This document shows positions 1 through 64,000 of a stretch of 64,000 bases of DNA, one piece after another. Source of the stretch: Deltaproteobacteria bacterium (GTDB lineage Bacteria; Myxococcota_A; Polyangia; Fen-1088); the NCBI GenBank assembly GCA_033763315.1, contig JANRKS010000032.1:1-64000 (forward strand). Reading direction: 5' to 3'. The position numbers and the translations under genes are program-made. The first letter of the stretch is position 1, and each line of letters begins with the position of its first letter. The notes under the pieces are model-generated. The model was not told the DNA's origin and did not search any database. It saw only the letters and a list, made by a program, of their open reading frames with translations.

Positions 1-121
1 AAGGTACATGCTGCATAGGTTTCCGTATCAGTTGATCTACCGATTGCTTGGAGAACAGGTTGTTGTCCTCGCGTGCTTTCACGGCCGCCGTTCTCCGAAG
101 CGGTCCAGTTCGCGACTGTGA
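1..121 (+). CDS. 3' end of a RelE/ParE-family toxin (partial, starts before the window); integron cassette ORF
   Basis: Frame 2 reads RYMLHRFPYQLIYRLLGEQVVVLACFHGRRSPKRSSSRL* (TGA 119-121). FPYxxxY...VLAxxHxRRxP is the typical ParE C-terminus. An attC follows immediately. Confidence 0.75.
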   Translation, partial: RYMLHRFPYQLIYRLLGEQVVVLACFHGRRSPKRSSSRL

Positions 122-122
122 T

Positions 123-253
123 GGCTAACCCGGCCTTCAAGTCTGTCGAAGCCATGAACGTCAGTTTGAACCTAGACACGTCAGTTGTTGGCGGGCAACA
201 ATGCGGTCTTGGCCGTTAGTGGGCTTCGCAGCTTAAGGCCAAGCACGTTAGAC
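123..253 (+). mobile_element. attC site 1 (131 bp)
   Basis: R'' GGCTAAC (123-129), L boxes CCTTCAAG and GCTTAAGG, R' GTTAGAC (247-253). Shares the core GTCAGTTTGAACCTAGACAC with the next site. Confidence 0.9.
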
Positions 254-266
254 CGACGAGAAGTGA

Positions 267-752
267 ATGAGCTACGACATCACACTCTTGAAGCCACCCG
301 GAGCGGTGCTTGACGACAATCGCAGATGGGCGCAACACCTGTGCCAGTCCTTCGCCGACCTGGATGACGCGCAGATCGATGTGCGCGCAAGTGCCGACGT
401 CGCCGGTGACGTGGGGATGAGTGAAGGGGACTGGGTGAGCCGTGGAATCGGCGTAATGGTCTGCCGGGTCGGTCAGCCGGACTTCGTCGACATTTCCTTT
501 TGGGAAACGACAGCGGATATTTCGCTCCCGAACTTCCCAGAGCGGGACGCGGCAGAACTACTCGATTCGATCGCGCCGTACGTCGACAGCCTTCGTGCAC
601 TCGGGTTTGTGTTGATCGATCCCCTGTCTGATGAGCCCTGCGACGGCCCTCGGCAAGTTGAGAGGCTCCTCGCCGGTTACAGCCATCGCCAACGCGCGGT
701 CGGAGTCGTCGCTGAACTCGTCGGTGGCGAGGCGCCGGGCCGAAGCAAGTAG
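267..752 (+). CDS. Hypothetical protein, integron gene cassette
   Basis: 161-aa ORF fills the space between attC1 and attC2; ATG is 14 bp after R'. No family recognised. Confidence 0.75.
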   Translation: MSYDITLLKPPGAVLDDNRRWAQHLCQSFADLDDAQIDVRASADVAGDVGMSEGDWVSRGIGVMVCRVGQPDFVDISFWETTADISLPNFPERDAAELLDSIAPYVDSLRALGFVLIDPLSDEPCDGPRQVERLLAGYSHRQRAVGVVAELVGGEAPGRSK

Positions 753-761
753 TTGCATGCG

Positions 762-892
762 GTCTAACCAAGCGTCGAAGGCTGTCAGTGCCGCGAGCGT
801 CAGTTTGAACCTAGACACGACAGTGGTTGGCGAGCGACAGTACGGTCTTGTGACGTTAAGGGGCCCTGCAGCTTAACGCCGACACGTTGGAC
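762..892 (+). mobile_element. attC site 2 (131 bp)
   Basis: R'' GTCTAAC (762-768), R' GTTGGAC (886-892). Same length and core as attC1. CGGTCTAAC (760-768) is the exact reverse complement of GTTAGACCG (247-255). Confidence 0.92.
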
Positions 893-906
893 GGACCAAG
901 GTTGGT

Positions 907-1965
907 ATGGGTCAACATCGACTCTATTGGGTAACGAATCACGAGAGCCCAAACGAGAACTGTTTCGTGGTTGCGCGCAACCCAAAAGAAGCTGCGCGCT
1001 TCGAAGCTGCTCACGTTGGCTCCGATGTACAAAATGTATCGGCGGAGCTCGTGACCGCTCTACCGCCTGCTCTTCTCGAAAAGGCAGAGAAGGAGTTTAG
1101 GCCCGAATCGGGAAGGCAGAAGCCTTGGCCCTGGTATGCCGATCACCACGACATTCCAAAGGCCCTCGGTGCCGAGGAACTCTTTTTGAATGCGAGGCCA
1201 AGTCGAAGGCTGTTTGGACGCAACTATGTGCAGCATGGGCTCTTCGAGGGGCTGATGGGAACACGGCCGGACACTCTCATCCGATCCGTCACGGACCTTC
1301 TCCGGTCGCCGAAGCTAAAGAGGCAATCCAATTGGATGTATCGAGGTCACGCGGATGCAAAGTGGGTTGGTCGATCCGGCATCGATCGCCATCCGCACCC
1401 AACTCCGACGCGTCGGGTGGAGCTTGAGCGAAGGATGTTGACCGAATTCAAGCGCCGGTCGCGCCCGTACCTTCGCGAAATCCCGCGCAACGATTGGGAG
1501 TGGTTGAGCTTAGCGCAGCATCACGGTCTACCCACTCGCCTCCTTGACTGGACATCAAGTCCTCTAGTGGCGCTCTATTTTGCTGTGGCAGAAAACGACG
1601 GCGACCGCGATGCTGCGATTATTGCCTATTGGCGAGATTGGAATTCGGTCGACACGGACGGGCCAGGTCCCCTTGAAACCGATAAGGTTTGTCTTCACGC
1701 GCCCGCCATCATCTCGGATCGCCTGATGGCACAGCACGCATTGCTGACCGCTGAGCCCCCCGTCGAGGACAGGAGCTCTAGCAACGCCGTGGATGCAGAA
1801 ATCGTGAATTTCTACGTGTCGTACAAGCGCATTGCTGCCATTCGTTTTGAGCTGAAGCAACTCGGGATCACCCGCGGCAGCTTGTTTCCGGGCTTGGACT
1901 CGATATGCGCGGACATAGCCACTGATCATGGTTTCAATAAGGCTCGCCGTCCAACCGGGCGTTGA
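907..1965 (+). CDS. FRG domain protein with N-terminal extension, integron gene cassette
   Basis: WMYRGH...WEWLSLAQHHGLPTRLLDWTSSPLVALYFAV...LGITRGSLFPGLD is the FRG family signature. Confidence 0.9.
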   Translation: MGQHRLYWVTNHESPNENCFVVARNPKEAARFEAAHVGSDVQNVSAELVTALPPALLEKAEKEFRPESGRQKPWPWYADHHDIPKALGAEELFLNARPSRRLFGRNYVQHGLFEGLMGTRPDTLIRSVTDLLRSPKLKRQSNWMYRGHADAKWVGRSGIDRHPHPTPTRRVELERRMLTEFKRRSRPYLREIPRNDWEWLSLAQHHGLPTRLLDWTSSPLVALYFAVAENDGDRDAAIIAYWRDWNSVDTDGPGPLETDKVCLHAPAIISDRLMAQHALLTAEPPVEDRSSSNAVDAEIVNFYVSYKRIAAIRFELKQLGITRGSLFPGLDSICADIATDHGFNKARRPTGR

Positions 1966-2142
1966 ACTTCTCGTAGGAAGTCAAGCGGCGGGTAGATCAG
2001 AAAGAACGAGGGGCGCTGGGCACACGAAATCAGCAGGCAAAGCATGGAAGTCGCTTTGAACCTAGACATGGCAGCGTCATGCATGCACCATCTGGTCATG
2101 GCGGTCAGCGAGCTTTGCAGTTGAAGGCCACACACTTTGGGC
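1949..2142 (+). mobile_element. attC site 3, degenerate (about 64-bp insertion; R' mutated to TTTGGGC)
   Basis: R'' GTCCAAC (1949-1955) complements GTTGGAC of attC2. Core TTTGAACCTAGACA at 2055. The 3' end GAGCTTTGCAGTTGAAGGCCACACACTTTGGGC aligns with the family. Confidence 0.75.
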
Positions 2143-2149
2143 AGACTTA

Positions 2150-2608
2150 GTGCGTCCTCCTCTTCGAATCACGTTCGCTTTGCAGGGCGTCCTCGTCGCT
2201 CGCGCTCAGGTAGCGAGCTGCGACGGTTGTGGCGACCGATTGTTCATCCAGAGGAATGTGGTGGTTGATCCGAATGACCAATGTGCCGTTGTCGCAGCCA
2301 GCCTACAGCGATCCCCGGAGCGTCGAGCCAGACCCGTTCCTTTGTTCATATTCCTTCCTGGCCCGTCAGATGCGGGGGATCCCACTGACGTGATTCGCGA
2401 ATACGCGGCTGAGCACGCGGATTCATTTGAGATCCTGTCTGTCCCCGTCGAATTCGCGCGGCTAACTGCAGGTGCTTGCGCCGTCGATGAACTGCCGGCT
2501 CTACTCGGAGTCTTGCGTAACAGAGTGGTGTCGAAGTTGACGGGCGCTTTTACGCCAGCGCATCTCGACCGGTTCACACAAGACGTTCTCCAACTTGCAA
2601 GGGATTAG
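2150..2608 (+). CDS. Hypothetical protein, probable integron cassette
   Basis: 152-aa ORF (GTG start, CxxC motif) directly after attC3, followed by a degenerate R'' (CTGCCAAAC, 2618-2626) matching TTTGGGCAG at 2136-2144. Confidence 0.55.
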   Translation: MRPPLRITFALQGVLVARAQVASCDGCGDRLFIQRNVVVDPNDQCAVVAASLQRSPERRARPVPLFIFLPGPSDAGDPTDVIREYAAEHADSFEILSVPVEFARLTAGACAVDELPALLGVLRNRVVSKLTGAFTPAHLDRFTQDVLQLARD

Positions 2609-2629
2609 GTGTTGCAGCTGCCAAACAGC

Positions 2630-2755
2630 ATCTGTAGCGTCGCCCAACGACAAGGCATTTTCTTCTTGTGGCGGCCAATGTTGCGAGATCCCAACGATGA
2701 CATGGTCGCGGAAGTTGCGGTGGCGGCTGGGTGTGATGCAATCATTACCCATAAT
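2630..2755 (+). pseudogene. Internal fragment of a PIN-family toxin
   Basis: ICSVAQRQGIFFLWRPMLRDPNDDMVAEVAVAAGCDAIITHN matches the WRPxLxDPxDD...A...IxTxN segment of putative TA PIN toxins. Both ends are missing. Confidence 0.75.
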
Positions 2756-2882
2756 AGTTTCACCTGTGCTGGCCAACATCTACTTGCACTATGTGCTGGA
2801 TCTATGGTTCCACAAAGTTGTGGTTAGACGAATGTGTGGTGAGGCTTGTCTCGTTCGTCACGCAGATGATTCTGTTTGCGCT
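2754..2882 (+). pseudogene. Fragment of a group II intron reverse transcriptase/maturase (RT4-RT5)
   Basis: IVSPVLANIYLHYVLDLWF...ACLVRHADDSVCA: the post-PQG motif SPxLANIYL plus a decayed YADD (HADD). Confidence 0.85.
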
Positions 2883-2935
2883 TGGGGTTTTTGTGCCTCG
2901 GTGGGCACCGCAGCTTAGGCCCAATCACATTAGCC
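2883..2935 (+). mobile_element. 3' half of an attC site (R' mutated to ATTAGCC)
   Basis: GGGCACCGCAGCTTAGGCCCAATCACATTAGCC aligns with GGGCTTCGCAGCTTAAGGCCAAGCACGTTAGAC of attC1. Confidence 0.65.
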
Positions 2936-3355
2936 AGACTGGCGTGGACCGAGCCGGGCCAGATGCAGTTTGATCGGTATCAGGCGGGCATACCGAGAAA
3001 AGTCGCCATCGGTGGTCAGAATCGGCAGCTTTCGACGAACCGCGACTGCACAAATCAGGAAGTCGATCGTAGATCCCTGAATCCCCTTGGCTCGACAACG
3101 ATTGAAGAGTGCGGCCGCCTCTTCATGATCTGCGGTTTCTGTAGGGAGGTCGACGAAACCAAGCAAATGATCACGAAGCGATTGGAACTGCTTTGCATCT
3201 TTGATTCCCGATAGAAGTTCTTGGCGGACAAGACCAAGCATGACGACCCTGCCTTCGCGGATCAGCTCTGCAAGCTCAAGTACGGCCGTTCCACTAGGAA
3301 CTTTGGATCGGCGAAGGGCCAGCGACCAAACCGATGTGTCGACGATAACGTTCAC
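2930..3355 (-). CDS. vapC: VapC PIN-domain toxin (type II TA)
   Basis: VIVDTSVW...ELLSG...IDFLI...ILTTDGDF carries the PIN acidic tetrad; 4-bp overlap with the antitoxin gene. Confidence 0.92.
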   Translation of the reverse strand: MNVIVDTSVWSLALRRSKVPSGTAVLELAELIREGRVVMLGLVRQELLSGIKDAKQFQSLRDHLLGFVDLPTETADHEEAAALFNRCRAKGIQGSTIDFLICAVAVRRKLPILTTDGDFSRYARLIPIKLHLARLGPRQSG

Positions 3356-3552
3356 GATCGTTGACGGGCCCGCTTGTAGTCAAACTTCGGATCGAAGTCG
3401 AGTTTGCCGAAAAGGTTTACAACCTTAGCCTGTTTTCGACGCTGAATGTATTCCTCTAGCGCTTCCGTTACAGTGTCTTTCTTCGTTCGATGCCCGCCTA
3501 TACGCAGCGCCTCCTCAAGAAGGCCTTCGTCTATTGCCAAGTTGGTCGCCAT
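3352..3552 (-). CDS. vapB: VapB-type antitoxin (ribbon-helix-helix)
   Basis: MATNLAIDEGLLEEALRIGGHRTKKDTVTEALEEYI...FDYK. Start reassigned to the ATG at 3552. Confidence 0.9.
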   Translation of the reverse strand: MATNLAIDEGLLEEALRIGGHRTKKDTVTEALEEYIQRRKQAKVVNLFGKLDFDPKFDYKRARQRS

Positions 3553-3587
3553 GTGTGAAATTATACACATGGCGAGGTGGGTCGCAA
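3546..3587 (-). promoter_or_regulatory. vapBC promoter with overlapping operator palindrome
   Basis: Minus strand TTGCGA-16-TATAAT ending 7 nt before the ATG. A perfect 11-bp inverted repeat TCGCCATGTGT (3546-3556) / ACACATGGCGA (3565-3575) flanks the -10 box. Confidence 0.75.
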
Positions 3588-3693
3588 ACAAGGCGCGGAC
3601 GTCACTGTGAACCCAGACATGGCAGTGGAGTGCAGGCGACAATGGGGTCTTGGGCGTTAGCGAGCTTTGCGGCTTAACGCCGACACGTTGGGA
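3583..3693 (+). mobile_element. attC site, 5' part damaged or shortened
   Basis: GTCACTGTGAACCCAGACAT core, then GGTCTTGGGCGTTAGCGAGCTTTGCGGCTTAACGCCGACACGTTGGGA (R' 3687-3693). R'' is degenerate (CGCAAAC) and the site is about 20 bp shorter than attC1/2. Confidence 0.75.
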
Positions 3694-3702
3694 GACAGCA
3701 TC

Positions 3703-4332
3703 ATGACGGAGGCAAAGTTCGATAAGGAGTTTTGGGAGCAGCTGTGGTCAAAGACGGTCCGCGATCACGCCGACAGAGTCGCTCGTCGTCCACCAAACGC
3801 GCATCTAGTGGCCGAGACTGCCGACCTTCCTCCGGGACGCGCTCTCGACGCGGGCTGCGGTCACGGCGCAGAGACGCTCTGGCTCGCGATGCGCGGCTGG
3901 CAGGTCACGGCCGTCGACTTCTCTGCTTCGGCGCTGGCCCACGGCCGGTCGATGGCGGAATCTGCAGGCGCTGAAGTTGCCGACAGAGTTAACTGGATAC
4001 AGAGCGATCTATCGACCTGGGTGGTGCAACCGGCGCACTACAACCTAGTTGTCTGCTTGTATGTCCACGTGAGCGGTTCCGTGGAGCACATGGTGGGGCG
4101 GATGGCGGGTGGCGTCTCTCCGGGAGGAACTTTGATCTTGGTCGGACACCGCCCGCTTGATCCTATCACCGGAGCTGCGACCGCTGCGGCAAACCAGGTG
4201 CAAGTCTCCGTCGACGCTGCGGTCGCGGCGCTCGACCCAAAAGCCTGGGAGTTGGTCGTCGCAGAAGAGCGTCCGCGTGCCGTTGCCGGTACCGGGGTCG
4301 ATGCCGTGATCCGCGCCCGCCGGCGGATCTGA
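3703..4332 (+). CDS. Class I SAM-dependent methyltransferase (last cassette; no downstream attC seen)
   Basis: PGRALDAGCGHG...GWQVTAVDFS motifs I/II. ATG at 3703 with GGAG supplied by the end of the attC. Confidence 0.9.
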   Translation: MTEAKFDKEFWEQLWSKTVRDHADRVARRPPNAHLVAETADLPPGRALDAGCGHGAETLWLAMRGWQVTAVDFSASALAHGRSMAESAGAEVADRVNWIQSDLSTWVVQPAHYNLVVCLYVHVSGSVEHMVGRMAGGVSPGGTLILVGHRPLDPITGAATAAANQVQVSVDAAVAALDPKAWELVVAEERPRAVAGTGVDAVIRARRRI

Positions 4333-4541
4333 GGCGGATCGAACTCGACGCACTTCTTCGGGCGCGCTTTCCTGATGCAAGCTTTCACGACTCCGACTTG
4401 CGTTCGAATGCAATCGGCGCACTTTGCGGCGACCGAGGTCCGTTTTTTCTTGGACTGATGGCAGCTCGATGTACCTCCTTTTGACGTGGCGCACCCAGAG
4501 GCCGCCGCGCCGCCCGGCTGAAGTGCTTAAAGTAGATTGAT

Positions 4542-5693
4542 GTGTTTGCTGCTAAGCGCTACTCTGCGGCCACGATGGAAGAAATCAGCCGCCCGCAGCC
4601 GACCGACGTGAGCCCTAGCTCAACCCAGCAAGACATAGAACCGCGACGCTTGCCGATGCAGTTCACTGGAACGGCCAGCGAATACTTTCGCATTTGGATC
4701 GTCAACATTGCTTTGAGCATCGTTACGCTCGGGATTTATTCTGCGTGGGCGAAGGTCCGCACAAAGAACTATTTCTATAAGCACACCGTTCTCGACGGAT
4801 CATGCTTTGAGTACCACGCGGTGCCGCGCCAGATCTTGAAGGGGCGCATCATCGTTGCCGCGTGTTTGGCGGCAGTGTTCATCGCGAAGATCTACTCATT
4901 GCAGTTGTACGCGGCCGGGCTTGTGGTGTTGTTTGCCATCTCGCCCGCCATTATGGTCATGGCGCTGGCATTCAACGCCCGCAATTCATCGTATCGCAAC
5001 GTTCGCTTTGCTTTTGATGGAACCGTGAAGTCAGCCTACAAGGCTTACCTTATCGGCCTGGCCGTCTACATTTTCACAATTGGCTTGGGTTTCCCCTATT
5101 TTCATTGGCGGCTACTTAAGTATGGAATCTCTCATCACCGATACGGGAACCAACGATTCCACTTTCACGCGACGGCCAAACCATTCTTCTCCTTATACGG
5201 CCGCGCCCTGGGGATCCTGATTATCTCTATCGTCACGATGTTTGTGCCTATGTTCGTGCTCAAGATTGTGGGTGCAGAGGGACCACTTGTCTTGGTGGTC
5301 CTGACCTACGCCATCATGTTTTTATTGGCTGGTTACCTCAAGGCGCGCCAGGCGAATTTGATCTTCGGATCGATCTCCATTTCAGAAGAGGCCACCGCCT
5401 CAATGCAGGACACCGCAACGGAGACCCCTCGCAACGAACACTTCCTGGTGGCCGATCAGAAAGTGGGGCAAGTCATTTGGTTGTTGGTGGGAAACCTCGC
5501 CGGGATCGTGGCCACGCTTGGCTTATTGATTCCTTGGGCGAAGATTCGAACGGCTCGCTACCGCGCGGAACATCTGCACGTTCTGGCCCACGGAGATTTG
5601 GTGGCCACGCGCAGTGGCACGCCCTCACGCAGCGGGCTTGTGGCAGACGCGGCCACAGATCTGGGCGATATTGGATTTGATCTTGGTATCTAG
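4542..5693 (+). CDS. YjgN/DUF898 family inner-membrane protein
   Basis: FTGTASEYFRIWIVNIALSIVTLGIYSAWAKVR signature. The start may be the ATG at 4575. Confidence 0.92.
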   Translation: MFAAKRYSAATMEEISRPQPTDVSPSSTQQDIEPRRLPMQFTGTASEYFRIWIVNIALSIVTLGIYSAWAKVRTKNYFYKHTVLDGSCFEYHAVPRQILKGRIIVAACLAAVFIAKIYSLQLYAAGLVVLFAISPAIMVMALAFNARNSSYRNVRFAFDGTVKSAYKAYLIGLAVYIFTIGLGFPYFHWRLLKYGISHHRYGNQRFHFHATAKPFFSLYGRALGILIISIVTMFVPMFVLKIVGAEGPLVLVVLTYAIMFLLAGYLKARQANLIFGSISISEEATASMQDTATETPRNEHFLVADQKVGQVIWLLVGNLAGIVATLGLLIPWAKIRTARYRAEHLHVLAHGDLVATRSGTPSRSGLVADAATDLGDIGFDLGI

Positions 5694-5703
5694 CGATTCG
5701 ACT

Positions 5704-6753
5704 GTGAACGAAGAGTCATTGCAGATCACGGGGCACTTCTTCGACGGCCTGTCATCCCGCCCCCACCGGGTGGTGGTGACAGCTGGAGCTGACGGCCTTC
5801 GCATTGCGTTCTCGGACGCAACCCCTGCGCAAGCCGAACGGGCTTACGCCAAGGATCAAGTTGAGATCGGCACGCGTTTGGGAAACACGCCCCGCTCACT
5901 TTCATTCAATGATGGCGCGAAGGTTGAAAGTGCCGACAACGACACCATTGATCGGTTGTCGGCCGTTTGGGGAGCGCGCGCGTCAACGGTTCACCGCCTA
6001 GAATCGAACTGGCGTGTTGTCATCGGGGCTGTTGCGCTTATCGCGCTTTTGGCGTGGTCTGGCTTTGTTTGGGGTGTACCGTGGGCGGCCACGCGGGTGG
6101 CGATGGCTTTGCCGGACAAAATGGCCGAGCACATAGGAAAAGGCACGTTGGCCGCGCTCGACAAGCTGTTATTCGAGCCCTCCACCGTGAACTCCGAACG
6201 CAGAAAAGCGGTGGAGCAATCGTTCACAAGTTTGGCCTCCGCCTATCCAGAGTTGTCACTTCGTTTGAATTTTCGAAAGCTGGGTGTTCCCAACGCCTTC
6301 GCTCTTCCCGACGGAACCGTTGTGGTGACAGATGAGCTGATTGAGATCGCGAAAACAGATGACGAGGTTTTGGGCGTGTTGGCTCACGAAATCGGCCACG
6401 TGAAACACAGGCACGCGTTACGCATGACGCTGGAAGCTTCAGCGGTCGGGCTCTTTTCAACCGTGGCCTTCGGTGATGCCGCTCAGGCCAGCGCGCTCTT
6501 TGCGGGCTTGCCTTCGTTCTACGCGAACGCACAGTATTCGCAGGTGAAGGAATCGGAAGCCGATGGATTTGCGATCGTTCTGATGCAACGTTTGGGGCTG
6601 CGCCCCGCAGCGTTGGCAGACATCCTTGAGCGGATGACCGAAGAAAGGGGGGACACGGAGCGTGAAATCCCGCAGTACTTTTCAAGCCACCCCTCGACCC
6701 AATCGCGCATGGCACGTTTGCGCGCGGCTTCGGCAGGCGGCTCAGCAAGATAG
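5704..6753 (+). CDS. M48 family metallopeptidase
   Basis: NAFALPDG, HEIGH (HExxH), ESEAD and SSHP motifs; usual partner of DUF898. GTG start at 5704. Confidence 0.92.
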   Translation: MNEESLQITGHFFDGLSSRPHRVVVTAGADGLRIAFSDATPAQAERAYAKDQVEIGTRLGNTPRSLSFNDGAKVESADNDTIDRLSAVWGARASTVHRLESNWRVVIGAVALIALLAWSGFVWGVPWAATRVAMALPDKMAEHIGKGTLAALDKLLFEPSTVNSERRKAVEQSFTSLASAYPELSLRLNFRKLGVPNAFALPDGTVVVTDELIEIAKTDDEVLGVLAHEIGHVKHRHALRMTLEASAVGLFSTVAFGDAAQASALFAGLPSFYANAQYSQVKESEADGFAIVLMQRLGLRPAALADILERMTEERGDTEREIPQYFSSHPSTQSRMARLRAASAGGSAR

Positions 6754-6808
6754 TGGGAGGCTGTCCTCACAGCGCCCCGCGAATGAAGAAGGGCGCGCAT
6801 GCTAACGT

Positions 6809-8716
6809 GTGAGTCTGCTCATGCGACTCTTGCTGCTCACGCCGCCCATGGTTCAGCTAAACACGCCCTATCCCGCAACGGCGTATTTGACGGGCTATCT
6901 GCGTCAGGCTGCACCGGCGTGGCAGGTGAGCCAAGCCGATCCCGCGATCACCTTGTTTCTGCGGGTGTTTTCGCGGCGAGGCCTGACGGATGTGGCGCGC
7001 GTCTTGGCACAGCACGCCCAGCCGACGGCGCGTGTTGTTGCATTCGTGCAAAACGCTGATCGGTATATCAACACAGTGGACGCCGCGGTTCGCTTCCTTC
7101 AGGGCCGCGATCCGTCGCTGGCTTTGCGGATTGAGAGCCGAACATTTCTTCCCGAAGGCTCACGGTTTGCGGCCCTCGATGAAACTGCAGACACAATGGC
7201 GTGGGCGTTTGGGGCGCTGGGCACCGCCGACAAAGCCAAGCATTTGGCAAGCCTTTACATCGACGACGTCGCGGACGTTGTGCGCGAAGGTCTCGACGCG
7301 CGCTTTGAATTGTCGCGGTATGCAGAATCACTGGCCAGCAGCGCGCCCACGTTTGACCCCCTTGATGAAGCGTTGGGGGCGCCCCCGTCACTCATAGATT
7401 CGTGGCTTGATGACATCGCTCGCGAACTTGTGGCCCAGCACGCGCCTGACGTCGTTGGCATCACCGCTCCGTTTCCGGGCAATGTGTATGGCGCCTTTCG
7501 CATAGCACGCGCCATTAAAGAGGCCTCGCCTCACACAAAGCTTGTGCTGGGTGGCGGGTATGTGAACACGGAACTACGTGATCTAAGCGAGCCACGGGTG
7601 TTTGAGTATTTCGACTACATTACGCTTGATGACGGCGAGCGCCCCTTGCTGGCGCTGCTTGAACATCTGCAATCACGTGGCAGCACACCGCTGTTTCGCA
7701 CGTTCGTGCGCGAAGGCGGCCGGGTTGTCTACAAGAGCAACCATGAGATGCACGACGTGCCCCACCGTGACACGGGCGTGCCGACGTACGACGGATTGCC
7801 CCTGAACGATTATCTATCGTTGTTCGAGATGCTCAACCCCATGCACCGTTTGTGGTCGGACGGGCGTTGGAACAAGTTGACGGTGGCACACGGCTGCTAC
7901 TGGAAAAAGTGCAGCTTCTGTGATGTGACGCTCGATTACATCAGCCGGTACGATGCGGCCAGCGCTGACGTGCTGGTGGATCGCATTGAATCGCTTGTGG
8001 CAGAAACGGGACAAACAGGCTTTCACCTTGTTGATGAAGCCGCCCCACCCGCAGGCCTGCGCGCCTTGGCTGAACGTTTGCTCGCACGCGACGTTGTGAT
8101 CACATGGTGGGGCAACATTCGGTTTGAAAAGACGTTCACGCCCGAGCTCGCGCAGTTGCTGGCACGCTCGGGCTGTGTGGCCGTCAGCGGTGGTTTGGAA
8201 GTGGCATCTGATCGCTTGCTCAAGCTTATGCAAAAAGGCGTGACGGTGGAACAAGTGGCGCGCGTCACCAAGGCGTTCGCGGACGCCGGGATTATGGTTC
8301 ACGCTTACCTGATGTATGGCTTTCCCACCGAGACGATGCAGGAAACCATCGATTCACTCGAACGCGTGCGACAGTTGTTTGAGCAAGGCTGCTTGCAATC
8401 TGCCTATTGGCACCGCTTTGCTGCCACCGCCCACAGCCCCATTGGCAAGCAACCCGACGCGTTCGGCATTCGCTTGCGCCCTCCACCCGCGGTCACTTTC
8501 GCGCGCAATGAACTGCCGTTCGAAGATCCCACGGGTTGTGATCACGACTTCCTTGGCCATGGGTTGCGCAAGGCGCTTTACAATTACATGCACGGCCTGG
8601 GGTTCGAGGTGGATTTGCGGTCGTGGTTTGGCACGCCCCGCGAGCGACGCGCCGCCAACGTTCCGAACCCCCAGGTGCCACGCGATTTGGTGCAAAAGGC
8701 GCTGCAAGCGCTTTAG
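6809..8716 (+). CDS. B12-binding domain / radical SAM protein
   Basis: CYWKKCSFC (CxxxCxxC), N-terminal B12-binding-like region, VDEAAPP and AYLMYGFP. Confidence 0.88.
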   Translation: MSLLMRLLLLTPPMVQLNTPYPATAYLTGYLRQAAPAWQVSQADPAITLFLRVFSRRGLTDVARVLAQHAQPTARVVAFVQNADRYINTVDAAVRFLQGRDPSLALRIESRTFLPEGSRFAALDETADTMAWAFGALGTADKAKHLASLYIDDVADVVREGLDARFELSRYAESLASSAPTFDPLDEALGAPPSLIDSWLDDIARELVAQHAPDVVGITAPFPGNVYGAFRIARAIKEASPHTKLVLGGGYVNTELRDLSEPRVFEYFDYITLDDGERPLLALLEHLQSRGSTPLFRTFVREGGRVVYKSNHEMHDVPHRDTGVPTYDGLPLNDYLSLFEMLNPMHRLWSDGRWNKLTVAHGCYWKKCSFCDVTLDYISRYDAASADVLVDRIESLVAETGQTGFHLVDEAAPPAGLRALAERLLARDVVITWWGNIRFEKTFTPELAQLLARSGCVAVSGGLEVASDRLLKLMQKGVTVEQVARVTKAFADAGIMVHAYLMYGFPTETMQETIDSLERVRQLFEQGCLQSAYWHRFAATAHSPIGKQPDAFGIRLRPPPAVTFARNELPFEDPTGCDHDFLGHGLRKALYNYMHGLGFEVDLRSWFGTPRERRAANVPNPQVPRDLVQKALQAL

Positions 8717-8856
8717 CGGACGCCCTGTTGCCACGCGAACATATTGCCGCGGGCGGCAGCTGCGGCGCGAGATCTGCGCGTTATTGATGCGTCAACGGCC
8801 GATTCGGCTTCTGGAACGAGGCTTGCTGCGGTAAACGTCTCTGCGGAGACATCTTC

Positions 8857-9318
8857 ATGAACAACCTATTCGATCACGCAACGGCGCAAGCCCATGTCTG
8901 GGTCAAAGACATGATGAGCGAGCTTGGCACCAACGAGCCGCAAAAGGCGCTGCGCGCGCTGCGTGCGGGGCTACAAGCGCTGCGCGACCGGATGTCGGTT
9001 GAAGAGGCTGTGCAGCTAAGCGCGCAGTTGCCGCTGCTGATTCGAGGCATATTCTTCGAGGGCTGGGTGACAAAGGGCAAGCCGCTTCGCATTCGCCACA
9101 AGGATGAGTTCTTGGATCTGTTGCTCGAAAAGTACGGCCCCGACAAACACGCCATTGATGGTGCCACCGCCCACGCAGCCGAGATCATTCAAGCTTTGTT
9201 TCAAGTCTTGAACCGCCACGTGAGCCAAGGTGAAGTCACGAACATCATGATGACTTTGCCTGAGGAACTGGCCACCTTGGTGGCAGGCCGTTCCGGTGAC
9301 GAGGACGACGACAGCTAG
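8857..9318 (+). CDS. DUF2267 family protein
   Basis: ALRAGLQALRDR...EEAVQLSAQLPLLIRGIFFEGW pattern; GGAG RBS. Confidence 0.85.
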   Translation: MNNLFDHATAQAHVWVKDMMSELGTNEPQKALRALRAGLQALRDRMSVEEAVQLSAQLPLLIRGIFFEGWVTKGKPLRIRHKDEFLDLLLEKYGPDKHAIDGATAHAAEIIQALFQVLNRHVSQGEVTNIMMTLPEELATLVAGRSGDEDDDS

Positions 9319-9330
9319 CTTTGTGAACGC

Positions 9331-10743
9331 TCACAACTCGGAAGACACTTCGGCCTCGTAGGCCGTTTGTGCGCAATCATCAGGGTGCCTTTCGGGGAGC
9401 AGCCACCGGCCCAACGCCAACGCGACCAAGCCCGCAACGACGCTTGCGCCCAACACGCCGAGCTTGGCGGCGGCCAGCAACCGCAGATCACTGAATGCCA
9501 ACTGTGCGATGAACAGCGCCATCGTAAAGCCCACCCCTGCAACGGCGCCAAGCACCAGCAAGTGTCGGTTACCAATGCCGCGAGGCAAGGCGCCCACGCC
9601 CAAGCGCACGGCGAGCCACGCCGCTGCAAACACGCCGACCGGTTTGCCGATGAGCAAACCCACCGCCACGGCGCTGGCCACTGCGATGTTGATGACGCCC
9701 TCACCCGTCACGCGCACGCCCGCGTTAGCGAGCGCAAAAATCGGCATAATGCCGAACGCCACCCAAGGATGCAGCGCCTGGATCAAACTTTCAGCGGGCG
9801 ACATCGCTTCGCGGCGGATGAGATCCACCCGTCGCAAAGACTCCGCCCAGTCGTGATCCGTCATACCCTGCGCTTGCGGCGACGAAAGTTTCGCCAACTG
9901 CGAGCGAACACCGGCTATGAACCCCTCGGTGCCCAACCACGCGCGTACAGGTGTCACCACGCCCACCAGAACCCCTGCGATCGTCGGATGAACGCCCGCG
10001 ATGTAAACACCGGCCCACGCCACGACCGCGGGTGCAATGTAGGCCGGCTTGGCGCGCACGCCGATGGCCTGCATCAGGAAGATGCCACCGAAACCGCCCG
10101 CGGCGATCAACAACCCATGTAGCGCGAAAGACTCGGAGTAGAACAGCGCAATGACGATGATCGCTCCCAAGTCGTCGATCACGGCCACCGCCAGAAGCAA
10201 CACGCGCAACGCGGGAGGCACACGTTTGCCAAGCAACGTAAGCGCGCCCAAAGCGAAGGCGATGTCAGTGGCCATGGGCACGCCCCAGCCATCGCGCGTC
10301 GCCGGCGCACCGGCCACAGCAAGATACAACGTGGCAGGCACCAACATCCCTCCGAGCGCCGCCAACACCGGCACCGCCGCACGCCGCCACTGCGACAACT
10401 CCCCGTGATGCAGTTCGCGACGGATTTCCATGCCCACCACGAAGAAGAAGATCACCATGAGGCCGTCGTTCACCACCCACTCAAGCGAGCGAAAGAACGC
10501 AAAGCCTCCCACCGCGAAACCGACCCGTGTGTGCCAAAACGCGGTGTAGCTTTCGTGCCATCCAGAGTTCGCCCAAAGCAAAGCCACGGCAGCGGCGAGC
10601 AGCAACACGATGCCGCTGGCAGCTTCGATGTGTAAGAACTTGTCGATGGGCCGCAAGGCCGCCCGTGCCGCGCGAACCAATGTGCGCGACGCTTCGGGGG
10701 GCACCCCGCGCAGCTGAAATTCGTGGGACGAATCGAGCTTCAT
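9331..10743 (-). CDS. nhaA: Na+/H+ antiporter NhaA
   Basis: WVVNDGLM, GWGVPMATDIAF, AVIDDLG, FALANAG, GKPVG and GVGFTMALFI. Start reassigned to ATG 10743. Confidence 0.95.
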   Translation of the reverse strand: MKLDSSHEFQLRGVPPEASRTLVRAARAALRPIDKFLHIEAASGIVLLLAAAVALLWANSGWHESYTAFWHTRVGFAVGGFAFFRSLEWVVNDGLMVIFFFVVGMEIRRELHHGELSQWRRAAVPVLAALGGMLVPATLYLAVAGAPATRDGWGVPMATDIAFALGALTLLGKRVPPALRVLLLAVAVIDDLGAIIVIALFYSESFALHGLLIAAGGFGGIFLMQAIGVRAKPAYIAPAVVAWAGVYIAGVHPTIAGVLVGVVTPVRAWLGTEGFIAGVRSQLAKLSSPQAQGMTDHDWAESLRRVDLIRREAMSPAESLIQALHPWVAFGIMPIFALANAGVRVTGEGVINIAVASAVAVGLLIGKPVGVFAAAWLAVRLGVGALPRGIGNRHLLVLGAVAGVGFTMALFIAQLAFSDLRLLAAAKLGVLGASVVAGLVALALGRWLLPERHPDDCAQTAYEAEVSSEL

Positions 10744-10809
10744 CAGCAAGCAGTCTAGCCTTCCGACGCTGCGGGAGTAAAAGCAAACGTGGCTTGAGCC
10801 GCCTGGCGG

Positions 10810-12840
10810 ATGAAAAGCCCTGCGCGGCAAGCCTGGATTCGCATGAAAATGCGGCGCAGAATGGCTCCACCCATGACGAGGATCTTGTCGCAGCTTCAAG
10901 GTTGGTGGTCAAAACGTAACCAACAGCTGCTGCCCATCATATTCGCCGAGACGGCACCACTTGATCTGCGCATCGTGGGCCGGATGTTGTTGCATGCAGC
11001 GTTGGTGGGTGCGGCCGCTGGCCTGGCGGGCGTTTTGTTCTTTGGCGGCCTTGAGTACACGCAGCGTTTCTTGCTTGAGGCCTTGGCGGGATACACGGCG
11101 CTTAAAGCCCACGGCGAAACGTTCGCGACACATGAAGCGGCGCACACGTTTCGGCCGTGGCTCTTGGTGTTGCTGCCAGCGTTGGGGGGATTGGCTTGCG
11201 GCCTTGTGACCCGGTTTGCGCCTGAGACGCGTGGCGGGGGCGGCGACGCCATGATCGATGCGTTTCATCACAAAGGTGGCGTGATCCGCGCGCGCGTGAT
11301 CTGGATGAAGGCGCTTGCCTCCTTGTGCACCTTGGGCACGGGCGGGGCGGGTGGCCGCGAGGGGCCCACCATGCAAATTGGCGGTGCATTGGGATCATTG
11401 GTGGCGCGCGTATTAAAAGTGGGCGCGCGCGAACGGCGCATCTTGCTTGTGGCTGGTGTGGCCGCTGGCATCTCAGCCGTGTTTCGCACGCCTTTGGGTG
11501 CGGCGTTGTTGGCGGTTGAAGTGCTTTACCGCGATGGCTTCGAGTCCGATGCGCTCGTGCCTTCCATCCTCGCAAGCGTGGTTGCGTATTCGATCGTGAT
11601 ATCCGTGTTCGGTGAAAGCACGTTGCTTGCACACGCGCCACGGTTTGGCTTCGTGCCCGCGCACTTGCCGCTTTATGGCTTGTTGGCTTTGATCGTCGCG
11701 GCGTTGGCCGCCGCGTTTGTGTCTGTGCTGCGCAGCTTTCGCCAGTTCTTCAAGGAACTAAAAGTGCCCGATTGGGTGAGGCCGGGCGTGGGCGGATTGC
11801 TTTTGGGTGTGCTGTCTACCTCGCTCATCTTGGCGGTGGGCGCGGTCACGAACACAAATGGGCAAGGCATCGGCCTGCTTGGAGGTGGATACGGCGCCGT
11901 GCAAATGGCGATTAGCGGTTCGCCTTGGTTGCCTGACGGTTGGTTGGCTGTCGAGCTGCTGTTGCTCTTGTCCGTCACCAAGATTTTGGCGGCATCATTA
12001 ACGATTGGTTCAGAGGGAAGTGCGGGTGATTTCGCGCCGTCGCTGGCGATCGGTGGCTTGTGTGGCGGTGCGTTTGGCCGCGCGGCGCAGTTGTTGTTGC
12101 AAGATCCGCGGCTCGATCCCGGTGCCTTTGCGTTGGTGGGCATGGGGGTGTTTTACGGAGGCATTGCGCATGTGCCGCTGAGCGCGTTGGTGTTGGTCTG
12201 CGAACTCGCAGGCAATTACGATTTGCTGGTGCCGTTGATGTTGGCCCAAGGCATCGCCTTCATAGCGTTGCGAAAACGCCAGCTCTACGACGCGCAGGTG
12301 CCCACGCAGCGTGATTCGCCAGTGCATCGTGAAACGCTCTTGCTTGACGTGCTTAAGGCGATCCGCGTGCGTGATTTTGCGGTGATGGGACGGCCATTCG
12401 TGACGCTTTCGCCCCGCACCGCCGCTGGGGAGATCTTGCGGCACGCCAGCGAAGCCACGTGGCAATCAGTGTTTCCCGTGGCGCAGGACGGGAAGCTGGT
12501 GGGTTTGGTCAGTGCCGCCAACACGCGCATTTTAGCCAGCGAACGCGCGGACACGTCGTGGGCATTGGCCGCCGACATCATGCAGCCGCCGCTTTCAGTA
12601 TACGTGGACGACGATCTGCGAACGGCCACTGAAAAGCTGGTGTCGAACGGGTTGCGTGCCATTCCGGTTGTGAACGACAGCAAAACCATCGTTGGCTTCT
12701 TAGACGAAAGCGACGTGGCCAAAGCCTATCTCAAGGCGGCAGGTCCCGATGATAGCTATGTTCGCTCCAACACCAGTGGCATCATCGTGGTCGCAGATCT
12801 CGATGTGCCGACGTCGGGGCCAAGCGTGACCCGCGAGTGA
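10810..12840 (+). CDS. ClC chloride channel/transporter with C-terminal CBS domains
   Basis: GREGP gating motif, GAGISAVFRTP-like segment, GDFAPSL and a CBS pair. Start uncertain (10810-10873). Confidence 0.92.
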   Translation: MKSPARQAWIRMKMRRRMAPPMTRILSQLQGWWSKRNQQLLPIIFAETAPLDLRIVGRMLLHAALVGAAAGLAGVLFFGGLEYTQRFLLEALAGYTALKAHGETFATHEAAHTFRPWLLVLLPALGGLACGLVTRFAPETRGGGGDAMIDAFHHKGGVIRARVIWMKALASLCTLGTGGAGGREGPTMQIGGALGSLVARVLKVGARERRILLVAGVAAGISAVFRTPLGAALLAVEVLYRDGFESDALVPSILASVVAYSIVISVFGESTLLAHAPRFGFVPAHLPLYGLLALIVAALAAAFVSVLRSFRQFFKELKVPDWVRPGVGGLLLGVLSTSLILAVGAVTNTNGQGIGLLGGGYGAVQMAISGSPWLPDGWLAVELLLLLSVTKILAASLTIGSEGSAGDFAPSLAIGGLCGGAFGRAAQLLLQDPRLDPGAFALVGMGVFYGGIAHVPLSALVLVCELAGNYDLLVPLMLAQGIAFIALRKRQLYDAQVPTQRDSPVHRETLLLDVLKAIRVRDFAVMGRPFVTLSPRTAAGEILRHASEATWQSVFPVAQDGKLVGLVSAANTRILASERADTSWALAADIMQPPLSVYVDDDLRTATEKLVSNGLRAIPVVNDSKTIVGFLDESDVAKAYLKAAGPDDSYVRSNTSGIIVVADLDVPTSGPSVTRE

Positions 12841-12962
12841 TGAGTGCCTCAAGTCGCTGTGCAGATCGGCACAGTTGATCGTGTTTCGCACGAGGCCGAG
12901 ACCTAATGCCGCCTTCGCCATGCCAGTTATTGATGGAATCCATCTTGCAACTCAGCTGCGCG

Positions 12963-14921
12963 ATGACTTTTACGCGCGCAAGAAGCTATGGCCTTGTTTT
13001 AACGATGGTGTTTGCCACGCAGGGCCATGCGGTGCACGCCGCCACCTACCTCAACGATCAAGTGGCTAAGGCGGGCGAAAGCATTTCTCCCCAGCATTAT
13101 CGCGTGTATATCCCCGATGGCGTTGCGAAAGTACGCGCGGTCATCATTCATCAACATGGCTGTGGGCGGGGCGACTGGAACACCGCCTGGGACGTGCATT
13201 GGCGGGCCTTGGCTGACAAATGGGACGCGGCTCTTGTTGCGCCATTTCTCGAAGGCGATTGCGGCACTTGGTACAAACCTTCCAACGGCACATGGCGCGC
13301 CTACACCGATGCGCTGAAGGCGATCGGGGAGCAAAGCGGCCACCCCGAACTACCCAACGTCCCGCTGGCATTGTGGGGGCATTCGGGCGGCGGGGACTGG
13401 GTGACGCAAATGATGAAGGCGTATCCAGACCGCGTGGCGGCCGCCGTGGCGCGCTCGGGCGGAAGCGATCCCGGCATGCAGGCCGATGGCATTCCGGCGT
13501 TGTTGGTGCGCGGAGGCGATACAGACATCGGCACGGATGTGCGGACGTGGTTTACCAAAGCACGCGCGAGGGGGGCGCTGGTTGCTTTGGCCCGCGATCT
13601 AGATCAATGGCATGAATGTGCCGACCTGCGCGTTCTGGCGATTCCGTTTTTGGACGCTGCCTTGGCCGTGCGCTTGCCGCAGCCCGCAGCCCCAAGCGGC
13701 GCTTTGCGCGTTGTGAATGAAAGCGACGGTTGGTTGGGTGACGCTGCTAACTTCAGCGTCAGCGCGGTGGTTGCCTTTTCAGGCGACAAAACCAAGGCCA
13801 ACTGGCTGCCGAACGAAGCGCTCGCCCGTAAGTGGAGCGAGTTTGCCAATCCCAAAAGCAAACAGGGCACGGGCTGGGTCACAGACACCACGCCGCCCGA
13901 CAGCAAGCCGTGGGATGTGAGCGCAACGATCGCGGGCAATGCCGTGACGTTGGCCTGGCGTGCACGGGCGGATTTGGATTCGGGCATCAAAGCGTTCGCC
14001 ATTTTCCGCGACGGCGTGCAAGTGGGCATGTTGGGTGGCAACGCCGGCACGGCCAACGCCGGCGGTGGATTCTTTCAATGGGGCGCCTTTGGCGACGAAG
14101 CAGATCCGGGGCCCGCGATGCCAAGCACATCCAGCTTGTGGCCGTTCCCCGCAAGCTGGAAAGATATGAACGTCAGCAATGGCGCACACCAATACGCGGT
14201 GGCCACGATCAACGGCTCTGGTTTGCTGAGCGACAAAAGCACCGCCGTGCCCGTGTTCATCGGAACGGCCACTGACAAAACACCGCCCACGCTTTCGCTG
14301 GGGACGCCGGTGACAGTCGACAGCGGCAAAACTGGCTCGCACAACGCATCGGTCACGTCGATCAACTTGGCGGGCACAGCGTCTGACAATGAAGCTGTGG
14401 CGTCGGTGAGCTGGTCTAATGATCGCGGCGCCTCGGGCGTGGCTTCGGGCACAACGGCGTGGTCGGCGAACGCGGTGCCTCTGTCTGCGGGCGCGAACAC
14501 GATCTCGTTGAAGGCGTTTGATGCCGCCGGCAACAGCGTCACGACAACGCTTGTGATCAACACAACCGCGACCTCTATGGGCACCATGATGACCGGAGGC
14601 ACCTCGGGAGCGGCTGGCGGCGCCGCGGGCGCAAGTGCCGGTGGCGCCGCGGGCTCGTCGTCCACAAGCGAAGGAGCAGGTGGTGCGGTTATGGGGGTAG
14701 GTGGCGCGCCCGGAGTCGGTGGGGCGGATCAAACGGGATCGGGCGATCTCGGCGACGACACAGAAGCCAATTCGGGTTGTTCCTGCCGTTTTGCCGGGCG
14801 CGGCCACACGAGCGCGATGCCAGCGTGTTTATTCATGGCGACTCTCGTGGCCGGCCTGCGCATGGGCCGGAAGGCATCACGCGCCAAAGCAAAGCGCGTG
14901 GCTTCCGGCCGGCTCAGATGA
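12963..14921 (+). CDS. Secreted alpha/beta-hydrolase (esterase-like) with Fn3/Ig-like domains and a MYXO-CTERM-like anchor
   Basis: Signal peptide, GHSGG nucleophile elbow, beta-rich C-terminal domains, Gly/Ala linker, then SGCSC, a hydrophobic stretch and a basic tail. Confidence 0.75.
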   Translation: MTFTRARSYGLVLTMVFATQGHAVHAATYLNDQVAKAGESISPQHYRVYIPDGVAKVRAVIIHQHGCGRGDWNTAWDVHWRALADKWDAALVAPFLEGDCGTWYKPSNGTWRAYTDALKAIGEQSGHPELPNVPLALWGHSGGGDWVTQMMKAYPDRVAAAVARSGGSDPGMQADGIPALLVRGGDTDIGTDVRTWFTKARARGALVALARDLDQWHECADLRVLAIPFLDAALAVRLPQPAAPSGALRVVNESDGWLGDAANFSVSAVVAFSGDKTKANWLPNEALARKWSEFANPKSKQGTGWVTDTTPPDSKPWDVSATIAGNAVTLAWRARADLDSGIKAFAIFRDGVQVGMLGGNAGTANAGGGFFQWGAFGDEADPGPAMPSTSSLWPFPASWKDMNVSNGAHQYAVATINGSGLLSDKSTAVPVFIGTATDKTPPTLSLGTPVTVDSGKTGSHNASVTSINLAGTASDNEAVASVSWSNDRGASGVASGTTAWSANAVPLSAGANTISLKAFDAAGNSVTTTLVINTTATSMGTMMTGGTSGAAGGAAGASAGGAAGSSSTSEGAGGAVMGVGGAPGVGGADQTGSGDLGDDTEANSGCSCRFAGRGHTSAMPACLFMATLVAGLRMGRKASRAKAKRVASGRLR

Positions 14922-14924
14922 TCA

Positions 14925-17357
14925 TCACACGCGCTTCGCCACCACTTTGACGGTTTGGCCCGCTTTCGCTGAGGGCACAACCAACCCATCGATGGCTTCG
15001 CCGTTCACTTCAAGCTGCCAACGTGTGCCACCGTTGTTCTCAATCTTGATCTCAAAGGTGGCGCCACGCCACTTGCGGCGCACGTTCGCGTCCTTGATCT
15101 CCGCTGGCAAACACGGCTCAACCCGCAGACCTTCGTTGTCGGGACGCACGCCCAGAATGTGTTGAGCGATGGCCACGAAGTTCCAGGCGGCTGTGCCCGT
15201 AAGCCACGAGTTCTTCGCTTCTCCGTGTCGCGCGGCCGCCTTGCCAGCGATCATTTGCGAATACACGTAAGGCTCGGTGCGGTGGACCTCACTTATCTCC
15301 TCGAGGTAAGCGGGGGCGATCTGGCTCCAGTACTTAAAAGCGCGATCGCCGCGGCCCAATTTCGTTTCTGCTATCACGATCCACGGGTTGTTGTGGCAAA
15401 AGATGCCCGCGTTCTCTTTATAGCCAGGTGGGTAAGACGAAATCTCCCCCAGCTCTTTGTGGTATTCGGCGTAAGGCGGATCTTGCAGCACGATGCCGTA
15501 CTTTGTGTTCAATCGCTCGTTGACGGCATCAAGCGCCCGTTTGGCGAAACCATCTTCGATGCCCTGGCCGCCCATGATGCACCAGCCTTGGGATTCGATG
15601 AAGATCTGGCCATCTTTGTTCTCGGCGCTGCCGATTTTCTTGCCGAAGAAGTCATAAGCGCGTAGGAACCAATCTTTGTCGCGGCCGTGCGTGTCGATCG
15701 CCCTGCGCATGTTGACGATGTGTTGTTCGGCGGCCTGTGCCTCGGCTTCATGCCCGCGTGCGCGCAGGATGTGAACGAAGTCGGGCCCAATGGCCACAAA
15801 CATGCCCGCGATCATCAGCGATTCCGCCGTGCGGCCGCTGCGGTTTTGCGTGGTCTGGAACGATTCGTCAGGCTTTTCCGAGAAGCAGTTCAAATTGAGG
15901 CAATCGTTCCAGTCGGCGCGGCCAATGAGCGGCAGTCCGTGGGGGCCCAGGTTTTCGATCACGTGGCCGAACGAGCGGCGCAGGTGTTCAAGCAGCGTGC
16001 CGCCTTTGCTGGCGTCGTGGTCAAACGGCACCTGCACATCCAAAATGGCATCGTCGCCTGTTTCGCGCATATACGCCATGACGCCTGAGATCAGCCACAA
16101 GGGATCGTCGTTGAAGCCGCTGCCGATCTCGTCGTTGCCGCGTTTGGTGAGCGGCTGATATTGGTGGTAAGCGCTGCCGTCGGCACGCTGGGTGGCCGCG
16201 ATGTCCAAGATGCGCTCGCGGGCGCGTTCGGGGATCATGTGCACCACGCCCAAGAGATCTTGGTTCGAATCGCGGAAGCCCATGCCGCGGCCAATGCCCG
16301 ATTCAAAGAACGAGGCGCTGCGGGACATGTGGAACGTCACCATGCACTGGTATTGGTTCCAAATGTTCACCATGCGGTCGAGGCGCGGATCGCTTGACGA
16401 CACTTGGTAATTGGAAAGCAACTCATCCCAGTGGGCGGCCAGAGCGGCGCGCGCTTGCGCCACTTGCGCGGGCGTCGAGAACTTTTGCGTGAGCGCTTCG
16501 GCGCGCTGCTTGTTGATCACGCCTGGAGCGGCCCACTTCTCGGCCACGGGGTTCTCCACGTAGCCCACGATGAAGATGAGCGACTGCGTTTCACCGGGCG
16601 CCAGGTTCAACGTGACTTGGTGTGCGCCGATGGGGGACCAGCCGCTGGCGACCGAGTTACGGCATTCGCCTGCCAGCACCGCCTGGGGCTCGTGTAATCC
16701 GTTGTAAAGGCCAACAAACGTTTCTCGATCTGTGTCGAACCCGGTGACCGCGCGGTTCACGTGAAAGAAGGAATAGTGGTCGCGGCGTTCACGGTATTCG
16801 GTCTTGTGGTAAAGCGTGCTGCCACCGTTGGCCACTTCCACTTCACCGGTGCTGAGGTTGCGTTGAAAATTGGTGGAATCGTCAAGCGCGTTCCACAAGC
16901 AGAATTCAACGAACGAGAACAGTTCAACCTTCTTGGCCGACGTCGTGCGATTCTCCACGGTGAACTCGCACACTTCAGCGGTGGCGCCCAACGGAACGAA
17001 GAAGTTTGCTGTGGCGCGCAGGCCGTTGCGCTCTCCGGTGATCTTTGTGTATCCCAAGCCATGACGGCATTCGTAAAAGTCGAGCGGCTTTTTCATCGGC
17101 ATGAACGTGGGCGTCCATGCATCGTCACCGTCGCGCAGATAGAAGTATCGGCCACCCATGTCGGCCGGCACGTTGTTGTAGCGAAAGCGCAGCAAACGCC
17201 GCAGACGGGCGTCGCGGTAAAAGCAATAGCCCGCAGCTTGGTGCGAGATCAGCGAGAAGAAATTCTCTGAACCAAGATAGTTGATCCAGGGATAAGGGGT
17301 CTTGGGCGTGGTGATGACGTATTCGCGGTTGGCGTCGTCGAAGTGACCAAACTTCAT
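14925..17357 (-). CDS. cbp: Cellobiose phosphorylase (GH94), cytoplasmic
   Basis: [39 protein letters not shown], catalytic [21 protein letters not shown] and [10 protein letters not shown]. No signal peptide. Confidence 0.93.
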
Positions 17358-17408
17358 GGGCGTGTGCTTTCTTCGTTGCGGGGGACCATCATACAGAACG
17401 CGTGAGCG

Positions 17409-19616
17409 CTAACGAGCGGCGCGGGATTTTGCGGCCGCCTTGCGGGCGGGGGCTTTGCCAGCCGGAGCTTTGCCAGCCTTTTTTGCGGGAATGCCTTGGG
17501 GGTAAAGCCAAGCCAGTGTGGCGTTGGATAAGGCGATGTCGGCCTGAGCCCAAAATCGGTGGTAACGGAACTCGGGGGCAGGGCCGCCGGAAAGGTAAGC
17601 TTGCACCTTTGACCAATCCGGATCTTGGCGGTACTTGGAGCGCAGTGACAGGAATGTTGAACTTGAATCGATCTTGTCGCCGTTCGGCATCTTGCCGTCA
17701 AAGCCCGTGGGCACATACACGGAATCATTGAAGCGCTTGTAGTCACCGCGCGCTTCGGGACTCGAGATGCCTTTGTTCGTTCGGTAAAGCTTCCACATCC
17801 GATCCAGCAGCTCTTGCCCGAGCTTCGAAACCTCATGCCGGCCTGACTTTGCTCCGTAATAAATGAGCGTGCGTGCGTAAGTTGACGTCACACCCACGTC
17901 TTGCGTGTAATCCACCACCTTGACGTGCAGACCTTCGTTCCACTTCTTATCGGAGCCGTTCCAATTCTGGTGTTCTTTGTCCCAGTTGGCGCCGGGTTGT
18001 CCTTCCCAATTCAACGTCGATGGGATCTCGTAGCTGCCGTTCGCAAGCAGCTTGGTGTGCGCCGTGGCCCAGGCCACCCACTTGTCCAACAGCGTTTTGG
18101 CCTTTTCATCGCCTGTGAGCCAATAAAGCGCGGCCGTGCGTTCAATGCCCCACACCTGAAAACCGAACCATTGGTTGCTTGGGGGATCTTCCCACACAGG
18201 CTTTTCAACGTAGGGCATCTTGTAAAACGTTGTGGTGCCAGCGGGCGGCTGCGCGTAGCGCCCCATCCAGCTGTTGGTCACGCCGCCGGCGATCGCCCCT
18301 TCGGAGGATTGCAGATAGCGCAGCATCTCCAGCTGGCGATCAAAACTTGTGGCCCAATCGCTGGCGCCTGTTTTCGACGCGGGCTTAAACGCTTCCACGT
18401 GTGACATCACGTAAGCCGTAAACGGGTTTTGATATCCCTGGTGGCTGGTGCTGGAGCCAATGCGCCAACTCCATCCACCGCTCTTCGAGAGCGATCCGCC
18501 CCATGCGTAGTACCAAGAGATAAGGTAGTGCGCCGACTCGCGGCCTTGCCCCGGCGTGCACGAAGGCGTCGTGCATCCCAGTGCCTTGAAGTACTTATCG
18601 AAGAACGCGTATCGCAAAAAGTCGCCCATTTTGGCGCCCTTTTTGACCAAGCCATCGACCGCTGCGTTGCCGCCTTTGTCGTCGGCCCAAGCTTTGGCCC
18701 AATAAAGTGCCTGAATCGCACGCGCGTCAGCGTCGGGCGCGTTGGTGTATTTCCATTGCTTGGCGTAGCCGCCGTCTTGCTTGACGAACAGATCCAAGAA
18801 ACCCGATTCGCCGCCCCAATCAAATGATTCCCATGACGGCTGCGGGATCGTTTCCCACACCGACTCCTGCATGCCACGCTGAAACGTGTTGATATACGAA
18901 GGCTTCGAAACACCATCGCTGCGGCGACCAAAACCATAAAAATTATCGACGTCCATCAGCCAATGCATGCCGTAAACGTACGGCTCGCCATACGTTTCCA
19001 GCAGCTCTTTCCACAGCGGATCCCATCCCGGTGTGGCCGCGTTCTCCATTGGGCTTGGGTATTGCCGCGGATCATCCAGCTCGGGTGCGAACACCGCGGG
19101 ATGCGTGTAGTTGTAAGAGCCGGCCGTGGGTTGATCATCCTTGGTGGGGATGATGTACGTCTCCATGCTTTTCCACGATTGCTCAAGCGGCTTCCAATCG
19201 CCGGTCAAACGTCCGTAAGCCGATTCAAGCCAGATCCAGTAGCTGTAGGCCTCCGAAGTGGTTTCATGCCCGTAGTCGGGTGCCTCAACGATCAACGTCT
19301 CCGGGCTGTGGTAAGGAACGCCTTCAGCGCTAAAGTATCCATTGCGCGTGTCGTGCACATCGCTCCACAGCTCAGCGAAGCGATCAAGGTACACGTTGCC
19401 GGTTTTGCCAGGGTGGCGCGTGAATGAAGGCAAGGGCGCCGTGGGAAACGACGCGGGCCCTTCGTTATCGTCGGCCACCGTTTTGGATTTGGCCTTCGAC
19501 TTTGCGACCTTGTGCTTCTTCGCGCGCCGCGGCCCGGCGGTGGTGGGCATGCAAGCGCTGCCCCCGAACGCAACCAGCAATCCGACGCCCAGACCCAAAC
19601 CCAAAAAGCGTTTCAC
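17409..19616 (-). CDS. GH48 processive cellulase, predicted lipoprotein
   Basis: EAPDYGHETTSEAYSY, MHWLMDVDN, INTFQRG.QESVWET, YTNAPDADARA and YHRFWAQ. Lipobox-like GSAC. Confidence 0.95.
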   Translation of the reverse strand: MKRFLGLGLGVGLLVAFGGSACMPTTAGPRRAKKHKVAKSKAKSKTVADDNEGPASFPTAPLPSFTRHPGKTGNVYLDRFAELWSDVHDTRNGYFSAEGVPYHSPETLIVEAPDYGHETTSEAYSYWIWLESAYGRLTGDWKPLEQSWKSMETYIIPTKDDQPTAGSYNYTHPAVFAPELDDPRQYPSPMENAATPGWDPLWKELLETYGEPYVYGMHWLMDVDNFYGFGRRSDGVSKPSYINTFQRGMQESVWETIPQPSWESFDWGGESGFLDLFVKQDGGYAKQWKYTNAPDADARAIQALYWAKAWADDKGGNAAVDGLVKKGAKMGDFLRYAFFDKYFKALGCTTPSCTPGQGRESAHYLISWYYAWGGSLSKSGGWSWRIGSSTSHQGYQNPFTAYVMSHVEAFKPASKTGASDWATSFDRQLEMLRYLQSSEGAIAGGVTNSWMGRYAQPPAGTTTFYKMPYVEKPVWEDPPSNQWFGFQVWGIERTAALYWLTGDEKAKTLLDKWVAWATAHTKLLANGSYEIPSTLNWEGQPGANWDKEHQNWNGSDKKWNEGLHVKVVDYTQDVGVTSTYARTLIYYGAKSGRHEVSKLGQELLDRMWKLYRTNKGISSPEARGDYKRFNDSVYVPTGFDGKMPNGDKIDSSSTFLSLRSKYRQDPDWSKVQAYLSGGPAPEFRYHRFWAQADIALSNATLAWLYPQGIPAKKAGKAPAGKAPARKAAAKSRAAR

Positions 19617-19622
19617 GTGCGG

Positions 19623-20354
19623 TTACTCCTCGCAGCCAACGAACTCGATGTCGTCGATCCAAATGTCGTAGGTCGCGCCCGGCGCCTGCGCTTGAAATTG
19701 CAGGCCATACACCTGTGATTTGTCGATCCGGCGTGGCCTAGGGCTGCCCCAGCCTTCCATCTGCTTCATCTTGGCGAAGGGCAGAACGTACTTCTTCCAG
19801 CTGTCTGTCAAGACAATGTCGGCGCCGAAGTCGTTGAAGCATTCCTTGCAGATGCCGGCCTCCGAATCGGTGTTGACGTCGGGCACCTTCACGCGAATGT
19901 TGGCGAGGCCACCCGGACCCTTCTTCGCCCAGAACGAAATGCCACCATATTTGGAAGCGTCGTAGGCGTCTTTGGGATCGGTGAAGTTCATGCCCACGGC
20001 GCCGAAGATCACGGCGCCTGAGCCCAAGGTGCCATGCACACGCGCCGCGAACTTCGAATTGTTCGCGCCGCCTTCGGACTGCGTGAACACACCGCCTTGC
20101 GAACCGGCCGGTGGATCAACGGTAGAGCCCGCCTCGTCCACGTACGTGTACCAATAGCCGCCGCGCCCATCCACAACGGCGGTTTGGTTGTTGTTGTCTT
20201 CCATGTTGTCGATGAGGCCTTCGTCGCCGCACGACGTTTCCACTTCGGCGGAAGCCTTCGACACCGCCTTTTGTCCGGGCGTCACACAGCCCGCGGCCGT
20301 GAACGCAACGCTAAGGGAAGACGACAAAACAAAGACGAGCGACTTTCGGTTCAT
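19623..20354 (-). CDS. Lipoprotein with a stand-alone carbohydrate-binding (CBM11/CIA30-like jelly-roll) domain
   Basis: Lipobox AAGC; GGYWYTY..., YDASKYGGISFWAK, WKKYVLPF and YDIWIDDIEF form a galactose-binding-like fold pattern. Confidence 0.75.
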   Translation of the reverse strand: MNRKSLVFVLSSSLSVAFTAAGCVTPGQKAVSKASAEVETSCGDEGLIDNMEDNNNQTAVVDGRGGYWYTYVDEAGSTVDPPAGSQGGVFTQSEGGANNSKFAARVHGTLGSGAVIFGAVGMNFTDPKDAYDASKYGGISFWAKKGPGGLANIRVKVPDVNTDSEAGICKECFNDFGADIVLTDSWKKYVLPFAKMKQMEGWGSPRPRRIDKSQVYGLQFQAQAPGATYDIWIDDIEFVGCEE

Positions 20355-20375
20355 GGGTAATGCTTTCCTGTGGTG

Positions 20376-22847
20376 TTATCGCTTGGCGGGACGCGCGGTT
20401 TTGGCCTTGCCTTTGGCGGGCGCGGCGGCGGCTGGTGCGGCTTTGCTGGGCGGTGGTGTGTGGCTGTGATCGTCAAGGAACGCGGTGACCCAAGCGAAAG
20501 GGGCGTTCCAGTTGATCGTGATCTCGTTGGCTGACCAGGCTTCGATGTTGTCAACGAAACACTTTTCAGCCGCGCAGCCAGCGAGTCCCGCCGCCTGCAC
20601 ATAAGGATCTTCGAGGCCTGAGTTCGGGCCGCCCGAAACCGCACCGGGGGGCGCCTTGGGGAAGCGCTTGTCAACTTGGTAGGACCAAAAGCGGTGGTGC
20701 GGGTTCACAAGCGGTCGATCGCCGTAGCCTGTGACATAGCTTTGATCCATGGCGTTGCGGCCGAGGATGTAATCCATGCCCTGTGCGACGGCATCCAGAT
20801 ACTTGCGGTCATTGAGATGTTCGTACGCCACACCCAACAGCAACAAGTTGTTGTTGATGAACGAGTTTGATCCCCAGGGCGCTTTGTTCGTGTTGCCGTA
20901 GCTCATGGGCACGCGGTAGCCGCGCTGTTCGATGAGTTGCACGTAAGCGTTCGCGGCTTCGCGCAGCGATTCCTCCGCGCGCTTGCGATCGGCGGCCGAA
21001 AGGGGCGCCGGATTGGTGAGCAACGATAACGTCCCCAGCGCGCCTGTGTCTTGCCACGTCAAGGGGCTTGGAATGCCTGCTTCTTTCGCGTCTTTGAGGT
21101 ACGCCGAAAGCTTAAGGTAGTTGGGAGACCGTGTGGCGGCGTCTTTGTATTCGCCTTTGCCTGTGGTGATCCACAATTCGGCAGCGGCCCAATAGAACTC
21201 ATCTTCGACGTGATCATCGTCATAGGGGCCACCACCCAAACCGCCCGGCTTGGCGAACATCGCTGGGTGTTTTTGTGCGGCCTCATAGGCGCGAACGCTG
21301 GCGTCTAAACAGCGTGCGGAGAATTCTGGGTCCAACGTTTTCCAGATGCGTGCCGCTTGGGCTGCCGTGGCGGCCAAATTCAAAGTGGCTGCCGTGCTCA
21401 CCGGGTAAAGGAACCGCGGCATCGGATCGTCTTGCGGTGCCAAGCCCAGCGCGGTCCATTCTTTGTCGTGAATCTTGTGATGCACCATGCCCGCCATGTC
21501 GTTGCCATCGGGCACCTGCATTTTCAGCATGAATTCGAGGTTCCAGCGCACCTCATCCAAGAGATCCGGCTTGCCGTTGCCCTTCTCTGGAATGTTCATG
21601 GTGCCGTCTTCAAGCGGCTTGGTGTTCTTGGTGACGAACTTGGAGCGCTCCCACAAGTTCATGAGCGTCCAAACAGATACACCGCCGTTGACCACGTACT
21701 TGCCGTGATCGCCTGCGTCGTACCAGCCACCAGAGACATCCAGCTTGTAGTCACACTTGGCAGCCGGGGCACAGGGAACTTCCTTGTCAGAAAGATGTCC
21801 CGCGGGGCGGGTCAGTTCCTTCTTGCCCGCGTAGGGTAGCTTGATCTCGGTGCCGCTGCGGTTGTGGTAGTAGTACGCCAGCGCGTCGTAGCGCATTTTG
21901 CTGTAGATCTCGGGCGAAATATCAAACGGATGGCTTTTTTCGTTTGAGACTTCCAACACGAAGTCTTTGCCCGTGCCTGCGAAGGCGCTGAAGTTGATCG
22001 TGTGTGTGTTGTCGCCCGAAGGCGCGTCGCGGCCAACCACATTTGTCTTGCCCGTCAGGACTTCGCGGCCGCCGGCGTCTAACAACCGCCAAGCCAAAGG
22101 TTCGCGGGCGTCGGTCCGTACCGTGGCGTATTTCGCCAATCCAGGCAGATATCCCGTTTGATTCACCAACACAGCGGGAGGCGCGTCGGGGGCTGCTTCC
22201 TCTTTGCGGGTAAAATCGGGATCGAGCAGCTGCACGTCGTCAATGCACACCCGGAAAGGTTCGGGCACCTTGTAGGCCAAGTTGCCGCCCACGTGAAACG
22301 AGAACTCCGCGGTGGGATCGTTCTCGGAGGTCATACGGAAGCTGCCCTTGAAGGTGCGCGGCGTGGTGTCGAGTTTGAGCGTATCGACCCAATATTCACG
22401 GTAGGGCGGGCCTTGCTGGCCCACCTTGGCACGCATGCGCGTTTGCGCTGAAGCGTAGGCCTTGAACGTGACGTCGTACGAGCGGCCACGTTGGATCGTC
22501 ATCTCGCGGTGGCGCAGCTGCGCGTCCCAGTTAGACGCGCCTTTGTTCTTCACGTTGATACACAACGCGCCGTCGACGATCTCCGCATTGCCGTCGCCTG
22601 GTGCCGTGAACGACACCGTCCACGGCAAGCTTGTGCCATCGTTGAACGTGGCGTTGGCGATCAAGTTATTGGGTGAGATCGCCTTGTCTTTGCCGGTATA
22701 GGCCGCCTGGCCGGGCACGCCTTTGGATTTCCACTTGCGCCCGCCGGCTTTGCCGCCACCGGCCTTTCCCCCGGAAGAGACGCACGCCGCGTGCGAACAC
22801 AGCAGCGCAACACAAACAACAGACAACTTCGACGCAGACGCCTTCAT
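20376..22847 (-). CDS. GH9 cellulase with N-terminal CBM4/9 and Ig-like domains, predicted lipoprotein
   Basis: CBM4-like NWDAQL...CIDDVQL, VLVNQTGYLP, GGWYDAGDHGKY, NPHHR and NEITINWNA. Lipobox-like HAAC. Start ATG 22847 (alternative 22880). Confidence 0.95.
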   Translation of the reverse strand: MKASASKLSVVCVALLCSHAACVSSGGKAGGGKAGGRKWKSKGVPGQAAYTGKDKAISPNNLIANATFNDGTSLPWTVSFTAPGDGNAEIVDGALCINVKNKGASNWDAQLRHREMTIQRGRSYDVTFKAYASAQTRMRAKVGQQGPPYREYWVDTLKLDTTPRTFKGSFRMTSENDPTAEFSFHVGGNLAYKVPEPFRVCIDDVQLLDPDFTRKEEAAPDAPPAVLVNQTGYLPGLAKYATVRTDAREPLAWRLLDAGGREVLTGKTNVVGRDAPSGDNTHTINFSAFAGTGKDFVLEVSNEKSHPFDISPEIYSKMRYDALAYYYHNRSGTEIKLPYAGKKELTRPAGHLSDKEVPCAPAAKCDYKLDVSGGWYDAGDHGKYVVNGGVSVWTLMNLWERSKFVTKNTKPLEDGTMNIPEKGNGKPDLLDEVRWNLEFMLKMQVPDGNDMAGMVHHKIHDKEWTALGLAPQDDPMPRFLYPVSTAATLNLAATAAQAARIWKTLDPEFSARCLDASVRAYEAAQKHPAMFAKPGGLGGGPYDDDHVEDEFYWAAAELWITTGKGEYKDAATRSPNYLKLSAYLKDAKEAGIPSPLTWQDTGALGTLSLLTNPAPLSAADRKRAEESLREAANAYVQLIEQRGYRVPMSYGNTNKAPWGSNSFINNNLLLLGVAYEHLNDRKYLDAVAQGMDYILGRNAMDQSYVTGYGDRPLVNPHHRFWSYQVDKRFPKAPPGAVSGGPNSGLEDPYVQAAGLAGCAAEKCFVDNIEAWSANEITINWNAPFAWVTAFLDDHSHTPPPSKAAPAAAAPAKGKAKTARPAKR

Positions 22848-22870
22848 GTGTGTCACGCTTTGCTTGCTGG

Positions 22871-24469
22871 TTACCACCACATCGACGCAGAGATCGTCAA
22901 CACACCCTTGTCACGTTGCCCAGCCATCGCTGGGTAAGGGCCGTATTGATCGAACGGGAACGGCAATTGCACCTCGCTGTTATACGAATAGGCCGAGTAT
23001 TGAATGATCACCTGCTCGTGCGTGACATAGTTGGTTTTGAGCACCACGCGTGGTGAAATCACAGCGAACGACTTCGCTGAGTTGTCGAGATCCGGCTGAA
23101 CCAGGTCAAAGCGGCCGCCGAAACCAATGAAGGGCAGCGGCGAGTAGATCACGTCGGCGCCCGTTTTGAAGCGGCTTTTGCCGCCGCCGTTTTGTGGCAC
23201 GCTGTCGGTTGTGATCGAGTTGTACATGCCGAACACCGTGGCAACGAGGTCGGAGCCATCGCCCCACCATTGTTGCGGGCGCAACAGGAACGCAGCCAGG
23301 CTGAATTGGTATTGGAACAAAATGGTGTTCATCTTGCCGGTGCCATTGCCGCCGAAGTAGTTGTTCGCCAATTGCCAGCCACCTTGAGAATGCAGCACTT
23401 CGACTGAGTCGGACACCGCCACTGAGTTGGTGGAGTTGATGTTCGAGAAGCCGATGTAGCCATTGCCCAAATAGCCGCCGATCAATTTCACGTCCGCGCC
23501 CACGACCTGAATTTTGCCGTCAGGGTTGCCAGCCGTGGCGCGTACGTCTTTGGTCCACGTGTTGATGTAGTGAGCGCCAAAGGTGAGCATGTCCCCCAGG
23601 CCCACACCCACGTGCGCGTGGTGCAAAAGCGTTGAGCCTTGTTGCACAGGACCAGGGTAGGGCTCATACGCTTGGTAACCACCCATCGCGGCGGGTTGAA
23701 CGGAGCGCATCGTCCACTTTTGTTGATCTGTTTTTGCACCGATGCCGTGTTCGACGGTCACTGTTAGGTTGTCGCCCGCGTAGATGTTTGCGCGCAGCGT
23801 TTCACCAGCCATGCGCGTGCGCCCGAACAGATACGTCTCATACATACCTGCGTCGTAGCGGCCCGCAGCGCCATAGCGATCAGAGAACACGCCCACGTTC
23901 CAGCTCAACGTGCCTATGTCGCCCAACGCCTCGGGAAAGTTCAGCGTCAAGAAAGCCCGATCGATGCCAAGCTGGGCTTGCAACTCGCGGTAACCACCCG
24001 ACGTGATGTTGTAAGAGGCCAAAGCCGTGGTCATCTTTGCGCGGCTATTGCCGTACTGAAACATCATCTCGACCCAGGGCCCGGGGATCTGGTTCGTGTA
24101 CGCCCAGTTCGTATAGTTGGCGTCGGGAACCATGGGCGGCGAGTGAAATTGCGTTGAGCCGTCTTGCGAGCCGATGCCCACGCGCATGGGCGCGCGGAAG
24201 AAGCCTTTGAAATCCCACTTCCATTCGCCGCCGTCGTCGTCCGACTTGTTGATGCCCACTGATTGGCCGCTCACCAAGGTGTCATCGGCCGCCATGCCCA
24301 GGCCACCCGTCCGCCGCTTCTTGCCCTTCACAACCGGCGCTTCGTCTTCCGCATCGTCTTTGTCATCCGCACCCGCTGCATCAACGCCAGGCTCGTCATC
24401 TTGGGCGAGGGCCGGGGCCGCCAACGCCATACAGGGAAGAAGGTGCAAAAGGATCATCTGGGTGCGCAT
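22871..24469 (-). CDS. Putative outer-membrane beta-barrel protein (orphan; candidate cellodextrin porin)
   Basis: Sec signal (ALA-QDD), acidic linker, many amphipathic aromatic-ended strands, terminal strand VLTISASMWW ending in an aromatic residue. AAGGA RBS. Confidence 0.65.
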   Translation of the reverse strand: MRTQMILLHLLPCMALAAPALAQDDEPGVDAAGADDKDDAEDEAPVVKGKKRRTGGLGMAADDTLVSGQSVGINKSDDDGGEWKWDFKGFFRAPMRVGIGSQDGSTQFHSPPMVPDANYTNWAYTNQIPGPWVEMMFQYGNSRAKMTTALASYNITSGGYRELQAQLGIDRAFLTLNFPEALGDIGTLSWNVGVFSDRYGAAGRYDAGMYETYLFGRTRMAGETLRANIYAGDNLTVTVEHGIGAKTDQQKWTMRSVQPAAMGGYQAYEPYPGPVQQGSTLLHHAHVGVGLGDMLTFGAHYINTWTKDVRATAGNPDGKIQVVGADVKLIGGYLGNGYIGFSNINSTNSVAVSDSVEVLHSQGGWQLANNYFGGNGTGKMNTILFQYQFSLAAFLLRPQQWWGDGSDLVATVFGMYNSITTDSVPQNGGGKSRFKTGADVIYSPLPFIGFGGRFDLVQPDLDNSAKSFAVISPRVVLKTNYVTHEQVIIQYSAYSYNSEVQLPFPFDQYGPYPAMAGQRDKGVLTISASMWW

Positions 24470-24507
24470 GGAGTTCCTTGGTGGGGTTCTGTTGCGGTGG
24501 CGGAGTG

Positions 24508-24567
24508 AAAAAAGTCCCGCCTCACTGCGCCGGTCCGGTCCCTGGTGGTCCGACGCAGCAAGACGGG
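24508..24567 (-). terminator. Terminator-like hairpin within the 5' leader of the cellulase operon
   Basis: Minus strand CCCGTCTTGCTGCGTCGG pairs with CCGGCGCAGTGAGGCGGG (18 bp, four G-U), followed by ACTTTTTT, about 40 nt upstream of the ATG at 24469. Confidence 0.6.
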
Positions 24568-24720
24568 TGAAATCAAAAGGCCGTAGGTCTTGGGTGGCTC
24601 ACCACCGCCCGGGACCCCGGCCGCTAAGCCGGTATCGAGGAGTCCTAGGAAGAACAACGATGGTTTTGAAAGTGGGAAGGCAAACGTGGGACACAGCCCC
24701 CGCTCGCGTGCGAGGTGCGA

Positions 24721-26088
24721 TTAGCGCCGCCGCCACCGGCGCAACGCCAAACCCAACATCAACAGGAGGCCGCTGTACCCGGGTGCGCCAGCACCGCCGA
24801 AAGCGCAGCCGATGCCGAAGAATTCATTGTCGGCGCCCGCATGACCTGCAGCCATGTCTTGTGCCTCGCCACCGGCGCCACCGTCGCCACCACTGCCGCC
24901 GTTTTCGCCCGTGTTTCCCGCTGAATTTGATGCTGCGTCACCGCCCGCACCGCCTTGCCCACCCGCGCCGGGTTTTCCACCGGTATTGGCAACCGCGCCG
25001 CCCACGCCGCCCATGCCCGACGTGCCGCTTGCACCGCCTTTGGCGGGTGGGTCGCTGCCCGGCGGGGGCGCTGGCTTCGGCACAGTCATCACCGTGCAAT
25101 TGGGCACCGCCGCCAATTGCGGCCGCAGCTGCGAGAGGATCGTGTTCCAATCCGAGCGCGGGTTGCCTTGCGTGATCGCAATCACCCCATCGGCCAGCCG
25201 CGCCTTTATGTTGTTCACATTGTCCCAAGTGGCGTCGTGACCCAAGGAGCCGCCACCCACGCCATAACCATCGTCTGCGATGATGGGCAGCTTTGTCAGC
25301 TGCGCGACGTCACGCCAGCGCATGTTGTTCTCGTTGCGAACTTTGTCGCTGTCCGCGTCAGTGCGGCCGCCCGATGTGTTGATGAAGCTGAACTTGCTCA
25401 TGGGCAATGCCGCAAACCACGCTTGCGGGTTCTGCACCCAGGGCGATATGTCCATCGAAAGCACAGCGTTTGGCAGCTCGCCCTGAATGACGTTCACGAT
25501 CTTCGTCATCAGCGCCCCAAGCTGTTCGTACGTCATGGGCCCGCCTTGTTGGCGGTTGTCGGTGTACTGAAAATAATCTGGCTCCATCAACCAGATGACC
25601 GGGTTCACCTTTCCCCAAATGCGCGCCGTGTTCGAGGCGAACTTGCGGTACTGCTCCAAAATCTTGGCTTCGTTTTGCCTGATGAAGGTGGCGCCCTGTT
25701 CACACAAGTTGGGCGAGCCGGTGTCACAGTCTTTCAGGCCGCGCTCGCGTCGTGCCGTGAAGGCGATGATGTAGCTGTAAAACAGGGGCGTGCGGCCGTA
25801 GAGCTTTTGTTCTGGCCAATGCGACCGCAAAAACTCGCCTTCCCAAAACTCATTCCAGTTTTCTTTGTCGCCCAACCACAGCGTTGTGTAACTGGGGCCG
25901 GCGGGATAATTAAAGGCGGTGCCCTGCCAAGCGGCGCCGAAATTGAACTGGCAAGGATTGAAGCCTGTTTGCGGCCAGCTGATGGCCTGCGCGATGGGCT
26001 TCACATCAGCTGTCTGCGGCGGTTCGCACGCCGCCAGCGCCCAGGGTGCAAACAACAGCAAGGTTCGAAAAAAAGCCGTGCGGTTCAT
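24721..26088 (-). CDS. Lipoprotein-signal, MYXO-CTERM-anchored protein with a putative glycoside hydrolase-like domain
   Basis: Lipobox LAAC; aromatic-rich alpha/beta domain with WLMEPD; Pro/Gly linker; C-terminal GC, hydrophobic stretch, RRWRRR. Start reassigned to 26088. Confidence 0.6.
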   Translation of the reverse strand: MNRTAFFRTLLLFAPWALAACEPPQTADVKPIAQAISWPQTGFNPCQFNFGAAWQGTAFNYPAGPSYTTLWLGDKENWNEFWEGEFLRSHWPEQKLYGRTPLFYSYIIAFTARRERGLKDCDTGSPNLCEQGATFIRQNEAKILEQYRKFASNTARIWGKVNPVIWLMEPDYFQYTDNRQQGGPMTYEQLGALMTKIVNVIQGELPNAVLSMDISPWVQNPQAWFAALPMSKFSFINTSGGRTDADSDKVRNENNMRWRDVAQLTKLPIIADDGYGVGGGSLGHDATWDNVNNIKARLADGVIAITQGNPRSDWNTILSQLRPQLAAVPNCTVMTVPKPAPPPGSDPPAKGGASGTSGMGGVGGAVANTGGKPGAGGQGGAGGDAASNSAGNTGENGGSGGDGGAGGEAQDMAAGHAGADNEFFGIGCAFGGAGAPGYSGLLLMLGLALRRWRRR

Positions 26089-26184
26089 GGGCCTAGGAAG
26101 ACAAACCCGCAGCCGGCCTGAAGTGGGAAAGGCAACCATCCCCCCCGTGCTGGCATCTGCCGCCCCATCTGCTTAATTTCAGCG

Positions 26185-28206
26185 ATGAGTTCTAGTGTGG
26201 GTGCGTTGTGCGATTTGCTTGAAGACCTGGCCCAAGGGCCGGGGCTGCCTCCCGAGGCGCTTTACGCCCAGCTGAACCCCTGGGTTCTCAATGATGGGGA
26301 GGACGCCCCGGCCGATCGTGACGTCCTGCTGCCGACGCTGGCGGCCATGGCCCGCCGGGATGACCCCTTGCTTTCGCACCTCACGTCTTTGGCCATTGGT
26401 TACTTGGGTGGCGATGATGGGTTTCACACCTTGGCCAGCTTGATCTTGGACAGCGATCTGCCGGCCACGCATCGTGAGAGCGCGGCCGACGCCGTCACCA
26501 AGCACCACGGCGAGCGGTTGCAGCCGCACACAGCGGTGTTTGACGCTTGCATGCTGTTGCAAACCCAACGCGTGTTGCGCTTGGTGGCGGAAGGCAACCG
26601 CGAAGCCCGATCGATGTTGGAGACAATCGTCACCAATACCGCCCAACACCTGGGCATGCGCGACGCGGTCGAGCCGTTGATCCACGCCACGAAAACCGCT
26701 GAGCTGCCGCTGGCCACTGTGTGGGGCGATATGGTGGCCACGTTGCAAGACGAAGAGCTGCGCCGCGATCTCATCATGCTGATCGCGCGCGATCGGCGCG
26801 TTGAATCGGCTGAATTCTTGGCCGCGCTCGAAGGCCAGGCCAAAACCACAAGCGAACGCAAAGAGCTGCGCAAGCACCTGCATGTGTTGCGTGGCCATGG
26901 CATCAAAGTGCCTGCGAAGGCATCGAAGCCACGTGAACCGTCGGTGTTGGCGTTTGGTGTGGATGGCGACGCGTGTGCTTCGATCTTCTTCTTCCTGCCG
27001 GAAAAGATGGGCGGCACCATGGTGAGCTTCGCTTTGCATCTGACAAGCGGCATCCGCGATGGCTTCGTGCGCGAGGGGCTCAGTTGGTCGGATCTGCAGC
27101 AAGACCAAAAGCGGTTTTTACAAGAATCTGATCTAGCGGGGCGCTTGTCGTTTGAAAACGGCGTGCGCGTCGTGCAGCGAGCGTTGGAGCAAACGGCGCC
27201 GGCGGTGCTCCAGCTGGGCGATGTCAACACGGCGGTGGAGCGCCTATCACCGCACTTTTTGCCCGCGGGGCAGATCACTTATCCCCCGCCCGATGTGGAG
27301 CCCGCCACCGACGCCGACATCACCAGCATGCTGGATTCCGAAGCGTTTAGTTATTGGTTCTTCGAGTCGGTGGAAACCACAATGGCAGCGCCGCTTGCCA
27401 AATTGGTCACGGGCGTGGCGCTTGGTGAACAACCCACGCCGGGAAGCCCGCTTGAGCAACGCTTCCTACGCGCCGCCGACGAGTTCTTAGCGGCGCTCTT
27501 GGCCACAGCTGAGCCTGTGCGTGTGGTGGCGATGTTGAAGCATCAGGCTTTGGTGTTGGCGGGCGCCGGCCGCGATGGCCACGCGAGTTTGTGCAGCCGT
27601 TTGGCGGCCGACATGGAAGCGGGTGACCACCGGTTTTTACGCACGTTGGCTGAACGTTCGTTGCTGTGGGCCATGAACCAGGTGGACGAAACCGATGAAT
27701 GGGGCCGCCGCTACGAGCAGTGCCATGCAGGTTTGCGCCAGGTCCTGCAAGATGCCCCACGCGAGGTCACCAAGCAGCAAGTGGCACAGATGGATTTGGG
27801 CGCGCAAATTGCCACCGCGCTGATCATGCGCAACCGCCGTTTGCCGTCCGCTCAACGGGCCGGGGTGCATTCCATCGAAACGGCTGCGTTCGAGATGGCC
27901 GAGGCGTTCATCGAAAAATACGCGCAGAAGCAACCCATCGCCGTGGGCGACTTCGAGACCACCCTGCACAAACATCAGATCCTGCCGCCCGACGAGCGGC
28001 CAACGCTCGCCAAGCAAGCGCTTTATGTCACGCGCGAGTTCGTCTCCAAACGCTGTGATCACTGTGTGCACCAGTGCCTGAAGTTCCCCGGTGGCTCCGC
28101 CGACGGCCTGCTGTTTGCGGCGGAGATGCCATGGCAGGTGCCGGCCACGGCGGTGGTTCGAAAAGTGTCTCGCAAGGACGCCAAACTGGCCGAGCGGCTT
28201 CATTAA
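26185..28206 (+). CDS. Hypothetical helical protein
   Basis: 673-aa ORF with high-GC codon style and C-terminal CxxCxxxC. No family recognised. Confidence 0.7.
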   Translation: MSSSVGALCDLLEDLAQGPGLPPEALYAQLNPWVLNDGEDAPADRDVLLPTLAAMARRDDPLLSHLTSLAIGYLGGDDGFHTLASLILDSDLPATHRESAADAVTKHHGERLQPHTAVFDACMLLQTQRVLRLVAEGNREARSMLETIVTNTAQHLGMRDAVEPLIHATKTAELPLATVWGDMVATLQDEELRRDLIMLIARDRRVESAEFLAALEGQAKTTSERKELRKHLHVLRGHGIKVPAKASKPREPSVLAFGVDGDACASIFFFLPEKMGGTMVSFALHLTSGIRDGFVREGLSWSDLQQDQKRFLQESDLAGRLSFENGVRVVQRALEQTAPAVLQLGDVNTAVERLSPHFLPAGQITYPPPDVEPATDADITSMLDSEAFSYWFFESVETTMAAPLAKLVTGVALGEQPTPGSPLEQRFLRAADEFLAALLATAEPVRVVAMLKHQALVLAGAGRDGHASLCSRLAADMEAGDHRFLRTLAERSLLWAMNQVDETDEWGRRYEQCHAGLRQVLQDAPREVTKQQVAQMDLGAQIATALIMRNRRLPSAQRAGVHSIETAAFEMAEAFIEKYAQKQPIAVGDFETTLHKHQILPPDERPTLAKQALYVTREFVSKRCDHCVHQCLKFPGGSADGLLFAAEMPWQVPATAVVRKVSRKDAKLAERLH

Positions 28207-28310
28207 ATCGACGATTCCGCCGTCTAACATCCCTTGTGAACTTAGCGGTCCGGGCCGGCGCAAAATTGGGCGTCACGCCCGACCGGGCTTACACTTAATA
28301 GGGTTGTGCA

Positions 28311-28847
28311 ATGAGAAGACGCGCGAAACGGACCAAGCGTGGCGCCGCCGTGAGGGCGTGCGTTGGTCTGTTGGCGCTGCTCGGCGCTGTGGCGACGACG
28401 TCACCAGCGGGCGCCGAGGTGGGCAGCGCACGACGACCCGTGGCCCTTTACGCCCTGGGGCCCACCGCTGAGCTTGGCCTCGATCTGAGTTTGCGTTTTG
28501 GCGGCGAGCTTTCCCTGTCGCAGTATGTGGGCAACGTTGGGTATGGCGCGGCGTTTGGTGCCAACAGCGCCGGCCGGATGTTTGCTGAACTGCAAGGGGC
28601 TTGGGTGCTGGGCACGCGGCATAACCTGGTGCTGGGCCTGAATCCAGGCGTGGTCATCGATGTCACGCAAACGACGCCTCGTTATGGCGTCCAGGGCACG
28701 TTTTGGTTCAACTACGCGCAAAGCCGCCGGCGCCAAGATCCATTGGCTTCCCCCTTGGTCCCATTTGTACGCGCCCAGGAAATCCCGGGACTTGGCTTTA
28801 CGTTCACGTTTGGTGTGACGCTGAAGCTGCCGTTGCGCGCGTCTTAG
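28311..28847 (+). CDS. Hypothetical exported protein (possible small beta-barrel)
   Basis: Signal peptide (AGA-EV) and alternating hydrophobic strands. Confidence 0.6.
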   Translation: MRRRAKRTKRGAAVRACVGLLALLGAVATTSPAGAEVGSARRPVALYALGPTAELGLDLSLRFGGELSLSQYVGNVGYGAAFGANSAGRMFAELQGAWVLGTRHNLVLGLNPGVVIDVTQTTPRYGVQGTFWFNYAQSRRRQDPLASPLVPFVRAQEIPGLGFTFTFGVTLKLPLRAS

Positions 28848-28899
28848 CCCGCCCGCCGGCGCGCTTGACCAACGTGGGCGCCGCTCGTATGACCTTGGC

Positions 28900-29466
28900 G
28901 TGAAGATCACACCTACCGAGTTGCCCGAAGTCTTGCTCATCGAACCGAAGGTGTTCGGCGACGCGCGCGGCGTGTTCTTCGAAAGCTTTCGCGCGAACGT
29001 GTTCGCCGAGGCGGGTATGCCGGTTTTCGTGCAAGAGAACCAATCCTCGTCGGTGCCAGGCACTTTGCGGGGCTTGCACTACCAGCTGGATATGCCGCAA
29101 GCCAAGCTTGTGCGTGCGGTGAAAGGCAGGGTGTTTGACGTGGCGGTGGACATCCGCCGGGGCTCGCCCACCTTTGGCCGCTGGGTGGGGCGCGAATTGT
29201 CCGAAGAAAACAAACACATGCTGTTTGTTCCCGTGGGCTTTGCCCATGGCTTTTGCGTCATCGGCCACGAGCCGGCCGAAGTTTTTTACAAATGCTCGGA
29301 TTACTATTCCGGCGCCGCAGATCAACGAGGCATGGCTTGGAATGACGCGGGCGTGGGTGTGCCGTGGCCGGTCAAGCAGCCCCTGCTTTCGGAAAAAGAC
29401 CAGACTTACAAGGGGTTGTCCCTCGACCGGGATGACCTTCCGAAGTACGTGCCCGGCTTGAAGTAG
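28900..29466 (+). CDS. rfbC: dTDP-4-dehydrorhamnose 3,5-epimerase
   Basis: FGDARGVFFE, LRGLHYQ, DVAVDIRRGSPTFG, GFAHGF and LSEKD. Confidence 0.97.
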   Translation: MKITPTELPEVLLIEPKVFGDARGVFFESFRANVFAEAGMPVFVQENQSSSVPGTLRGLHYQLDMPQAKLVRAVKGRVFDVAVDIRRGSPTFGRWVGRELSEENKHMLFVPVGFAHGFCVIGHEPAEVFYKCSDYYSGAADQRGMAWNDAGVGVPWPVKQPLLSEKDQTYKGLSLDRDDLPKYVPGLK

Positions 29467-29542
29467 GGTGCGTGGCGGCGCTCGCCGCGCTTGTCACAAA
29501 CCTTCGTTAAAGTTCTTTGCGTGGAGCTCCGATGCCATATGC

Positions 29543-29935
29543 GTGGCAACGAACATTGCGAAAGCTCCTGATGCCCAGGGCAGAGAACGGCGCGAGAACC
29601 ATCGCTTCGACTTTGAAGTAGAGGTTGGTTTCGAAACGGATTCCAATTTCTATACGGGGCTCACCCAAGACATCAGCTCCGGTGGGCTCTTCGTGGCCAC
29701 CCACAACCTCAAGCCTGTGGGCACGAAGTTCATGATTCAGTTCAAACTTCCGGGCGGCACCCAAACGCTTGAAGTCGAAGCCGAGGTACGCTGGTTGCGC
29801 GAGACTTCGTCTTTGCATCGCTCCGATGGCCCCCACGGCATGGGCGTGCGCTTTAACAATCTAACGTCTGAACAAAAGGCAGCGATCGAAAGCTTCCTCA
29901 AGAAGCGCGAGTCTTTGTTCTACGACGACGAATAA
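29543..29935 (+). CDS. TIGR02266-type PilZ-domain protein
   Basis: RRENHR (RxxxR), SNFYTGLTQDISSGGLFVAT (DxSxGG), GMGVRF. Probable GTG start at 29543. Confidence 0.88.
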   Translation: MATNIAKAPDAQGRERRENHRFDFEVEVGFETDSNFYTGLTQDISSGGLFVATHNLKPVGTKFMIQFKLPGGTQTLEVEAEVRWLRETSSLHRSDGPHGMGVRFNNLTSEQKAAIESFLKKRESLFYDDE

Positions 29936-29949
29936 GTTTTTCTCGTTCC

Positions 29950-29993
29950 GGTTGGTTCTGGTTCTGGTTCTGGTTGGTTAGAGTTGGTTGGTT
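29950..29993. repeat. Low-complexity GGTT/GGTTCT tandem repeat
   Basis: GGTTGGTTCTGGTTCTGGTTCTGGTTGGTTAGAGTTGGTTGGTT between convergent genes. Confidence 0.7.
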
Positions 29994-30038
29994 CCCCGAC
30001 GGCCCCACAAAGGGCCGTCACCTTTTTCGAACGGCCGA

Positions 30039-32612
30039 TCAGATCCCGCTGATCGAATCGAGCATGATCAGCGGCGCGTCTTCCGGCACGCCGGCGCGCG
30101 CCTCGCTTGTTAGGTCGATGGTCACCACCAAGGCCCAGTCGTCGTGGCGTTCGGGATCACACAACCGTTGCGTGGCCTCGAACCGGCGTTCATCCACCGC
30201 GCGCAAGGTTGTGTTGTTGTTGGCCCGGGCGGCAGGCGTCGCCAGCAGCGTTCCGTACTGCGCAAAGAACGGCGCCAACGCGTCGTTCAGGCGCGGCCCG
30301 GTCCAAGGCGCGGCCGCGTCGGTGGGCTGCCAAATCGCGTCCAGCGCCTCTTCCCAATCTTTGCGCGCCAACGCGCCCAACAAGCGATGCAGCTCCGTGC
30401 GCACGCGCACCATCAACGCACGCTCGTCATCCCACAAAGGCTTCTTCGCGTTCGCGCGCTTGCGCATGGCCTCTTCCAGCGCCACACCCTCGGCAAGCCG
30501 CGCGGCCGCTGCGGCCGGATCCATCATGGCTTCCCACTCTTCAAGCAAGCTAGCGTCCACGGTGCGCACCACGGCGCCCAAAGTCAGCGCCATATCCTCA
30601 ATCAGATCGGTGTGGAACTTGCGCGGCACCGATTGCACCAAGGTTTTGTAAGCGTCGGTCAGGTAGCGCAGCAACACGCCTTCCGAGCGCGCCACGGCCA
30701 ACGAGCGCACGTAATCGTTGAAGCTCGCGTGGTGTTCCAACAATTCGCGGGCGATGCCTTTAGGGGCGATGTTTTCTTGGCCCACCCACGGGTGCCGTTC
30801 TGCAAACGCATTGAACGTCTCGTAGATAAACTCGGCGTTCGGCTTTGGATACTGCACCGATTCAAGCCCCTCCATGCGCGCTTCGTAATCGGCGCCTTCC
30901 GCGCGCAGCTCGTTCATGCGCTCGTCTTTGGCGCGGTCAAGTTGCGCGATCAACAGCGTGCGCGGGTTCTCAAGAATCGATTCCACCAGCGCTAACACGT
31001 CGAACGCGTAAGTCTCAAGGGCGGGATCGAGGAGCTCAAGCGTTTCCACCAAATAAAGGCCCAAGGTCTGGTTCAGCGAGAACTCATGCTGCAGCTCTGT
31101 GCTGGCCACGGGGTAAGGGTTGCGCGCGCGTTCGTCGCGTTGCAAAAGAATAAGGCCGGCGTTGCGCAGACCACGAAACATCTTCGCGGCGTTGCGTTTG
31201 TGTCGCCGCTTTAGCACGTCGCTGTCGTGGCTTTGGGCAATCAGATCCAAAAGCCGTCGGTAACCGGCGCCGCGCTTCGGATCCGCGTCTTCACTTTGCA
31301 ACACCGATAGCAACAGGCCATGCGAAATCTGAAACTGCGATTGCAGTGGTTCAGGCGTGGCGTCGATGAGTTTCGTGAACGTGGTCTGGTCCCAGTGGAC
31401 GAACCCTTTTTTCGGTGGTTGGCGCTTGGTGAATTTCTTGCCGTTGGATTTTTCCGAGAGGCGCTTGTTTTCAACGATGTGAGCCGGGGCCAGCGCCACC
31501 ACATAACCTTGGTCGTCGAAGCCTTTGCGACCGGCACGCCCCGCCACCTGGTGAAAGTCACGTGCAGGCAAGATGGCGTCCTTTGTGCCGTCGTATTTAC
31601 ACAACTGCGTGAACAACACCGTGCGGATCGGAATGTTCACACCCACGCCCAAGGTGTCCGTGCCCGAAACAACTTTTAGAAGGCCTTGTTGCGCCAATCG
31701 TTCAACCAGGCGTCGATAGCGGGGTAAAAGGCCCGCGTGGTGCAGGCCGATGCCCGCCCGCAGAAAACGCAACAGCTCCTTGCCGTAGGGGCTGCTAAAG
31801 CGCTCCTTGGCCAGCAGCACCTTCAGTGCGTTCTTTTCCTCCTTGCTGGTGATGTCGAGGCTGGTCAGGGCCTGGGCTTGTTCTGCGGCCGAACGCTGCG
31901 TGAAATTCACCATGTAGATGGGCGCGCGGTTGGATCGCACCAAATCCATCACCGTCTCGTGCACAAGTTCTTCTTTGTATGTGAACTCGAGCGGCACAGG
32001 GCGCTGCATGCCACGCACGTGTACCACTTGGCGCCCCGTAAACTTTTCAAGCCGCGTGATGATGTTCGACATATCGCCGAGCGTGGCCGACATCAGCAAG
32101 AACGTGGTCTTCGGCAACGCGATAAGTGGGATCTGCCAAGCGATGCCACGTTCTTTGTCGCCGTAGTAGTGGAACTCGTCCATCACCACGTAATCCGCGG
32201 TGGCGCGCCCACCGCGCAGCGTTTGGTTCGATAAGATCTCCGCCGTGCTGCAGATGAGCGGCGCCCCCGGGTTCACCGTGGCGTCACCGGTCATGAGGCC
32301 CACGTTTTTTGCGCCAAAGGTGCGGCACAGATCAAAGAATTTTTCGTTCACCAACGCTTTGACGGGGCATGTGTAATAGGCGGTTTTGCCTTCACACAAC
32401 GCTTTGAACATCATCGCCATGGCCACCATCGACTTGCCCGAACCCGTGGGAGTGGAAAGCACCACGTGGTTCGCATCCAGCAGCGCAAACACGGCTTCTT
32501 CCTGCGCGGGATAAAGCTCAAGGCCCAAAGCGCTGACATGGTCGAGGAAGGCGCCTAAAATGCGTTCAGCATCAACGGGGCCGCTGGGCGGGCGTAGCTC
32601 GGGGGAAGTCAT
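30039..32612 (-). CDS. Ski2-like DExH-box helicase with C-terminal DUF3516-type domain
   Basis: PTGSGKS, DEFH, SAT, GIGLHHAG and QVAGRAGR motifs; RSEGVLLRYLTDAY C-terminal region. Confidence 0.92.
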   Translation of the reverse strand: MTSPELRPPSGPVDAERILGAFLDHVSALGLELYPAQEEAVFALLDANHVVLSTPTGSGKSMVAMAMMFKALCEGKTAYYTCPVKALVNEKFFDLCRTFGAKNVGLMTGDATVNPGAPLICSTAEILSNQTLRGGRATADYVVMDEFHYYGDKERGIAWQIPLIALPKTTFLLMSATLGDMSNIITRLEKFTGRQVVHVRGMQRPVPLEFTYKEELVHETVMDLVRSNRAPIYMVNFTQRSAAEQAQALTSLDITSKEEKNALKVLLAKERFSSPYGKELLRFLRAGIGLHHAGLLPRYRRLVERLAQQGLLKVVSGTDTLGVGVNIPIRTVLFTQLCKYDGTKDAILPARDFHQVAGRAGRKGFDDQGYVVALAPAHIVENKRLSEKSNGKKFTKRQPPKKGFVHWDQTTFTKLIDATPEPLQSQFQISHGLLLSVLQSEDADPKRGAGYRRLLDLIAQSHDSDVLKRRHKRNAAKMFRGLRNAGLILLQRDERARNPYPVASTELQHEFSLNQTLGLYLVETLELLDPALETYAFDVLALVESILENPRTLLIAQLDRAKDERMNELRAEGADYEARMEGLESVQYPKPNAEFIYETFNAFAERHPWVGQENIAPKGIARELLEHHASFNDYVRSLAVARSEGVLLRYLTDAYKTLVQSVPRKFHTDLIEDMALTLGAVVRTVDASLLEEWEAMMDPAAAAARLAEGVALEEAMRKRANAKKPLWDDERALMVRVRTELHRLLGALARKDWEEALDAIWQPTDAAAPWTGPRLNDALAPFFAQYGTLLATPAARANNNTTLRAVDERRFEATQRLCDPERHDDWALVVTIDLTSEARAGVPEDAPLIMLDSISGI

Positions 32613-32678
32613 AAAGTCCCCCGCAGTCTGGTGGTTCCAGGCCGCCCGCGAAAGGGGGAATCACCCAGAAGCCGCGAT

Positions 32679-33677
32679 TTACGGGGCTGCCGGGCGGCGG
32701 CCAGCAACAACCGTCTGTTCGATGGCGCCAAACGGGCTGTCGAGGGTTTCAGGCACCAAGGCCTCGATCCGGATGCGGTCCCCAACCGCCATAAAGGGCG
32801 TCACGGCCTTGCCATGTGCCAGCACTTCACGTGCGCGTTGCTCCACCAAACATGAAAAGCCCCGGCCGGGCTCGACATTCGAAATCGTGCCGCTGCCAAG
32901 CAACGTGCCCGCGCCCAAGCGTCGGGTTTTGGCCACGTGGGCAATCAAGTCGCCGAACGAAAAATGCATTTCAGGCCCAGCCAACGTATGCCCCACGACT
33001 TGGCCGTTGTATGTGCAGCGCAGTTCAATGTGGGCGCGGCCGTCCTTCCACGCGTCACCGAGTTCATCCGGTGTGACAGCGAATGGGCCAAACGTTGTGG
33101 CCGGCTTGGCCTGTACGAACCCAAAACCTTTGGCGAGTTCATCGCTCACCAAGTGGCGCAAGGTCCAATCGTTGACGATCGTCAGCAGCCGCACGCTTTG
33201 CAGCGCCGCCTGCGCGTCAACCCCCTGGGGCACGTCACCAAGAATGGCGCACAGCTCGCCTTCGAAGTCCAAGCCCCAGGCTTCGTTGGCCAATAGGAAC
33301 GGTTCAGCGGGGCCCAATAGATCGCTGCCACCACCTTGGTAGATCAGCGGCTCCGTATGCAACGTCGCTGGCAGCGCCGCGCCTCGTGCTTGCCGCACCA
33401 GCTTTACGTGGTTCAAAAAGGCCGAAGCGTCCAACCATTCATACGCACGTGGCAGCGGCGCGCCGAGCAGGGTCAGATCCAAAGGCAGCCCTGAGCCCAC
33501 ATCCCGGTTCAACTTGTCAGACGTGTCTTGCAAGGCGGGCGCGGCGTTGTCCCAGTCGTCCAAGGCCCTTTGCATGGTTGGCCACCCGACTGGTGCGGGC
33601 AGCGCGGTCTCACCGTGTTGGCTAACCACCACCAACCGACCGTCACGGCTCCCGTCTTTGAGTGTGGCTAACTTCAT
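32679..33677 (-). CDS. Fumarylacetoacetate hydrolase family protein
   Basis: MKLATLKDGSRDGRLVVVS, LDFEGE, NDWTLR and GSGTISN. Confidence 0.93.
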   Translation of the reverse strand: MKLATLKDGSRDGRLVVVSQHGETALPAPVGWPTMQRALDDWDNAAPALQDTSDKLNRDVGSGLPLDLTLLGAPLPRAYEWLDASAFLNHVKLVRQARGAALPATLHTEPLIYQGGGSDLLGPAEPFLLANEAWGLDFEGELCAILGDVPQGVDAQAALQSVRLLTIVNDWTLRHLVSDELAKGFGFVQAKPATTFGPFAVTPDELGDAWKDGRAHIELRCTYNGQVVGHTLAGPEMHFSFGDLIAHVAKTRRLGAGTLLGSGTISNVEPGRGFSCLVEQRAREVLAHGKAVTPFMAVGDRIRIEALVPETLDSPFGAIEQTVVAGRRPAAP

Positions 33678-33877
33678 CCCTTGATCCTTGCGGCACGTTA
33701 CTCTTGTTGAGCGTTCTCATCAATCCATCGGTGCAAACGTTGGGCGTGCCCATGGTGCGTACGACCTCAACATTTAACTTTTGCTGTTGTTACGTCACGG
33801 TAGCAGACGTTTGATTTCGATCTGCTTATCTTCTGTGCATACGCCAGTCCGAGGGATCGTCTGATAGTGTCTTTGTT

Positions 33878-36800
33878 GTGAGTGATGAACGCTACGCCTT
33901 GCAAGCCGTTCTAGACCACATGCAGCAAAGCGTGGGCGTATATGACCGCAGCTCTCGCATCGTGTACTTGAACGCTGCGACCGAGCGCTTGTTTGGCTTC
34001 TCGTTTTCGGATGCGCAAGGTGAACGCCTGTGGGATCGCTTCCCGAACGCGGTCGGCAACCCTTTTTACAAAGCCTTTGAACGCGTGGCCGCGGGCGGCG
34101 CGCGCGAGAGCCTGCAACATTACTATGCCCCGTTTGATGCGTGGTTCATGAACACCATCGAGCTTGTGGGAAATCACGTTCACGTCATCGCGCAAGATGT
34201 GACCGATGACGTGAGGCGCACGCGGCGGCTCGACACCATCACGCGCATCTCTACTCTTTTCGCCATGCATGACCTCGGCTTTGAGGCAGCTTTGCAGTGC
34301 GTGGCCGACATCCTAAGTGACGTGTTAGACGCTGAGTGCGGTTTGTTGTTGCCGTCGCATGACGGCCGATGGCTCGATGTTGTTGCCACGGCCTCCAAGG
34401 ATCCAGAATCGCTGCAGATCGCTCGGAGAATCTCCCGATGGGATGCGAATGTGGGTCACGCTGCGAAGGCGTTGCGAACGCGTTCAAGCCTGCTGGTGAA
34501 CGGCGAAAACGTGATGGAGGAACTGCCCGGGGTTCTCATTGGCACGGACGTCATCGAGCAATACCGTGCAAGCTCGCTGTTGGCCGCCCCCTTGCTTGTG
34601 CACGATCAAGCGATTGGGGTGCTTGTGGCCTTACGCCGCGAAGGCAAGTCTCCTTTGACCCAGCACGACTGCGCGCTGGTCACAGAAGTTGCGTCTTCTG
34701 TGGGGCTTTACATTGCGCACGCGGCGCGCGCACAAAGCGAACAGCGTGTCACCAGGCGTTTGCAAAGCTTGCTTGACGTCACGGTGAAGCTGGCGGCCGC
34801 TTCAAGTGCGGATGAGATCGCGCGCGTCGTGGTTGACCAAGGTGTCGAGGCGTTGGATGCCGATTCGGCCGGTATGTGGTTGTTGGCGGACGATGGCAAG
34901 ACAGCCACAATGCAACGCCACCGTGGGTTTGCGCCGCAGCACCAAGATGCCTTTGTGTCGGTGCCGCTTGATGCTTCGTCGCCCGTATCGGATTGCTGCA
35001 CCAACGCGCGCGCCGTGTGGATTCGATCGCGCGCCGAGTACCAGGGGCTTTATCCTGAGCATGAGAAACGGCATCGCGCCCCAGACGCACCGCCTTTGGC
35101 TTTCGCGCTTTTGCCGCTGGTCATCGAAGGTCGAACGATCGGGTGCGTGACGTTCTCCTTTCACGACGAAGACCGTTTGACCTCTGACGAACAGACGTAT
35201 TTCGAGGTTCTGGCGTCGCATACGGCGGAAGCTCTTCGCCGGTCTCGCCTTTACACGCAGCTGCGCGACGTGAGCGAAACCCGCGCGGCTATGATTCAAG
35301 CCTCACCGGCCGCCATCATGTTGACGGATGCCAAGGGCGTCGTGCAGGCGTGGAACCCCGCCGCCGAGCACATTTTTGGATGGCCCGCCGAAGAAGTCCT
35401 GGGCCGGCCACTTGTGGAACTAGGCCTTGGTTTTGAGGCAGAGTTCGAGGACAATTTGCGCAAGGTGCTTGCCGGAACTTCAGTTGATAGGCAGGTCACC
35501 AAACGCGTGCGGCGCAGTGGGGAGGCGTTTGCGGTTGAGATGTACGCCGTGCCTGTGTCGCTTAGTGATGACCGCACCTTGTGTTTGTCTATGGTGTTCG
35601 ACGTATCCGAGCGCGCGCGTATCGAAGCGGGACGGCGCCTTGTGTCCAAAGCCACGGCGTTGCTGACGCGGTCCCTGAACGCGTCACAATCACTGACAGA
35701 AGTTGTGGCTTTGGTTGCCGGCGATTTTGGCGGGTGGTGTGCCGTGGAAGTGCGTGATGCCCAGGGACAGATCAGCCGCGTGCAAAGTGAGCGCGCGCTG
35801 GCGCGCGCTGTGGGCGCGGGCGAATGCACGGTGCCGCTTGAGGTTGGCGACCGTGTGGTTGGCACCTTGAGTGTGGGTTCGAGCGTACGCGCGTTTGATT
35901 CTCTGGATCTGCTGATCATTGCCGACTTGGCCCACCACATTGCCACCGCGACAGACAACGCGCGGCTTTACGAGGACGCGCGCAAGGCGCGGCATGAAGC
36001 TGAGGCGGCAAGCGGCGCCAAAGACGAATTTCTGGCGATGCTCGGCCACGAGCTCCGTAACCCATTGGCGCCGATCAGCACGGCGTTGCACCTGATGGGG
36101 ATGCGCGCGCCGGATCAGTTCGAGCGTGAGCGCAACGTGATTGAGCGGCAGGTGGAGCATCTGCGGCTGTTGGTTGATGATCTGTTGGATATCTCACGCA
36201 TCACGCGTGGCAAAGTGGAGCTCAACTATGAGCACACCCGCATCTGCGATGTGGTGGTCAAGGCGATCGAAACGACCAGCCCGCTGCTTGAGCAGCGCCA
36301 ACACCGTTTGGTCGTGGATGTGCCGGAATCGCTGGCCGTTGTTGGAGATGCGATGCGCCTCGGCCAGGTTGTCACCAACTTGGTATCGAATGCCGCAAAA
36401 TATACCGATAAGGGCGGCGAGATCACGGTGCAAGCGACGCGCAAAGGCGATGACGTTCTGCTGAGCGTGCGTGACGACGGCATCGGCATGCGCGCTGAGA
36501 TGCTCCCGATTATCTTCGACATGTTTGTGCAAGCGCCGCAATCAAGTGAACGCAAGTCCGGCGGCCTTGGGTTGGGCTTGGCGATCGTTCGCACATTGGT
36601 GGCGATGCACAAGGGAACGGTTGCGGCCCGAAGCGCGGGCTTGGGGCGAGGCTCCGAGTTCATTGTCACGCTGCCGGCCGCGCCTGCAGACAGCACACAG
36701 CACGCGTATACGAAGAAGGCAACGCCGCAACGGTTGGCAGCCCGACCCAAACGTGTTCTGGTGGTGGACGACAACGAAGACGCCGCTTCGTTGTTGTCTG

Positions 36801-37102
36801 AGCTGCTCACCTTGAACGGCTACCACGTGAGCACGGCCTTCGATGGCCCCTCCGCGCTGGAGGCGGCCGAGGTGCTGGAGCCCGAAGTGGCCGTGCTCGA
36901 TATAGGTTTGCCAGTCATGGACGGCTACGAACTGGCCCAACGGCTTCGCGCCCGCCATCAGAGCTTGCGGCTATTGATCGCTTTGACAGGTTATGGTCAG
37001 CCATCCGATCGCGACCGTTCTGCGGCGGCGGGTTTCGCCGTTCACCTCGCCAAGCCGGTTTCCGTCGATCAGATTCTTCGCCTGCTTGAAGAGCCTGTGT
37101 GA
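33878..37102 (+). CDS. Hybrid sensor histidine kinase (PAS-GAF-GAF-PAS-GAF-HisKA-HATPase-REC)
   Basis: H-box LGHELRNPL, NAAKYT, DDGIG, GGLGLGL; receiver VVDDN...LDIGLP...KP. Confidence 0.95.
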   Translation: MSDERYALQAVLDHMQQSVGVYDRSSRIVYLNAATERLFGFSFSDAQGERLWDRFPNAVGNPFYKAFERVAAGGARESLQHYYAPFDAWFMNTIELVGNHVHVIAQDVTDDVRRTRRLDTITRISTLFAMHDLGFEAALQCVADILSDVLDAECGLLLPSHDGRWLDVVATASKDPESLQIARRISRWDANVGHAAKALRTRSSLLVNGENVMEELPGVLIGTDVIEQYRASSLLAAPLLVHDQAIGVLVALRREGKSPLTQHDCALVTEVASSVGLYIAHAARAQSEQRVTRRLQSLLDVTVKLAAASSADEIARVVVDQGVEALDADSAGMWLLADDGKTATMQRHRGFAPQHQDAFVSVPLDASSPVSDCCTNARAVWIRSRAEYQGLYPEHEKRHRAPDAPPLAFALLPLVIEGRTIGCVTFSFHDEDRLTSDEQTYFEVLASHTAEALRRSRLYTQLRDVSETRAAMIQASPAAIMLTDAKGVVQAWNPAAEHIFGWPAEEVLGRPLVELGLGFEAEFEDNLRKVLAGTSVDRQVTKRVRRSGEAFAVEMYAVPVSLSDDRTLCLSMVFDVSERARIEAGRRLVSKATALLTRSLNASQSLTEVVALVAGDFGGWCAVEVRDAQGQISRVQSERALARAVGAGECTVPLEVGDRVVGTLSVGSSVRAFDSLDLLIIADLAHHIATATDNARLYEDARKARHEAEAASGAKDEFLAMLGHELRNPLAPISTALHLMGMRAPDQFERERNVIERQVEHLRLLVDDLLDISRITRGKVELNYEHTRICDVVVKAIETTSPLLEQRQHRLVVDVPESLAVVGDAMRLGQVVTNLVSNAAKYTDKGGEITVQATRKGDDVLLSVRDDGIGMRAEMLPIIFDMFVQAPQSSERKSGGLGLGLAIVRTLVAMHKGTVAARSAGLGRGSEFIVTLPAAPADSTQHAYTKKATPQRLAARPKRVLVVDDNEDAASLLSELLTLNGYHVSTAFDGPSALEAAEVLEPEVAVLDIGLPVMDGYELAQRLRARHQSLRLLIALTGYGQPSDRDRSAAAGFAVHLAKPVSVDQILRLLEEPV

Positions 37103-37160
37103 CCTGTGCCCTTGCATGGCGCTCCCTTGCCAAAGTAAGTTGCAACGGTAGCCTCTTTGC

Positions 37161-38387
37161 ATGCTGATCACGCTAGAGGAAGCCCTGCAGCGTGTGACCA
37201 ACGTGGCCGCCACGCTGTCACCTGTGCAGGGCGTGCAAACTGTACCGCTTGGCGCCGCCGTGGCGCGCGTGTTGGCGGCGGATGTTTTGGCGGATCGTGA
37301 TCAGCCGCCGTTTGATCGGAGCACGCGCGATGGCTTCGCCGTGGCCAGCCGCGACCTGGCCGCGCGGCCCCGCCTGCCTTTGCGCTGTGTGGGCGAACTG
37401 CCTGCGGGCCGTGTCTACGAAGGCCACATCGCTGCCGGCACGTGCGTGGAGATCATGACCGGGGCACCCTTGCCTGCGGGCGCCGATGCTGTGGTGATGG
37501 TGGAGCACTGCCACCGTGACGGCGACGACGTGATCGTCGACAAGCCTGTGGCAAAGGGGGACAACATCGTGCCGCAAGGGGCGGAAGCGTTGGCCGGGGC
37601 GCTTGTGATGGCGTCGGGGGGCCGCCTGGACGCGGCAGCCATCGCCTTGCTGGCCTCGGTTGGCACCGTAAACGTGGCTGTGAAAAACTTGCCGTCTACG
37701 GCGGTGTTGACCACGGGTGATGAGATCGTTGCAGCGCAAGAAAGGCCGGCGGCCCACCAGATACGCAACTCAAATGCGTACTTGTTGTCCGCTGCAATCG
37801 CACAATCGGGTGGCGCCGCCGTTGTGGTTCCACCTGCCGTTGATGAACCCCACGTCTTGCGCGAAGCCCTGCAAGCCGCCCTCGCTCAAGATCTTGTCTT
37901 GATCACGGGCGGCGTCTCCAAAGGCAAACACGATTACGTAAAGACGGTGTTGGCGGACCTGCAGGCGACCGTAATTTTCGCAGGCGTGTCCATTCGCCCC
38001 GGCAAGCCTGTGGTGCTGGCTGTGGTGCCTTGGCAAGGGCGTCAGGTGCCCGTGCTGGCCTTGCCCGGCAACCCGCTGTCAGCCTTGGTCACCTTCTTGT
38101 TGTTTGGTCGACCACTGCTGCGTCGCTTGGCTGGCGCGGCGGCTTCTTCACCCGGCCTGGTGTGGCTGCGGGTTGCGCAGGCTTTGCCCTGGAAGCCGCT
38201 TGATTTTACAGCGTTCGTGCCCGCGCGCCTGGCACCGGACGGGCTTTACACGTCGCTGCACATTCTACCTTCGGCCGGCTCGGGCGACCTGGTGGCGGCG
38301 GCGATGGCCGATGGGTTCGCCTGCATCCCGGCGCACGCCAACGGTCCGCAAGCGGGTGACCTGATCGCGTTTTTGCCCAAGCCCTAA
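37161..38387 (+). CDS. moeA: Molybdopterin molybdotransferase MoeA
   Basis: PPFDRSTRDGFAV, IMTGAPLP.GADAVVMVE, TGDE, TGGVS and LPGNP. Confidence 0.95.
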   Translation: MLITLEEALQRVTNVAATLSPVQGVQTVPLGAAVARVLAADVLADRDQPPFDRSTRDGFAVASRDLAARPRLPLRCVGELPAGRVYEGHIAAGTCVEIMTGAPLPAGADAVVMVEHCHRDGDDVIVDKPVAKGDNIVPQGAEALAGALVMASGGRLDAAAIALLASVGTVNVAVKNLPSTAVLTTGDEIVAAQERPAAHQIRNSNAYLLSAAIAQSGGAAVVVPPAVDEPHVLREALQAALAQDLVLITGGVSKGKHDYVKTVLADLQATVIFAGVSIRPGKPVVLAVVPWQGRQVPVLALPGNPLSALVTFLLFGRPLLRRLAGAAASSPGLVWLRVAQALPWKPLDFTAFVPARLAPDGLYTSLHILPSAGSGDLVAAAMADGFACIPAHANGPQAGDLIAFLPKP

Positions 38388-38574
38388 ACCGTCGGGGGGT
38401 GATCCTCCGTGGTTGCGTGTGTGTGAACAAAGCCTGCCGCTCGCGCGCGGCCTGGAATTTTGTTTCCTCGCTGCCGCGGGACGCGTTACAAACATGGGGC
38501 GAACTCGGTCTTTTTCGGCCAGGTGGCGCTTAAAAGGGGGATCCTCGCTGGGCGCGTGCCTGGCTCGGAAGAAC

Positions 38575-40407
38575 ATGATGAGCCGGCGACTGCTTTGTTT
38601 TTGGGCGCTGCTAACCGCTGTGGGCACGGCCTGCAGCAACAACTACAACGACGACGCCGTTGGCGTGCTTGCCTTGGACTCGCTGTTCGCGCAAGGCACC
38701 GCCCGCACGGGCGATCCGCCCACGCAGCTTCTCCCAGAAGATGGCTTCGAGGGCGGTGGCCGTGCGCAGTACTACAACCTCGGCAACGTGGCGTCGCTGC
38801 AAGACGCGTTCGGCGAGCCGCTGTCGGTGCGCGTGAACCCGATGTATTTTTTCTTCACGCCGGACGGCTTGCCCTTGCTGGCCCCCGTGATGCGAGAGAC
38901 GCGCACGCGGCAGGACTTCGTGGTGGGTGGACGCGACGTTGTGAACATCAACCCGAAGGATTTTTGCGCCGTTGCAGGTGCCAACCCCGTTGATTGCAAG
39001 GCGCTAAACGACCGCCAGCTTGAGCGCCCTTATTCCACGCGCTTTCGCGAATTGTGGATCGATCCCGCGCGCAACACGGCCGATTACCAACGTCCCATCG
39101 TCGACGTGAACCCGGCCGAGCTTACCGGGGTGCGCGGCATTTATTCCGGCGTTTGGGAGATCGTTGAAGTCACCGTGCCCTCTGACTACAAACCCGATGC
39201 GATCAAGAGCCGCAAGACGTTGCGCAAAGCGATCGATGATGGCGACTTTAAAGAGCGACGCACGGGCAAAGTCATCAATTGTCCGATCATCGATGAACGC
39301 ACCGAGGTGTCCGCCGGTGTTGCCGACGCCGCGACCCCCAGGCCTCGCATGGAGATCTGGTACCGCAGCAAGCTGGCCTTCTGCTACCTGTCCGATGGTT
39401 GGGCCACGCTCGCCGATGTGTCGTCTAGGCTTTACCCAGCCAAGAGCGACGAACGTCGCCTGGATACGTTTGACGTTTCACGAACGGTTTCGGGCCAAGG
39501 CTCTGGGCAAGAAACGCTTTTGGTGGTGCCTGTGGGCAAGGCGTTTGTGCCGTCGCGGGTGTCATTCGATGACGTCAACGGGGTCTCCCGCGTGCCTGTG
39601 GGCGGGCAGATCTTGACGTCGGGAAGGCCACGCAAAACACCGCAAGATCCGCCCGGCTACACGCCGATACGGTGGTTCTGGAACATCAATGTTGAGGGCG
39701 CTTATTTGCCTGACACGTTCGACAACGTTGCGAAACTGGATGAACCTGGGCAAACGCGCGCCCAAACGCCCACGGTTGTTCGCAACCTGCCGCTGCGTGG
39801 TGTGCAGAACCCGTGTTCCTTGGGCAAAGTTTTGCGCACGGTCAACGGGCGCAACGTCACATTCTGTGGCCGCGACACGGTAGACGCGCAAAACAACCCC
39901 ATCGTTGATGCGTCTCGTGATCCGGCGTGCAACGCGATCGGGTTGGAGTGCAACAAGAACACGTGCTTTTGCGACGCGCCGCCCGTGAAGTTTGGTCAAC
40001 GTTGTGGTGTGGGCATTGCAAGGTGTGATGAAGAGAAAGATGAGCTGTCTGAGAACGGCTACACATGCTTTCCCTCGAACGTGGGTTTTTGTTACTTGGG
40101 CTGCGACCCCAACAAGAACAACACCTTGGTGAAGCAGAACCGCGGACGCGAGCCGAAGGATTTCGTTGATTCGCGCTGCAAGGAATTGCGCGGGTACGCG
40201 TGTTTCCCGTTCCAGAACCGCGGTATCTGCCTGCGCTTCTGCGACGAGAATGTGCTCGACACCGAAACCATGAAGCAGTGCCAATCCGTGGTTGATTTCA
40301 ACCAAAACGGCCAGTCCCGATCCTTCGACCTTGGGGAAGGGCAACAATGCCAAAACTTTGGCCTGCAAATCTGCGCGTGGCCCGACGACTACTCACCTCG
40401 GAACTAA
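38575..40407 (+). CDS. Lipoprotein with a Cys-rich C-terminal region
   Basis: Lipobox GTAC; many C-terminal cysteines; ends 8 bp before the receptor gene. Start reassigned to 38575. Confidence 0.75.
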   Translation: MMSRRLLCFWALLTAVGTACSNNYNDDAVGVLALDSLFAQGTARTGDPPTQLLPEDGFEGGGRAQYYNLGNVASLQDAFGEPLSVRVNPMYFFFTPDGLPLLAPVMRETRTRQDFVVGGRDVVNINPKDFCAVAGANPVDCKALNDRQLERPYSTRFRELWIDPARNTADYQRPIVDVNPAELTGVRGIYSGVWEIVEVTVPSDYKPDAIKSRKTLRKAIDDGDFKERRTGKVINCPIIDERTEVSAGVADAATPRPRMEIWYRSKLAFCYLSDGWATLADVSSRLYPAKSDERRLDTFDVSRTVSGQGSGQETLLVVPVGKAFVPSRVSFDDVNGVSRVPVGGQILTSGRPRKTPQDPPGYTPIRWFWNINVEGAYLPDTFDNVAKLDEPGQTRAQTPTVVRNLPLRGVQNPCSLGKVLRTVNGRNVTFCGRDTVDAQNNPIVDASRDPACNAIGLECNKNTCFCDAPPVKFGQRCGVGIARCDEEKDELSENGYTCFPSNVGFCYLGCDPNKNNTLVKQNRGREPKDFVDSRCKELRGYACFPFQNRGICLRFCDENVLDTETMKQCQSVVDFNQNGQSRSFDLGEGQQCQNFGLQICAWPDDYSPRN

Positions 40408-40415
40408 GGCCTTTC

Positions 40416-43187
40416 ATGCAAAACTTCTGCAATCGAAAACGCGCGCTTGTTCTTGTGGTGGCCGCCCTTGGTCTGTGGCCCCTGGCAGCGTTGGCGCAAA
40501 CCACGGGCACCATCAGCGGGACCGTGTGGGACCAAACGGGCACACCTGTGGCCGGCGTGACCGTCAGCATCGAGTCGCCCACGCAAATCGGCGGCAAACA
40601 GACGGCGGTGAGCGACAGTGGTGGTCGCTTCCGTTTCTCTGCGTTGACGCCCGGCATGTTTTCGTTGGTGGCCACAGCACCCAAACTGCGCAAGCTGGTT
40701 CAGCCAGGCATTCGGGTTAGCCAGGGCCGAATCATCGAGTTGGATCTGATCGTTGAAGTGGAGACGGGGAGCGACCCCGAAGAGTTCGTCATCGAACAAA
40801 AGGCGCCGCTCGTGAATACGAACAGCACCGGCGTGGGTGAAAGTTATGACGCCGAATTTCTCGACAAGCTTCCACTTACAACGCGTGATTACCAGGGCGT
40901 GGCTGCCTTAACACCGGGCGCCGTGGATCGCGAGGGCAGCGGCAACCCGCAGGTCCGCGGCGGCACGTACTTCAACAACAGCTACAAAGTGGATGGCTTC
41001 GAAACCACCGACCCCGTGACCCACACGTTCGGTCAGAACTTCAGCTTCGACGCCATGTCGCAAGTGGAAGTGAAGACCGCCTCGTTCGGCGCTGAAAACA
41101 GCAGCACCTCGGGCGGCATCGTCAACATCGTTACCAAAAGTGGCTCCAACCGGCTTGAGGTCGATGGCACCGCGACCTACACCGACGATCACTTGCGGTT
41201 CTTCACCGACAATCTGGACCGCGGCAACAACCGCTTGGCGACGGTCAGCCTCAACGTGGGAGGCCCCATTCAAAAGGACCGCATCTGGTTCTATGTGTCT
41301 GGGCAGATGACGAATGTGACGTCCTCTAACGTTGTCGACACTTCGGGGCAGCTTCCTGATCATCCGCCGTACTCTGTGCTGGCATTCGATGGCCTGGCAA
41401 AGGTCACGTGGCAGGTGAACCCGCGGAATAAGTTGGAATGGAAGAACACCTATTCCGTGGGTGACTTCCGCAATGTGTTGCAAAGCCCGTTCGTGGAACC
41501 AGAGGCCGAAGCGCGCCAGTTTCAGCGCACCTACTTTTCGGGCCTGTCGTGGAACGCGGTGTTGACCGACAACTTGGTGGCGGTGGCCCGCGCTGGTTTT
41601 CAACAGATATTCTTCGACGTGGGGCCGCAATCTTGCCTGTGGGATCCCAACTGCTCGAACGTTGCGGGTGAGTTCGATCTATCGTCCGGTGTTTCACGGA
41701 GAAACTTCACGTCGCAGACCCGCGATTCGCGCCGCACCGGCGAGCTTTCCGGTGAGGTGACCTATTTCAAGAACACCGCTACGTGGGGCAGCCACGGGTT
41801 GAAATTGGGCTGGAAATATTTTGCGATGTCGAACCAGTTCGCGCGCACGGTGCCAGGCGATCAGGTGCTGGGTTTCTTTGGGCAGCAGCCCTTTTTCCGC
41901 ACAGAAACGTGCGTCAACGATCCGCGTGATGAAAGCGGCGCGTGTCGATCTGCCTGGTTGCGCTCGCAGATCGGCAGCGACTCGTTGCTTTTACATTTAT
42001 CCGATCAATACAAGCCCACGCGCTACATCACGATCACTCCGGGCCTGGCTTTCCACAACAGTTCATCCGCCGACGATCAAGATCGCAACGTCACCGATAT
42101 TAGCGCCATCACGCCGCATCTTTCCGTGGCTTGGGATCCCACTCACGACGGCCGCACGGTGCTGCGCGCCAGCTACAACAGTTATGTCGACACAGGCTTT
42201 TTGGCTCTGGCGCGGTTCACCAGCCGTCAGCTCACACAGAAAACGTGCTTTTACGACATGGACATCGGAGGCTTCGTCGGCAACTGCCGGATCTCGGGCG
42301 GCTTTGAGTCCACCACCGTGGGGTTGCCGTGTGGCCCCGACGGCACAAATCCCGACGGCACGTCCTGCCGCACGAAATTGAACGCGCCGCGCACGCACGA
42401 GATCACCATGGGTGCAGAGCGTGAAGTGGTGACCGGCATCGTCGCCAAAGCCGACTTCGTCTATCGCAAATACAACCACCAGTGGGAGGACTTGGAGACG
42501 AACGCGATTTGGAACCAAGGCGGCACCGCCGTGCGCCGTGATGGCGGTTACAAGAATGGCCGCAGCCAATTCGTGTTCGATCTGGAAACCCCAAGCGAAG
42601 CGCGTCGCCGGTACGTGGGCGTTAGCCTAGGCATGCTCAAGCGCGAAGGCCTGCTCAAAATGTTGGCTTCCTATACGTGGTCCAGGGACGAGGGCGTGGC
42701 CAACGAGGACTACATCACCAACTTCTTGGATAACCCAGGGCAGAAGGCATTTTACTATGGACCCCTGCCTTCTGACATCCGCCACGTTGCGCGGTTACTC
42801 GCGTCGTATCAGGTGCTGCCGTGGTTGTCTGTGGGCGGCGTGTATGAGTTCCAGTCGGGGCCGCCCTATAACCGCTTCAGTGTGGATCCGGTGTATGGCT
42901 CTTTGTCGCGCTTCACGGCCAAGCGCGGCTACGACTCGCGCGGCAACTTGAACCCCGATGACGACATCCCTTTGCGCTTGCCTAACCTGATGACGATTGA
43001 CTTTCAAGCCCGCGCTAGCTTGCGCTCGCTCGTAGGTCAAAATATAGATGTCTTCTTCGACATGTTGAATCTCATGGGCCTGCGCACACCTTTGCTTGTG
43101 TCGCAAAACGACAACCAGTTTTTTGGTCAAACGGTTCTGCGCAACCCGCCGCTGCGCGCACGCTTGGGCTTGAGGTATCGTTTCTAA
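40416..43187 (+). CDS. TonB-dependent receptor with N-terminal carboxypeptidase-regulatory-like domain (Oar-like)
   Basis: AQTTGTISGTV.D..G.PVAGVTV, plug motif GGIVNIVTKSGSN, terminal LGLRYRF. Confidence 0.9.
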   Translation: MQNFCNRKRALVLVVAALGLWPLAALAQTTGTISGTVWDQTGTPVAGVTVSIESPTQIGGKQTAVSDSGGRFRFSALTPGMFSLVATAPKLRKLVQPGIRVSQGRIIELDLIVEVETGSDPEEFVIEQKAPLVNTNSTGVGESYDAEFLDKLPLTTRDYQGVAALTPGAVDREGSGNPQVRGGTYFNNSYKVDGFETTDPVTHTFGQNFSFDAMSQVEVKTASFGAENSSTSGGIVNIVTKSGSNRLEVDGTATYTDDHLRFFTDNLDRGNNRLATVSLNVGGPIQKDRIWFYVSGQMTNVTSSNVVDTSGQLPDHPPYSVLAFDGLAKVTWQVNPRNKLEWKNTYSVGDFRNVLQSPFVEPEAEARQFQRTYFSGLSWNAVLTDNLVAVARAGFQQIFFDVGPQSCLWDPNCSNVAGEFDLSSGVSRRNFTSQTRDSRRTGELSGEVTYFKNTATWGSHGLKLGWKYFAMSNQFARTVPGDQVLGFFGQQPFFRTETCVNDPRDESGACRSAWLRSQIGSDSLLLHLSDQYKPTRYITITPGLAFHNSSSADDQDRNVTDISAITPHLSVAWDPTHDGRTVLRASYNSYVDTGFLALARFTSRQLTQKTCFYDMDIGGFVGNCRISGGFESTTVGLPCGPDGTNPDGTSCRTKLNAPRTHEITMGAEREVVTGIVAKADFVYRKYNHQWEDLETNAIWNQGGTAVRRDGGYKNGRSQFVFDLETPSEARRRYVGVSLGMLKREGLLKMLASYTWSRDEGVANEDYITNFLDNPGQKAFYYGPLPSDIRHVARLLASYQVLPWLSVGGVYEFQSGPPYNRFSVDPVYGSLSRFTAKRGYDSRGNLNPDDDIPLRLPNLMTIDFQARASLRSLVGQNIDVFFDMLNLMGLRTPLLVSQNDNQFFGQTVLRNPPLRARLGLRYRF

Positions 43188-44030
43188 ATGCGTCTTGATC
43201 GCCGCGGGCTGCTGCTTATAGCCGCAGCTGTGTGGTCTGGTGGTCCGTCCGCGTGGGCCCAGGACTCCGTCGCGAGCTTGTCGGGGGATCTGGCAGGCGC
43301 TCGGTCTTTTAAAGTACGCATCCAGGCGGCGTATCTACTTGGCAAACTTCACGATCCCCGCGTGCTGCCCGCGTTGACGCGCGCCTTAAGCGAAGACAAA
43401 GAAGAGGTGGTGCGGGAGTTTGTGGCACGGTTGATTGCCAACAATCCGGGCGGCGATCCCGCTGGCAACAACGCGCGTATTGCGCTCGTCAACGCACTTC
43501 GCGATCGTTCAGACAAGGTTCGTCGTGCTGCCAAAAGCGGCCTGCAAACCTTAGAACAGAACGTTCGGCGCACCGCTAGTACGAACACACGGCCGATGCC
43601 GCCCGCGTCAGGGGCGCGCGCCAACAAGCGCATCAAGATCGTCGTGGGAAAGATGGCGGACCGGTCGGGGCAAGCGTCGACAGGCCAGCGCGATCGAGCC
43701 CGGCAAGAAGTGATGGGCCAATTGCGCGCGTCACCTTCCATCGCCCTGCAAGACCAAGTCGACGATGACGTCAGCTACATCGTTGATGGCTCTATTCGCA
43801 AGCTTACATTGCTGTCCTTGCGCAGCGATGTGGAGGCAACGTGCGCGATCGATCTGATTCTGAGCAAACCGTCACGCGGCATCTTAATGGTGGCTTCAGG
43901 CGAAGCGTCTGTGCAACGGCCCCGCGGGCAGTTCCGGCCGTATCAACGTGATGGCATGCAAAGCGAAGCCATCACGCACGCTGTGCGCAGCGCGCATGAA
44001 AACCTGGCGCAGTTTCTTGCGAGGCAGTGA
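43188..44030 (+). CDS. Exported HEAT-repeat protein
   Basis: Signal peptide (AWA-QD); KVRIQAAYLLG and LRDRSDKVRRAA repeats; abuts the receptor stop codon. Confidence 0.75.
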   Translation: MRLDRRGLLLIAAAVWSGGPSAWAQDSVASLSGDLAGARSFKVRIQAAYLLGKLHDPRVLPALTRALSEDKEEVVREFVARLIANNPGGDPAGNNARIALVNALRDRSDKVRRAAKSGLQTLEQNVRRTASTNTRPMPPASGARANKRIKIVVGKMADRSGQASTGQRDRARQEVMGQLRASPSIALQDQVDDDVSYIVDGSIRKLTLLSLRSDVEATCAIDLILSKPSRGILMVASGEASVQRPRGQFRPYQRDGMQSEAITHAVRSAHENLAQFLARQ

Positions 44031-44042
44031 ATCCGATGGAGC

Positions 44043-45020
44043 TCACTTCATCTGAAATGAGTGCATGAACTTCCATGCAGACTCGATGATGGCACCCAGA
44101 TCCTGATGCTGCGGCTGCCAGCCAAGCTCGCGTTTGATCTTTGCTGAACCCGCCACCAATACGGCCGAATCGCCCTCACGACGCGGCCCCATCTTCACAG
44201 GTACGTCTTTGCCCGTAACCGACTTGGCGACCTCGATCACCTCCTTGACTGTGTACCCTTCGCCGCCACAGCCAAGATTGTAGACCAAGGCTTTTTCGCC
44301 TTTCGCCAAAGCTTCAAGCGCCAGCACGTGAGCTTCTGCAAGATCCAGAACATGGATGTAGTCGCGCACGCAGGTGCCATCGCGCGTGGGAAAATCATCA
44401 CCGAACACCGTGATGGCAGGGGCCAACCCAGCCGCCGCGCGCAGAATCAGCGGAATGAGATGTGTTTCTGGCTCGTGCCGCTCGCCCGCGTCCGCCAGCG
44501 CGCCGGCGGCGTTGAAGTAACGCAGACAAGCCGTGTGCAGGCCGAACGCTTCGCCATACCACCTTAGCGCCTTCTCGAACGTCCACTTCGTTTCACCGTA
44601 AGGGTTGGTTGGGTTCTTGGCGTCTGTTTCCTCGATGGGAACGCGTTGCGGCTCGCCGTATACGGCGGCGGTCGATGAAAACAAGATGCGTTTGACGTTC
44701 GTGTCCCGCATGGCGTCCAACAAGCTCAGGCCACCCGTGACGTTCTGGTGGTAGTAGAGCGCCGGCTCGCGCACCGATTCGCCCACGGCAATCAGACCCG
44801 CCATGTGCACAACGGAATCGATCTTGTGCGTGAGCAGGGTGTCGCCAAGGTAGCTGCGATCCAGAATGTCCCCATGAACGAAACGCACGCCGTGTGCCAC
44901 GGAATCGCGGAAACCGCGCGAAAGGTTGTCGTAAACCGTGACGTTGTGTCCCTTCGCCAAAAGTTGGCGAGACAAAACGCTGCCGATGTATCCAGCGCCG
45001 CCCGTAACAAGCACGTTCAT
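44043..45020 (-). CDS. galE: UDP-glucose 4-epimerase
   Basis: VLVTGGAGYIGS, YGETK (YxxxK), LRYFNAAGA and DGTCVRDYIHV. Start ATG 45020. Confidence 0.96.
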   Translation of the reverse strand: MNVLVTGGAGYIGSVLSRQLLAKGHNVTVYDNLSRGFRDSVAHGVRFVHGDILDRSYLGDTLLTHKIDSVVHMAGLIAVGESVREPALYYHQNVTGGLSLLDAMRDTNVKRILFSSTAAVYGEPQRVPIEETDAKNPTNPYGETKWTFEKALRWYGEAFGLHTACLRYFNAAGALADAGERHEPETHLIPLILRAAAGLAPAITVFGDDFPTRDGTCVRDYIHVLDLAEAHVLALEALAKGEKALVYNLGCGGEGYTVKEVIEVAKSVTGKDVPVKMGPRREGDSAVLVAGSAKIKRELGWQPQHQDLGAIIESAWKFMHSFQMK

Positions 45021-45063
45021 TGTGAAAGTCTTTCTGCAAAAGTGTGAGGAGGCGCTGCAACGG

Positions 45064-45861
45064 TCACAAGTCGTCGCAAGGTGTGCCCAGGCGTTGACCC
45101 ACGTAAGGTCCAAGATCCGTGTAGATCAAGGGGATGTTGTCGTAGACATCAAGGCTGACCAGCTTTGTGTTGCTCTTGCCACGGACCCACGACGTTTCTT
45201 TCTTGTCCAAAACCAGCCGCAGATCGCCTGACTTTGTTGCAAAAATCTTGCCTTCCGAATCGCTCACCACATTTTTCATCTTGAGGGGCTTCATTGCCCC
45301 ACGCGGACCCCGGTACACGCGAAACACCAGATTGCCCTCGGGCTCGCGTTGGTGATCCACATAAAAGTAGGTGCCCGTGTTGTCGCGCGCCAACGCGAAA
45401 GCCTCATATTTCCAGCGCGGTTTGTAAAACGAAGCGCTTTGTAAGACGGCCGCGTTTTCTTCCTTCGACAGAGGCGACAGCGTTGTGAGCCGCTCGGCAC
45501 ACTGCACTTTGTAGGCTTTCTCTCTGAATTGAACAGACGCTTGGTACCGCGCCTGCACACGAGGCTCCCAGAATGTGAAATCGAAGCTCTCGTCCCCCAC
45601 AGAGCTGGACGAGCCGACGCGCAAAGCGTAGAAAACTTTGCCATCGCCGTAATACGTGTGGTCGTGCGGGCCGAAGGGCGTGACCACCACAAAATGGCCG
45701 TGGCCGTCCCCAAGCACTTGCAGCTTTTCTTTGACCTCCGAGATGTCGATCTTATCGCTTGCGGGCGGCAAAGGCTGTGCTTTTGCCGCGGCAAACACCG
45801 GGCAAGCGCCCAGCACGGTTGTTAAAACAAATGCGAGCTTCGCAAGGTTAAGACGGCTCAT
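45064..45861 (-). CDS. Hypothetical exported protein
   Basis: Signal peptide; beta-rich; C-terminal LGTPCDDL. Confidence 0.7.
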   Translation of the reverse strand: MSRLNLAKLAFVLTTVLGACPVFAAAKAQPLPPASDKIDISEVKEKLQVLGDGHGHFVVVTPFGPHDHTYYGDGKVFYALRVGSSSSVGDESFDFTFWEPRVQARYQASVQFREKAYKVQCAERLTTLSPLSKEENAAVLQSASFYKPRWKYEAFALARDNTGTYFYVDHQREPEGNLVFRVYRGPRGAMKPLKMKNVVSDSEGKIFATKSGDLRLVLDKKETSWVRGKSNTKLVSLDVYDNIPLIYTDLGPYVGQRLGTPCDDL

Positions 45862-45881
45862 CGGCGAGTATAGTAGGCCAT

Positions 45882-47453
45882 ATGTCGACGGACGGAAACT
45901 CCCCAGGCGGCAGACCTTCGGGGCCGATGTTCGCGGAAAGCCTGGGGCCCGGTGTTGTGCTGGGCGAGACCTATGAAATCACGCGGTTGATTGGCCGCGG
46001 TGGCATGGGCGCGGTTTGGGAAGCGAAACATCTGCGCCTGCCCGGCCGCTTCGTTGCGATCAAGGTGTTGTTGGGTGGGGGAGGCTCTGCGGAAATCCTG
46101 TCCCGCTTTCGCCGCGAGGTGGAGATTGCCTCGCGGCTTGGCCACCCGAACATCGTTGAAGCGATCGACTTTAACACCCTGCCTGACGGCACGCCTTACC
46201 AAGTGCTCGAACGTTTGCTTGGCGAAAGCCTGGGCGAGCGTTTGCGCCGCGGGCCGATCGCGCTGGCTGAAACGATGGCGCTGGTTCGCCAAATTGCCTC
46301 AGGCCTCGCGGCGGCCCACCGCGAAGGCATCGTGCACCGCGATCTGAAGCCCGAAAACATCTTTTTATGTCCGCCGCCCGACGACAGTCCGATTCCGCGC
46401 GTAAAGATCTTGGATTTCGGCATCTCGAAGATGCGCGGGGCACAGACGTTCAAGACGCAGGAATCGGTGGTGATGGGCACCCCGCAATACATGTCGCCCG
46501 AACAAGCCTCGGGCAACAACCAAGCCGTTGATGAGCGCACCGATGTGTTTGCGCTGGGGGCGATCGTTTACGAAATGTTGTCGGGCCACATGGCGTTTGC
46601 GGGCGACAACGTGCTCACCGTGATGGTGCAAGTGATGCAAGGCCAACCCACGCCACTGCAGCAGGTGATGCCGTCGTTGCCTGCGTCGGTTGTGGCTGCC
46701 GTAGAGGCGGCGCTTCAGAAAGATTTGGCGAAACGCTGCCCCAACGTCGCGGCGTTTGTGCAAGCGCTCACGGGGCGGCCGCTCGACGCGCGCACGGGGC
46801 CCGTGCCTGCGGCGCCGGGCTTTGCGGTGGGCGACGCCCTGGCGGCCACGCTGCCGCCCGAAGCGGCTGCGGGCCTCTCCGCCGTCGCGCACACGCAAGC
46901 GCCTCGCGCGCCTGCCGCACCGACCGCGAAAGTAAAACGCACGGGACCCGGCGTGTTGTTGGCCCTCGTGGGGGCCTGCGCGCTCACGGCAGGCGCATTC
47001 TTCTTCTTGAAGGGCTCTGTACACGCGCCCCCAGCACCCGTGGACCCAACCACTGTGGCCGCGCCGCCACCTGCGGCCACGCCGCCCGCGCCAGCCCCCG
47101 TCGCGCCCTTAGCGCCGGCTCCGGCCGTTGTCGCGCCCGCGTTCTCGAAGCCGCCACCTGCGGCCACCGGTTCGTCGTCGCGCCCCGGCCGTGAGGTTGT
47201 GCCCCCCGAAGTCGCCGCTGAGCTTGCTGAAGCCGAAGCGTTACTGGCCGCAGGCCAAACCAAAGAAGCCGCGCGCAAAGCCAAGCACAGTCTGTTTGGC
47301 GCCAAAACGTCGCGCGCCTACAAGGTGCTCACGCGCGCCGCGTGCGCCGAGGGCGATTTAACGAACGCCCGCGCGGCGTTTTTGAACGTGGCGCGGGCCG
47401 AACGAAAATCCGTGGTAGCCGCTTGTTTAAAAAGCGGCCTGGATCTTCAGTGA
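45882..47453 (+). CDS. Membrane Ser/Thr protein kinase
   Basis: GRGGMG, VAIK, HRDLKPEN, DFG, GTPQYMSPE; TM segment and Pro-rich linker. Confidence 0.95.
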   Translation: MSTDGNSPGGRPSGPMFAESLGPGVVLGETYEITRLIGRGGMGAVWEAKHLRLPGRFVAIKVLLGGGGSAEILSRFRREVEIASRLGHPNIVEAIDFNTLPDGTPYQVLERLLGESLGERLRRGPIALAETMALVRQIASGLAAAHREGIVHRDLKPENIFLCPPPDDSPIPRVKILDFGISKMRGAQTFKTQESVVMGTPQYMSPEQASGNNQAVDERTDVFALGAIVYEMLSGHMAFAGDNVLTVMVQVMQGQPTPLQQVMPSLPASVVAAVEAALQKDLAKRCPNVAAFVQALTGRPLDARTGPVPAAPGFAVGDALAATLPPEAAAGLSAVAHTQAPRAPAAPTAKVKRTGPGVLLALVGACALTAGAFFFLKGSVHAPPAPVDPTTVAAPPPAATPPAPAPVAPLAPAPAVVAPAFSKPPPAATGSSSRPGREVVPPEVAAELAEAEALLAAGQTKEAARKAKHSLFGAKTSRAYKVLTRAACAEGDLTNARAAFLNVARAERKSVVAACLKSGLDLQ

Positions 47454-47460
47454 CCTCAGC

Positions 47461-49266
47461 TCAAAGCGCGTAGCCGCCCGATTCGATGGTGTGCATCGCG
47501 ATCTTGCGGCGCAAAGAGAAGGTGTTCACCCTCGTCAACTCATAATACGAGTTGATGTCGCGGATCTCCTTTTTCCACTCTTGCTCTTCCGACATCCACA
47601 TCAGCATCTCGCGTACGCGATCGAACACCTGCTCGTGCGCTTGCGCTGTGTAAAGTTGGGTCATCGCAATCGGAATGGCGGATTTGGCTTCGCCTTGGCT
47701 TTCCACCAGCTGCAACGTGCGGCAGATGGCAGAATCCATGGCGTAAATGTCAATCATGCAATCAGCCAAGACACCCAAGAGCTCTTGTTTGTCCGAGATT
47801 TTTTGCATGTATTTTTGCACACCCAGCGAAGCGGCAAAGGCCACCGCGCGTTTGGCGTAATCGCACTTCTTTCGCTCCAAGCCCAACGGCCCGGCGGGGA
47901 TGCTGCGATCGATGGTGGAAGGATCAGCCAATTCCTTTTGCACCTTGCCCACCAGGCCCATTAAGCCCAGGCGCCCTTGCATGGTGCGCTTGAGGATCGT
48001 GCCTGGCACCAGCAATCGGTTGATCTCGTTTGTGCCCTCAAAGATCCTATTGATGCGTGCGTCGCGGCTCACGCGTTCAATCGGGTAATCGGTGATGTAG
48101 CCCGCGCCGCCAAAGATCTGCAGCGTCTCATCGGCTGTGTTGTGCAGCATCTCCGATCCGAAGACCTTGATGATTGACGCCTCGATCGAATGCTCTTCAA
48201 CGGCGTCGATCTCTTTGCTTTGCGCTTTCGGATCGTCTGCGGCGATGCTGGCGCAACGGGCGTCGATCAGGCCCACGGTGCGAAACGACATCGCTTCGGC
48301 CACGTAGATGTTCATCGCGATGGTGCCGATCTTTTTGCGAATGAGATCGAACTCGGCGATGGATTTGCCGAACTGTTTGCGCTCAACCGCGTACTTTACG
48401 CCTGCGTCCAAACAGAATTTGGCGCCGCCCAAAGAGCCCACGCCCAGCTTGAAGCGGCCCAAGTTTAAGATGTTAAAAGCTATCTTGTGGCCTTTGCCGA
48501 TCTCGCCCAGCACGTTCTCTGCGGGCACTTTGCAGTCTTCCAAAATCAACGGGCAGGTTGAACTGCCGCGGATGCCCAGCTTGTGTTCCTCGGGCCCGAT
48601 GGTGAGCCCAGGCGTCGTGCGGTCGATGATGAAACCCGTGAACTTGTCGCCATCGATCTGCGCAAACACCACGAACACATCGGCGAAGCCCGCGTTGGTG
48701 ATGTATTGCTTGGTGCCGTTAAGAACATAGTGTGTGCCATCGCTTGAGAGAATGGCTTTGGTTTTCGCGGCCAAGGCGTCTGACCCGCTGCCGGGTTCTG
48801 TCAGCGCGTAAGCGGCCAACCATTCGCCGGTGGCGATCTTCGGCAGATACTTTTCACGCTGCGCTTGGTTGCCAAACAGCACAATCGGCATGGCCCCAAT
48901 GCCCACGTGCGCGCCGAAGGTCACGGCCCACGACCCCAATCGGCTCATCGCCTCAAAGATCAGGCTGGAGCTGGTTTTGTCGCCGCCCAGGCCTCCGAAG
49001 GCTTCAGGCACGTCGTGGCCCAGCAACCCCACCTCGCCGGCCTTTTTCAAGATCGCCGGCATCAAGCCCGGTTTCTTGTCTTCGATGGCAGCAATGTTCG
49101 GTTCAACCTCGCGGTCGAAAAAGTCCCTCGCTGTGTCACGCATCATCCGTTGCTCTTCGGTGAGCATTTCCGGCGTGAAGATGCGTGCTGACCCGGTAGG
49201 CTCCAGCAAGAAGCCGCCGCCGGGAGTGAGGGTGAGGGATCCAAAGGGATTGTTCGCGTCGCCCAT
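47461..49266 (-). CDS. Acyl-CoA dehydrogenase (long-chain FadE-like)
   Basis: ALTEPGSGSDA, KLGIRGSST, RKQFG and RDARINRIFEGTNEI. Confidence 0.95.
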   Translation of the reverse strand: MGDANNPFGSLTLTPGGGFLLEPTGSARIFTPEMLTEEQRMMRDTARDFFDREVEPNIAAIEDKKPGLMPAILKKAGEVGLLGHDVPEAFGGLGGDKTSSSLIFEAMSRLGSWAVTFGAHVGIGAMPIVLFGNQAQREKYLPKIATGEWLAAYALTEPGSGSDALAAKTKAILSSDGTHYVLNGTKQYITNAGFADVFVVFAQIDGDKFTGFIIDRTTPGLTIGPEEHKLGIRGSSTCPLILEDCKVPAENVLGEIGKGHKIAFNILNLGRFKLGVGSLGGAKFCLDAGVKYAVERKQFGKSIAEFDLIRKKIGTIAMNIYVAEAMSFRTVGLIDARCASIAADDPKAQSKEIDAVEEHSIEASIIKVFGSEMLHNTADETLQIFGGAGYITDYPIERVSRDARINRIFEGTNEINRLLVPGTILKRTMQGRLGLMGLVGKVQKELADPSTIDRSIPAGPLGLERKKCDYAKRAVAFAASLGVQKYMQKISDKQELLGVLADCMIDIYAMDSAICRTLQLVESQGEAKSAIPIAMTQLYTAQAHEQVFDRVREMLMWMSEEQEWKKEIRDINSYYELTRVNTFSLRRKIAMHTIESGGYAL

Positions 49267-49413
49267 ACGATAATTCTACCCCGGTTTCTTTCCGCGCGCG
49301 TGCCCGGACTTAGGTTATCGTGAAAGCATCAACGTTGAACGTGAACCGTCGATGGTAAAGATTGTGCTGATGCCTACACCTGATTACCGCGCTCGAAGGT
49401 TGGCCACGCGCAG

Positions 49414-50676
49414 ATGAGCGTCCCCACTCGACCACCGCGCAGAGGCGACCGGCCGCGGTTGGCCATCGTGTTGTCTGGCGGTGGCGCACGTGGCGCCTAC
49501 GAAGCCGGCGTCCTCAAGTATCTACGCGAAGATCTTGCCGGCGATCTGGGCGGGCAAGTTCACTTCGACATCATTTGCGGGACATCGGTGGGTGCCATTC
49601 ACGCTTGTTTTCTGGCCGCCAACGCCGATGTGCCCAGCCAACAAGGCAAGATGCTGTGCGATCGGTGGGAAGGGCTTTTTCTGGAAGAAGTCGTCTCGTT
49701 CGGCATCAAAGACTTTTTAAGGGCGCCTGCAACTTTATTGGGCAGCGGCAACATCAGCGAGCTCGAACCCGGTGAGCGCCGTTTGGGCGGCATCGTGCAA
49801 ACGCGGAATCTGGAACGGCTGGTGCGCCGAATGATGCCGTGGACCCGCATTCGCAAAAACAAAGAGAACGGGCACTTCGATTCGCTTGCCGTTTCCGCAA
49901 CAGACATTGGCTCTGGAAAGACGGTGGTGTTCGTGGAGAGCGCAACGCCTGTGCCGCCGTGGAGTGTGCATCCGTTCGTGCGCGCGCAATCAGTGCGCAT
50001 GGGCCCGCAGCACTGCATGGCCTCGGCCGCGTTGCCGTTGCTGTTCCCTGCGGTGCAGGTGGATCAACGGTTCTATTGCGATGGTGGCCTCCGCCAGAAC
50101 ACGCCCTTGTCACCGGCCTTGCGTTTGGGCGCCGACAAGGTTTTGGTTGTGAGCCTCAAATACGACAAAGCGGCACAAAGCGACGTTCCTGAAGAAGCCC
50201 AGCCGTTTCCAGGCGCAGCGTTCTTGGCAGGCAAGATCTTGAACGCCTTTTTGCTGGATCACATCGATTACGATTTGCAACGAATGGAACGCTTGTCGGC
50301 CATCATGCAAGTGGTGAACGAATGCGGTGACGAGGACCTCAAACGCCGCGTCGCCGAAGTGGTGACGAGCAAACGTGGCGCCCCCTACCGCGTGATCAAA
50401 GATATGGTCGTGAGCCCCTCGCTTGATCTCGGTAAAATCGCAGGTGAGATCGCTCGTGCGGGGCGGTTCAAAGGGCTGGGCGGGGGCACCGGCATCCGCT
50501 TGTTGCGACGTCTGGCCACAACCGCGGGCGGCGCCAACGACGCCGACTTGCTCTCGTACATCTTGTTTGACGGCGTCTATGGCGCTGAACTTGTGCGCAT
50601 CGGCTACGAAGACGCGCGGGCCCGGCACGAGGAGTTGTGCAACTTCCTGCAGGACTGCGTGGAGCCCGCCGCTTAG
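49414..50676 (+). CDS. Patatin-like phospholipase
   Basis: SGGGARGAY, GTSVG and DGG motifs. Confidence 0.93.
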   Translation: MSVPTRPPRRGDRPRLAIVLSGGGARGAYEAGVLKYLREDLAGDLGGQVHFDIICGTSVGAIHACFLAANADVPSQQGKMLCDRWEGLFLEEVVSFGIKDFLRAPATLLGSGNISELEPGERRLGGIVQTRNLERLVRRMMPWTRIRKNKENGHFDSLAVSATDIGSGKTVVFVESATPVPPWSVHPFVRAQSVRMGPQHCMASAALPLLFPAVQVDQRFYCDGGLRQNTPLSPALRLGADKVLVVSLKYDKAAQSDVPEEAQPFPGAAFLAGKILNAFLLDHIDYDLQRMERLSAIMQVVNECGDEDLKRRVAEVVTSKRGAPYRVIKDMVVSPSLDLGKIAGEIARAGRFKGLGGGTGIRLLRRLATTAGGANDADLLSYILFDGVYGAELVRIGYEDARARHEELCNFLQDCVEPAA

Positions 50677-50688
50677 CGTGGCCCGCGG

Positions 50689-51306
50689 CTACTTCACCAA
50701 ACGGAGGGTGGGGCGTCCCTTGGGTCCACCGTCACCGCCATCGTCAGGTTTGGATGGTTCAGGTGCGCGGCCGTTGTCGTCCTCGGCCTGCGGCGGTTCG
50801 TCGAGCGGCACCGACTTGAGACGCGCCCGTGGGGCCGGGGCCGGCGGATCCTCGGCGTCGTCGGGCTGCGGTTTGAGCGCCATCAGCGGCAAGGCTGCCG
50901 ATTTGCGTGCCGCCCCTTCGATGTCGCTTTCGCCCTCTTTGCCAGCGTCGTCCGGGTCGTCGATGCCGTGCGCGGCCACCAAAAGCTCAGGCGGAACGTC
51001 TTCCTGGTAAAGCACGCCGCGCCCGTCCGTGCAGGCAATCACATAAATCGCCGTCCACGGGATCAATGTTTTGTGAGGCTGGCGGGCAAAGGAAAGCGTG
51101 GCTTTGACCCCACCCTCAGTAACCTCCAAATCTTCGACAGGAACGGGCATATTCAGCCCATATTGCAGCACTAATCGCGCTTCGTTGCGCAGGTGGTCAG
51201 GCACCGAAACGCCCGCGCGCCGGGCGTCAATGTACACAGTCACCCAGCCATCCTGGAGGAAGGCGGTGAAGGCTTCTTGCTTGCTGGGTCGATCAGTCGG
51301 TGTCAC
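50689..51306 (-). CDS. sspB: ClpXP specificity factor SspB-like protein
   Basis: DARRAGVSVP...LVLQ...ATLSF...IPWTAIY; acidic linker; C-terminal RPTLRLVK ClpX-binding-type tail. Probable GTG start at 51306. Confidence 0.85.
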   Translation of the reverse strand: MTPTDRPSKQEAFTAFLQDGWVTVYIDARRAGVSVPDHLRNEARLVLQYGLNMPVPVEDLEVTEGGVKATLSFARQPHKTLIPWTAIYVIACTDGRGVLYQEDVPPELLVAAHGIDDPDDAGKEGESDIEGAARKSAALPLMALKPQPDDAEDPPAPAPRARLKSVPLDEPPQAEDDNGRAPEPSKPDDGGDGGPKGRPTLRLVK

Positions 51307-51404
51307 TCTTCCAGCCCGTTGTATCCCGGAAACCGGTGTTCTATCAAAATTATCCGTACATTCCCCTACAGAACCGGTCCAGATACGATAACCTTGAGGT
51401 GCCG

Positions 51405-52457
51405 ATGAATCGCCCCCGGTTTTCCGTTCCCGCTGCCACCACCCCGCCTCCCCCGACACCTCCCGCTCGGGCCATGACCGGTTGGCGTGCCCGCTTGGCT
51501 CAGGATCCTATCCCAAGATTGCTCCGAGAGGGCAGTCCTGCGGTCGTGGCGCGCGTGCGCCGCGATCTTATGGAAGATGATGAAGCCCCCACCGTGGCTG
51601 ACATCTGGGCCTACAAAGAAGTGCAGGCCTTCGCCAAGAAAATCGCGAAGACCGGATGCTTGCCGCCCAAGCCGGTGGAAAAAGCGATGGGCGGAGCGAA
51701 GTTTGCTGCGGCCGTCGCCGGCATCAAAACCATCGACAAGTTAGCGGACTATGGCGTGCGCGCCGACGATGGTCCGAAGCAAACGCCCCTGCACAAAGCG
51801 GCTGACTTTTTGTTGTCGTCGCAAGGCGAAGACGGTGGCATCGCTGATCTGACGATGGGCGAGACGCCTGCCGATCCCGGCAAAATGCCAGCGATTCACT
51901 TTCAAGGTTGGGCGGTCTCGGCCTTGTGCCGCGCTGGCTTCGATGACGATCCGCGCGTGGATCAAGCCTTCGCCTTCTTGCTGGCCAACCGGCAAAACGA
52001 TGGCGGTTGGGCGTGGCGTGGTGTGCGCACCGATTCTGCCGCGCGTCCTTCCAGCCACCTCATCACCGGGATGGTTTTGCGTGCGTTCGCTTCTTCAAAG
52101 AAGCGCAAGACATCCCGTGAAGCGCGTCGTGCGGCCGAGCTTTTGGCCACGCGGTTTTTGCAGCCCGATCGTTATCCGGATCGCAAAGAGCCGAAGTACT
52201 GGGAAGACATTCAAGAGCCGCGCGTGTTCGTGGATGTGGCAGACGCTTTGGATTCAGTGACCTCCGTGGGCCTCGGCAAAGAAAACTCCGGCGTGCGCAC
52301 AGCGGAAGCGTATCTGCGCGGCCGCCAAGCCGAAGATGGCTTTTGGTATCCGGGGCCAACCGGCAAGGTTGTGGCCAGCGAACTTTCGGATGAAGAAAAG
52401 GAAGCCGCTGTGGCCCTCACCTTGCGCGTGTTGGTGATGCTCAGGCGCATCAACTAA
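51405..52457 (+). CDS. Prenyltransferase/squalene-cyclase repeat protein
   Basis: QW-like repeats LLSSQGEDGG, LLANRQNDGGW and LRGRQAEDGFW; GAGG RBS before ATG 51405. Confidence 0.75.
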   Translation: MNRPRFSVPAATTPPPPTPPARAMTGWRARLAQDPIPRLLREGSPAVVARVRRDLMEDDEAPTVADIWAYKEVQAFAKKIAKTGCLPPKPVEKAMGGAKFAAAVAGIKTIDKLADYGVRADDGPKQTPLHKAADFLLSSQGEDGGIADLTMGETPADPGKMPAIHFQGWAVSALCRAGFDDDPRVDQAFAFLLANRQNDGGWAWRGVRTDSAARPSSHLITGMVLRAFASSKKRKTSREARRAAELLATRFLQPDRYPDRKEPKYWEDIQEPRVFVDVADALDSVTSVGLGKENSGVRTAEAYLRGRQAEDGFWYPGPTGKVVASELSDEEKEAAVALTLRVLVMLRRIN

Positions 52458-52462
52458 GACAG

Positions 52463-52488
52463 CGGATCGCCGGCGCCAAAGCGATCCG
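52463..52488. terminator. Hairpin between convergent genes
   Basis: CGGATCGC-N10-GCGATCCG perfect 8-bp stem; weak U tract. Confidence 0.4.
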
Positions 52489-52547
52489 TTCAAGGTCCCT
52501 TCCTGGGGCGATCGATCCGTCGGAAACCGAGTTGTGCAGCGAATCGG

Positions 52548-53540
52548 CTACTCCATCGTCAGCAACACGTTGCCGATCTTCTGGCCACTTTGCACATAGT
52601 CGAAAGCATCGGCAATCTGCTCCATCGCGAACCTGCGATCGATTAAGGGCACGAATGCACCCTGCTGCAGCAGCTCGGTCATGAAGGCGAGGCTGCCCTT
52701 CACATCAAACGGCACCGGGAAAATCACTTTCTTCCGGGCGCTAAAGGGCGACAGCACGGGTGCGGCCAACGCCAGCCAAATGTTTTGCGCGTGCGGCCCC
52801 AATTCAGACGACAGATAAACAGCGCCCGGCTTCATAAGTGGCTTGCAGCGACCAAACGTGCTTTTGCCCACGGCATCAAACACAAAGTCGAATGCGTCGT
52901 CCGCCGCTTGCGGTGCAAGCGCTTCAACGAAATCTTGGGTTAGGTAATCGATCACGCGTTCAGCGCCCAAGGCGCGCACGGTCTCCATATGGGGGCCAGC
53001 GCACACGGCGGTGACGCGCAGTCCTTTGTGTTTCAACAGTTGGATGGCGGCCGAGCCAATGGCGCCTGTGCCGCCATTGACCAACACCTTCTGTCCGGCT
53101 TGCAGGGGCACCTTCTTGATAAAATTGAGCGCGTAGTGCGCGCCTTCCGCCGAGGCCACGGCGTGTTCATAGGAAACGCCCTCAGGGATCTTCGCGATGG
53201 GTTTGTTGGCATTTAAGATGAAGTACTGCGCGTGCGAGCCAAGGCCGTTGTCGTCGAGGCCCCAGATCCTGTCGCTCACTTTGAAGTGGCTGACGCTCTT
53301 GCCCACGGCCTCCACATCCCCCGCAAAATCAGTGCCCGTTGCCACGAAGCGGGGCCGAGGAAAGCCCGCAAAAAAGCGATAAACAAAGGGACGCCCCGAT
53401 AGGCCGCTGCAGTCTGTGCGGTTGACGGTTGCGGCGCGAACCCGCACCAGCAACTCGTTATCTTTGGGCGTGGGGATCGGCACGTCCTTTACCGAGAGCA
53501 CATGCGACGGACCGTAGTGCGTGCGATAGACCGTTTTCAT
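52548..53540 (-). CDS. NAD(P)-dependent MDR-family oxidoreductase (quinone reductase-like)
   Basis: GTDFAGDVEAVG, VLVNGGTGAIGSAAIQL, VFDAVG. Start MKTVY at 53540. Confidence 0.92.
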   Translation of the reverse strand: MKTVYRTHYGPSHVLSVKDVPIPTPKDNELLVRVRAATVNRTDCSGLSGRPFVYRFFAGFPRPRFVATGTDFAGDVEAVGKSVSHFKVSDRIWGLDDNGLGSHAQYFILNANKPIAKIPEGVSYEHAVASAEGAHYALNFIKKVPLQAGQKVLVNGGTGAIGSAAIQLLKHKGLRVTAVCAGPHMETVRALGAERVIDYLTQDFVEALAPQAADDAFDFVFDAVGKSTFGRCKPLMKPGAVYLSSELGPHAQNIWLALAAPVLSPFSARKKVIFPVPFDVKGSLAFMTELLQQGAFVPLIDRRFAMEQIADAFDYVQSGQKIGNVLLTME

Positions 53541-53610
53541 GGGACGGATTGTGCCCAATTCTGTGCGGTTCCGATAGGAGCAAGCCGCGCGGCGAACCCC
53601 CGTGGGGTCC

Positions 53611-54588
53611 CTAGCCTCCGCGCATCATGTTGCCCGAACCGATCAGATCCACATTCCAATAGCCCCAGATGCCGCGAATCATGTTCACTGAATCGACGTC
53701 TTCTTCGAAGAACCAGGTTCCCCACTTGCTATCGCTGGCGCGTTTGAGCGTGTAGGTCGCTTGCTTGGTCACGTGATCCCGGGCGCCGCCTTGTATGCAC
53801 GTCCACTTGTTGCCTGCAATGCTTGTGACGATGCCAACGTGGGCGCTTCCAACGTTGTTTTTGAAGTCTTTGCCTTGGATGTGAAAAATGTCGCCGGGCT
53901 TAAGCACAGGCGGTGAAGCATCCAACTTCGTGGATACGTAGCATTTGAGATGCGCGATCTCTGCTGCCAACCCCTCGTCACAGCTGCACGAAGAGGGCGT
54001 TTTGGGGCCGATGACGTTGATGCCCGCGGCATGAAGAATCGAACGCACAAACAGCATGCACGTGGTGCCTGGTGGGCGTGGGTTTGCGCCCTGCATACCG
54101 ATGCCAAACGTGTAACGGCCGCCCAAACAAAACAGGTTCCCCTGCCAAGCCTTTGATGGCCCGCCGCCAAGGTGGTCGCTGGCAAGAGAAACGATCGTTG
54201 ATCGAAGGGTTTGCCCTCGCCGGGCGTATTCCGGGTAAAGGCATACGCTGGTCGAGTTTTTGTGCCGCGACGGCCACTTGCCAGGCAACTTTGTGCGTTC
54301 CAACGAACGCAGATAGAGCTCGCGGACCAGATCGTAGTCATACATGCTGACGCCGCTGTAAGGACGCTGAGGCATGTACCCTTGGTACACAAAATCCAAG
54401 ATCAGGTCGTTTAGCTTCTCACCTAAAGGGACATTGTCCCAAAACGTGTCGAATGCCGCACGCTGGTTGAGGGTCGAGGCGAAACACGCATCAAAGGCCG
54501 CTTTCGGCTCTTGCGCCAAAAGCCAAGTGTATGCCTGGCTATGTGATCCTCCGGCCACCCATTTCGTAAACTGATCCCACGTCGCCAT
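53611..54588 (-). CDS. Protein with a C-terminal CHAP/NlpC-P60-like cysteine amidase domain
   Basis: TCMLFVRSIL..AG, LKPGDIF and AHVGIV..., then CIQGG: the Cys-His papain-like arrangement. No signal peptide. Confidence 0.65.
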   Translation of the reverse strand: MATWDQFTKWVAGGSHSQAYTWLLAQEPKAAFDACFASTLNQRAAFDTFWDNVPLGEKLNDLILDFVYQGYMPQRPYSGVSMYDYDLVRELYLRSLERTKLPGKWPSRHKNSTSVCLYPEYARRGQTLRSTIVSLASDHLGGGPSKAWQGNLFCLGGRYTFGIGMQGANPRPPGTTCMLFVRSILHAAGINVIGPKTPSSCSCDEGLAAEIAHLKCYVSTKLDASPPVLKPGDIFHIQGKDFKNNVGSAHVGIVTSIAGNKWTCIQGGARDHVTKQATYTLKRASDSKWGTWFFEEDVDSVNMIRGIWGYWNVDLIGSGNMMRGG

Positions 54589-54612
54589 GCCACGGGCCTC
54601 CCTTGGTGAGCT

Positions 54613-56544
54613 TCACTCGATGAGGTAGACGATTTGCAGATTCGTCTCGGGGCGCAGCAAACGCAGCGTGCGGGTCGAGGACGTGGGCATCCCGTCAAGG
54701 TAGATGCGAAATTGGCTCAAGGTGGCGGCGGCCCTGTAATCCGCGGCCACAGCGGATGTCACGGTGAACCGAACCTTCGTGCCCACCGTCCACAAGGTTG
54801 AAGCCGCAACGATCTCGCCGATGGGGACGTAGGTTGTCTTGAAAACTTCGGATGTCAGCGGCGGAGTGAAGCGTGTATCGGCAATGCGGAAGTTGCCGGC
54901 GCCCGTGGCGCTGCCGGCCGTCGCCTCCACCTCGGACACAAACAGCGCTTGCTCAAGGACGTAACCTGCGGGCAAAGCAGGAAGAGCAAAGCTCACGAAC
55001 CCGTCATTGCGTGTGGATCCTGATTGCAGCGCCGCTTGCAAGAAGGTGTATTCGGCCGACGAGCCGGCAATCAGGTTGCCGGCGAGCAGGCGGTCTTGAG
55101 CGTCACGTTGAGCGAAGTTGATGCGCGGTACAGTGATGCGCCGGTACAGCAAAGGATATGTGGCCGACACGGGTGCGGCCAAAGCTTCGCCGTTTGCGTC
55201 CTTAGCGCCCGTGCCAATCGTGAACGCATAGCTGCCTTTTGGCACCGCGGTGGAAGACCCCGTGGGGTACTTAAACTGTGGGTCGATCGTCAGCACGGTT
55301 TTATCGGGCGTCCACTTGAATATTGGAGTGGCGGCACCAATCGTGGTGACTTTGAAGGCGGCTTCCACCGATTGGGTGTTCATTTCTTCGCTGAACGTAA
55401 CGACGATGCTGTCCTTCTCACGCACCTTGGTTGCGGTTGTTGGGGTGACCACGGCGGTGGGCGCCACACCTGGCTTGCCGGGGACCTTCGGCGTGCACGT
55501 GCCGTTGTTGCACGCGTTCTCACACGTGGTGACGTTTTGCCACGCACCCACGCTGCTGCACACTTCCACGGCGGCGCCATTGCAGCGCTTCGCATCGGGT
55601 GTGCATTCACCCACGCAGCCTGTGGGACTGCACACAAACTCGCATGTGTCTTGCGCAACCCAGGACGCATCGACGGAACAATTCTGGAGCACCTTGCCCA
55701 AACAGCGAGGGGCGCTGCCTGGTTGGCATTCCCCGGCGCACGCTGCGGGCGCGGAAGCTGTGGCCGCGCGGCAGGTGTAGTCGCAGGCCATGGGGTTTGA
55801 CCAAGCGCCATTGGCACAAGTTTCAAGCTGGTTGCCATTGCAGCGTGTGGTGCCCGCTGTACATGCGGGCAAGCAACCGCCTTCGGCACAGCCGGCGGGA
55901 CAAGCCACGGGGGCGCCCCACATGCCTGTGGCCGCACAGGTGCGCGCCCCATCTCCCACGCACTGCAAGGCGCCCGGGGTGCACTCACCCACGCAGTTGC
56001 CGCCTTGGCAGAGGCCCGTGCATTCTTCGCTGTCAACCAAGGCACCGCCAGCGTTGCACAAAAGCACGATGTTGCCGTTGCAGGATTTTGCACCAGGTGT
56101 GCAAGCGGGTGCGGCGCCGCCGTCGCCCGAAGTTGGCAGGCTTGCGCCGTCATCAATGCCGCCATCGACGGAGGGCGAAAGGGCGATCACCGTTAGCGTG
56201 CCGCAGCCCGCAGGGGCCACAACAGAACCACTGCCCACCGCCACGGGTTGCCCAGCCGCGAAAGCCACGACGGTGACATTGACGGCGCTGCCAACTGGAT
56301 AGCCCGAAGGGAATTCCACCGCCACCGTTGGCCGCGTGGCATTGCCTGCCAACGTCAGCTCACTCTGTGTGGGCTGCGCTCCCGCCACCGAAACACTGAT
56401 CGAAAGCCGATCGGGCCTTGGGACGGCCTGTGCCACGTCCACTGTCAAAAGGATTGTCCCGTCTTTGCAGGCTGTCTCTTCGGAACAAGAGGCGAGCCCA
56501 ACGGCCACAGCCACCACCGCGATCAAACGTGCGCAAACATTCAT
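54613..56544 (-). CDS. Lipoprotein with Cys-rich repeats and an Ig-like (Big_5-type) domain
   Basis: Lipobox LASC; about five repeats like CTPGAxxCxGxxxxxC...W...C...C..G.C; IVVTFSEEM Ig-like motif. Start 56544. Confidence 0.8.
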   Translation of the reverse strand: MNVCARLIAVVAVAVGLASCSEETACKDGTILLTVDVAQAVPRPDRLSISVSVAGAQPTQSELTLAGNATRPTVAVEFPSGYPVGSAVNVTVVAFAAGQPVAVGSGSVVAPAGCGTLTVIALSPSVDGGIDDGASLPTSGDGGAAPACTPGAKSCNGNIVLLCNAGGALVDSEECTGLCQGGNCVGECTPGALQCVGDGARTCAATGMWGAPVACPAGCAEGGCLPACTAGTTRCNGNQLETCANGAWSNPMACDYTCRAATASAPAACAGECQPGSAPRCLGKVLQNCSVDASWVAQDTCEFVCSPTGCVGECTPDAKRCNGAAVEVCSSVGAWQNVTTCENACNNGTCTPKVPGKPGVAPTAVVTPTTATKVREKDSIVVTFSEEMNTQSVEAAFKVTTIGAATPIFKWTPDKTVLTIDPQFKYPTGSSTAVPKGSYAFTIGTGAKDANGEALAAPVSATYPLLYRRITVPRINFAQRDAQDRLLAGNLIAGSSAEYTFLQAALQSGSTRNDGFVSFALPALPAGYVLEQALFVSEVEATAGSATGAGNFRIADTRFTPPLTSEVFKTTYVPIGEIVAASTLWTVGTKVRFTVTSAVAADYRAAATLSQFRIYLDGMPTSSTRTLRLLRPETNLQIVYLIE

Positions 56545-56546
56545 GA

Positions 56547-57221
56547 TCAGTTTCCTCGAATCGTTCCGGCGGTGGGTTGAGGCTCTGACGAACCACCCAA
56601 CGTCAATGCCAACACCACCACAGCCGTGGCCACCACAACGCCCCCCACGCCGGCCCAAAACCAAGGGTTGGACGTGAGCGGGCGATTCGTCTCGGGCTCT
56701 TCATTGCGAGCGACGATGAGCGTGGATCCTGTCGTTGTTGGCTCGGCCGCGGGGGTGGCGGCAGCGGGCGTCGTGGGGACCGGAGGTGGTGGCGCGTCCG
56801 GTTCAGCCGCCATGTCGTTGGGCGGCGCCGAAGCCACGCGCTTTTCGTCTGACAAAGCCTTCGAGAGATTCTCGACGTGCTTTTCAGATTCCTCTCGGTT
56901 GGCGCCTGTGCGCGCGTAAAGGCGCAAGTAGCTTTGGTAAAGATCTAAAGCGCGCTCCTTGTGGCCTGCCATGCGGTGTGCCTGAGCCGCGTTGTAAAGC
57001 AAGGCGGGCGTGGGCTTGATGGCAAACGCGGCTTCATAGGCTTCGGCGGCGTCTGCAAATTTGCCAAGCCCGAACGATGCTTTGCCTTTGTCGACATAGG
57101 CTCGAAACGATTCGTCTTCTTTGGACGCCGCCCACAGTGAACCGCAGGAGAACGTCAGAACAGCGACGACGATAAGCTTTGTGAGGAAGGTGCGGGCAGG
57201 CAGCGAACGCGGCATCGTCAT
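56547..57221 (-). CDS. Exported tetratricopeptide repeat protein
   Basis: AAEAYEAAF...LLYNAAQAHR...ALDLYQSYL; C-terminal PWFW plus TM segment. Confidence 0.85.
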   Translation of the reverse strand: MTMPRSLPARTFLTKLIVVAVLTFSCGSLWAASKEDESFRAYVDKGKASFGLGKFADAAEAYEAAFAIKPTPALLYNAAQAHRMAGHKERALDLYQSYLRLYARTGANREESEKHVENLSKALSDEKRVASAPPNDMAAEPDAPPPPVPTTPAAATPAAEPTTTGSTLIVARNEEPETNRPLTSNPWFWAGVGGVVVATAVVVLALTLGGSSEPQPTAGTIRGN

Positions 57222-57234
57222 TTCAGGCTCCGGG

Positions 57235-58680
57235 TCATTCAGCTAAGGCATCCAAGTCAGTGGGTCGGGCGCTTGTATCTTTGGTTTTAGACCGTCGTTT
57301 GATGGGCTTTTTGGGGTCGCTCGGATCAACCACTAGTGCATCCAGATCGCGTTGCGGGGGCGCTGTGGTTTTAGGGGCACTTGGCGTTGGCACGCGTTGC
57401 CGTGGCGGTTCGAGGGGGGCGGGTGGTGGCAGTTGTGCAGCGGCGGGTGCTTCGTTACGCGGTGGCGCCACGTTCGGAACAGGCACGGGATCCACCGGTG
57501 CTGCTGGCTGGGTGGTTGCGGTCGCCCGCGCCGGCGCTCGATCAACGACGCGCGGCCGCATGAACCAAAACGCAGCAACACCAATGAGCGCCGCCGCAAG
57601 CGCGATGGGCAGCACACGATGCACGCGCCTTGGGGGCACCGGATCAACTTCGCCCGCGGCCAGCGTGAATGTGGTTCGGGCCGCCGGCACGGACGTCGAT
57701 GCTCGTGGCCCAGTGACACCACTGGCGGGTGTGAGGATGGCTGTTCGCCCCACAACCGCCAACGCGGGAGAGGACAAGAAGGCCACTCCACTTTTCGCGA
57801 TGTTGTCTAATTCCGATTCCACCTCGGTCATGGTGGCCACGCGAGCTTGCGGATCGCGCGCCAGCATGCGCGCCACGAGCCGCTCGAACGCCTCGGGTAC
57901 GCCTGGAACCACCCCTGACAGCGCCGGTGGATCCTCCGTGAGGCGCGCGGCGATCATTTCACCTAGCCCCTCGTAAAGGAAAGGGGGGCGCCCCGCGGCC
58001 ATCTCGAACAGAATGCAACCAAGCGCGTAGATGTCCGTGCGGTGATCAATGACGCCGCGGCCGCGCGCCTGTTCAGGCGACATATAAGCCGGCGTTCCCA
58101 CCAAAATGCCAGTGCCTGTGAGCCGCACGTCGGCCTCTGCGTCCACGAGCTTCGCGATGCCAAAGTCGAGCACTTTGGCACGAGGGCCAACGCCACTTTG
58201 CATCGGATCCTCAACCAGGAAAATGTTGTCGGGTTTCAGATCGCGATGAACGATTTTCTGCACGTGGGCCGCGCCCACCGCCGAAGCCACCTGGCGTCCC
58301 ACCGACAGGATGAACGCAAGATCTGCCCGCGAGCCCTGGCTCACGGCCTGACGAAGGTTCTTTCCTTCGAGCAGCTCCATGACAATGTACGCGCGGCCCG
58401 TTTGTGTGACGCCGCAATCGACGATTTCCACGATGCCAGGATGGCGGATACGGGATGTGGCCTTGGCTTCGATGAAGAAGCGCTCAAGGGCGCCGTCGTC
58501 CGACGTCCACGTCGGCAGCAGCAACTTTACGGCGGCGCGCCGCTCAAGCCGCTGGTGCTCGCCGATCCACACTTCGCCCATACCGCCCTGGCCCAGCTTG
58601 CGGATAAGCCGATAGCCTCCGATGAGCTCCTCGGGAGCTTCGGAGGGGGAGTCGGATGAATGCGAGTGGTCGTTCGGCAC
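57235..58680 (-). CDS. Membrane Ser/Thr protein kinase
   Basis: GQGGMG, AAVK, HRDLKPDN, DFG and GTPAYMSPE. Confidence 0.95.
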   Translation of the reverse strand: MPNDHSHSSDSPSEAPEELIGGYRLIRKLGQGGMGEVWIGEHQRLERRAAVKLLLPTWTSDDGALERFFIEAKATSRIRHPGIVEIVDCGVTQTGRAYIVMELLEGKNLRQAVSQGSRADLAFILSVGRQVASAVGAAHVQKIVHRDLKPDNIFLVEDPMQSGVGPRAKVLDFGIAKLVDAEADVRLTGTGILVGTPAYMSPEQARGRGVIDHRTDIYALGCILFEMAAGRPPFLYEGLGEMIAARLTEDPPALSGVVPGVPEAFERLVARMLARDPQARVATMTEVESELDNIAKSGVAFLSSPALAVVGRTAILTPASGVTGPRASTSVPAARTTFTLAAGEVDPVPPRRVHRVLPIALAAALIGVAAFWFMRPRVVDRAPARATATTQPAAPVDPVPVPNVAPPRNEAPAAAQLPPPAPLEPPRQRVPTPSAPKTTAPPQRDLDALVVDPSDPKKPIKRRSKTKDTSARPTDLDALAE

Positions 58681-58770
58681 AGACCGGTCCTGCGCCTTAA
58701 ACCCACAACTCGTCGAATGTGGGAAAGTCTGCCGGGGTTCTTTGCGGAAAGCCGATCGCTTTTCTACGAC

Positions 58771-60201
58771 TCAGGGAGGTGGTTTGGGCTCGTCGGCCGT
58801 TGAGCCATCTCGAAAGCTCTCGGGATCAAGGCCGAACCGCTCCAGCCATCGATGGATCTGCATGCGTGCCTTCCCCATGTCGCGGGCCACAGCGCTGATG
58901 TTGCCGCGGTGGCGTGCAAGCGATTGCCTCAGGCGCTCGCGTGTGTCTTGCGGCGGCTCGTTGGCCACGGGTTCGGCGGCGTGCGTGGAGGGCGGCTCCT
59001 CGCCCAGGTGACTCGCTTCAATCTCGCCTTGGCCGCTGGCCAACACGCTGGCCGCCGCCAGCGCTTGATCAAGTTCACGAATGTTAAGCAGCCAGCGGCG
59101 GCGGAACAATGCAATGCACGCCTCCGACTGGAATTTCATGTGGCCGGCCTTTTCGCCACCGTGCCGAGCCAACAACTGCGCGACAAGCAGACCAATATCA
59201 ACACGCCGATCGCGCAAAGGTGGCAAGCGCAAGATGAATCCCGCGAGGCGCGCCAGCAGATCGGCGCGAAACGCGCCAGATTGAACCGCCTTTTCAAGAT
59301 GGGGTTGTGTGGCCGCGATGATGCGCACGTCAACGCGCACGGGTCGCGTTGCACCCAAGGGCAGCACTTCGCCCTCTTGCAGGACGCGCAAAAGTTTGGC
59401 TTGGCTTCCCGCGGGCAATTCGGCCACTTCATCCAACAGCAGCGTGCCATTGTCGGCCGAGCGAATGAGACCCAGGCGATCTTCTTTGGCGTCGGAGAAA
59501 GCACCTTTGCGGTAACCGAACAATTCGCTCTCGACCAAAGTTTCGGGCAAGGCCGCGCAGTTGACCGCGATGAACGGACCGGTTCGCTGTGACAGCGCGT
59601 GGATCTGCCTCGCCATCACCTCTTTGCCCGTGCCTGTTTCCGCCACCAGCATCAACGGCACACGCGAGGGCGCCAGGCTCGCTGCGGTTTCAAACACGTG
59701 GGCGGTTTGTGGATCAAAGGTCGCGGGCTCACCCCCAATCATGAACGGCTCACCGCGTGTGTTGTTGCGCGCCTCGCTCAACATAAAAACGGAGCGCCCC
59801 ACGATGAACCAGTCGCCAGCTTTGAGCCGTGCGCGCGTGATGACGTCGCCGTTGATGCGCGTGCCGTTGCGGGAGCCCAGATCTTCAAGCCAGATCGCAT
59901 CGCCCTCAAACTGCAGACGCGCGTGGCGTCCCGACACCAAAGGATCACCAAGCTCAAGGCGCGCTGACCGAGCCACTGCGCCAGGCATGAGCGCAACCGC
60001 GCCGCCGCGGCCCAACACCACCTCGGTCACGCCCGTAAGATCGAAGGCTTGTCCGCCGAAAAGGGGTGCGTCACCGCGAAAGGCCAGCACCAACCTGGGC
60101 CCTTGCGGGCCGGGGGCGCCCGTGGCAGGCCGGCTGACCTCGGCCTGGGTGTCTCCAGGTGCTGGTGCTGGCAGTGATGAAGATCGCGTGGCGCTCGTCA
60201 A
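58771..60201 (-). CDS. FHA-domain sigma54-type enhancer-binding protein (AAA+, Fis HTH)
   Basis: FHA (GR...VSGRHA...DLGSRNGT), ETGTGKE, VNCAAL, ESELFG..KGAFSDA, LDEV and HTH. Probable TTG start overlapping the upstream stop. Confidence 0.9.
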   Translation of the reverse strand: MTSATRSSSLPAPAPGDTQAEVSRPATGAPGPQGPRLVLAFRGDAPLFGGQAFDLTGVTEVVLGRGGAVALMPGAVARSARLELGDPLVSGRHARLQFEGDAIWLEDLGSRNGTRINGDVITRARLKAGDWFIVGRSVFMLSEARNNTRGEPFMIGGEPATFDPQTAHVFETAASLAPSRVPLMLVAETGTGKEVMARQIHALSQRTGPFIAVNCAALPETLVESELFGYRKGAFSDAKEDRLGLIRSADNGTLLLDEVAELPAGSQAKLLRVLQEGEVLPLGATRPVRVDVRIIAATQPHLEKAVQSGAFRADLLARLAGFILRLPPLRDRRVDIGLLVAQLLARHGGEKAGHMKFQSEACIALFRRRWLLNIRELDQALAAASVLASGQGEIEASHLGEEPPSTHAAEPVANEPPQDTRERLRQSLARHRGNISAVARDMGKARMQIHRWLERFGLDPESFRDGSTADEPKPPP

Positions 60202-60956
60202 AATGGCCCCATCCACATGGCGCCCACGGCGGTCGCATTTGGCAACCACAGCGCGAGGTTGGGCGAAGGCTCGCGCGCGCGTTGGCCGAGCCACGCCGAA
60301 ACACCCAAAGTCAAAACGCCTGCGCCGGCGGCGGACCACCCAATGATGCGCTCGGTTTGCGCGCGCGCCCGCGCGTCCCGATAGCCTTGATAACTTTGCG
60401 CATCGTTGGCGGCATTGGCTTCAAGCTGTGACACCAAAAGTGCAATCCCCCCGGCCACAACCAAGGCGGTGCCTGTGGCGACGAACGGCCAAACCTTCGG
60501 CGACGGTGCTGGTGATGGTGGCGGGGGCGCCGGCAAGGGTGTGGGCGCGGGTGGCGGCAACGCTGGTGCCGTTTCGCACCGACGAAGGGCGATGCGGGCC
60601 GCTTCTTGTTGTTCGGAGGAAGCCGCGCTTTGCAAAAAGCGTTGGTATAGCGGTTCCGCTTCCCTGCAGTTGCCGGCCAATCGTTCTGCCTGTGCCCAAG
60701 CGAACAACGCGCTGCTGCTTGGCGCCATCTGAAACGACGCTTTGAATTCGTTGCGGGCGTCGCCGAATCGCTTGAGGTCAGCAAGCTCTACACCCCGCTC
60801 GAAGGCCGCTTGTGCTTGTGGCGTGGCTGGCGTTTCGGTCAACGCCGAAGCTTCTTCGGCTTGCAAAGCCGCGGCGCCAAGGAGCACGCACGCGGCCACC
60901 AGCGCGATGAGAACGCGGGCGCAGCGAACGCGGCGGATGAAAAAGGAGGCGGTCAA
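60198..60956 (-). CDS. Exported TPR-like protein
   Basis: Signal peptide; AFERG...ARNEFKASF...AQAERLAGNCREA...YQRFL; C-terminal hydrophobic segments. Confidence 0.75.
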   Translation of the reverse strand: MTASFFIRRVRCARVLIALVAACVLLGAAALQAEEASALTETPATPQAQAAFERGVELADLKRFGDARNEFKASFQMAPSSSALFAWAQAERLAGNCREAEPLYQRFLQSAASSEQQEAARIALRRCETAPALPPPAPTPLPAPPPPSPAPSPKVWPFVATGTALVVAGGIALLVSQLEANAANDAQSYQGYRDARARAQTERIIGWSAAGAGVLTLGVSAWLGQRAREPSPNLALWLPNATAVGAMWMGPF

Positions 60957-60968
60957 CGGTTACCTGTT

Positions 60969-62489
60969 TTACTTCGGCAGCAGCACAGAGTCAGGATCCC
61001 ACACGCGCACCTTGTTTTGCTTTTCGGCGGGTGGGCTCGGCGGCGTGGGGGGCACGGGGGGAGGATCGGGCACTGGCGCCAAATTTGTGTGTGAACGCCT
61101 TCGGATTTTAGGGGCGGGCGCAGGGCGGGGCGTTGGGCCTGGGCCGGTGGATGGTGGCGCGGCTGGCACCGGCGCCGTCGCGGTGGGTGGCGCAGGCAGC
61201 GTCGTCATCGCCGCAGGCGCCCGCGGCTCCGAAACGGGGGGCAAGACGGGTGCTGGCTTCGGCCTGATCCACCACAGCCCTGCCAGAATGCATAGACCCG
61301 CACCGAGTCCCCAAAGCCGCCAACGCAACGCAGGCTTGCGGGCCGCCCGTGGCTCGGGTGCCACCAGCTCCGGCTGCGTGTGATCCGCGCTTGCTGAGGC
61401 GTCGCTGTGCGCCTCGTGCGCAAGCAACACCTCCGCGGCTGGCAACCGCGCCAGATGCTCACCTAAGGTGAGACCGCCTTGCTCCGCTTCGCGCCACGTG
61501 GCGAGCTTGCGCGAAAACAGCGTTCGCATAAGTTGCGCAAGCGCGTTCGCGTCGTGCGGCTCGTCCCGTCGGGTGGCGATGAAGGCATCAACGGCGATCG
61601 CTAGATCGTGTGCCGTGGCAAAACGTTGATCAGGATCAACCGCCAGCGCTCGCACGATGGCGGCTTCCAGGAGCGGCGGCAGATCGTGTCGACGTCGCGA
61701 AGGTGATGGTATTTGCCCCGAGGTGATCTGATCAAGAATCGCCAGTTCGGTGGCGCCTTGAAACAAGCGCGTGCCCGTGAACAATTCAAACATCAACACG
61801 CCTAAAGAAAACACGTCCGAGCGGCGATCGATCGCGCCACCTTTGGCCTGCTCGGGCGACATATACGCTAGCTTGCCCTTGAGCGTGCCGTGCGTGGTGC
61901 TTGTTTGCTGCTCCTCCCACTTGGCCACGCCGAAATCCGCAAGCTTGACGGTGCCATTGAAACCGACAAGAACGTTTGACGGCGATACGTCGCGATGAAC
62001 GATGTTCAACGGGCGGCCATCGTCGCTGCATTTTTCGTGCACGTAATGAAGCGCGCGTGCGGCTGTGGCCACGATGGTCGCGGCCAAGACATCGCTTAAA
62101 CTTGTGTTGGCCAGCGCGCAGGCACGTGTGATCGAACGCAGATCTTCACCGTGCACATACTCCATAGCGAAAAAGTAGTGGCCATCCTGTGTGCCCACGT
62201 CGTGCACTTGCGTGATGTGCGGATGATCCAGCTTTGCAAGCAGGCGCGCCTCATCCATGAACATGCGAACCAAGATCGGATCGTCCGCGTATTGCGGGAT
62301 CAACCGCTTGACCACCACCACTTTTTCAAAGCCGCCGATGCCATCGACGCGCGCCAAGAAGATTTCCGCCATGCCGCCCACGGCCAAACGCGACAACAGC
62401 CGGTAGCGCCCCAAGCTGCCCAACGCTTCAGCAGGGCGGTCGGCGTTGGCGCCGTCGGGGGCAAGCTTTAAGGACTGTGGCGGAAGCAT
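60969..62489 (-). CDS. Membrane Ser/Thr protein kinase
   Basis: GGMAEIF, VVVK, HRDVSPSN, DFG and GKLAYMSPE. Confidence 0.95.
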   Translation of the reverse strand: MLPPQSLKLAPDGANADRPAEALGSLGRYRLLSRLAVGGMAEIFLARVDGIGGFEKVVVVKRLIPQYADDPILVRMFMDEARLLAKLDHPHITQVHDVGTQDGHYFFAMEYVHGEDLRSITRACALANTSLSDVLAATIVATAARALHYVHEKCSDDGRPLNIVHRDVSPSNVLVGFNGTVKLADFGVAKWEEQQTSTTHGTLKGKLAYMSPEQAKGGAIDRRSDVFSLGVLMFELFTGTRLFQGATELAILDQITSGQIPSPSRRRHDLPPLLEAAIVRALAVDPDQRFATAHDLAIAVDAFIATRRDEPHDANALAQLMRTLFSRKLATWREAEQGGLTLGEHLARLPAAEVLLAHEAHSDASASADHTQPELVAPEPRAARKPALRWRLWGLGAGLCILAGLWWIRPKPAPVLPPVSEPRAPAAMTTLPAPPTATAPVPAAPPSTGPGPTPRPAPAPKIRRRSHTNLAPVPDPPPVPPTPPSPPAEKQNKVRVWDPDSVLLPK

Positions 62490-62565
62490 GAGCGTTTTGG
62501 CATATTATGCCGGACGTCTGCCGCTGCGTGCGCGGGCTTGCAAAGTAGTTGTATTTCAATCTCCC

Positions 62566-64000
62566 ATGCGCCCGCTTTCGTCTCACTGTGTGTTTGTGCT
62601 GGCGGTGACGCTGGCTGCGTGCGCACCGCGTTCGTTTGATTGCACCCTTGATGAACAGTGCGCCTACCAAGGCCAATCGGGCCGCTGCGAAGCGAATGGG
62701 GCCTGCAGCTTGCCCGACAAGCGATGCGGCTCCGGATTTCGTTATGCACCCTTTAGTGGCGACGGTGTGTGCGCTCCTGTGCGCGCGGTGGATGCTGGCG
62801 CCGACGCTGCAACGCCGAGTGACGACGCGACAACCGACGGCGCCGCCCTGGTGGTTTGCCAAACCATGAGCCTCAGCGCGGGTGGCAGGCACACTTGTTT
62901 GGTCCAATCGACCGATGGCGTGTCGGGGCGGCTGATGTGTTCAGGTGACAACAGCCGCGGGCAGCTTGGTGACGGCTCAACAACCAATCGTTCTTCGCTC
63001 CGTGCCGTCGACGCGGGCACCTCATTCACAGCCGTTTCTGCAGGCACGTGGCACACGTGCGCCATCAACAAAGCGGCCCAGGTGTTGTGTTTTGGCGACA
63101 ACACGTGGGGGCAAACGGGCAGCGCTGATCGCGGCATCAAACTCGTGCCGGCACCCGTGGCGGGCGCGCTGTCATTCGCCAAGGTGTCTGCCGGCGTGAG
63201 CCACACCTGTGGCGTGACTTTAGATAGTTCCGTCTATTGTTGGGGCGACAACCGTCGCAAACAATTGGGGCGAGCCGTTGGCGAATCGGTAGACGTGCCG
63301 TCGCTGGTTGAAGGGTTGGGGGAGGTGGTGGACGTTCGCGCAGGTGATGGCTGGAGTTGTGCGCTGAGACGCAATGGCGATTCAGTGTGCTGGGGCGACA
63401 ATTCGCGCCGCCAAATCAAAGACGACGTGGCCACCACCATCGCGGCGCCCACGGCACGGCTTGATGTGAACCAAAGCAAAGCCCTGCGCGTGGGTGGCCG
63501 TTTCGCCTGCACCAAAGACGACGGTGGATCCGTTTGGTGTTGGGGTGACAACGCGGACAGCCAGCTGGGGCGCGCGGCCTCTGCGCGCGAGCCGCAAGCG
63601 GCGGTGGTGGCAGGCCTGCCGCCCGTGGATGCCTTTGCGCTCGGGCAATCGCATGCGTGTGCGGTTACGGGCGGGGGCAAAGTGTCGTGTTGGGGCCGCG
63701 GCACCGAGGGGCAGCTGGGGGCCGGCGGCACGTTTGATTCCTTCGCACCTGTGAGCGTGGCGGTACCCAAGGTGAACTTGATCGCGGCGGGCCAGTCGCA
63801 TTCGTGCGCCGCCGATGGCAGCCAACGTCTGTGGTGTTGGGGCCAGGCGAGGTTCGGACAATTGGGTAACGCGGCGGCGGTTGTGAGCAACGCGCCCGTG
63901 GCCGTGGCGAACGTGAATTTGGCGCAGCAATTGGCGGCGGGGGCGGCGCATACGTGTGCGCTGCTGGGCGATGGCAGTGTGCTGTGTTGGGGCGATGGCG
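62566..64000 (+). CDS. RCC1/BLIP-II repeat lipoprotein (partial, runs off the window; absent from the ORF track)
   Basis: Manual translation from ATG 62566: MRPLSSHCVFVLAVTLAAC..., then repeated SAG..HTC......V.CWG.N..GQLG units. Confidence 0.9.
   Translation, partial: MRPLSSHCVFVLAVTLAACAPRSFDCTLDEQCAYQGQSGRCEANGACSLPDKRCGSGFRYAPFSGDGVCAPVRAVDAGADAATPSDDATTDGAALVVCQTMSLSAGGRHTCLVQSTDGVSGRLMCSGDNSRGQLGDGSTTNRSSLRAVDAGTSFTAVSAGTWHTCAINKAAQVLCFGDNTWGQTGSADRGIKLVPAPVAGALSFAKVSAGVSHTCGVTLDSSVYCWGDNRRKQLGRAVGESVDVPSLVEGLGEVVDVRAGDGWSCALRRNGDSVCWGDNSRRQIKDDVATTIAAPTARLDVNQSKALRVGGRFACTKDDGGSVWCWGDNADSQLGRAASAREPQAAVVAGLPPVDAFALGQSHACAVTGGGKVSCWGRGTEGQLGAGGTFDSFAPVSVAVPKVNLIAAGQSHSCAADGSQRLWCWGQARFGQLGNAAAVVSNAPVAVANVNLAQQLAAGAAHTCALLGDGSVLCWGDG

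Follow-up and report, generated by a model that had tools for sequence, protein, structure and literature searches.

The very probable distal end of a chromosomal integron cassette array with long attC sites in an uncultured member of the Myxococcota

The window analysed here is a stretch of 64,000 nucleotides whose position 1 is a contig end. Between 117 and 3695 it carries five copies of a hairpin repeat of the 131-nt type, all on the + strand, of which two are intact, one is a variant and two are fragments. The features of positions 1-4332 are listed below; covariance-model (CM) scores are from a model built from this repeat family itself.

1-118, + strand: cassette ORF of which the contig end leaves only the 3' part; weakly similar to ParE toxins (Pfam ParE_toxin E 0.019 and 16 bits, where the cut-off is 23)
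121-255, + strand: attC site 1, intact (R'' 121-129, R' 247-255; CM 126.1 bits)
267-752, + strand: cassette 1 ORF, 161 aa, no family
760-894, + strand: attC site 2, intact (R'' 760-768, R' 886-894; CM 120.1 bits; neighbour match at 6/6 variable positions)
907-1965, + strand: cassette 2 ORF, 352 aa, FRG domain (Pfam FRG 2.9e-29; PADLOC PDC-S15 8.2e-61, 203.8 bits)
1947-2144, + strand: attC site 3, 194-nt variant (R'' 1947-1955, R' 2136-2144 with TTT for GTT; CM 70.5 bits at 2013-2147)
2150-2608, + strand: cassette 3 ORF, 152 aa, no family
2663-2755, + strand: remnant of a PIN-domain gene, C-terminal end (Pfam PIN_3 2.2e-7, profile positions 81-113 of 115)
2754-2876, + strand: group II intron reverse transcriptase remnant (41 aa, 49% identical to the intact RT-maturase that the group II intron in the array of contig C16 encodes)
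2886-2941, + strand: attC site 4, 3' fragment only (R' with ATT for GTT; nhmmer E 2.2e-4, HMM positions 93-146)
2930-3355, - strand, against the array: vapC, PIN toxin of a toxin-antitoxin pair (Pfam PIN 1.7e-14; NCBIfam TA_toxin_VapC 95.2 bits, cut-off 80)
3352-3552, - strand: vapB antitoxin (Pfam VapB_antitoxin 1.6e-18)
3584-3695, + strand: attC site 5, without left box and left arm; no recognisable site of the array follows it (nhmmer 1.3e-27; CM 60.1 bits over model positions 24-114)
3703-4332, + strand: SAM-dependent methyltransferase gene (Pfam Methyltransf_25 3.5e-14), starting 8 nt past the R' 9-mer of site 5

The first-pass annotation had described five attC-derived sites, and all five lie where it placed them, on the + strand. 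Measured from 7-mer to 7-mer, sites 1 and 2 are each 131 nt long (123-253 and 762-892), and their core boxes, GGCTAAC/GTTAGAC and GTCTAAC/GTTGGAC respectively, fit the pattern RYYYAAC...GTTRRRY. The internal core TTGAACCTAGACA, which four sites had been said to share, occurs exactly at 166, 805 and 2056 and with two mismatches at 3607; 0.48 matches would be expected, and four were reached in 1 of 100 shuffles. The 9-bp complements reported at the cassette ends are likewise exact, with GTTAGACCG (247-255, R' of site 1) complementary to CGGTCTAAC (760-768, R'' of site 2) and GTTGGACGG (886-894, R' of site 2) to CCGTCCAAC (1947-1955, R'' of site 3). Sites 3 to 5 are defective: R' reads TTT in site 3, where extra sequence also follows the left arm, and ATT in site 4, which the covariance model missed, while site 5 has no left box.

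A full-sensitivity scan of all 64 kb with the family model returned four significant matches, all on the + strand within 118-3673, and the next best match had an E value of 0.026. The same model found no further attC copy in 3700-64000, and an Rfam scan of positions 1-8000 returned nothing relevant. An array is thus present in the span of 1-4332 given earlier, but it is recognisable only as far as 3695 and is followed by the methyltransferase gene, after which the 64-kb scan detected no attC or other copy of the repeat. Homologues of this gene were found in 3 of 25 relatives, neither of the congeners being among them, and no attC lies beside those three. The methyltransferase gene is possibly a terminal cassette.

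The cassette 1 ORF had no match in Pfam, NCBIfam or PADLOC, and in the Atlas it led to hypothetical-protein clusters only. The cassette 2 protein matches PDC-S15, a candidate phage-defence family. The PIN remnant at 2663-2755 is 58-61% identical to part of the integron array of the congener G001.

In the proposed mechanism, each unit would consist of a promoterless gene followed by an attC site, whose bottom strand, when single-stranded, would fold into an imperfect hairpin that IntI recognises by its shape. IntI would cut out cassettes as circles through attC x attC recombination, and the circles would re-enter at attI by a crossover at G|TT. Because of this excision and re-insertion at G|TT, the left box of a cassette should pair with the right box that ends the preceding cassette. 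Within the window, only sites 1 and 2 look competent for recombination. Sites 3 to 5, which we infer to be inactive, have lost the crossover G or the left arm, and therefore cassettes 3 and 4 are probably fixed in place. Toxin-antitoxin cassettes are thought to help retain large arrays, and by analogy the reverse-oriented vapBC pair may help to retain this segment.

Across the genome we found 35 copies of the attC family at E<0.01, and 34 of these fall into six clusters, each on one strand, with a spacing that is mostly 420-860 nt; the remaining copy stands alone at C23:133101-133241. The clusters form tandem arrays in which sites are no more than about 4 kb apart and units mostly hold one short ORF in the direction of the array. 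When left boxes were compared with the preceding right boxes, 8 of 18 adjacent pairs matched perfectly over the six variable positions (mean 5.06), against 3 of 23 for a site's own R' and R'' (mean 4.0) and 4.1% of 709 non-neighbour combinations (mean 3.35). The observed values were reached in 0 of 20,000 permutations. Both neighbour pairs of the window (sites 1-2 and 2-3) are perfect, and AAC and GTT are invariant in all 22 aligned full sites.

The same 22 sites were used to assess the hairpin. In the family structure 84.3% of cells are paired, compared with 27-44% when the partner is slid, a control that is somewhat biased towards the structure because the latter was drawn partly from site 1. 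The arm helix is paired in 91.6% of cells and shows compensatory change in 7 of its 15 pairs. For site 1, the bottom-strand fold has an energy of -30.7 kcal/mol (z -4.55); an internal loop lies past the box helix, and three single bases bulge out of the 3' arm (the R'' side). By eye, the base at the first bulge differs between copies. Single-sequence folds of sites 2 and 5 were no better than shuffles (z +0.41 and +0.09), and structural support comes from the family alignment, not from sites 2 or 5 alone.

The genome encodes a single intI, which lies on another contig than the window (C27:4341-5552, - strand) and is co-oriented with the array beside it. Its product scores 440.9 bits against TIGR02249 (cut-off 265) and aligns over residues 51-360 to the solved structure of IntI4 (PDB 2a3v, E 1.4e-84). 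This alignment spans the IntI-specific stretch, which remains unmatched in the plain recombinase adjoining intI; the latter matches the same TIGR02249 profile in two pieces only. An intI was present in 17 of 24 relatives searched, and intI followed downstream by same-strand attC sites was found in G000 and at least eight relatives (G001, G003, G004, G010, G012, G016, G023 and G024). In the congener G001, at least 26 same-strand sites follow intI over 33 kb. The integron is of the sedentary chromosomal type with the inverted-integrase layout.

Sites of the family numbered 30 in G000, 38 in G001 and 16 in G002 by the family model. As the first-pass annotation had proposed from the homogeneous long sites, the family resembles those of sedentary chromosomal integrons: attC of about 140 nt reached 100-132 bits in this genus and, outside it, at a single site in G014, and sites in other genera of the host family measure about 72 nt. 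The long repeat family is specific to the genus, and shorter attC sites together with intI are common across the family. Applied to foreign intI loci, the family-only model detected 58 sites in 18 of 74 loci, and every one of them either shares the strand of intI and lies downstream of it or is on the opposite strand and lies upstream. In a tree of IntI proteins, with orientation labels only where the family-specific model found sites and with six labelled loci outside the tree, the 8 co-oriented rows all belong to one 30-row clade (SH-aLRT 95), which contains none of the 9 divergent rows.

The attC reading is supported in every testable respect, by the site ends, a covarying hairpin, one-strand arrays of mostly single short ORFs, the box match expected of cassette circles, and an IntI in the genome. 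Positions 1-3695 thus very probably form the oldest, distal end of a chromosomal array of integron cassettes, and the host is an uncultured member of the Myxococcota. The earlier description of the genome as myxobacterium-like also holds; the contigs, of 113-655 kb, carry myxobacterial genes. Could the repeats instead be a dispersed palindromic element of the REP/MITE kind, unrelated to integrons? An imperfect palindrome of about 130 nt is indeed repeated, and the solo copy on C23 would suit such an element. However, the dispersal that had been named as evidence against an integron was not seen, with 34 of the 35 copies in one-strand arrays and the remaining 60 kb of the window free of copies. 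The neighbour-complement rule and the RYYYAAC/GTTRRRY ends also speak against it, as do the IntI of the genome and the arrays directly 3' of intI in eight relatives, and we regard this explanation as scarcely credible.

A different question is whether this array end is a fossil that has ceased to exchange cassettes altogether, a dead relic. The loss of the G of GTT in sites 3 and 4 and of the left arm in site 5 would fit a relic, as would the debris of PIN and reverse transcriptase genes at 2663-2876. Sites 1 and 2, in contrast, are intact and score as high as the best in the genome, and other public sequencing runs point to recent reshuffling in related populations, in that attC 1 is followed there by other sequence. 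In these runs, which provide short contigs and contain no more than 0.05-0.24 of the sampled words, the sequence stays near-identical to the window through the first cassette end and attC 1 and diverges just past the GTT of R'. Record 10 of run X2 matches 135-251 and continues for 166 nt unlike the window, and run X1 has a loose end behind 253. We therefore consider a dead relic unlikely. In run X3, one contig covers 1898-1969, beyond which it departs from the window with sequence that, by eye, resembles the arm and core of the family; from this reading we infer that the window has extra sequence at about 1970-2035. Joints inside repeats (such as 127 to 2055) were considered as deletions and rejected as cross-matches between family members.

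Which array head the window belongs to was addressed through the contig ends. Position 1 shows no overlap with other contigs, and the 31-mers at the start of this contig are unique in the assembly. On C27 the IntI domain is followed by a putative attI block of about 145 nt, absent from the first-pass annotation, that ends at ACGTTG and in which no binding boxes were assignable. It is present in four copies, on C27, C16, C1 and C4, and only that of C27 is beside intI; the three paralogues head other arrays, and homology ends at the GTT of the block. The chances are about even that the window is the tail of a separate integrase-less array (CALIN) with its own putative attI leader, most likely that of C4, served in trans by the single IntI. 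The four occurrences of the block argue for this, as does C16, which has a complete array of 14 sites without an integron-integrase match (its sole TIGR02249 match is below the cut-off, Xer-like and about 40 kb away). Additionally, three heads run off contig ends (C27rc, C1 and C4rc) and three tails enter (C32, C40 and C39rc). C27rc and C1 finish in one shared 141-mer, C40 and C39rc start with a shared 141-mer, and C4 and C32 are both dead ends, so that this bookkeeping points to the intI-less C4 head for the window rather than to the intI that the first-pass annotation had placed, if present, upstream of position 1. The C4 linkage is bookkeeping only, however, in an assembly that is 90.85% complete and from which contigs below about 1.5 kb were seemingly dropped. 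Moreover, the first cassette of C4, GTTGGCCGG, mismatches R'' of window site 1, ATGGCTAAC, and therefore further cassettes would be needed between the C4 head and the window.

The neighbour rule was also considered as a link between the window and the C27/C1 array, whose last R', GTTAGCCAG, agrees with R'' of site 1 in 8 of the 9 positions. This fit was discarded because the outgoing cassette starts an unrelated ORF and the box type is common. Of the flank, the congeners share the radical SAM gene at 6809-8716 alone (72-74%), with no attC there, and the array therefore cannot be placed by synteny.

More tentatively, and with some doubt, one IntI may serve four array heads through paralogous attI leaders of about 145 nt, that of C27 beside intI and those of C16, C1 and C4 without an integrase remnant. 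If so, cassettes would be captured in trans at several chromosomal loci, the integrase-less arrays of this genome would be functional platforms and not debris, and the window would be the tail of one head. No significant match to the block was found in G001, G002 or other relatives (best E 0.046), and the 900 nt downstream of the G001 intI have no paralogue within G001. The four paralogous putative leaders offer a way to test the origin of integrase-less arrays and the feeding of several platforms by one IntI.

Sedentary chromosomal integrons with species-specific long attC sites include the Vibrio cholerae superintegron (VCRs) and the arrays of Xanthomonas. Like these, the present system is chromosomal, has homogeneous attC sites of about 130 nt that are conserved in sequence and shape within one genus, and holds tens of cassettes, mostly without function by annotation, with toxin-antitoxin cassettes among them; its IntI aligns full-length to the Vibrio structure 2a3v. 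Unlike them, it is found in another phylum, its IntI is co-oriented with the cassettes whereas theirs is divergent, its sites are spread over several arrays and its repeat core, TTGAACCTAGACA, is its own. The 'inverted integrase' group of integrons has members in spirochaetes, cyanobacteria, planctomycetes and Chlorobi. With this group the system shares intI followed by same-strand attC sites downstream, here and in the eight relatives listed above, while its host differs in being an uncultured Polyangia-like family; the group is named in a passage of PMC3575428.

Clusters of attC without an integrase (CALIN), in genomes that encode IntI elsewhere, are listed as a common situation by Cury et al. 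(2016, PMC4889954), who could not search for attI because, for most integrons, it is not known. CALIN are resembled by the C16 array, and possibly by that of the window, in having no integron integrase nearby while the genome encodes IntI elsewhere, but differs in that three integrase-less heads carry a paralogue of the post-intI sequence (putative attI). The earlier remark that such integrons are little studied in Myxococcota stands only in part: a 2026 preprint tallies 192 complete integrons among 3,229 myxobacterial genomes. In contrast to the frequent integron integrases of the host family (17 of 24 relatives), PMC13616975 reports no cassettes in its authors' own myxobacterial isolates. 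Myxococcota integrons are already catalogued, and since this gene-capture system is of a well-known kind the find is fairly ordinary and leaves the known picture of integron function unchanged. It adds a clean, well-supported sedentary chromosomal integron with genus-specific long attC sites from an uncultured Polyangia-like lineage, with a candidate phage-defence gene (PDC-S15-like) among its cassettes.

In the other arrays, 14 of 26 cassette ORFs have no Pfam family, and the remaining ORFs include toxin-antitoxin parts, GNAT, methyltransferase and a GyrI-like protein. Insertion of the C16 group II intron into an attC site was ruled out, since no site adjoins it; this intron and a 511-aa reverse ORF lie in the two long gaps of the C16 array.

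The first-pass annotation had read the start of the window as an integron cassette array. That reading held, as the genome (G000) carries one-strand clusters of the repeat, boxes that match between neighbouring sites, a covarying hairpin and an IntI. A search for direct repeats, an alignment and two nhmmer rounds confirmed five same-strand copies of one repeat, and the 9-nt complements claimed for the cassette ends proved exact. At no more than 2 mismatches, the core TTGAACCTAGACA was found four times where 0.48 were expected. Additionally, a full-sensitivity scan of the whole 64-kb window gave four significant matches to the family covariance model, all on the + strand and all within 118-3673.

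attC copies in the window
121-129 and 247-255 (boxes), + strand: site 1, full copy, 131 nt from 7-mer to 7-mer
760-768 and 886-894 (boxes), + strand: site 2, full copy, 131 nt from 7-mer to 7-mer
1947-2144, + strand: site 3, variant of 194 nt with TTT in place of GTT
2886-2941, + strand: site 4, 3' fragment with ATT in place of GTT
3584-3695, + strand: site 5, without left arm

Because sites 3 and 4 lack GTT and site 5 lacks its left arm, we infer that, of the cassettes, just 1 and 2 would still be mobile.

Across G000, 35 copies were found at E<0.01, and 34 of these fall into six clusters with a single strand per cluster. A lone copy lies outside all arrays, at C23:133101-133241(-).

attC clusters from the genome-wide nhmmer search, by contig
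C32:117-3694
C40:34-4859
C39:14209-11611
C27:1397-126
C16:97727-111151
C1:311319-311462

To compare boxes, we used 32 sites and set aside three weak matches (C40:3024, C40:3852 and the solitary C23 copy). The left 9-mer (AAC at its end) and the right 9-mer (GTT at its start) were taken by position; a left box could not be defined in six sites, and a right box was lacking in three. Boxes were compared over six variable positions. A perfect match between a left box and the right box one site earlier was seen in 8 of 18 neighbour pairs (mean 5.06), versus 3 of 23 for the two boxes of the same site (mean 4.0) and 4.1% of 709 non-neighbour combinations (mean 3.35). None of 20,000 permutations reached the values observed for neighbours. 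Such matching is the signature expected of cassettes that were once circles cut at G|TT, under the established integron recombination scheme restated in passages of PMC12614218 and PMC4889954.

The bottom strand of site 1 is predicted to fold into a long imperfect hairpin (-30.7 kcal/mol, z -4.55); besides a box helix and an internal loop it has a terminal structure, and its arm carries three single-base bulges. Folded singly, sites 2 and 5 were no better than shuffles (z +0.41 and +0.09). From the alignment of 22 full sites, RNAalifold predicted an arm helix with compensatory changes. In the same sites a hand-drawn 34-pair structure had 84.3% of cells paired versus 27-44% with the partner slid, a comparison somewhat in its favor since site 1 was one source of the drawing. 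The arm helix was 91.6% paired, with both sides changed in 7 of 15 pairs.

One G000 gene, C27:4341-5552(-), scores above the TIGR02249 cut-off (441 bits vs 265). Residues 51-360 of this IntI align with the solved Vibrio IntI (PDB 2a3v) at E 1.4e-84, and the alignment spans the TIGR02249 stretch left unmatched by a neighbouring ordinary tyrosine recombinase. The gene shares its strand with the three attC sites of C27, and therefore reads towards the array. Between intI and the first attC, directly after the putative attI crossover, lies an IS91-type module (C27:2130-4249(-)), which may have cut off the array on this contig from its leader.

Genes of the IS91-type module
C27:3320-4249, - strand: tyrosine recombinase
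C27:2130-3302, - strand: Y2 transposase (Zn_Tnp_IS91 + Y2_Tnp)

The co-oriented layout could have been an artefact of this insertion, an explanation ruled out by the congener G001 and seven further relatives. In G001, whose assembly is more contiguous, at least 26 + strand sites follow intI (C5:611396-612334, +) and reach 645851, and among the rows listed the seven others also have same-strand sites behind intI. An IntI tree of 78 rows, taken from a quick search in which an ordinary recombinase served as outgroup, placed 8 co-oriented rows in one 30-row clade (SH-aLRT 95) and 9 divergent rows outside it; six labelled loci (L051, L061, L043, L040, L091 and L081) had no single clean alignment and are absent from it. 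PMC3575428 names an 'inverted integrase group', to which the co-oriented layout of G000 corresponds. As a cross-check, a model built from the G000 repeat family alone was run on 74 foreign intI loci and found 58 sites in 18 of them. All 58 were canonical, either on the same strand downstream (5 loci) or on the opposite strand upstream (13 loci, many from Lysobacteraceae), and neither of the two non-canonical arrangements was found among them.

The one feature deserving follow-up is a putative attI leader present in four copies. A block of about 145 nt behind the conserved IntI domain, C27:4430-4286(-), overlaps the last 42 codons of the ORF, and paralogues of this block occur at three other places in G000.

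Paralogues of the block following IntI
C16:97149-97293, + strand: head (leader end) of the C16 array
C1:310740-310884, + strand: head of the C1 array
C4:283-137, - strand: E 1.1e-11 with a profile from the other three copies

Homology of the four copies ends at ACGTTG, beyond which the sequences are unlike: the IS91-type module on C27, another ORF on C4, and a first cassette common to C1 and C16 (85% over 567 nt). In these last two contigs the leader junction and the left box of the first attC agree in 5 of the 6 variable positions. We found no remnant of an integrase catalytic domain upstream of the three extra copies, and no counterpart of the block in the congeners. We read the block as a putative attI plus leader; binding boxes could not be assigned.

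The assembly (7.63 Mb in 40 contigs; completeness 90.85%, contamination 4.1%) breaks within these arrays. The window takes up the first 64 kb of the 655,588-bp contig C32, so position 1 is a contig end, and the first 31-mers of C32 have no other occurrence in the assembly. Heads run off C27 (reversed), C1 and C4 (reversed), while tails, the distal array ends, come in on C32, C40 and C39 (reversed). The last 141 nt are common to reversed C27 and C1, and the first 141 nt to C40 and reversed C39; thus at least one cassette stretch occurs in two arrays, and the assembly is broken there. C4 and C32 are both dead ends, and by elimination in this bookkeeping the C4 head may have its tail in the window.

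Gene content of the window array
1-118: partial cassette 0, an ORF end with weak ParE likeness, below the Pfam cut-off
cassette 1: 161-aa ORF, no family
907-1965: cassette 2, FRG-domain protein, PADLOC candidate defence family PDC-S15 (E 8.2e-61)
cassette 3: 152-aa ORF, no family, followed by debris
cassette 4: vapBC, on the strand opposite to the array
3703-4332: methyltransferase, a possible cassette, beginning 8 nt past the last right-box 9-mer

Given its match to PDC-S15, the FRG-domain protein of cassette 2 is a candidate defence gene carried as an integron cassette. The debris behind cassette 3 comprises a PIN C-terminal remnant, half an attC and a group II intron reverse-transcriptase remnant (2754-2876) with 49% identity over 41 aa to an intact intron in the C16 array. 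That intron lies on the opposite strand to its array (L009:5741-7560; C16:100740-102559, -) and has an RT-maturase ORF and Rfam matches to D1-D4 (92.3 bits) and the D5 region (58.4 bits). The covariance-model scan of the window found no attC beyond the methyltransferase. This gene is patchily distributed (3 of 25 relatives), and no attC was found beside its homologues in those three.

Three public sequencing runs from three studies contain parts of the window stretch (shares 0.05-0.24). In run X1, record 1 covers 1-249 with one difference and there is a loose end behind 253; in X2, record 9 covers 1-129 without differences and record 10 covers 135-251, followed by 166 nt unlike the window. Contigs of both runs diverge behind attC 1; thus the same cassette end and attC have different neighbours past GTT elsewhere. 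On the basis of these short contigs, the varied neighbours fit cassette shuffling in other populations. Record 19 of X3 covers 1898-1969 and then continues unlike the window, in letters that we read as resembling the family arm and core; on that reading, site 3 of the window would hold extra sequence.

Among the other 24 genomes of the family, 17 have an IntI match at E<=1e-60 and 20 match the repeat model, as do 2 of 16 genomes outside the family. The two congeners gave 38 and 16 matches. In the genomes searched, matches of at least 100 bits, about 140 nt long, were limited to G000, the two congeners and one site in a further relative (G014); sites of other genera are about 72 nt. Thus, the long repeat is an attC family specific to the genus, as is the case in classical sedentary chromosomal integrons.

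Chromosomal integrons are known in many phyla, and the element of G000 belongs to a known kind of system. Ghaly et al. (2021) included a Deltaproteobacteria attC model among those for 11 taxa (PMC8352920), and Cury et al. (2016) described CALIN (attC clusters without integrase), noted that most integrons lack a known attI and linked attC homogeneity to array size (PMC4889954). In a 2026 preprint, IntegronFinder gave 192 complete integrons across 3,229 myxobacterial genomes (10.64898/2026.09.14.751636), a preprint on archaeal integrons names Myxococcota as one of the phyla whose attCs match archaeal ones, and a sul4 study notes that a Myxococcota MAG carries an integron integrase (PMC12772301). 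In PMC13616975, no cassettes were found in the myxobacterial isolates sequenced by its authors. In the literature on integrons in Polyangia and Myxococcota, supplementary tables aside, we did not find this attC family or multiple attI leaders described.

Ordinary genes follow from 4542 on. Directly beyond the array, two that overlap by 80 nt (4542-6753) encode a DUF898 membrane protein and an M48 peptidase that also has a DUF7092 domain, and a B12 radical SAM enzyme is encoded as well. In the regions taken from both congeners, the queries used found neither of the two overlapping genes next to the conserved radical SAM gene. Genomes of Myxococcales, Polyangia and Myxococcota supply the best matches (55-63%) to a conserved helicase. 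The remainder of the window codes for cellulases (GH48, GH9, GH94), for several Ser/Thr kinases and for an FHA-sigma54 activator. The cellulose-degrading enzymes form a - strand cluster at 14928-22910 (GH94 cellobiose-phosphorylase-like, GH48, and GH9 with CBM4_9), which fits a cellulolytic myxobacterium.
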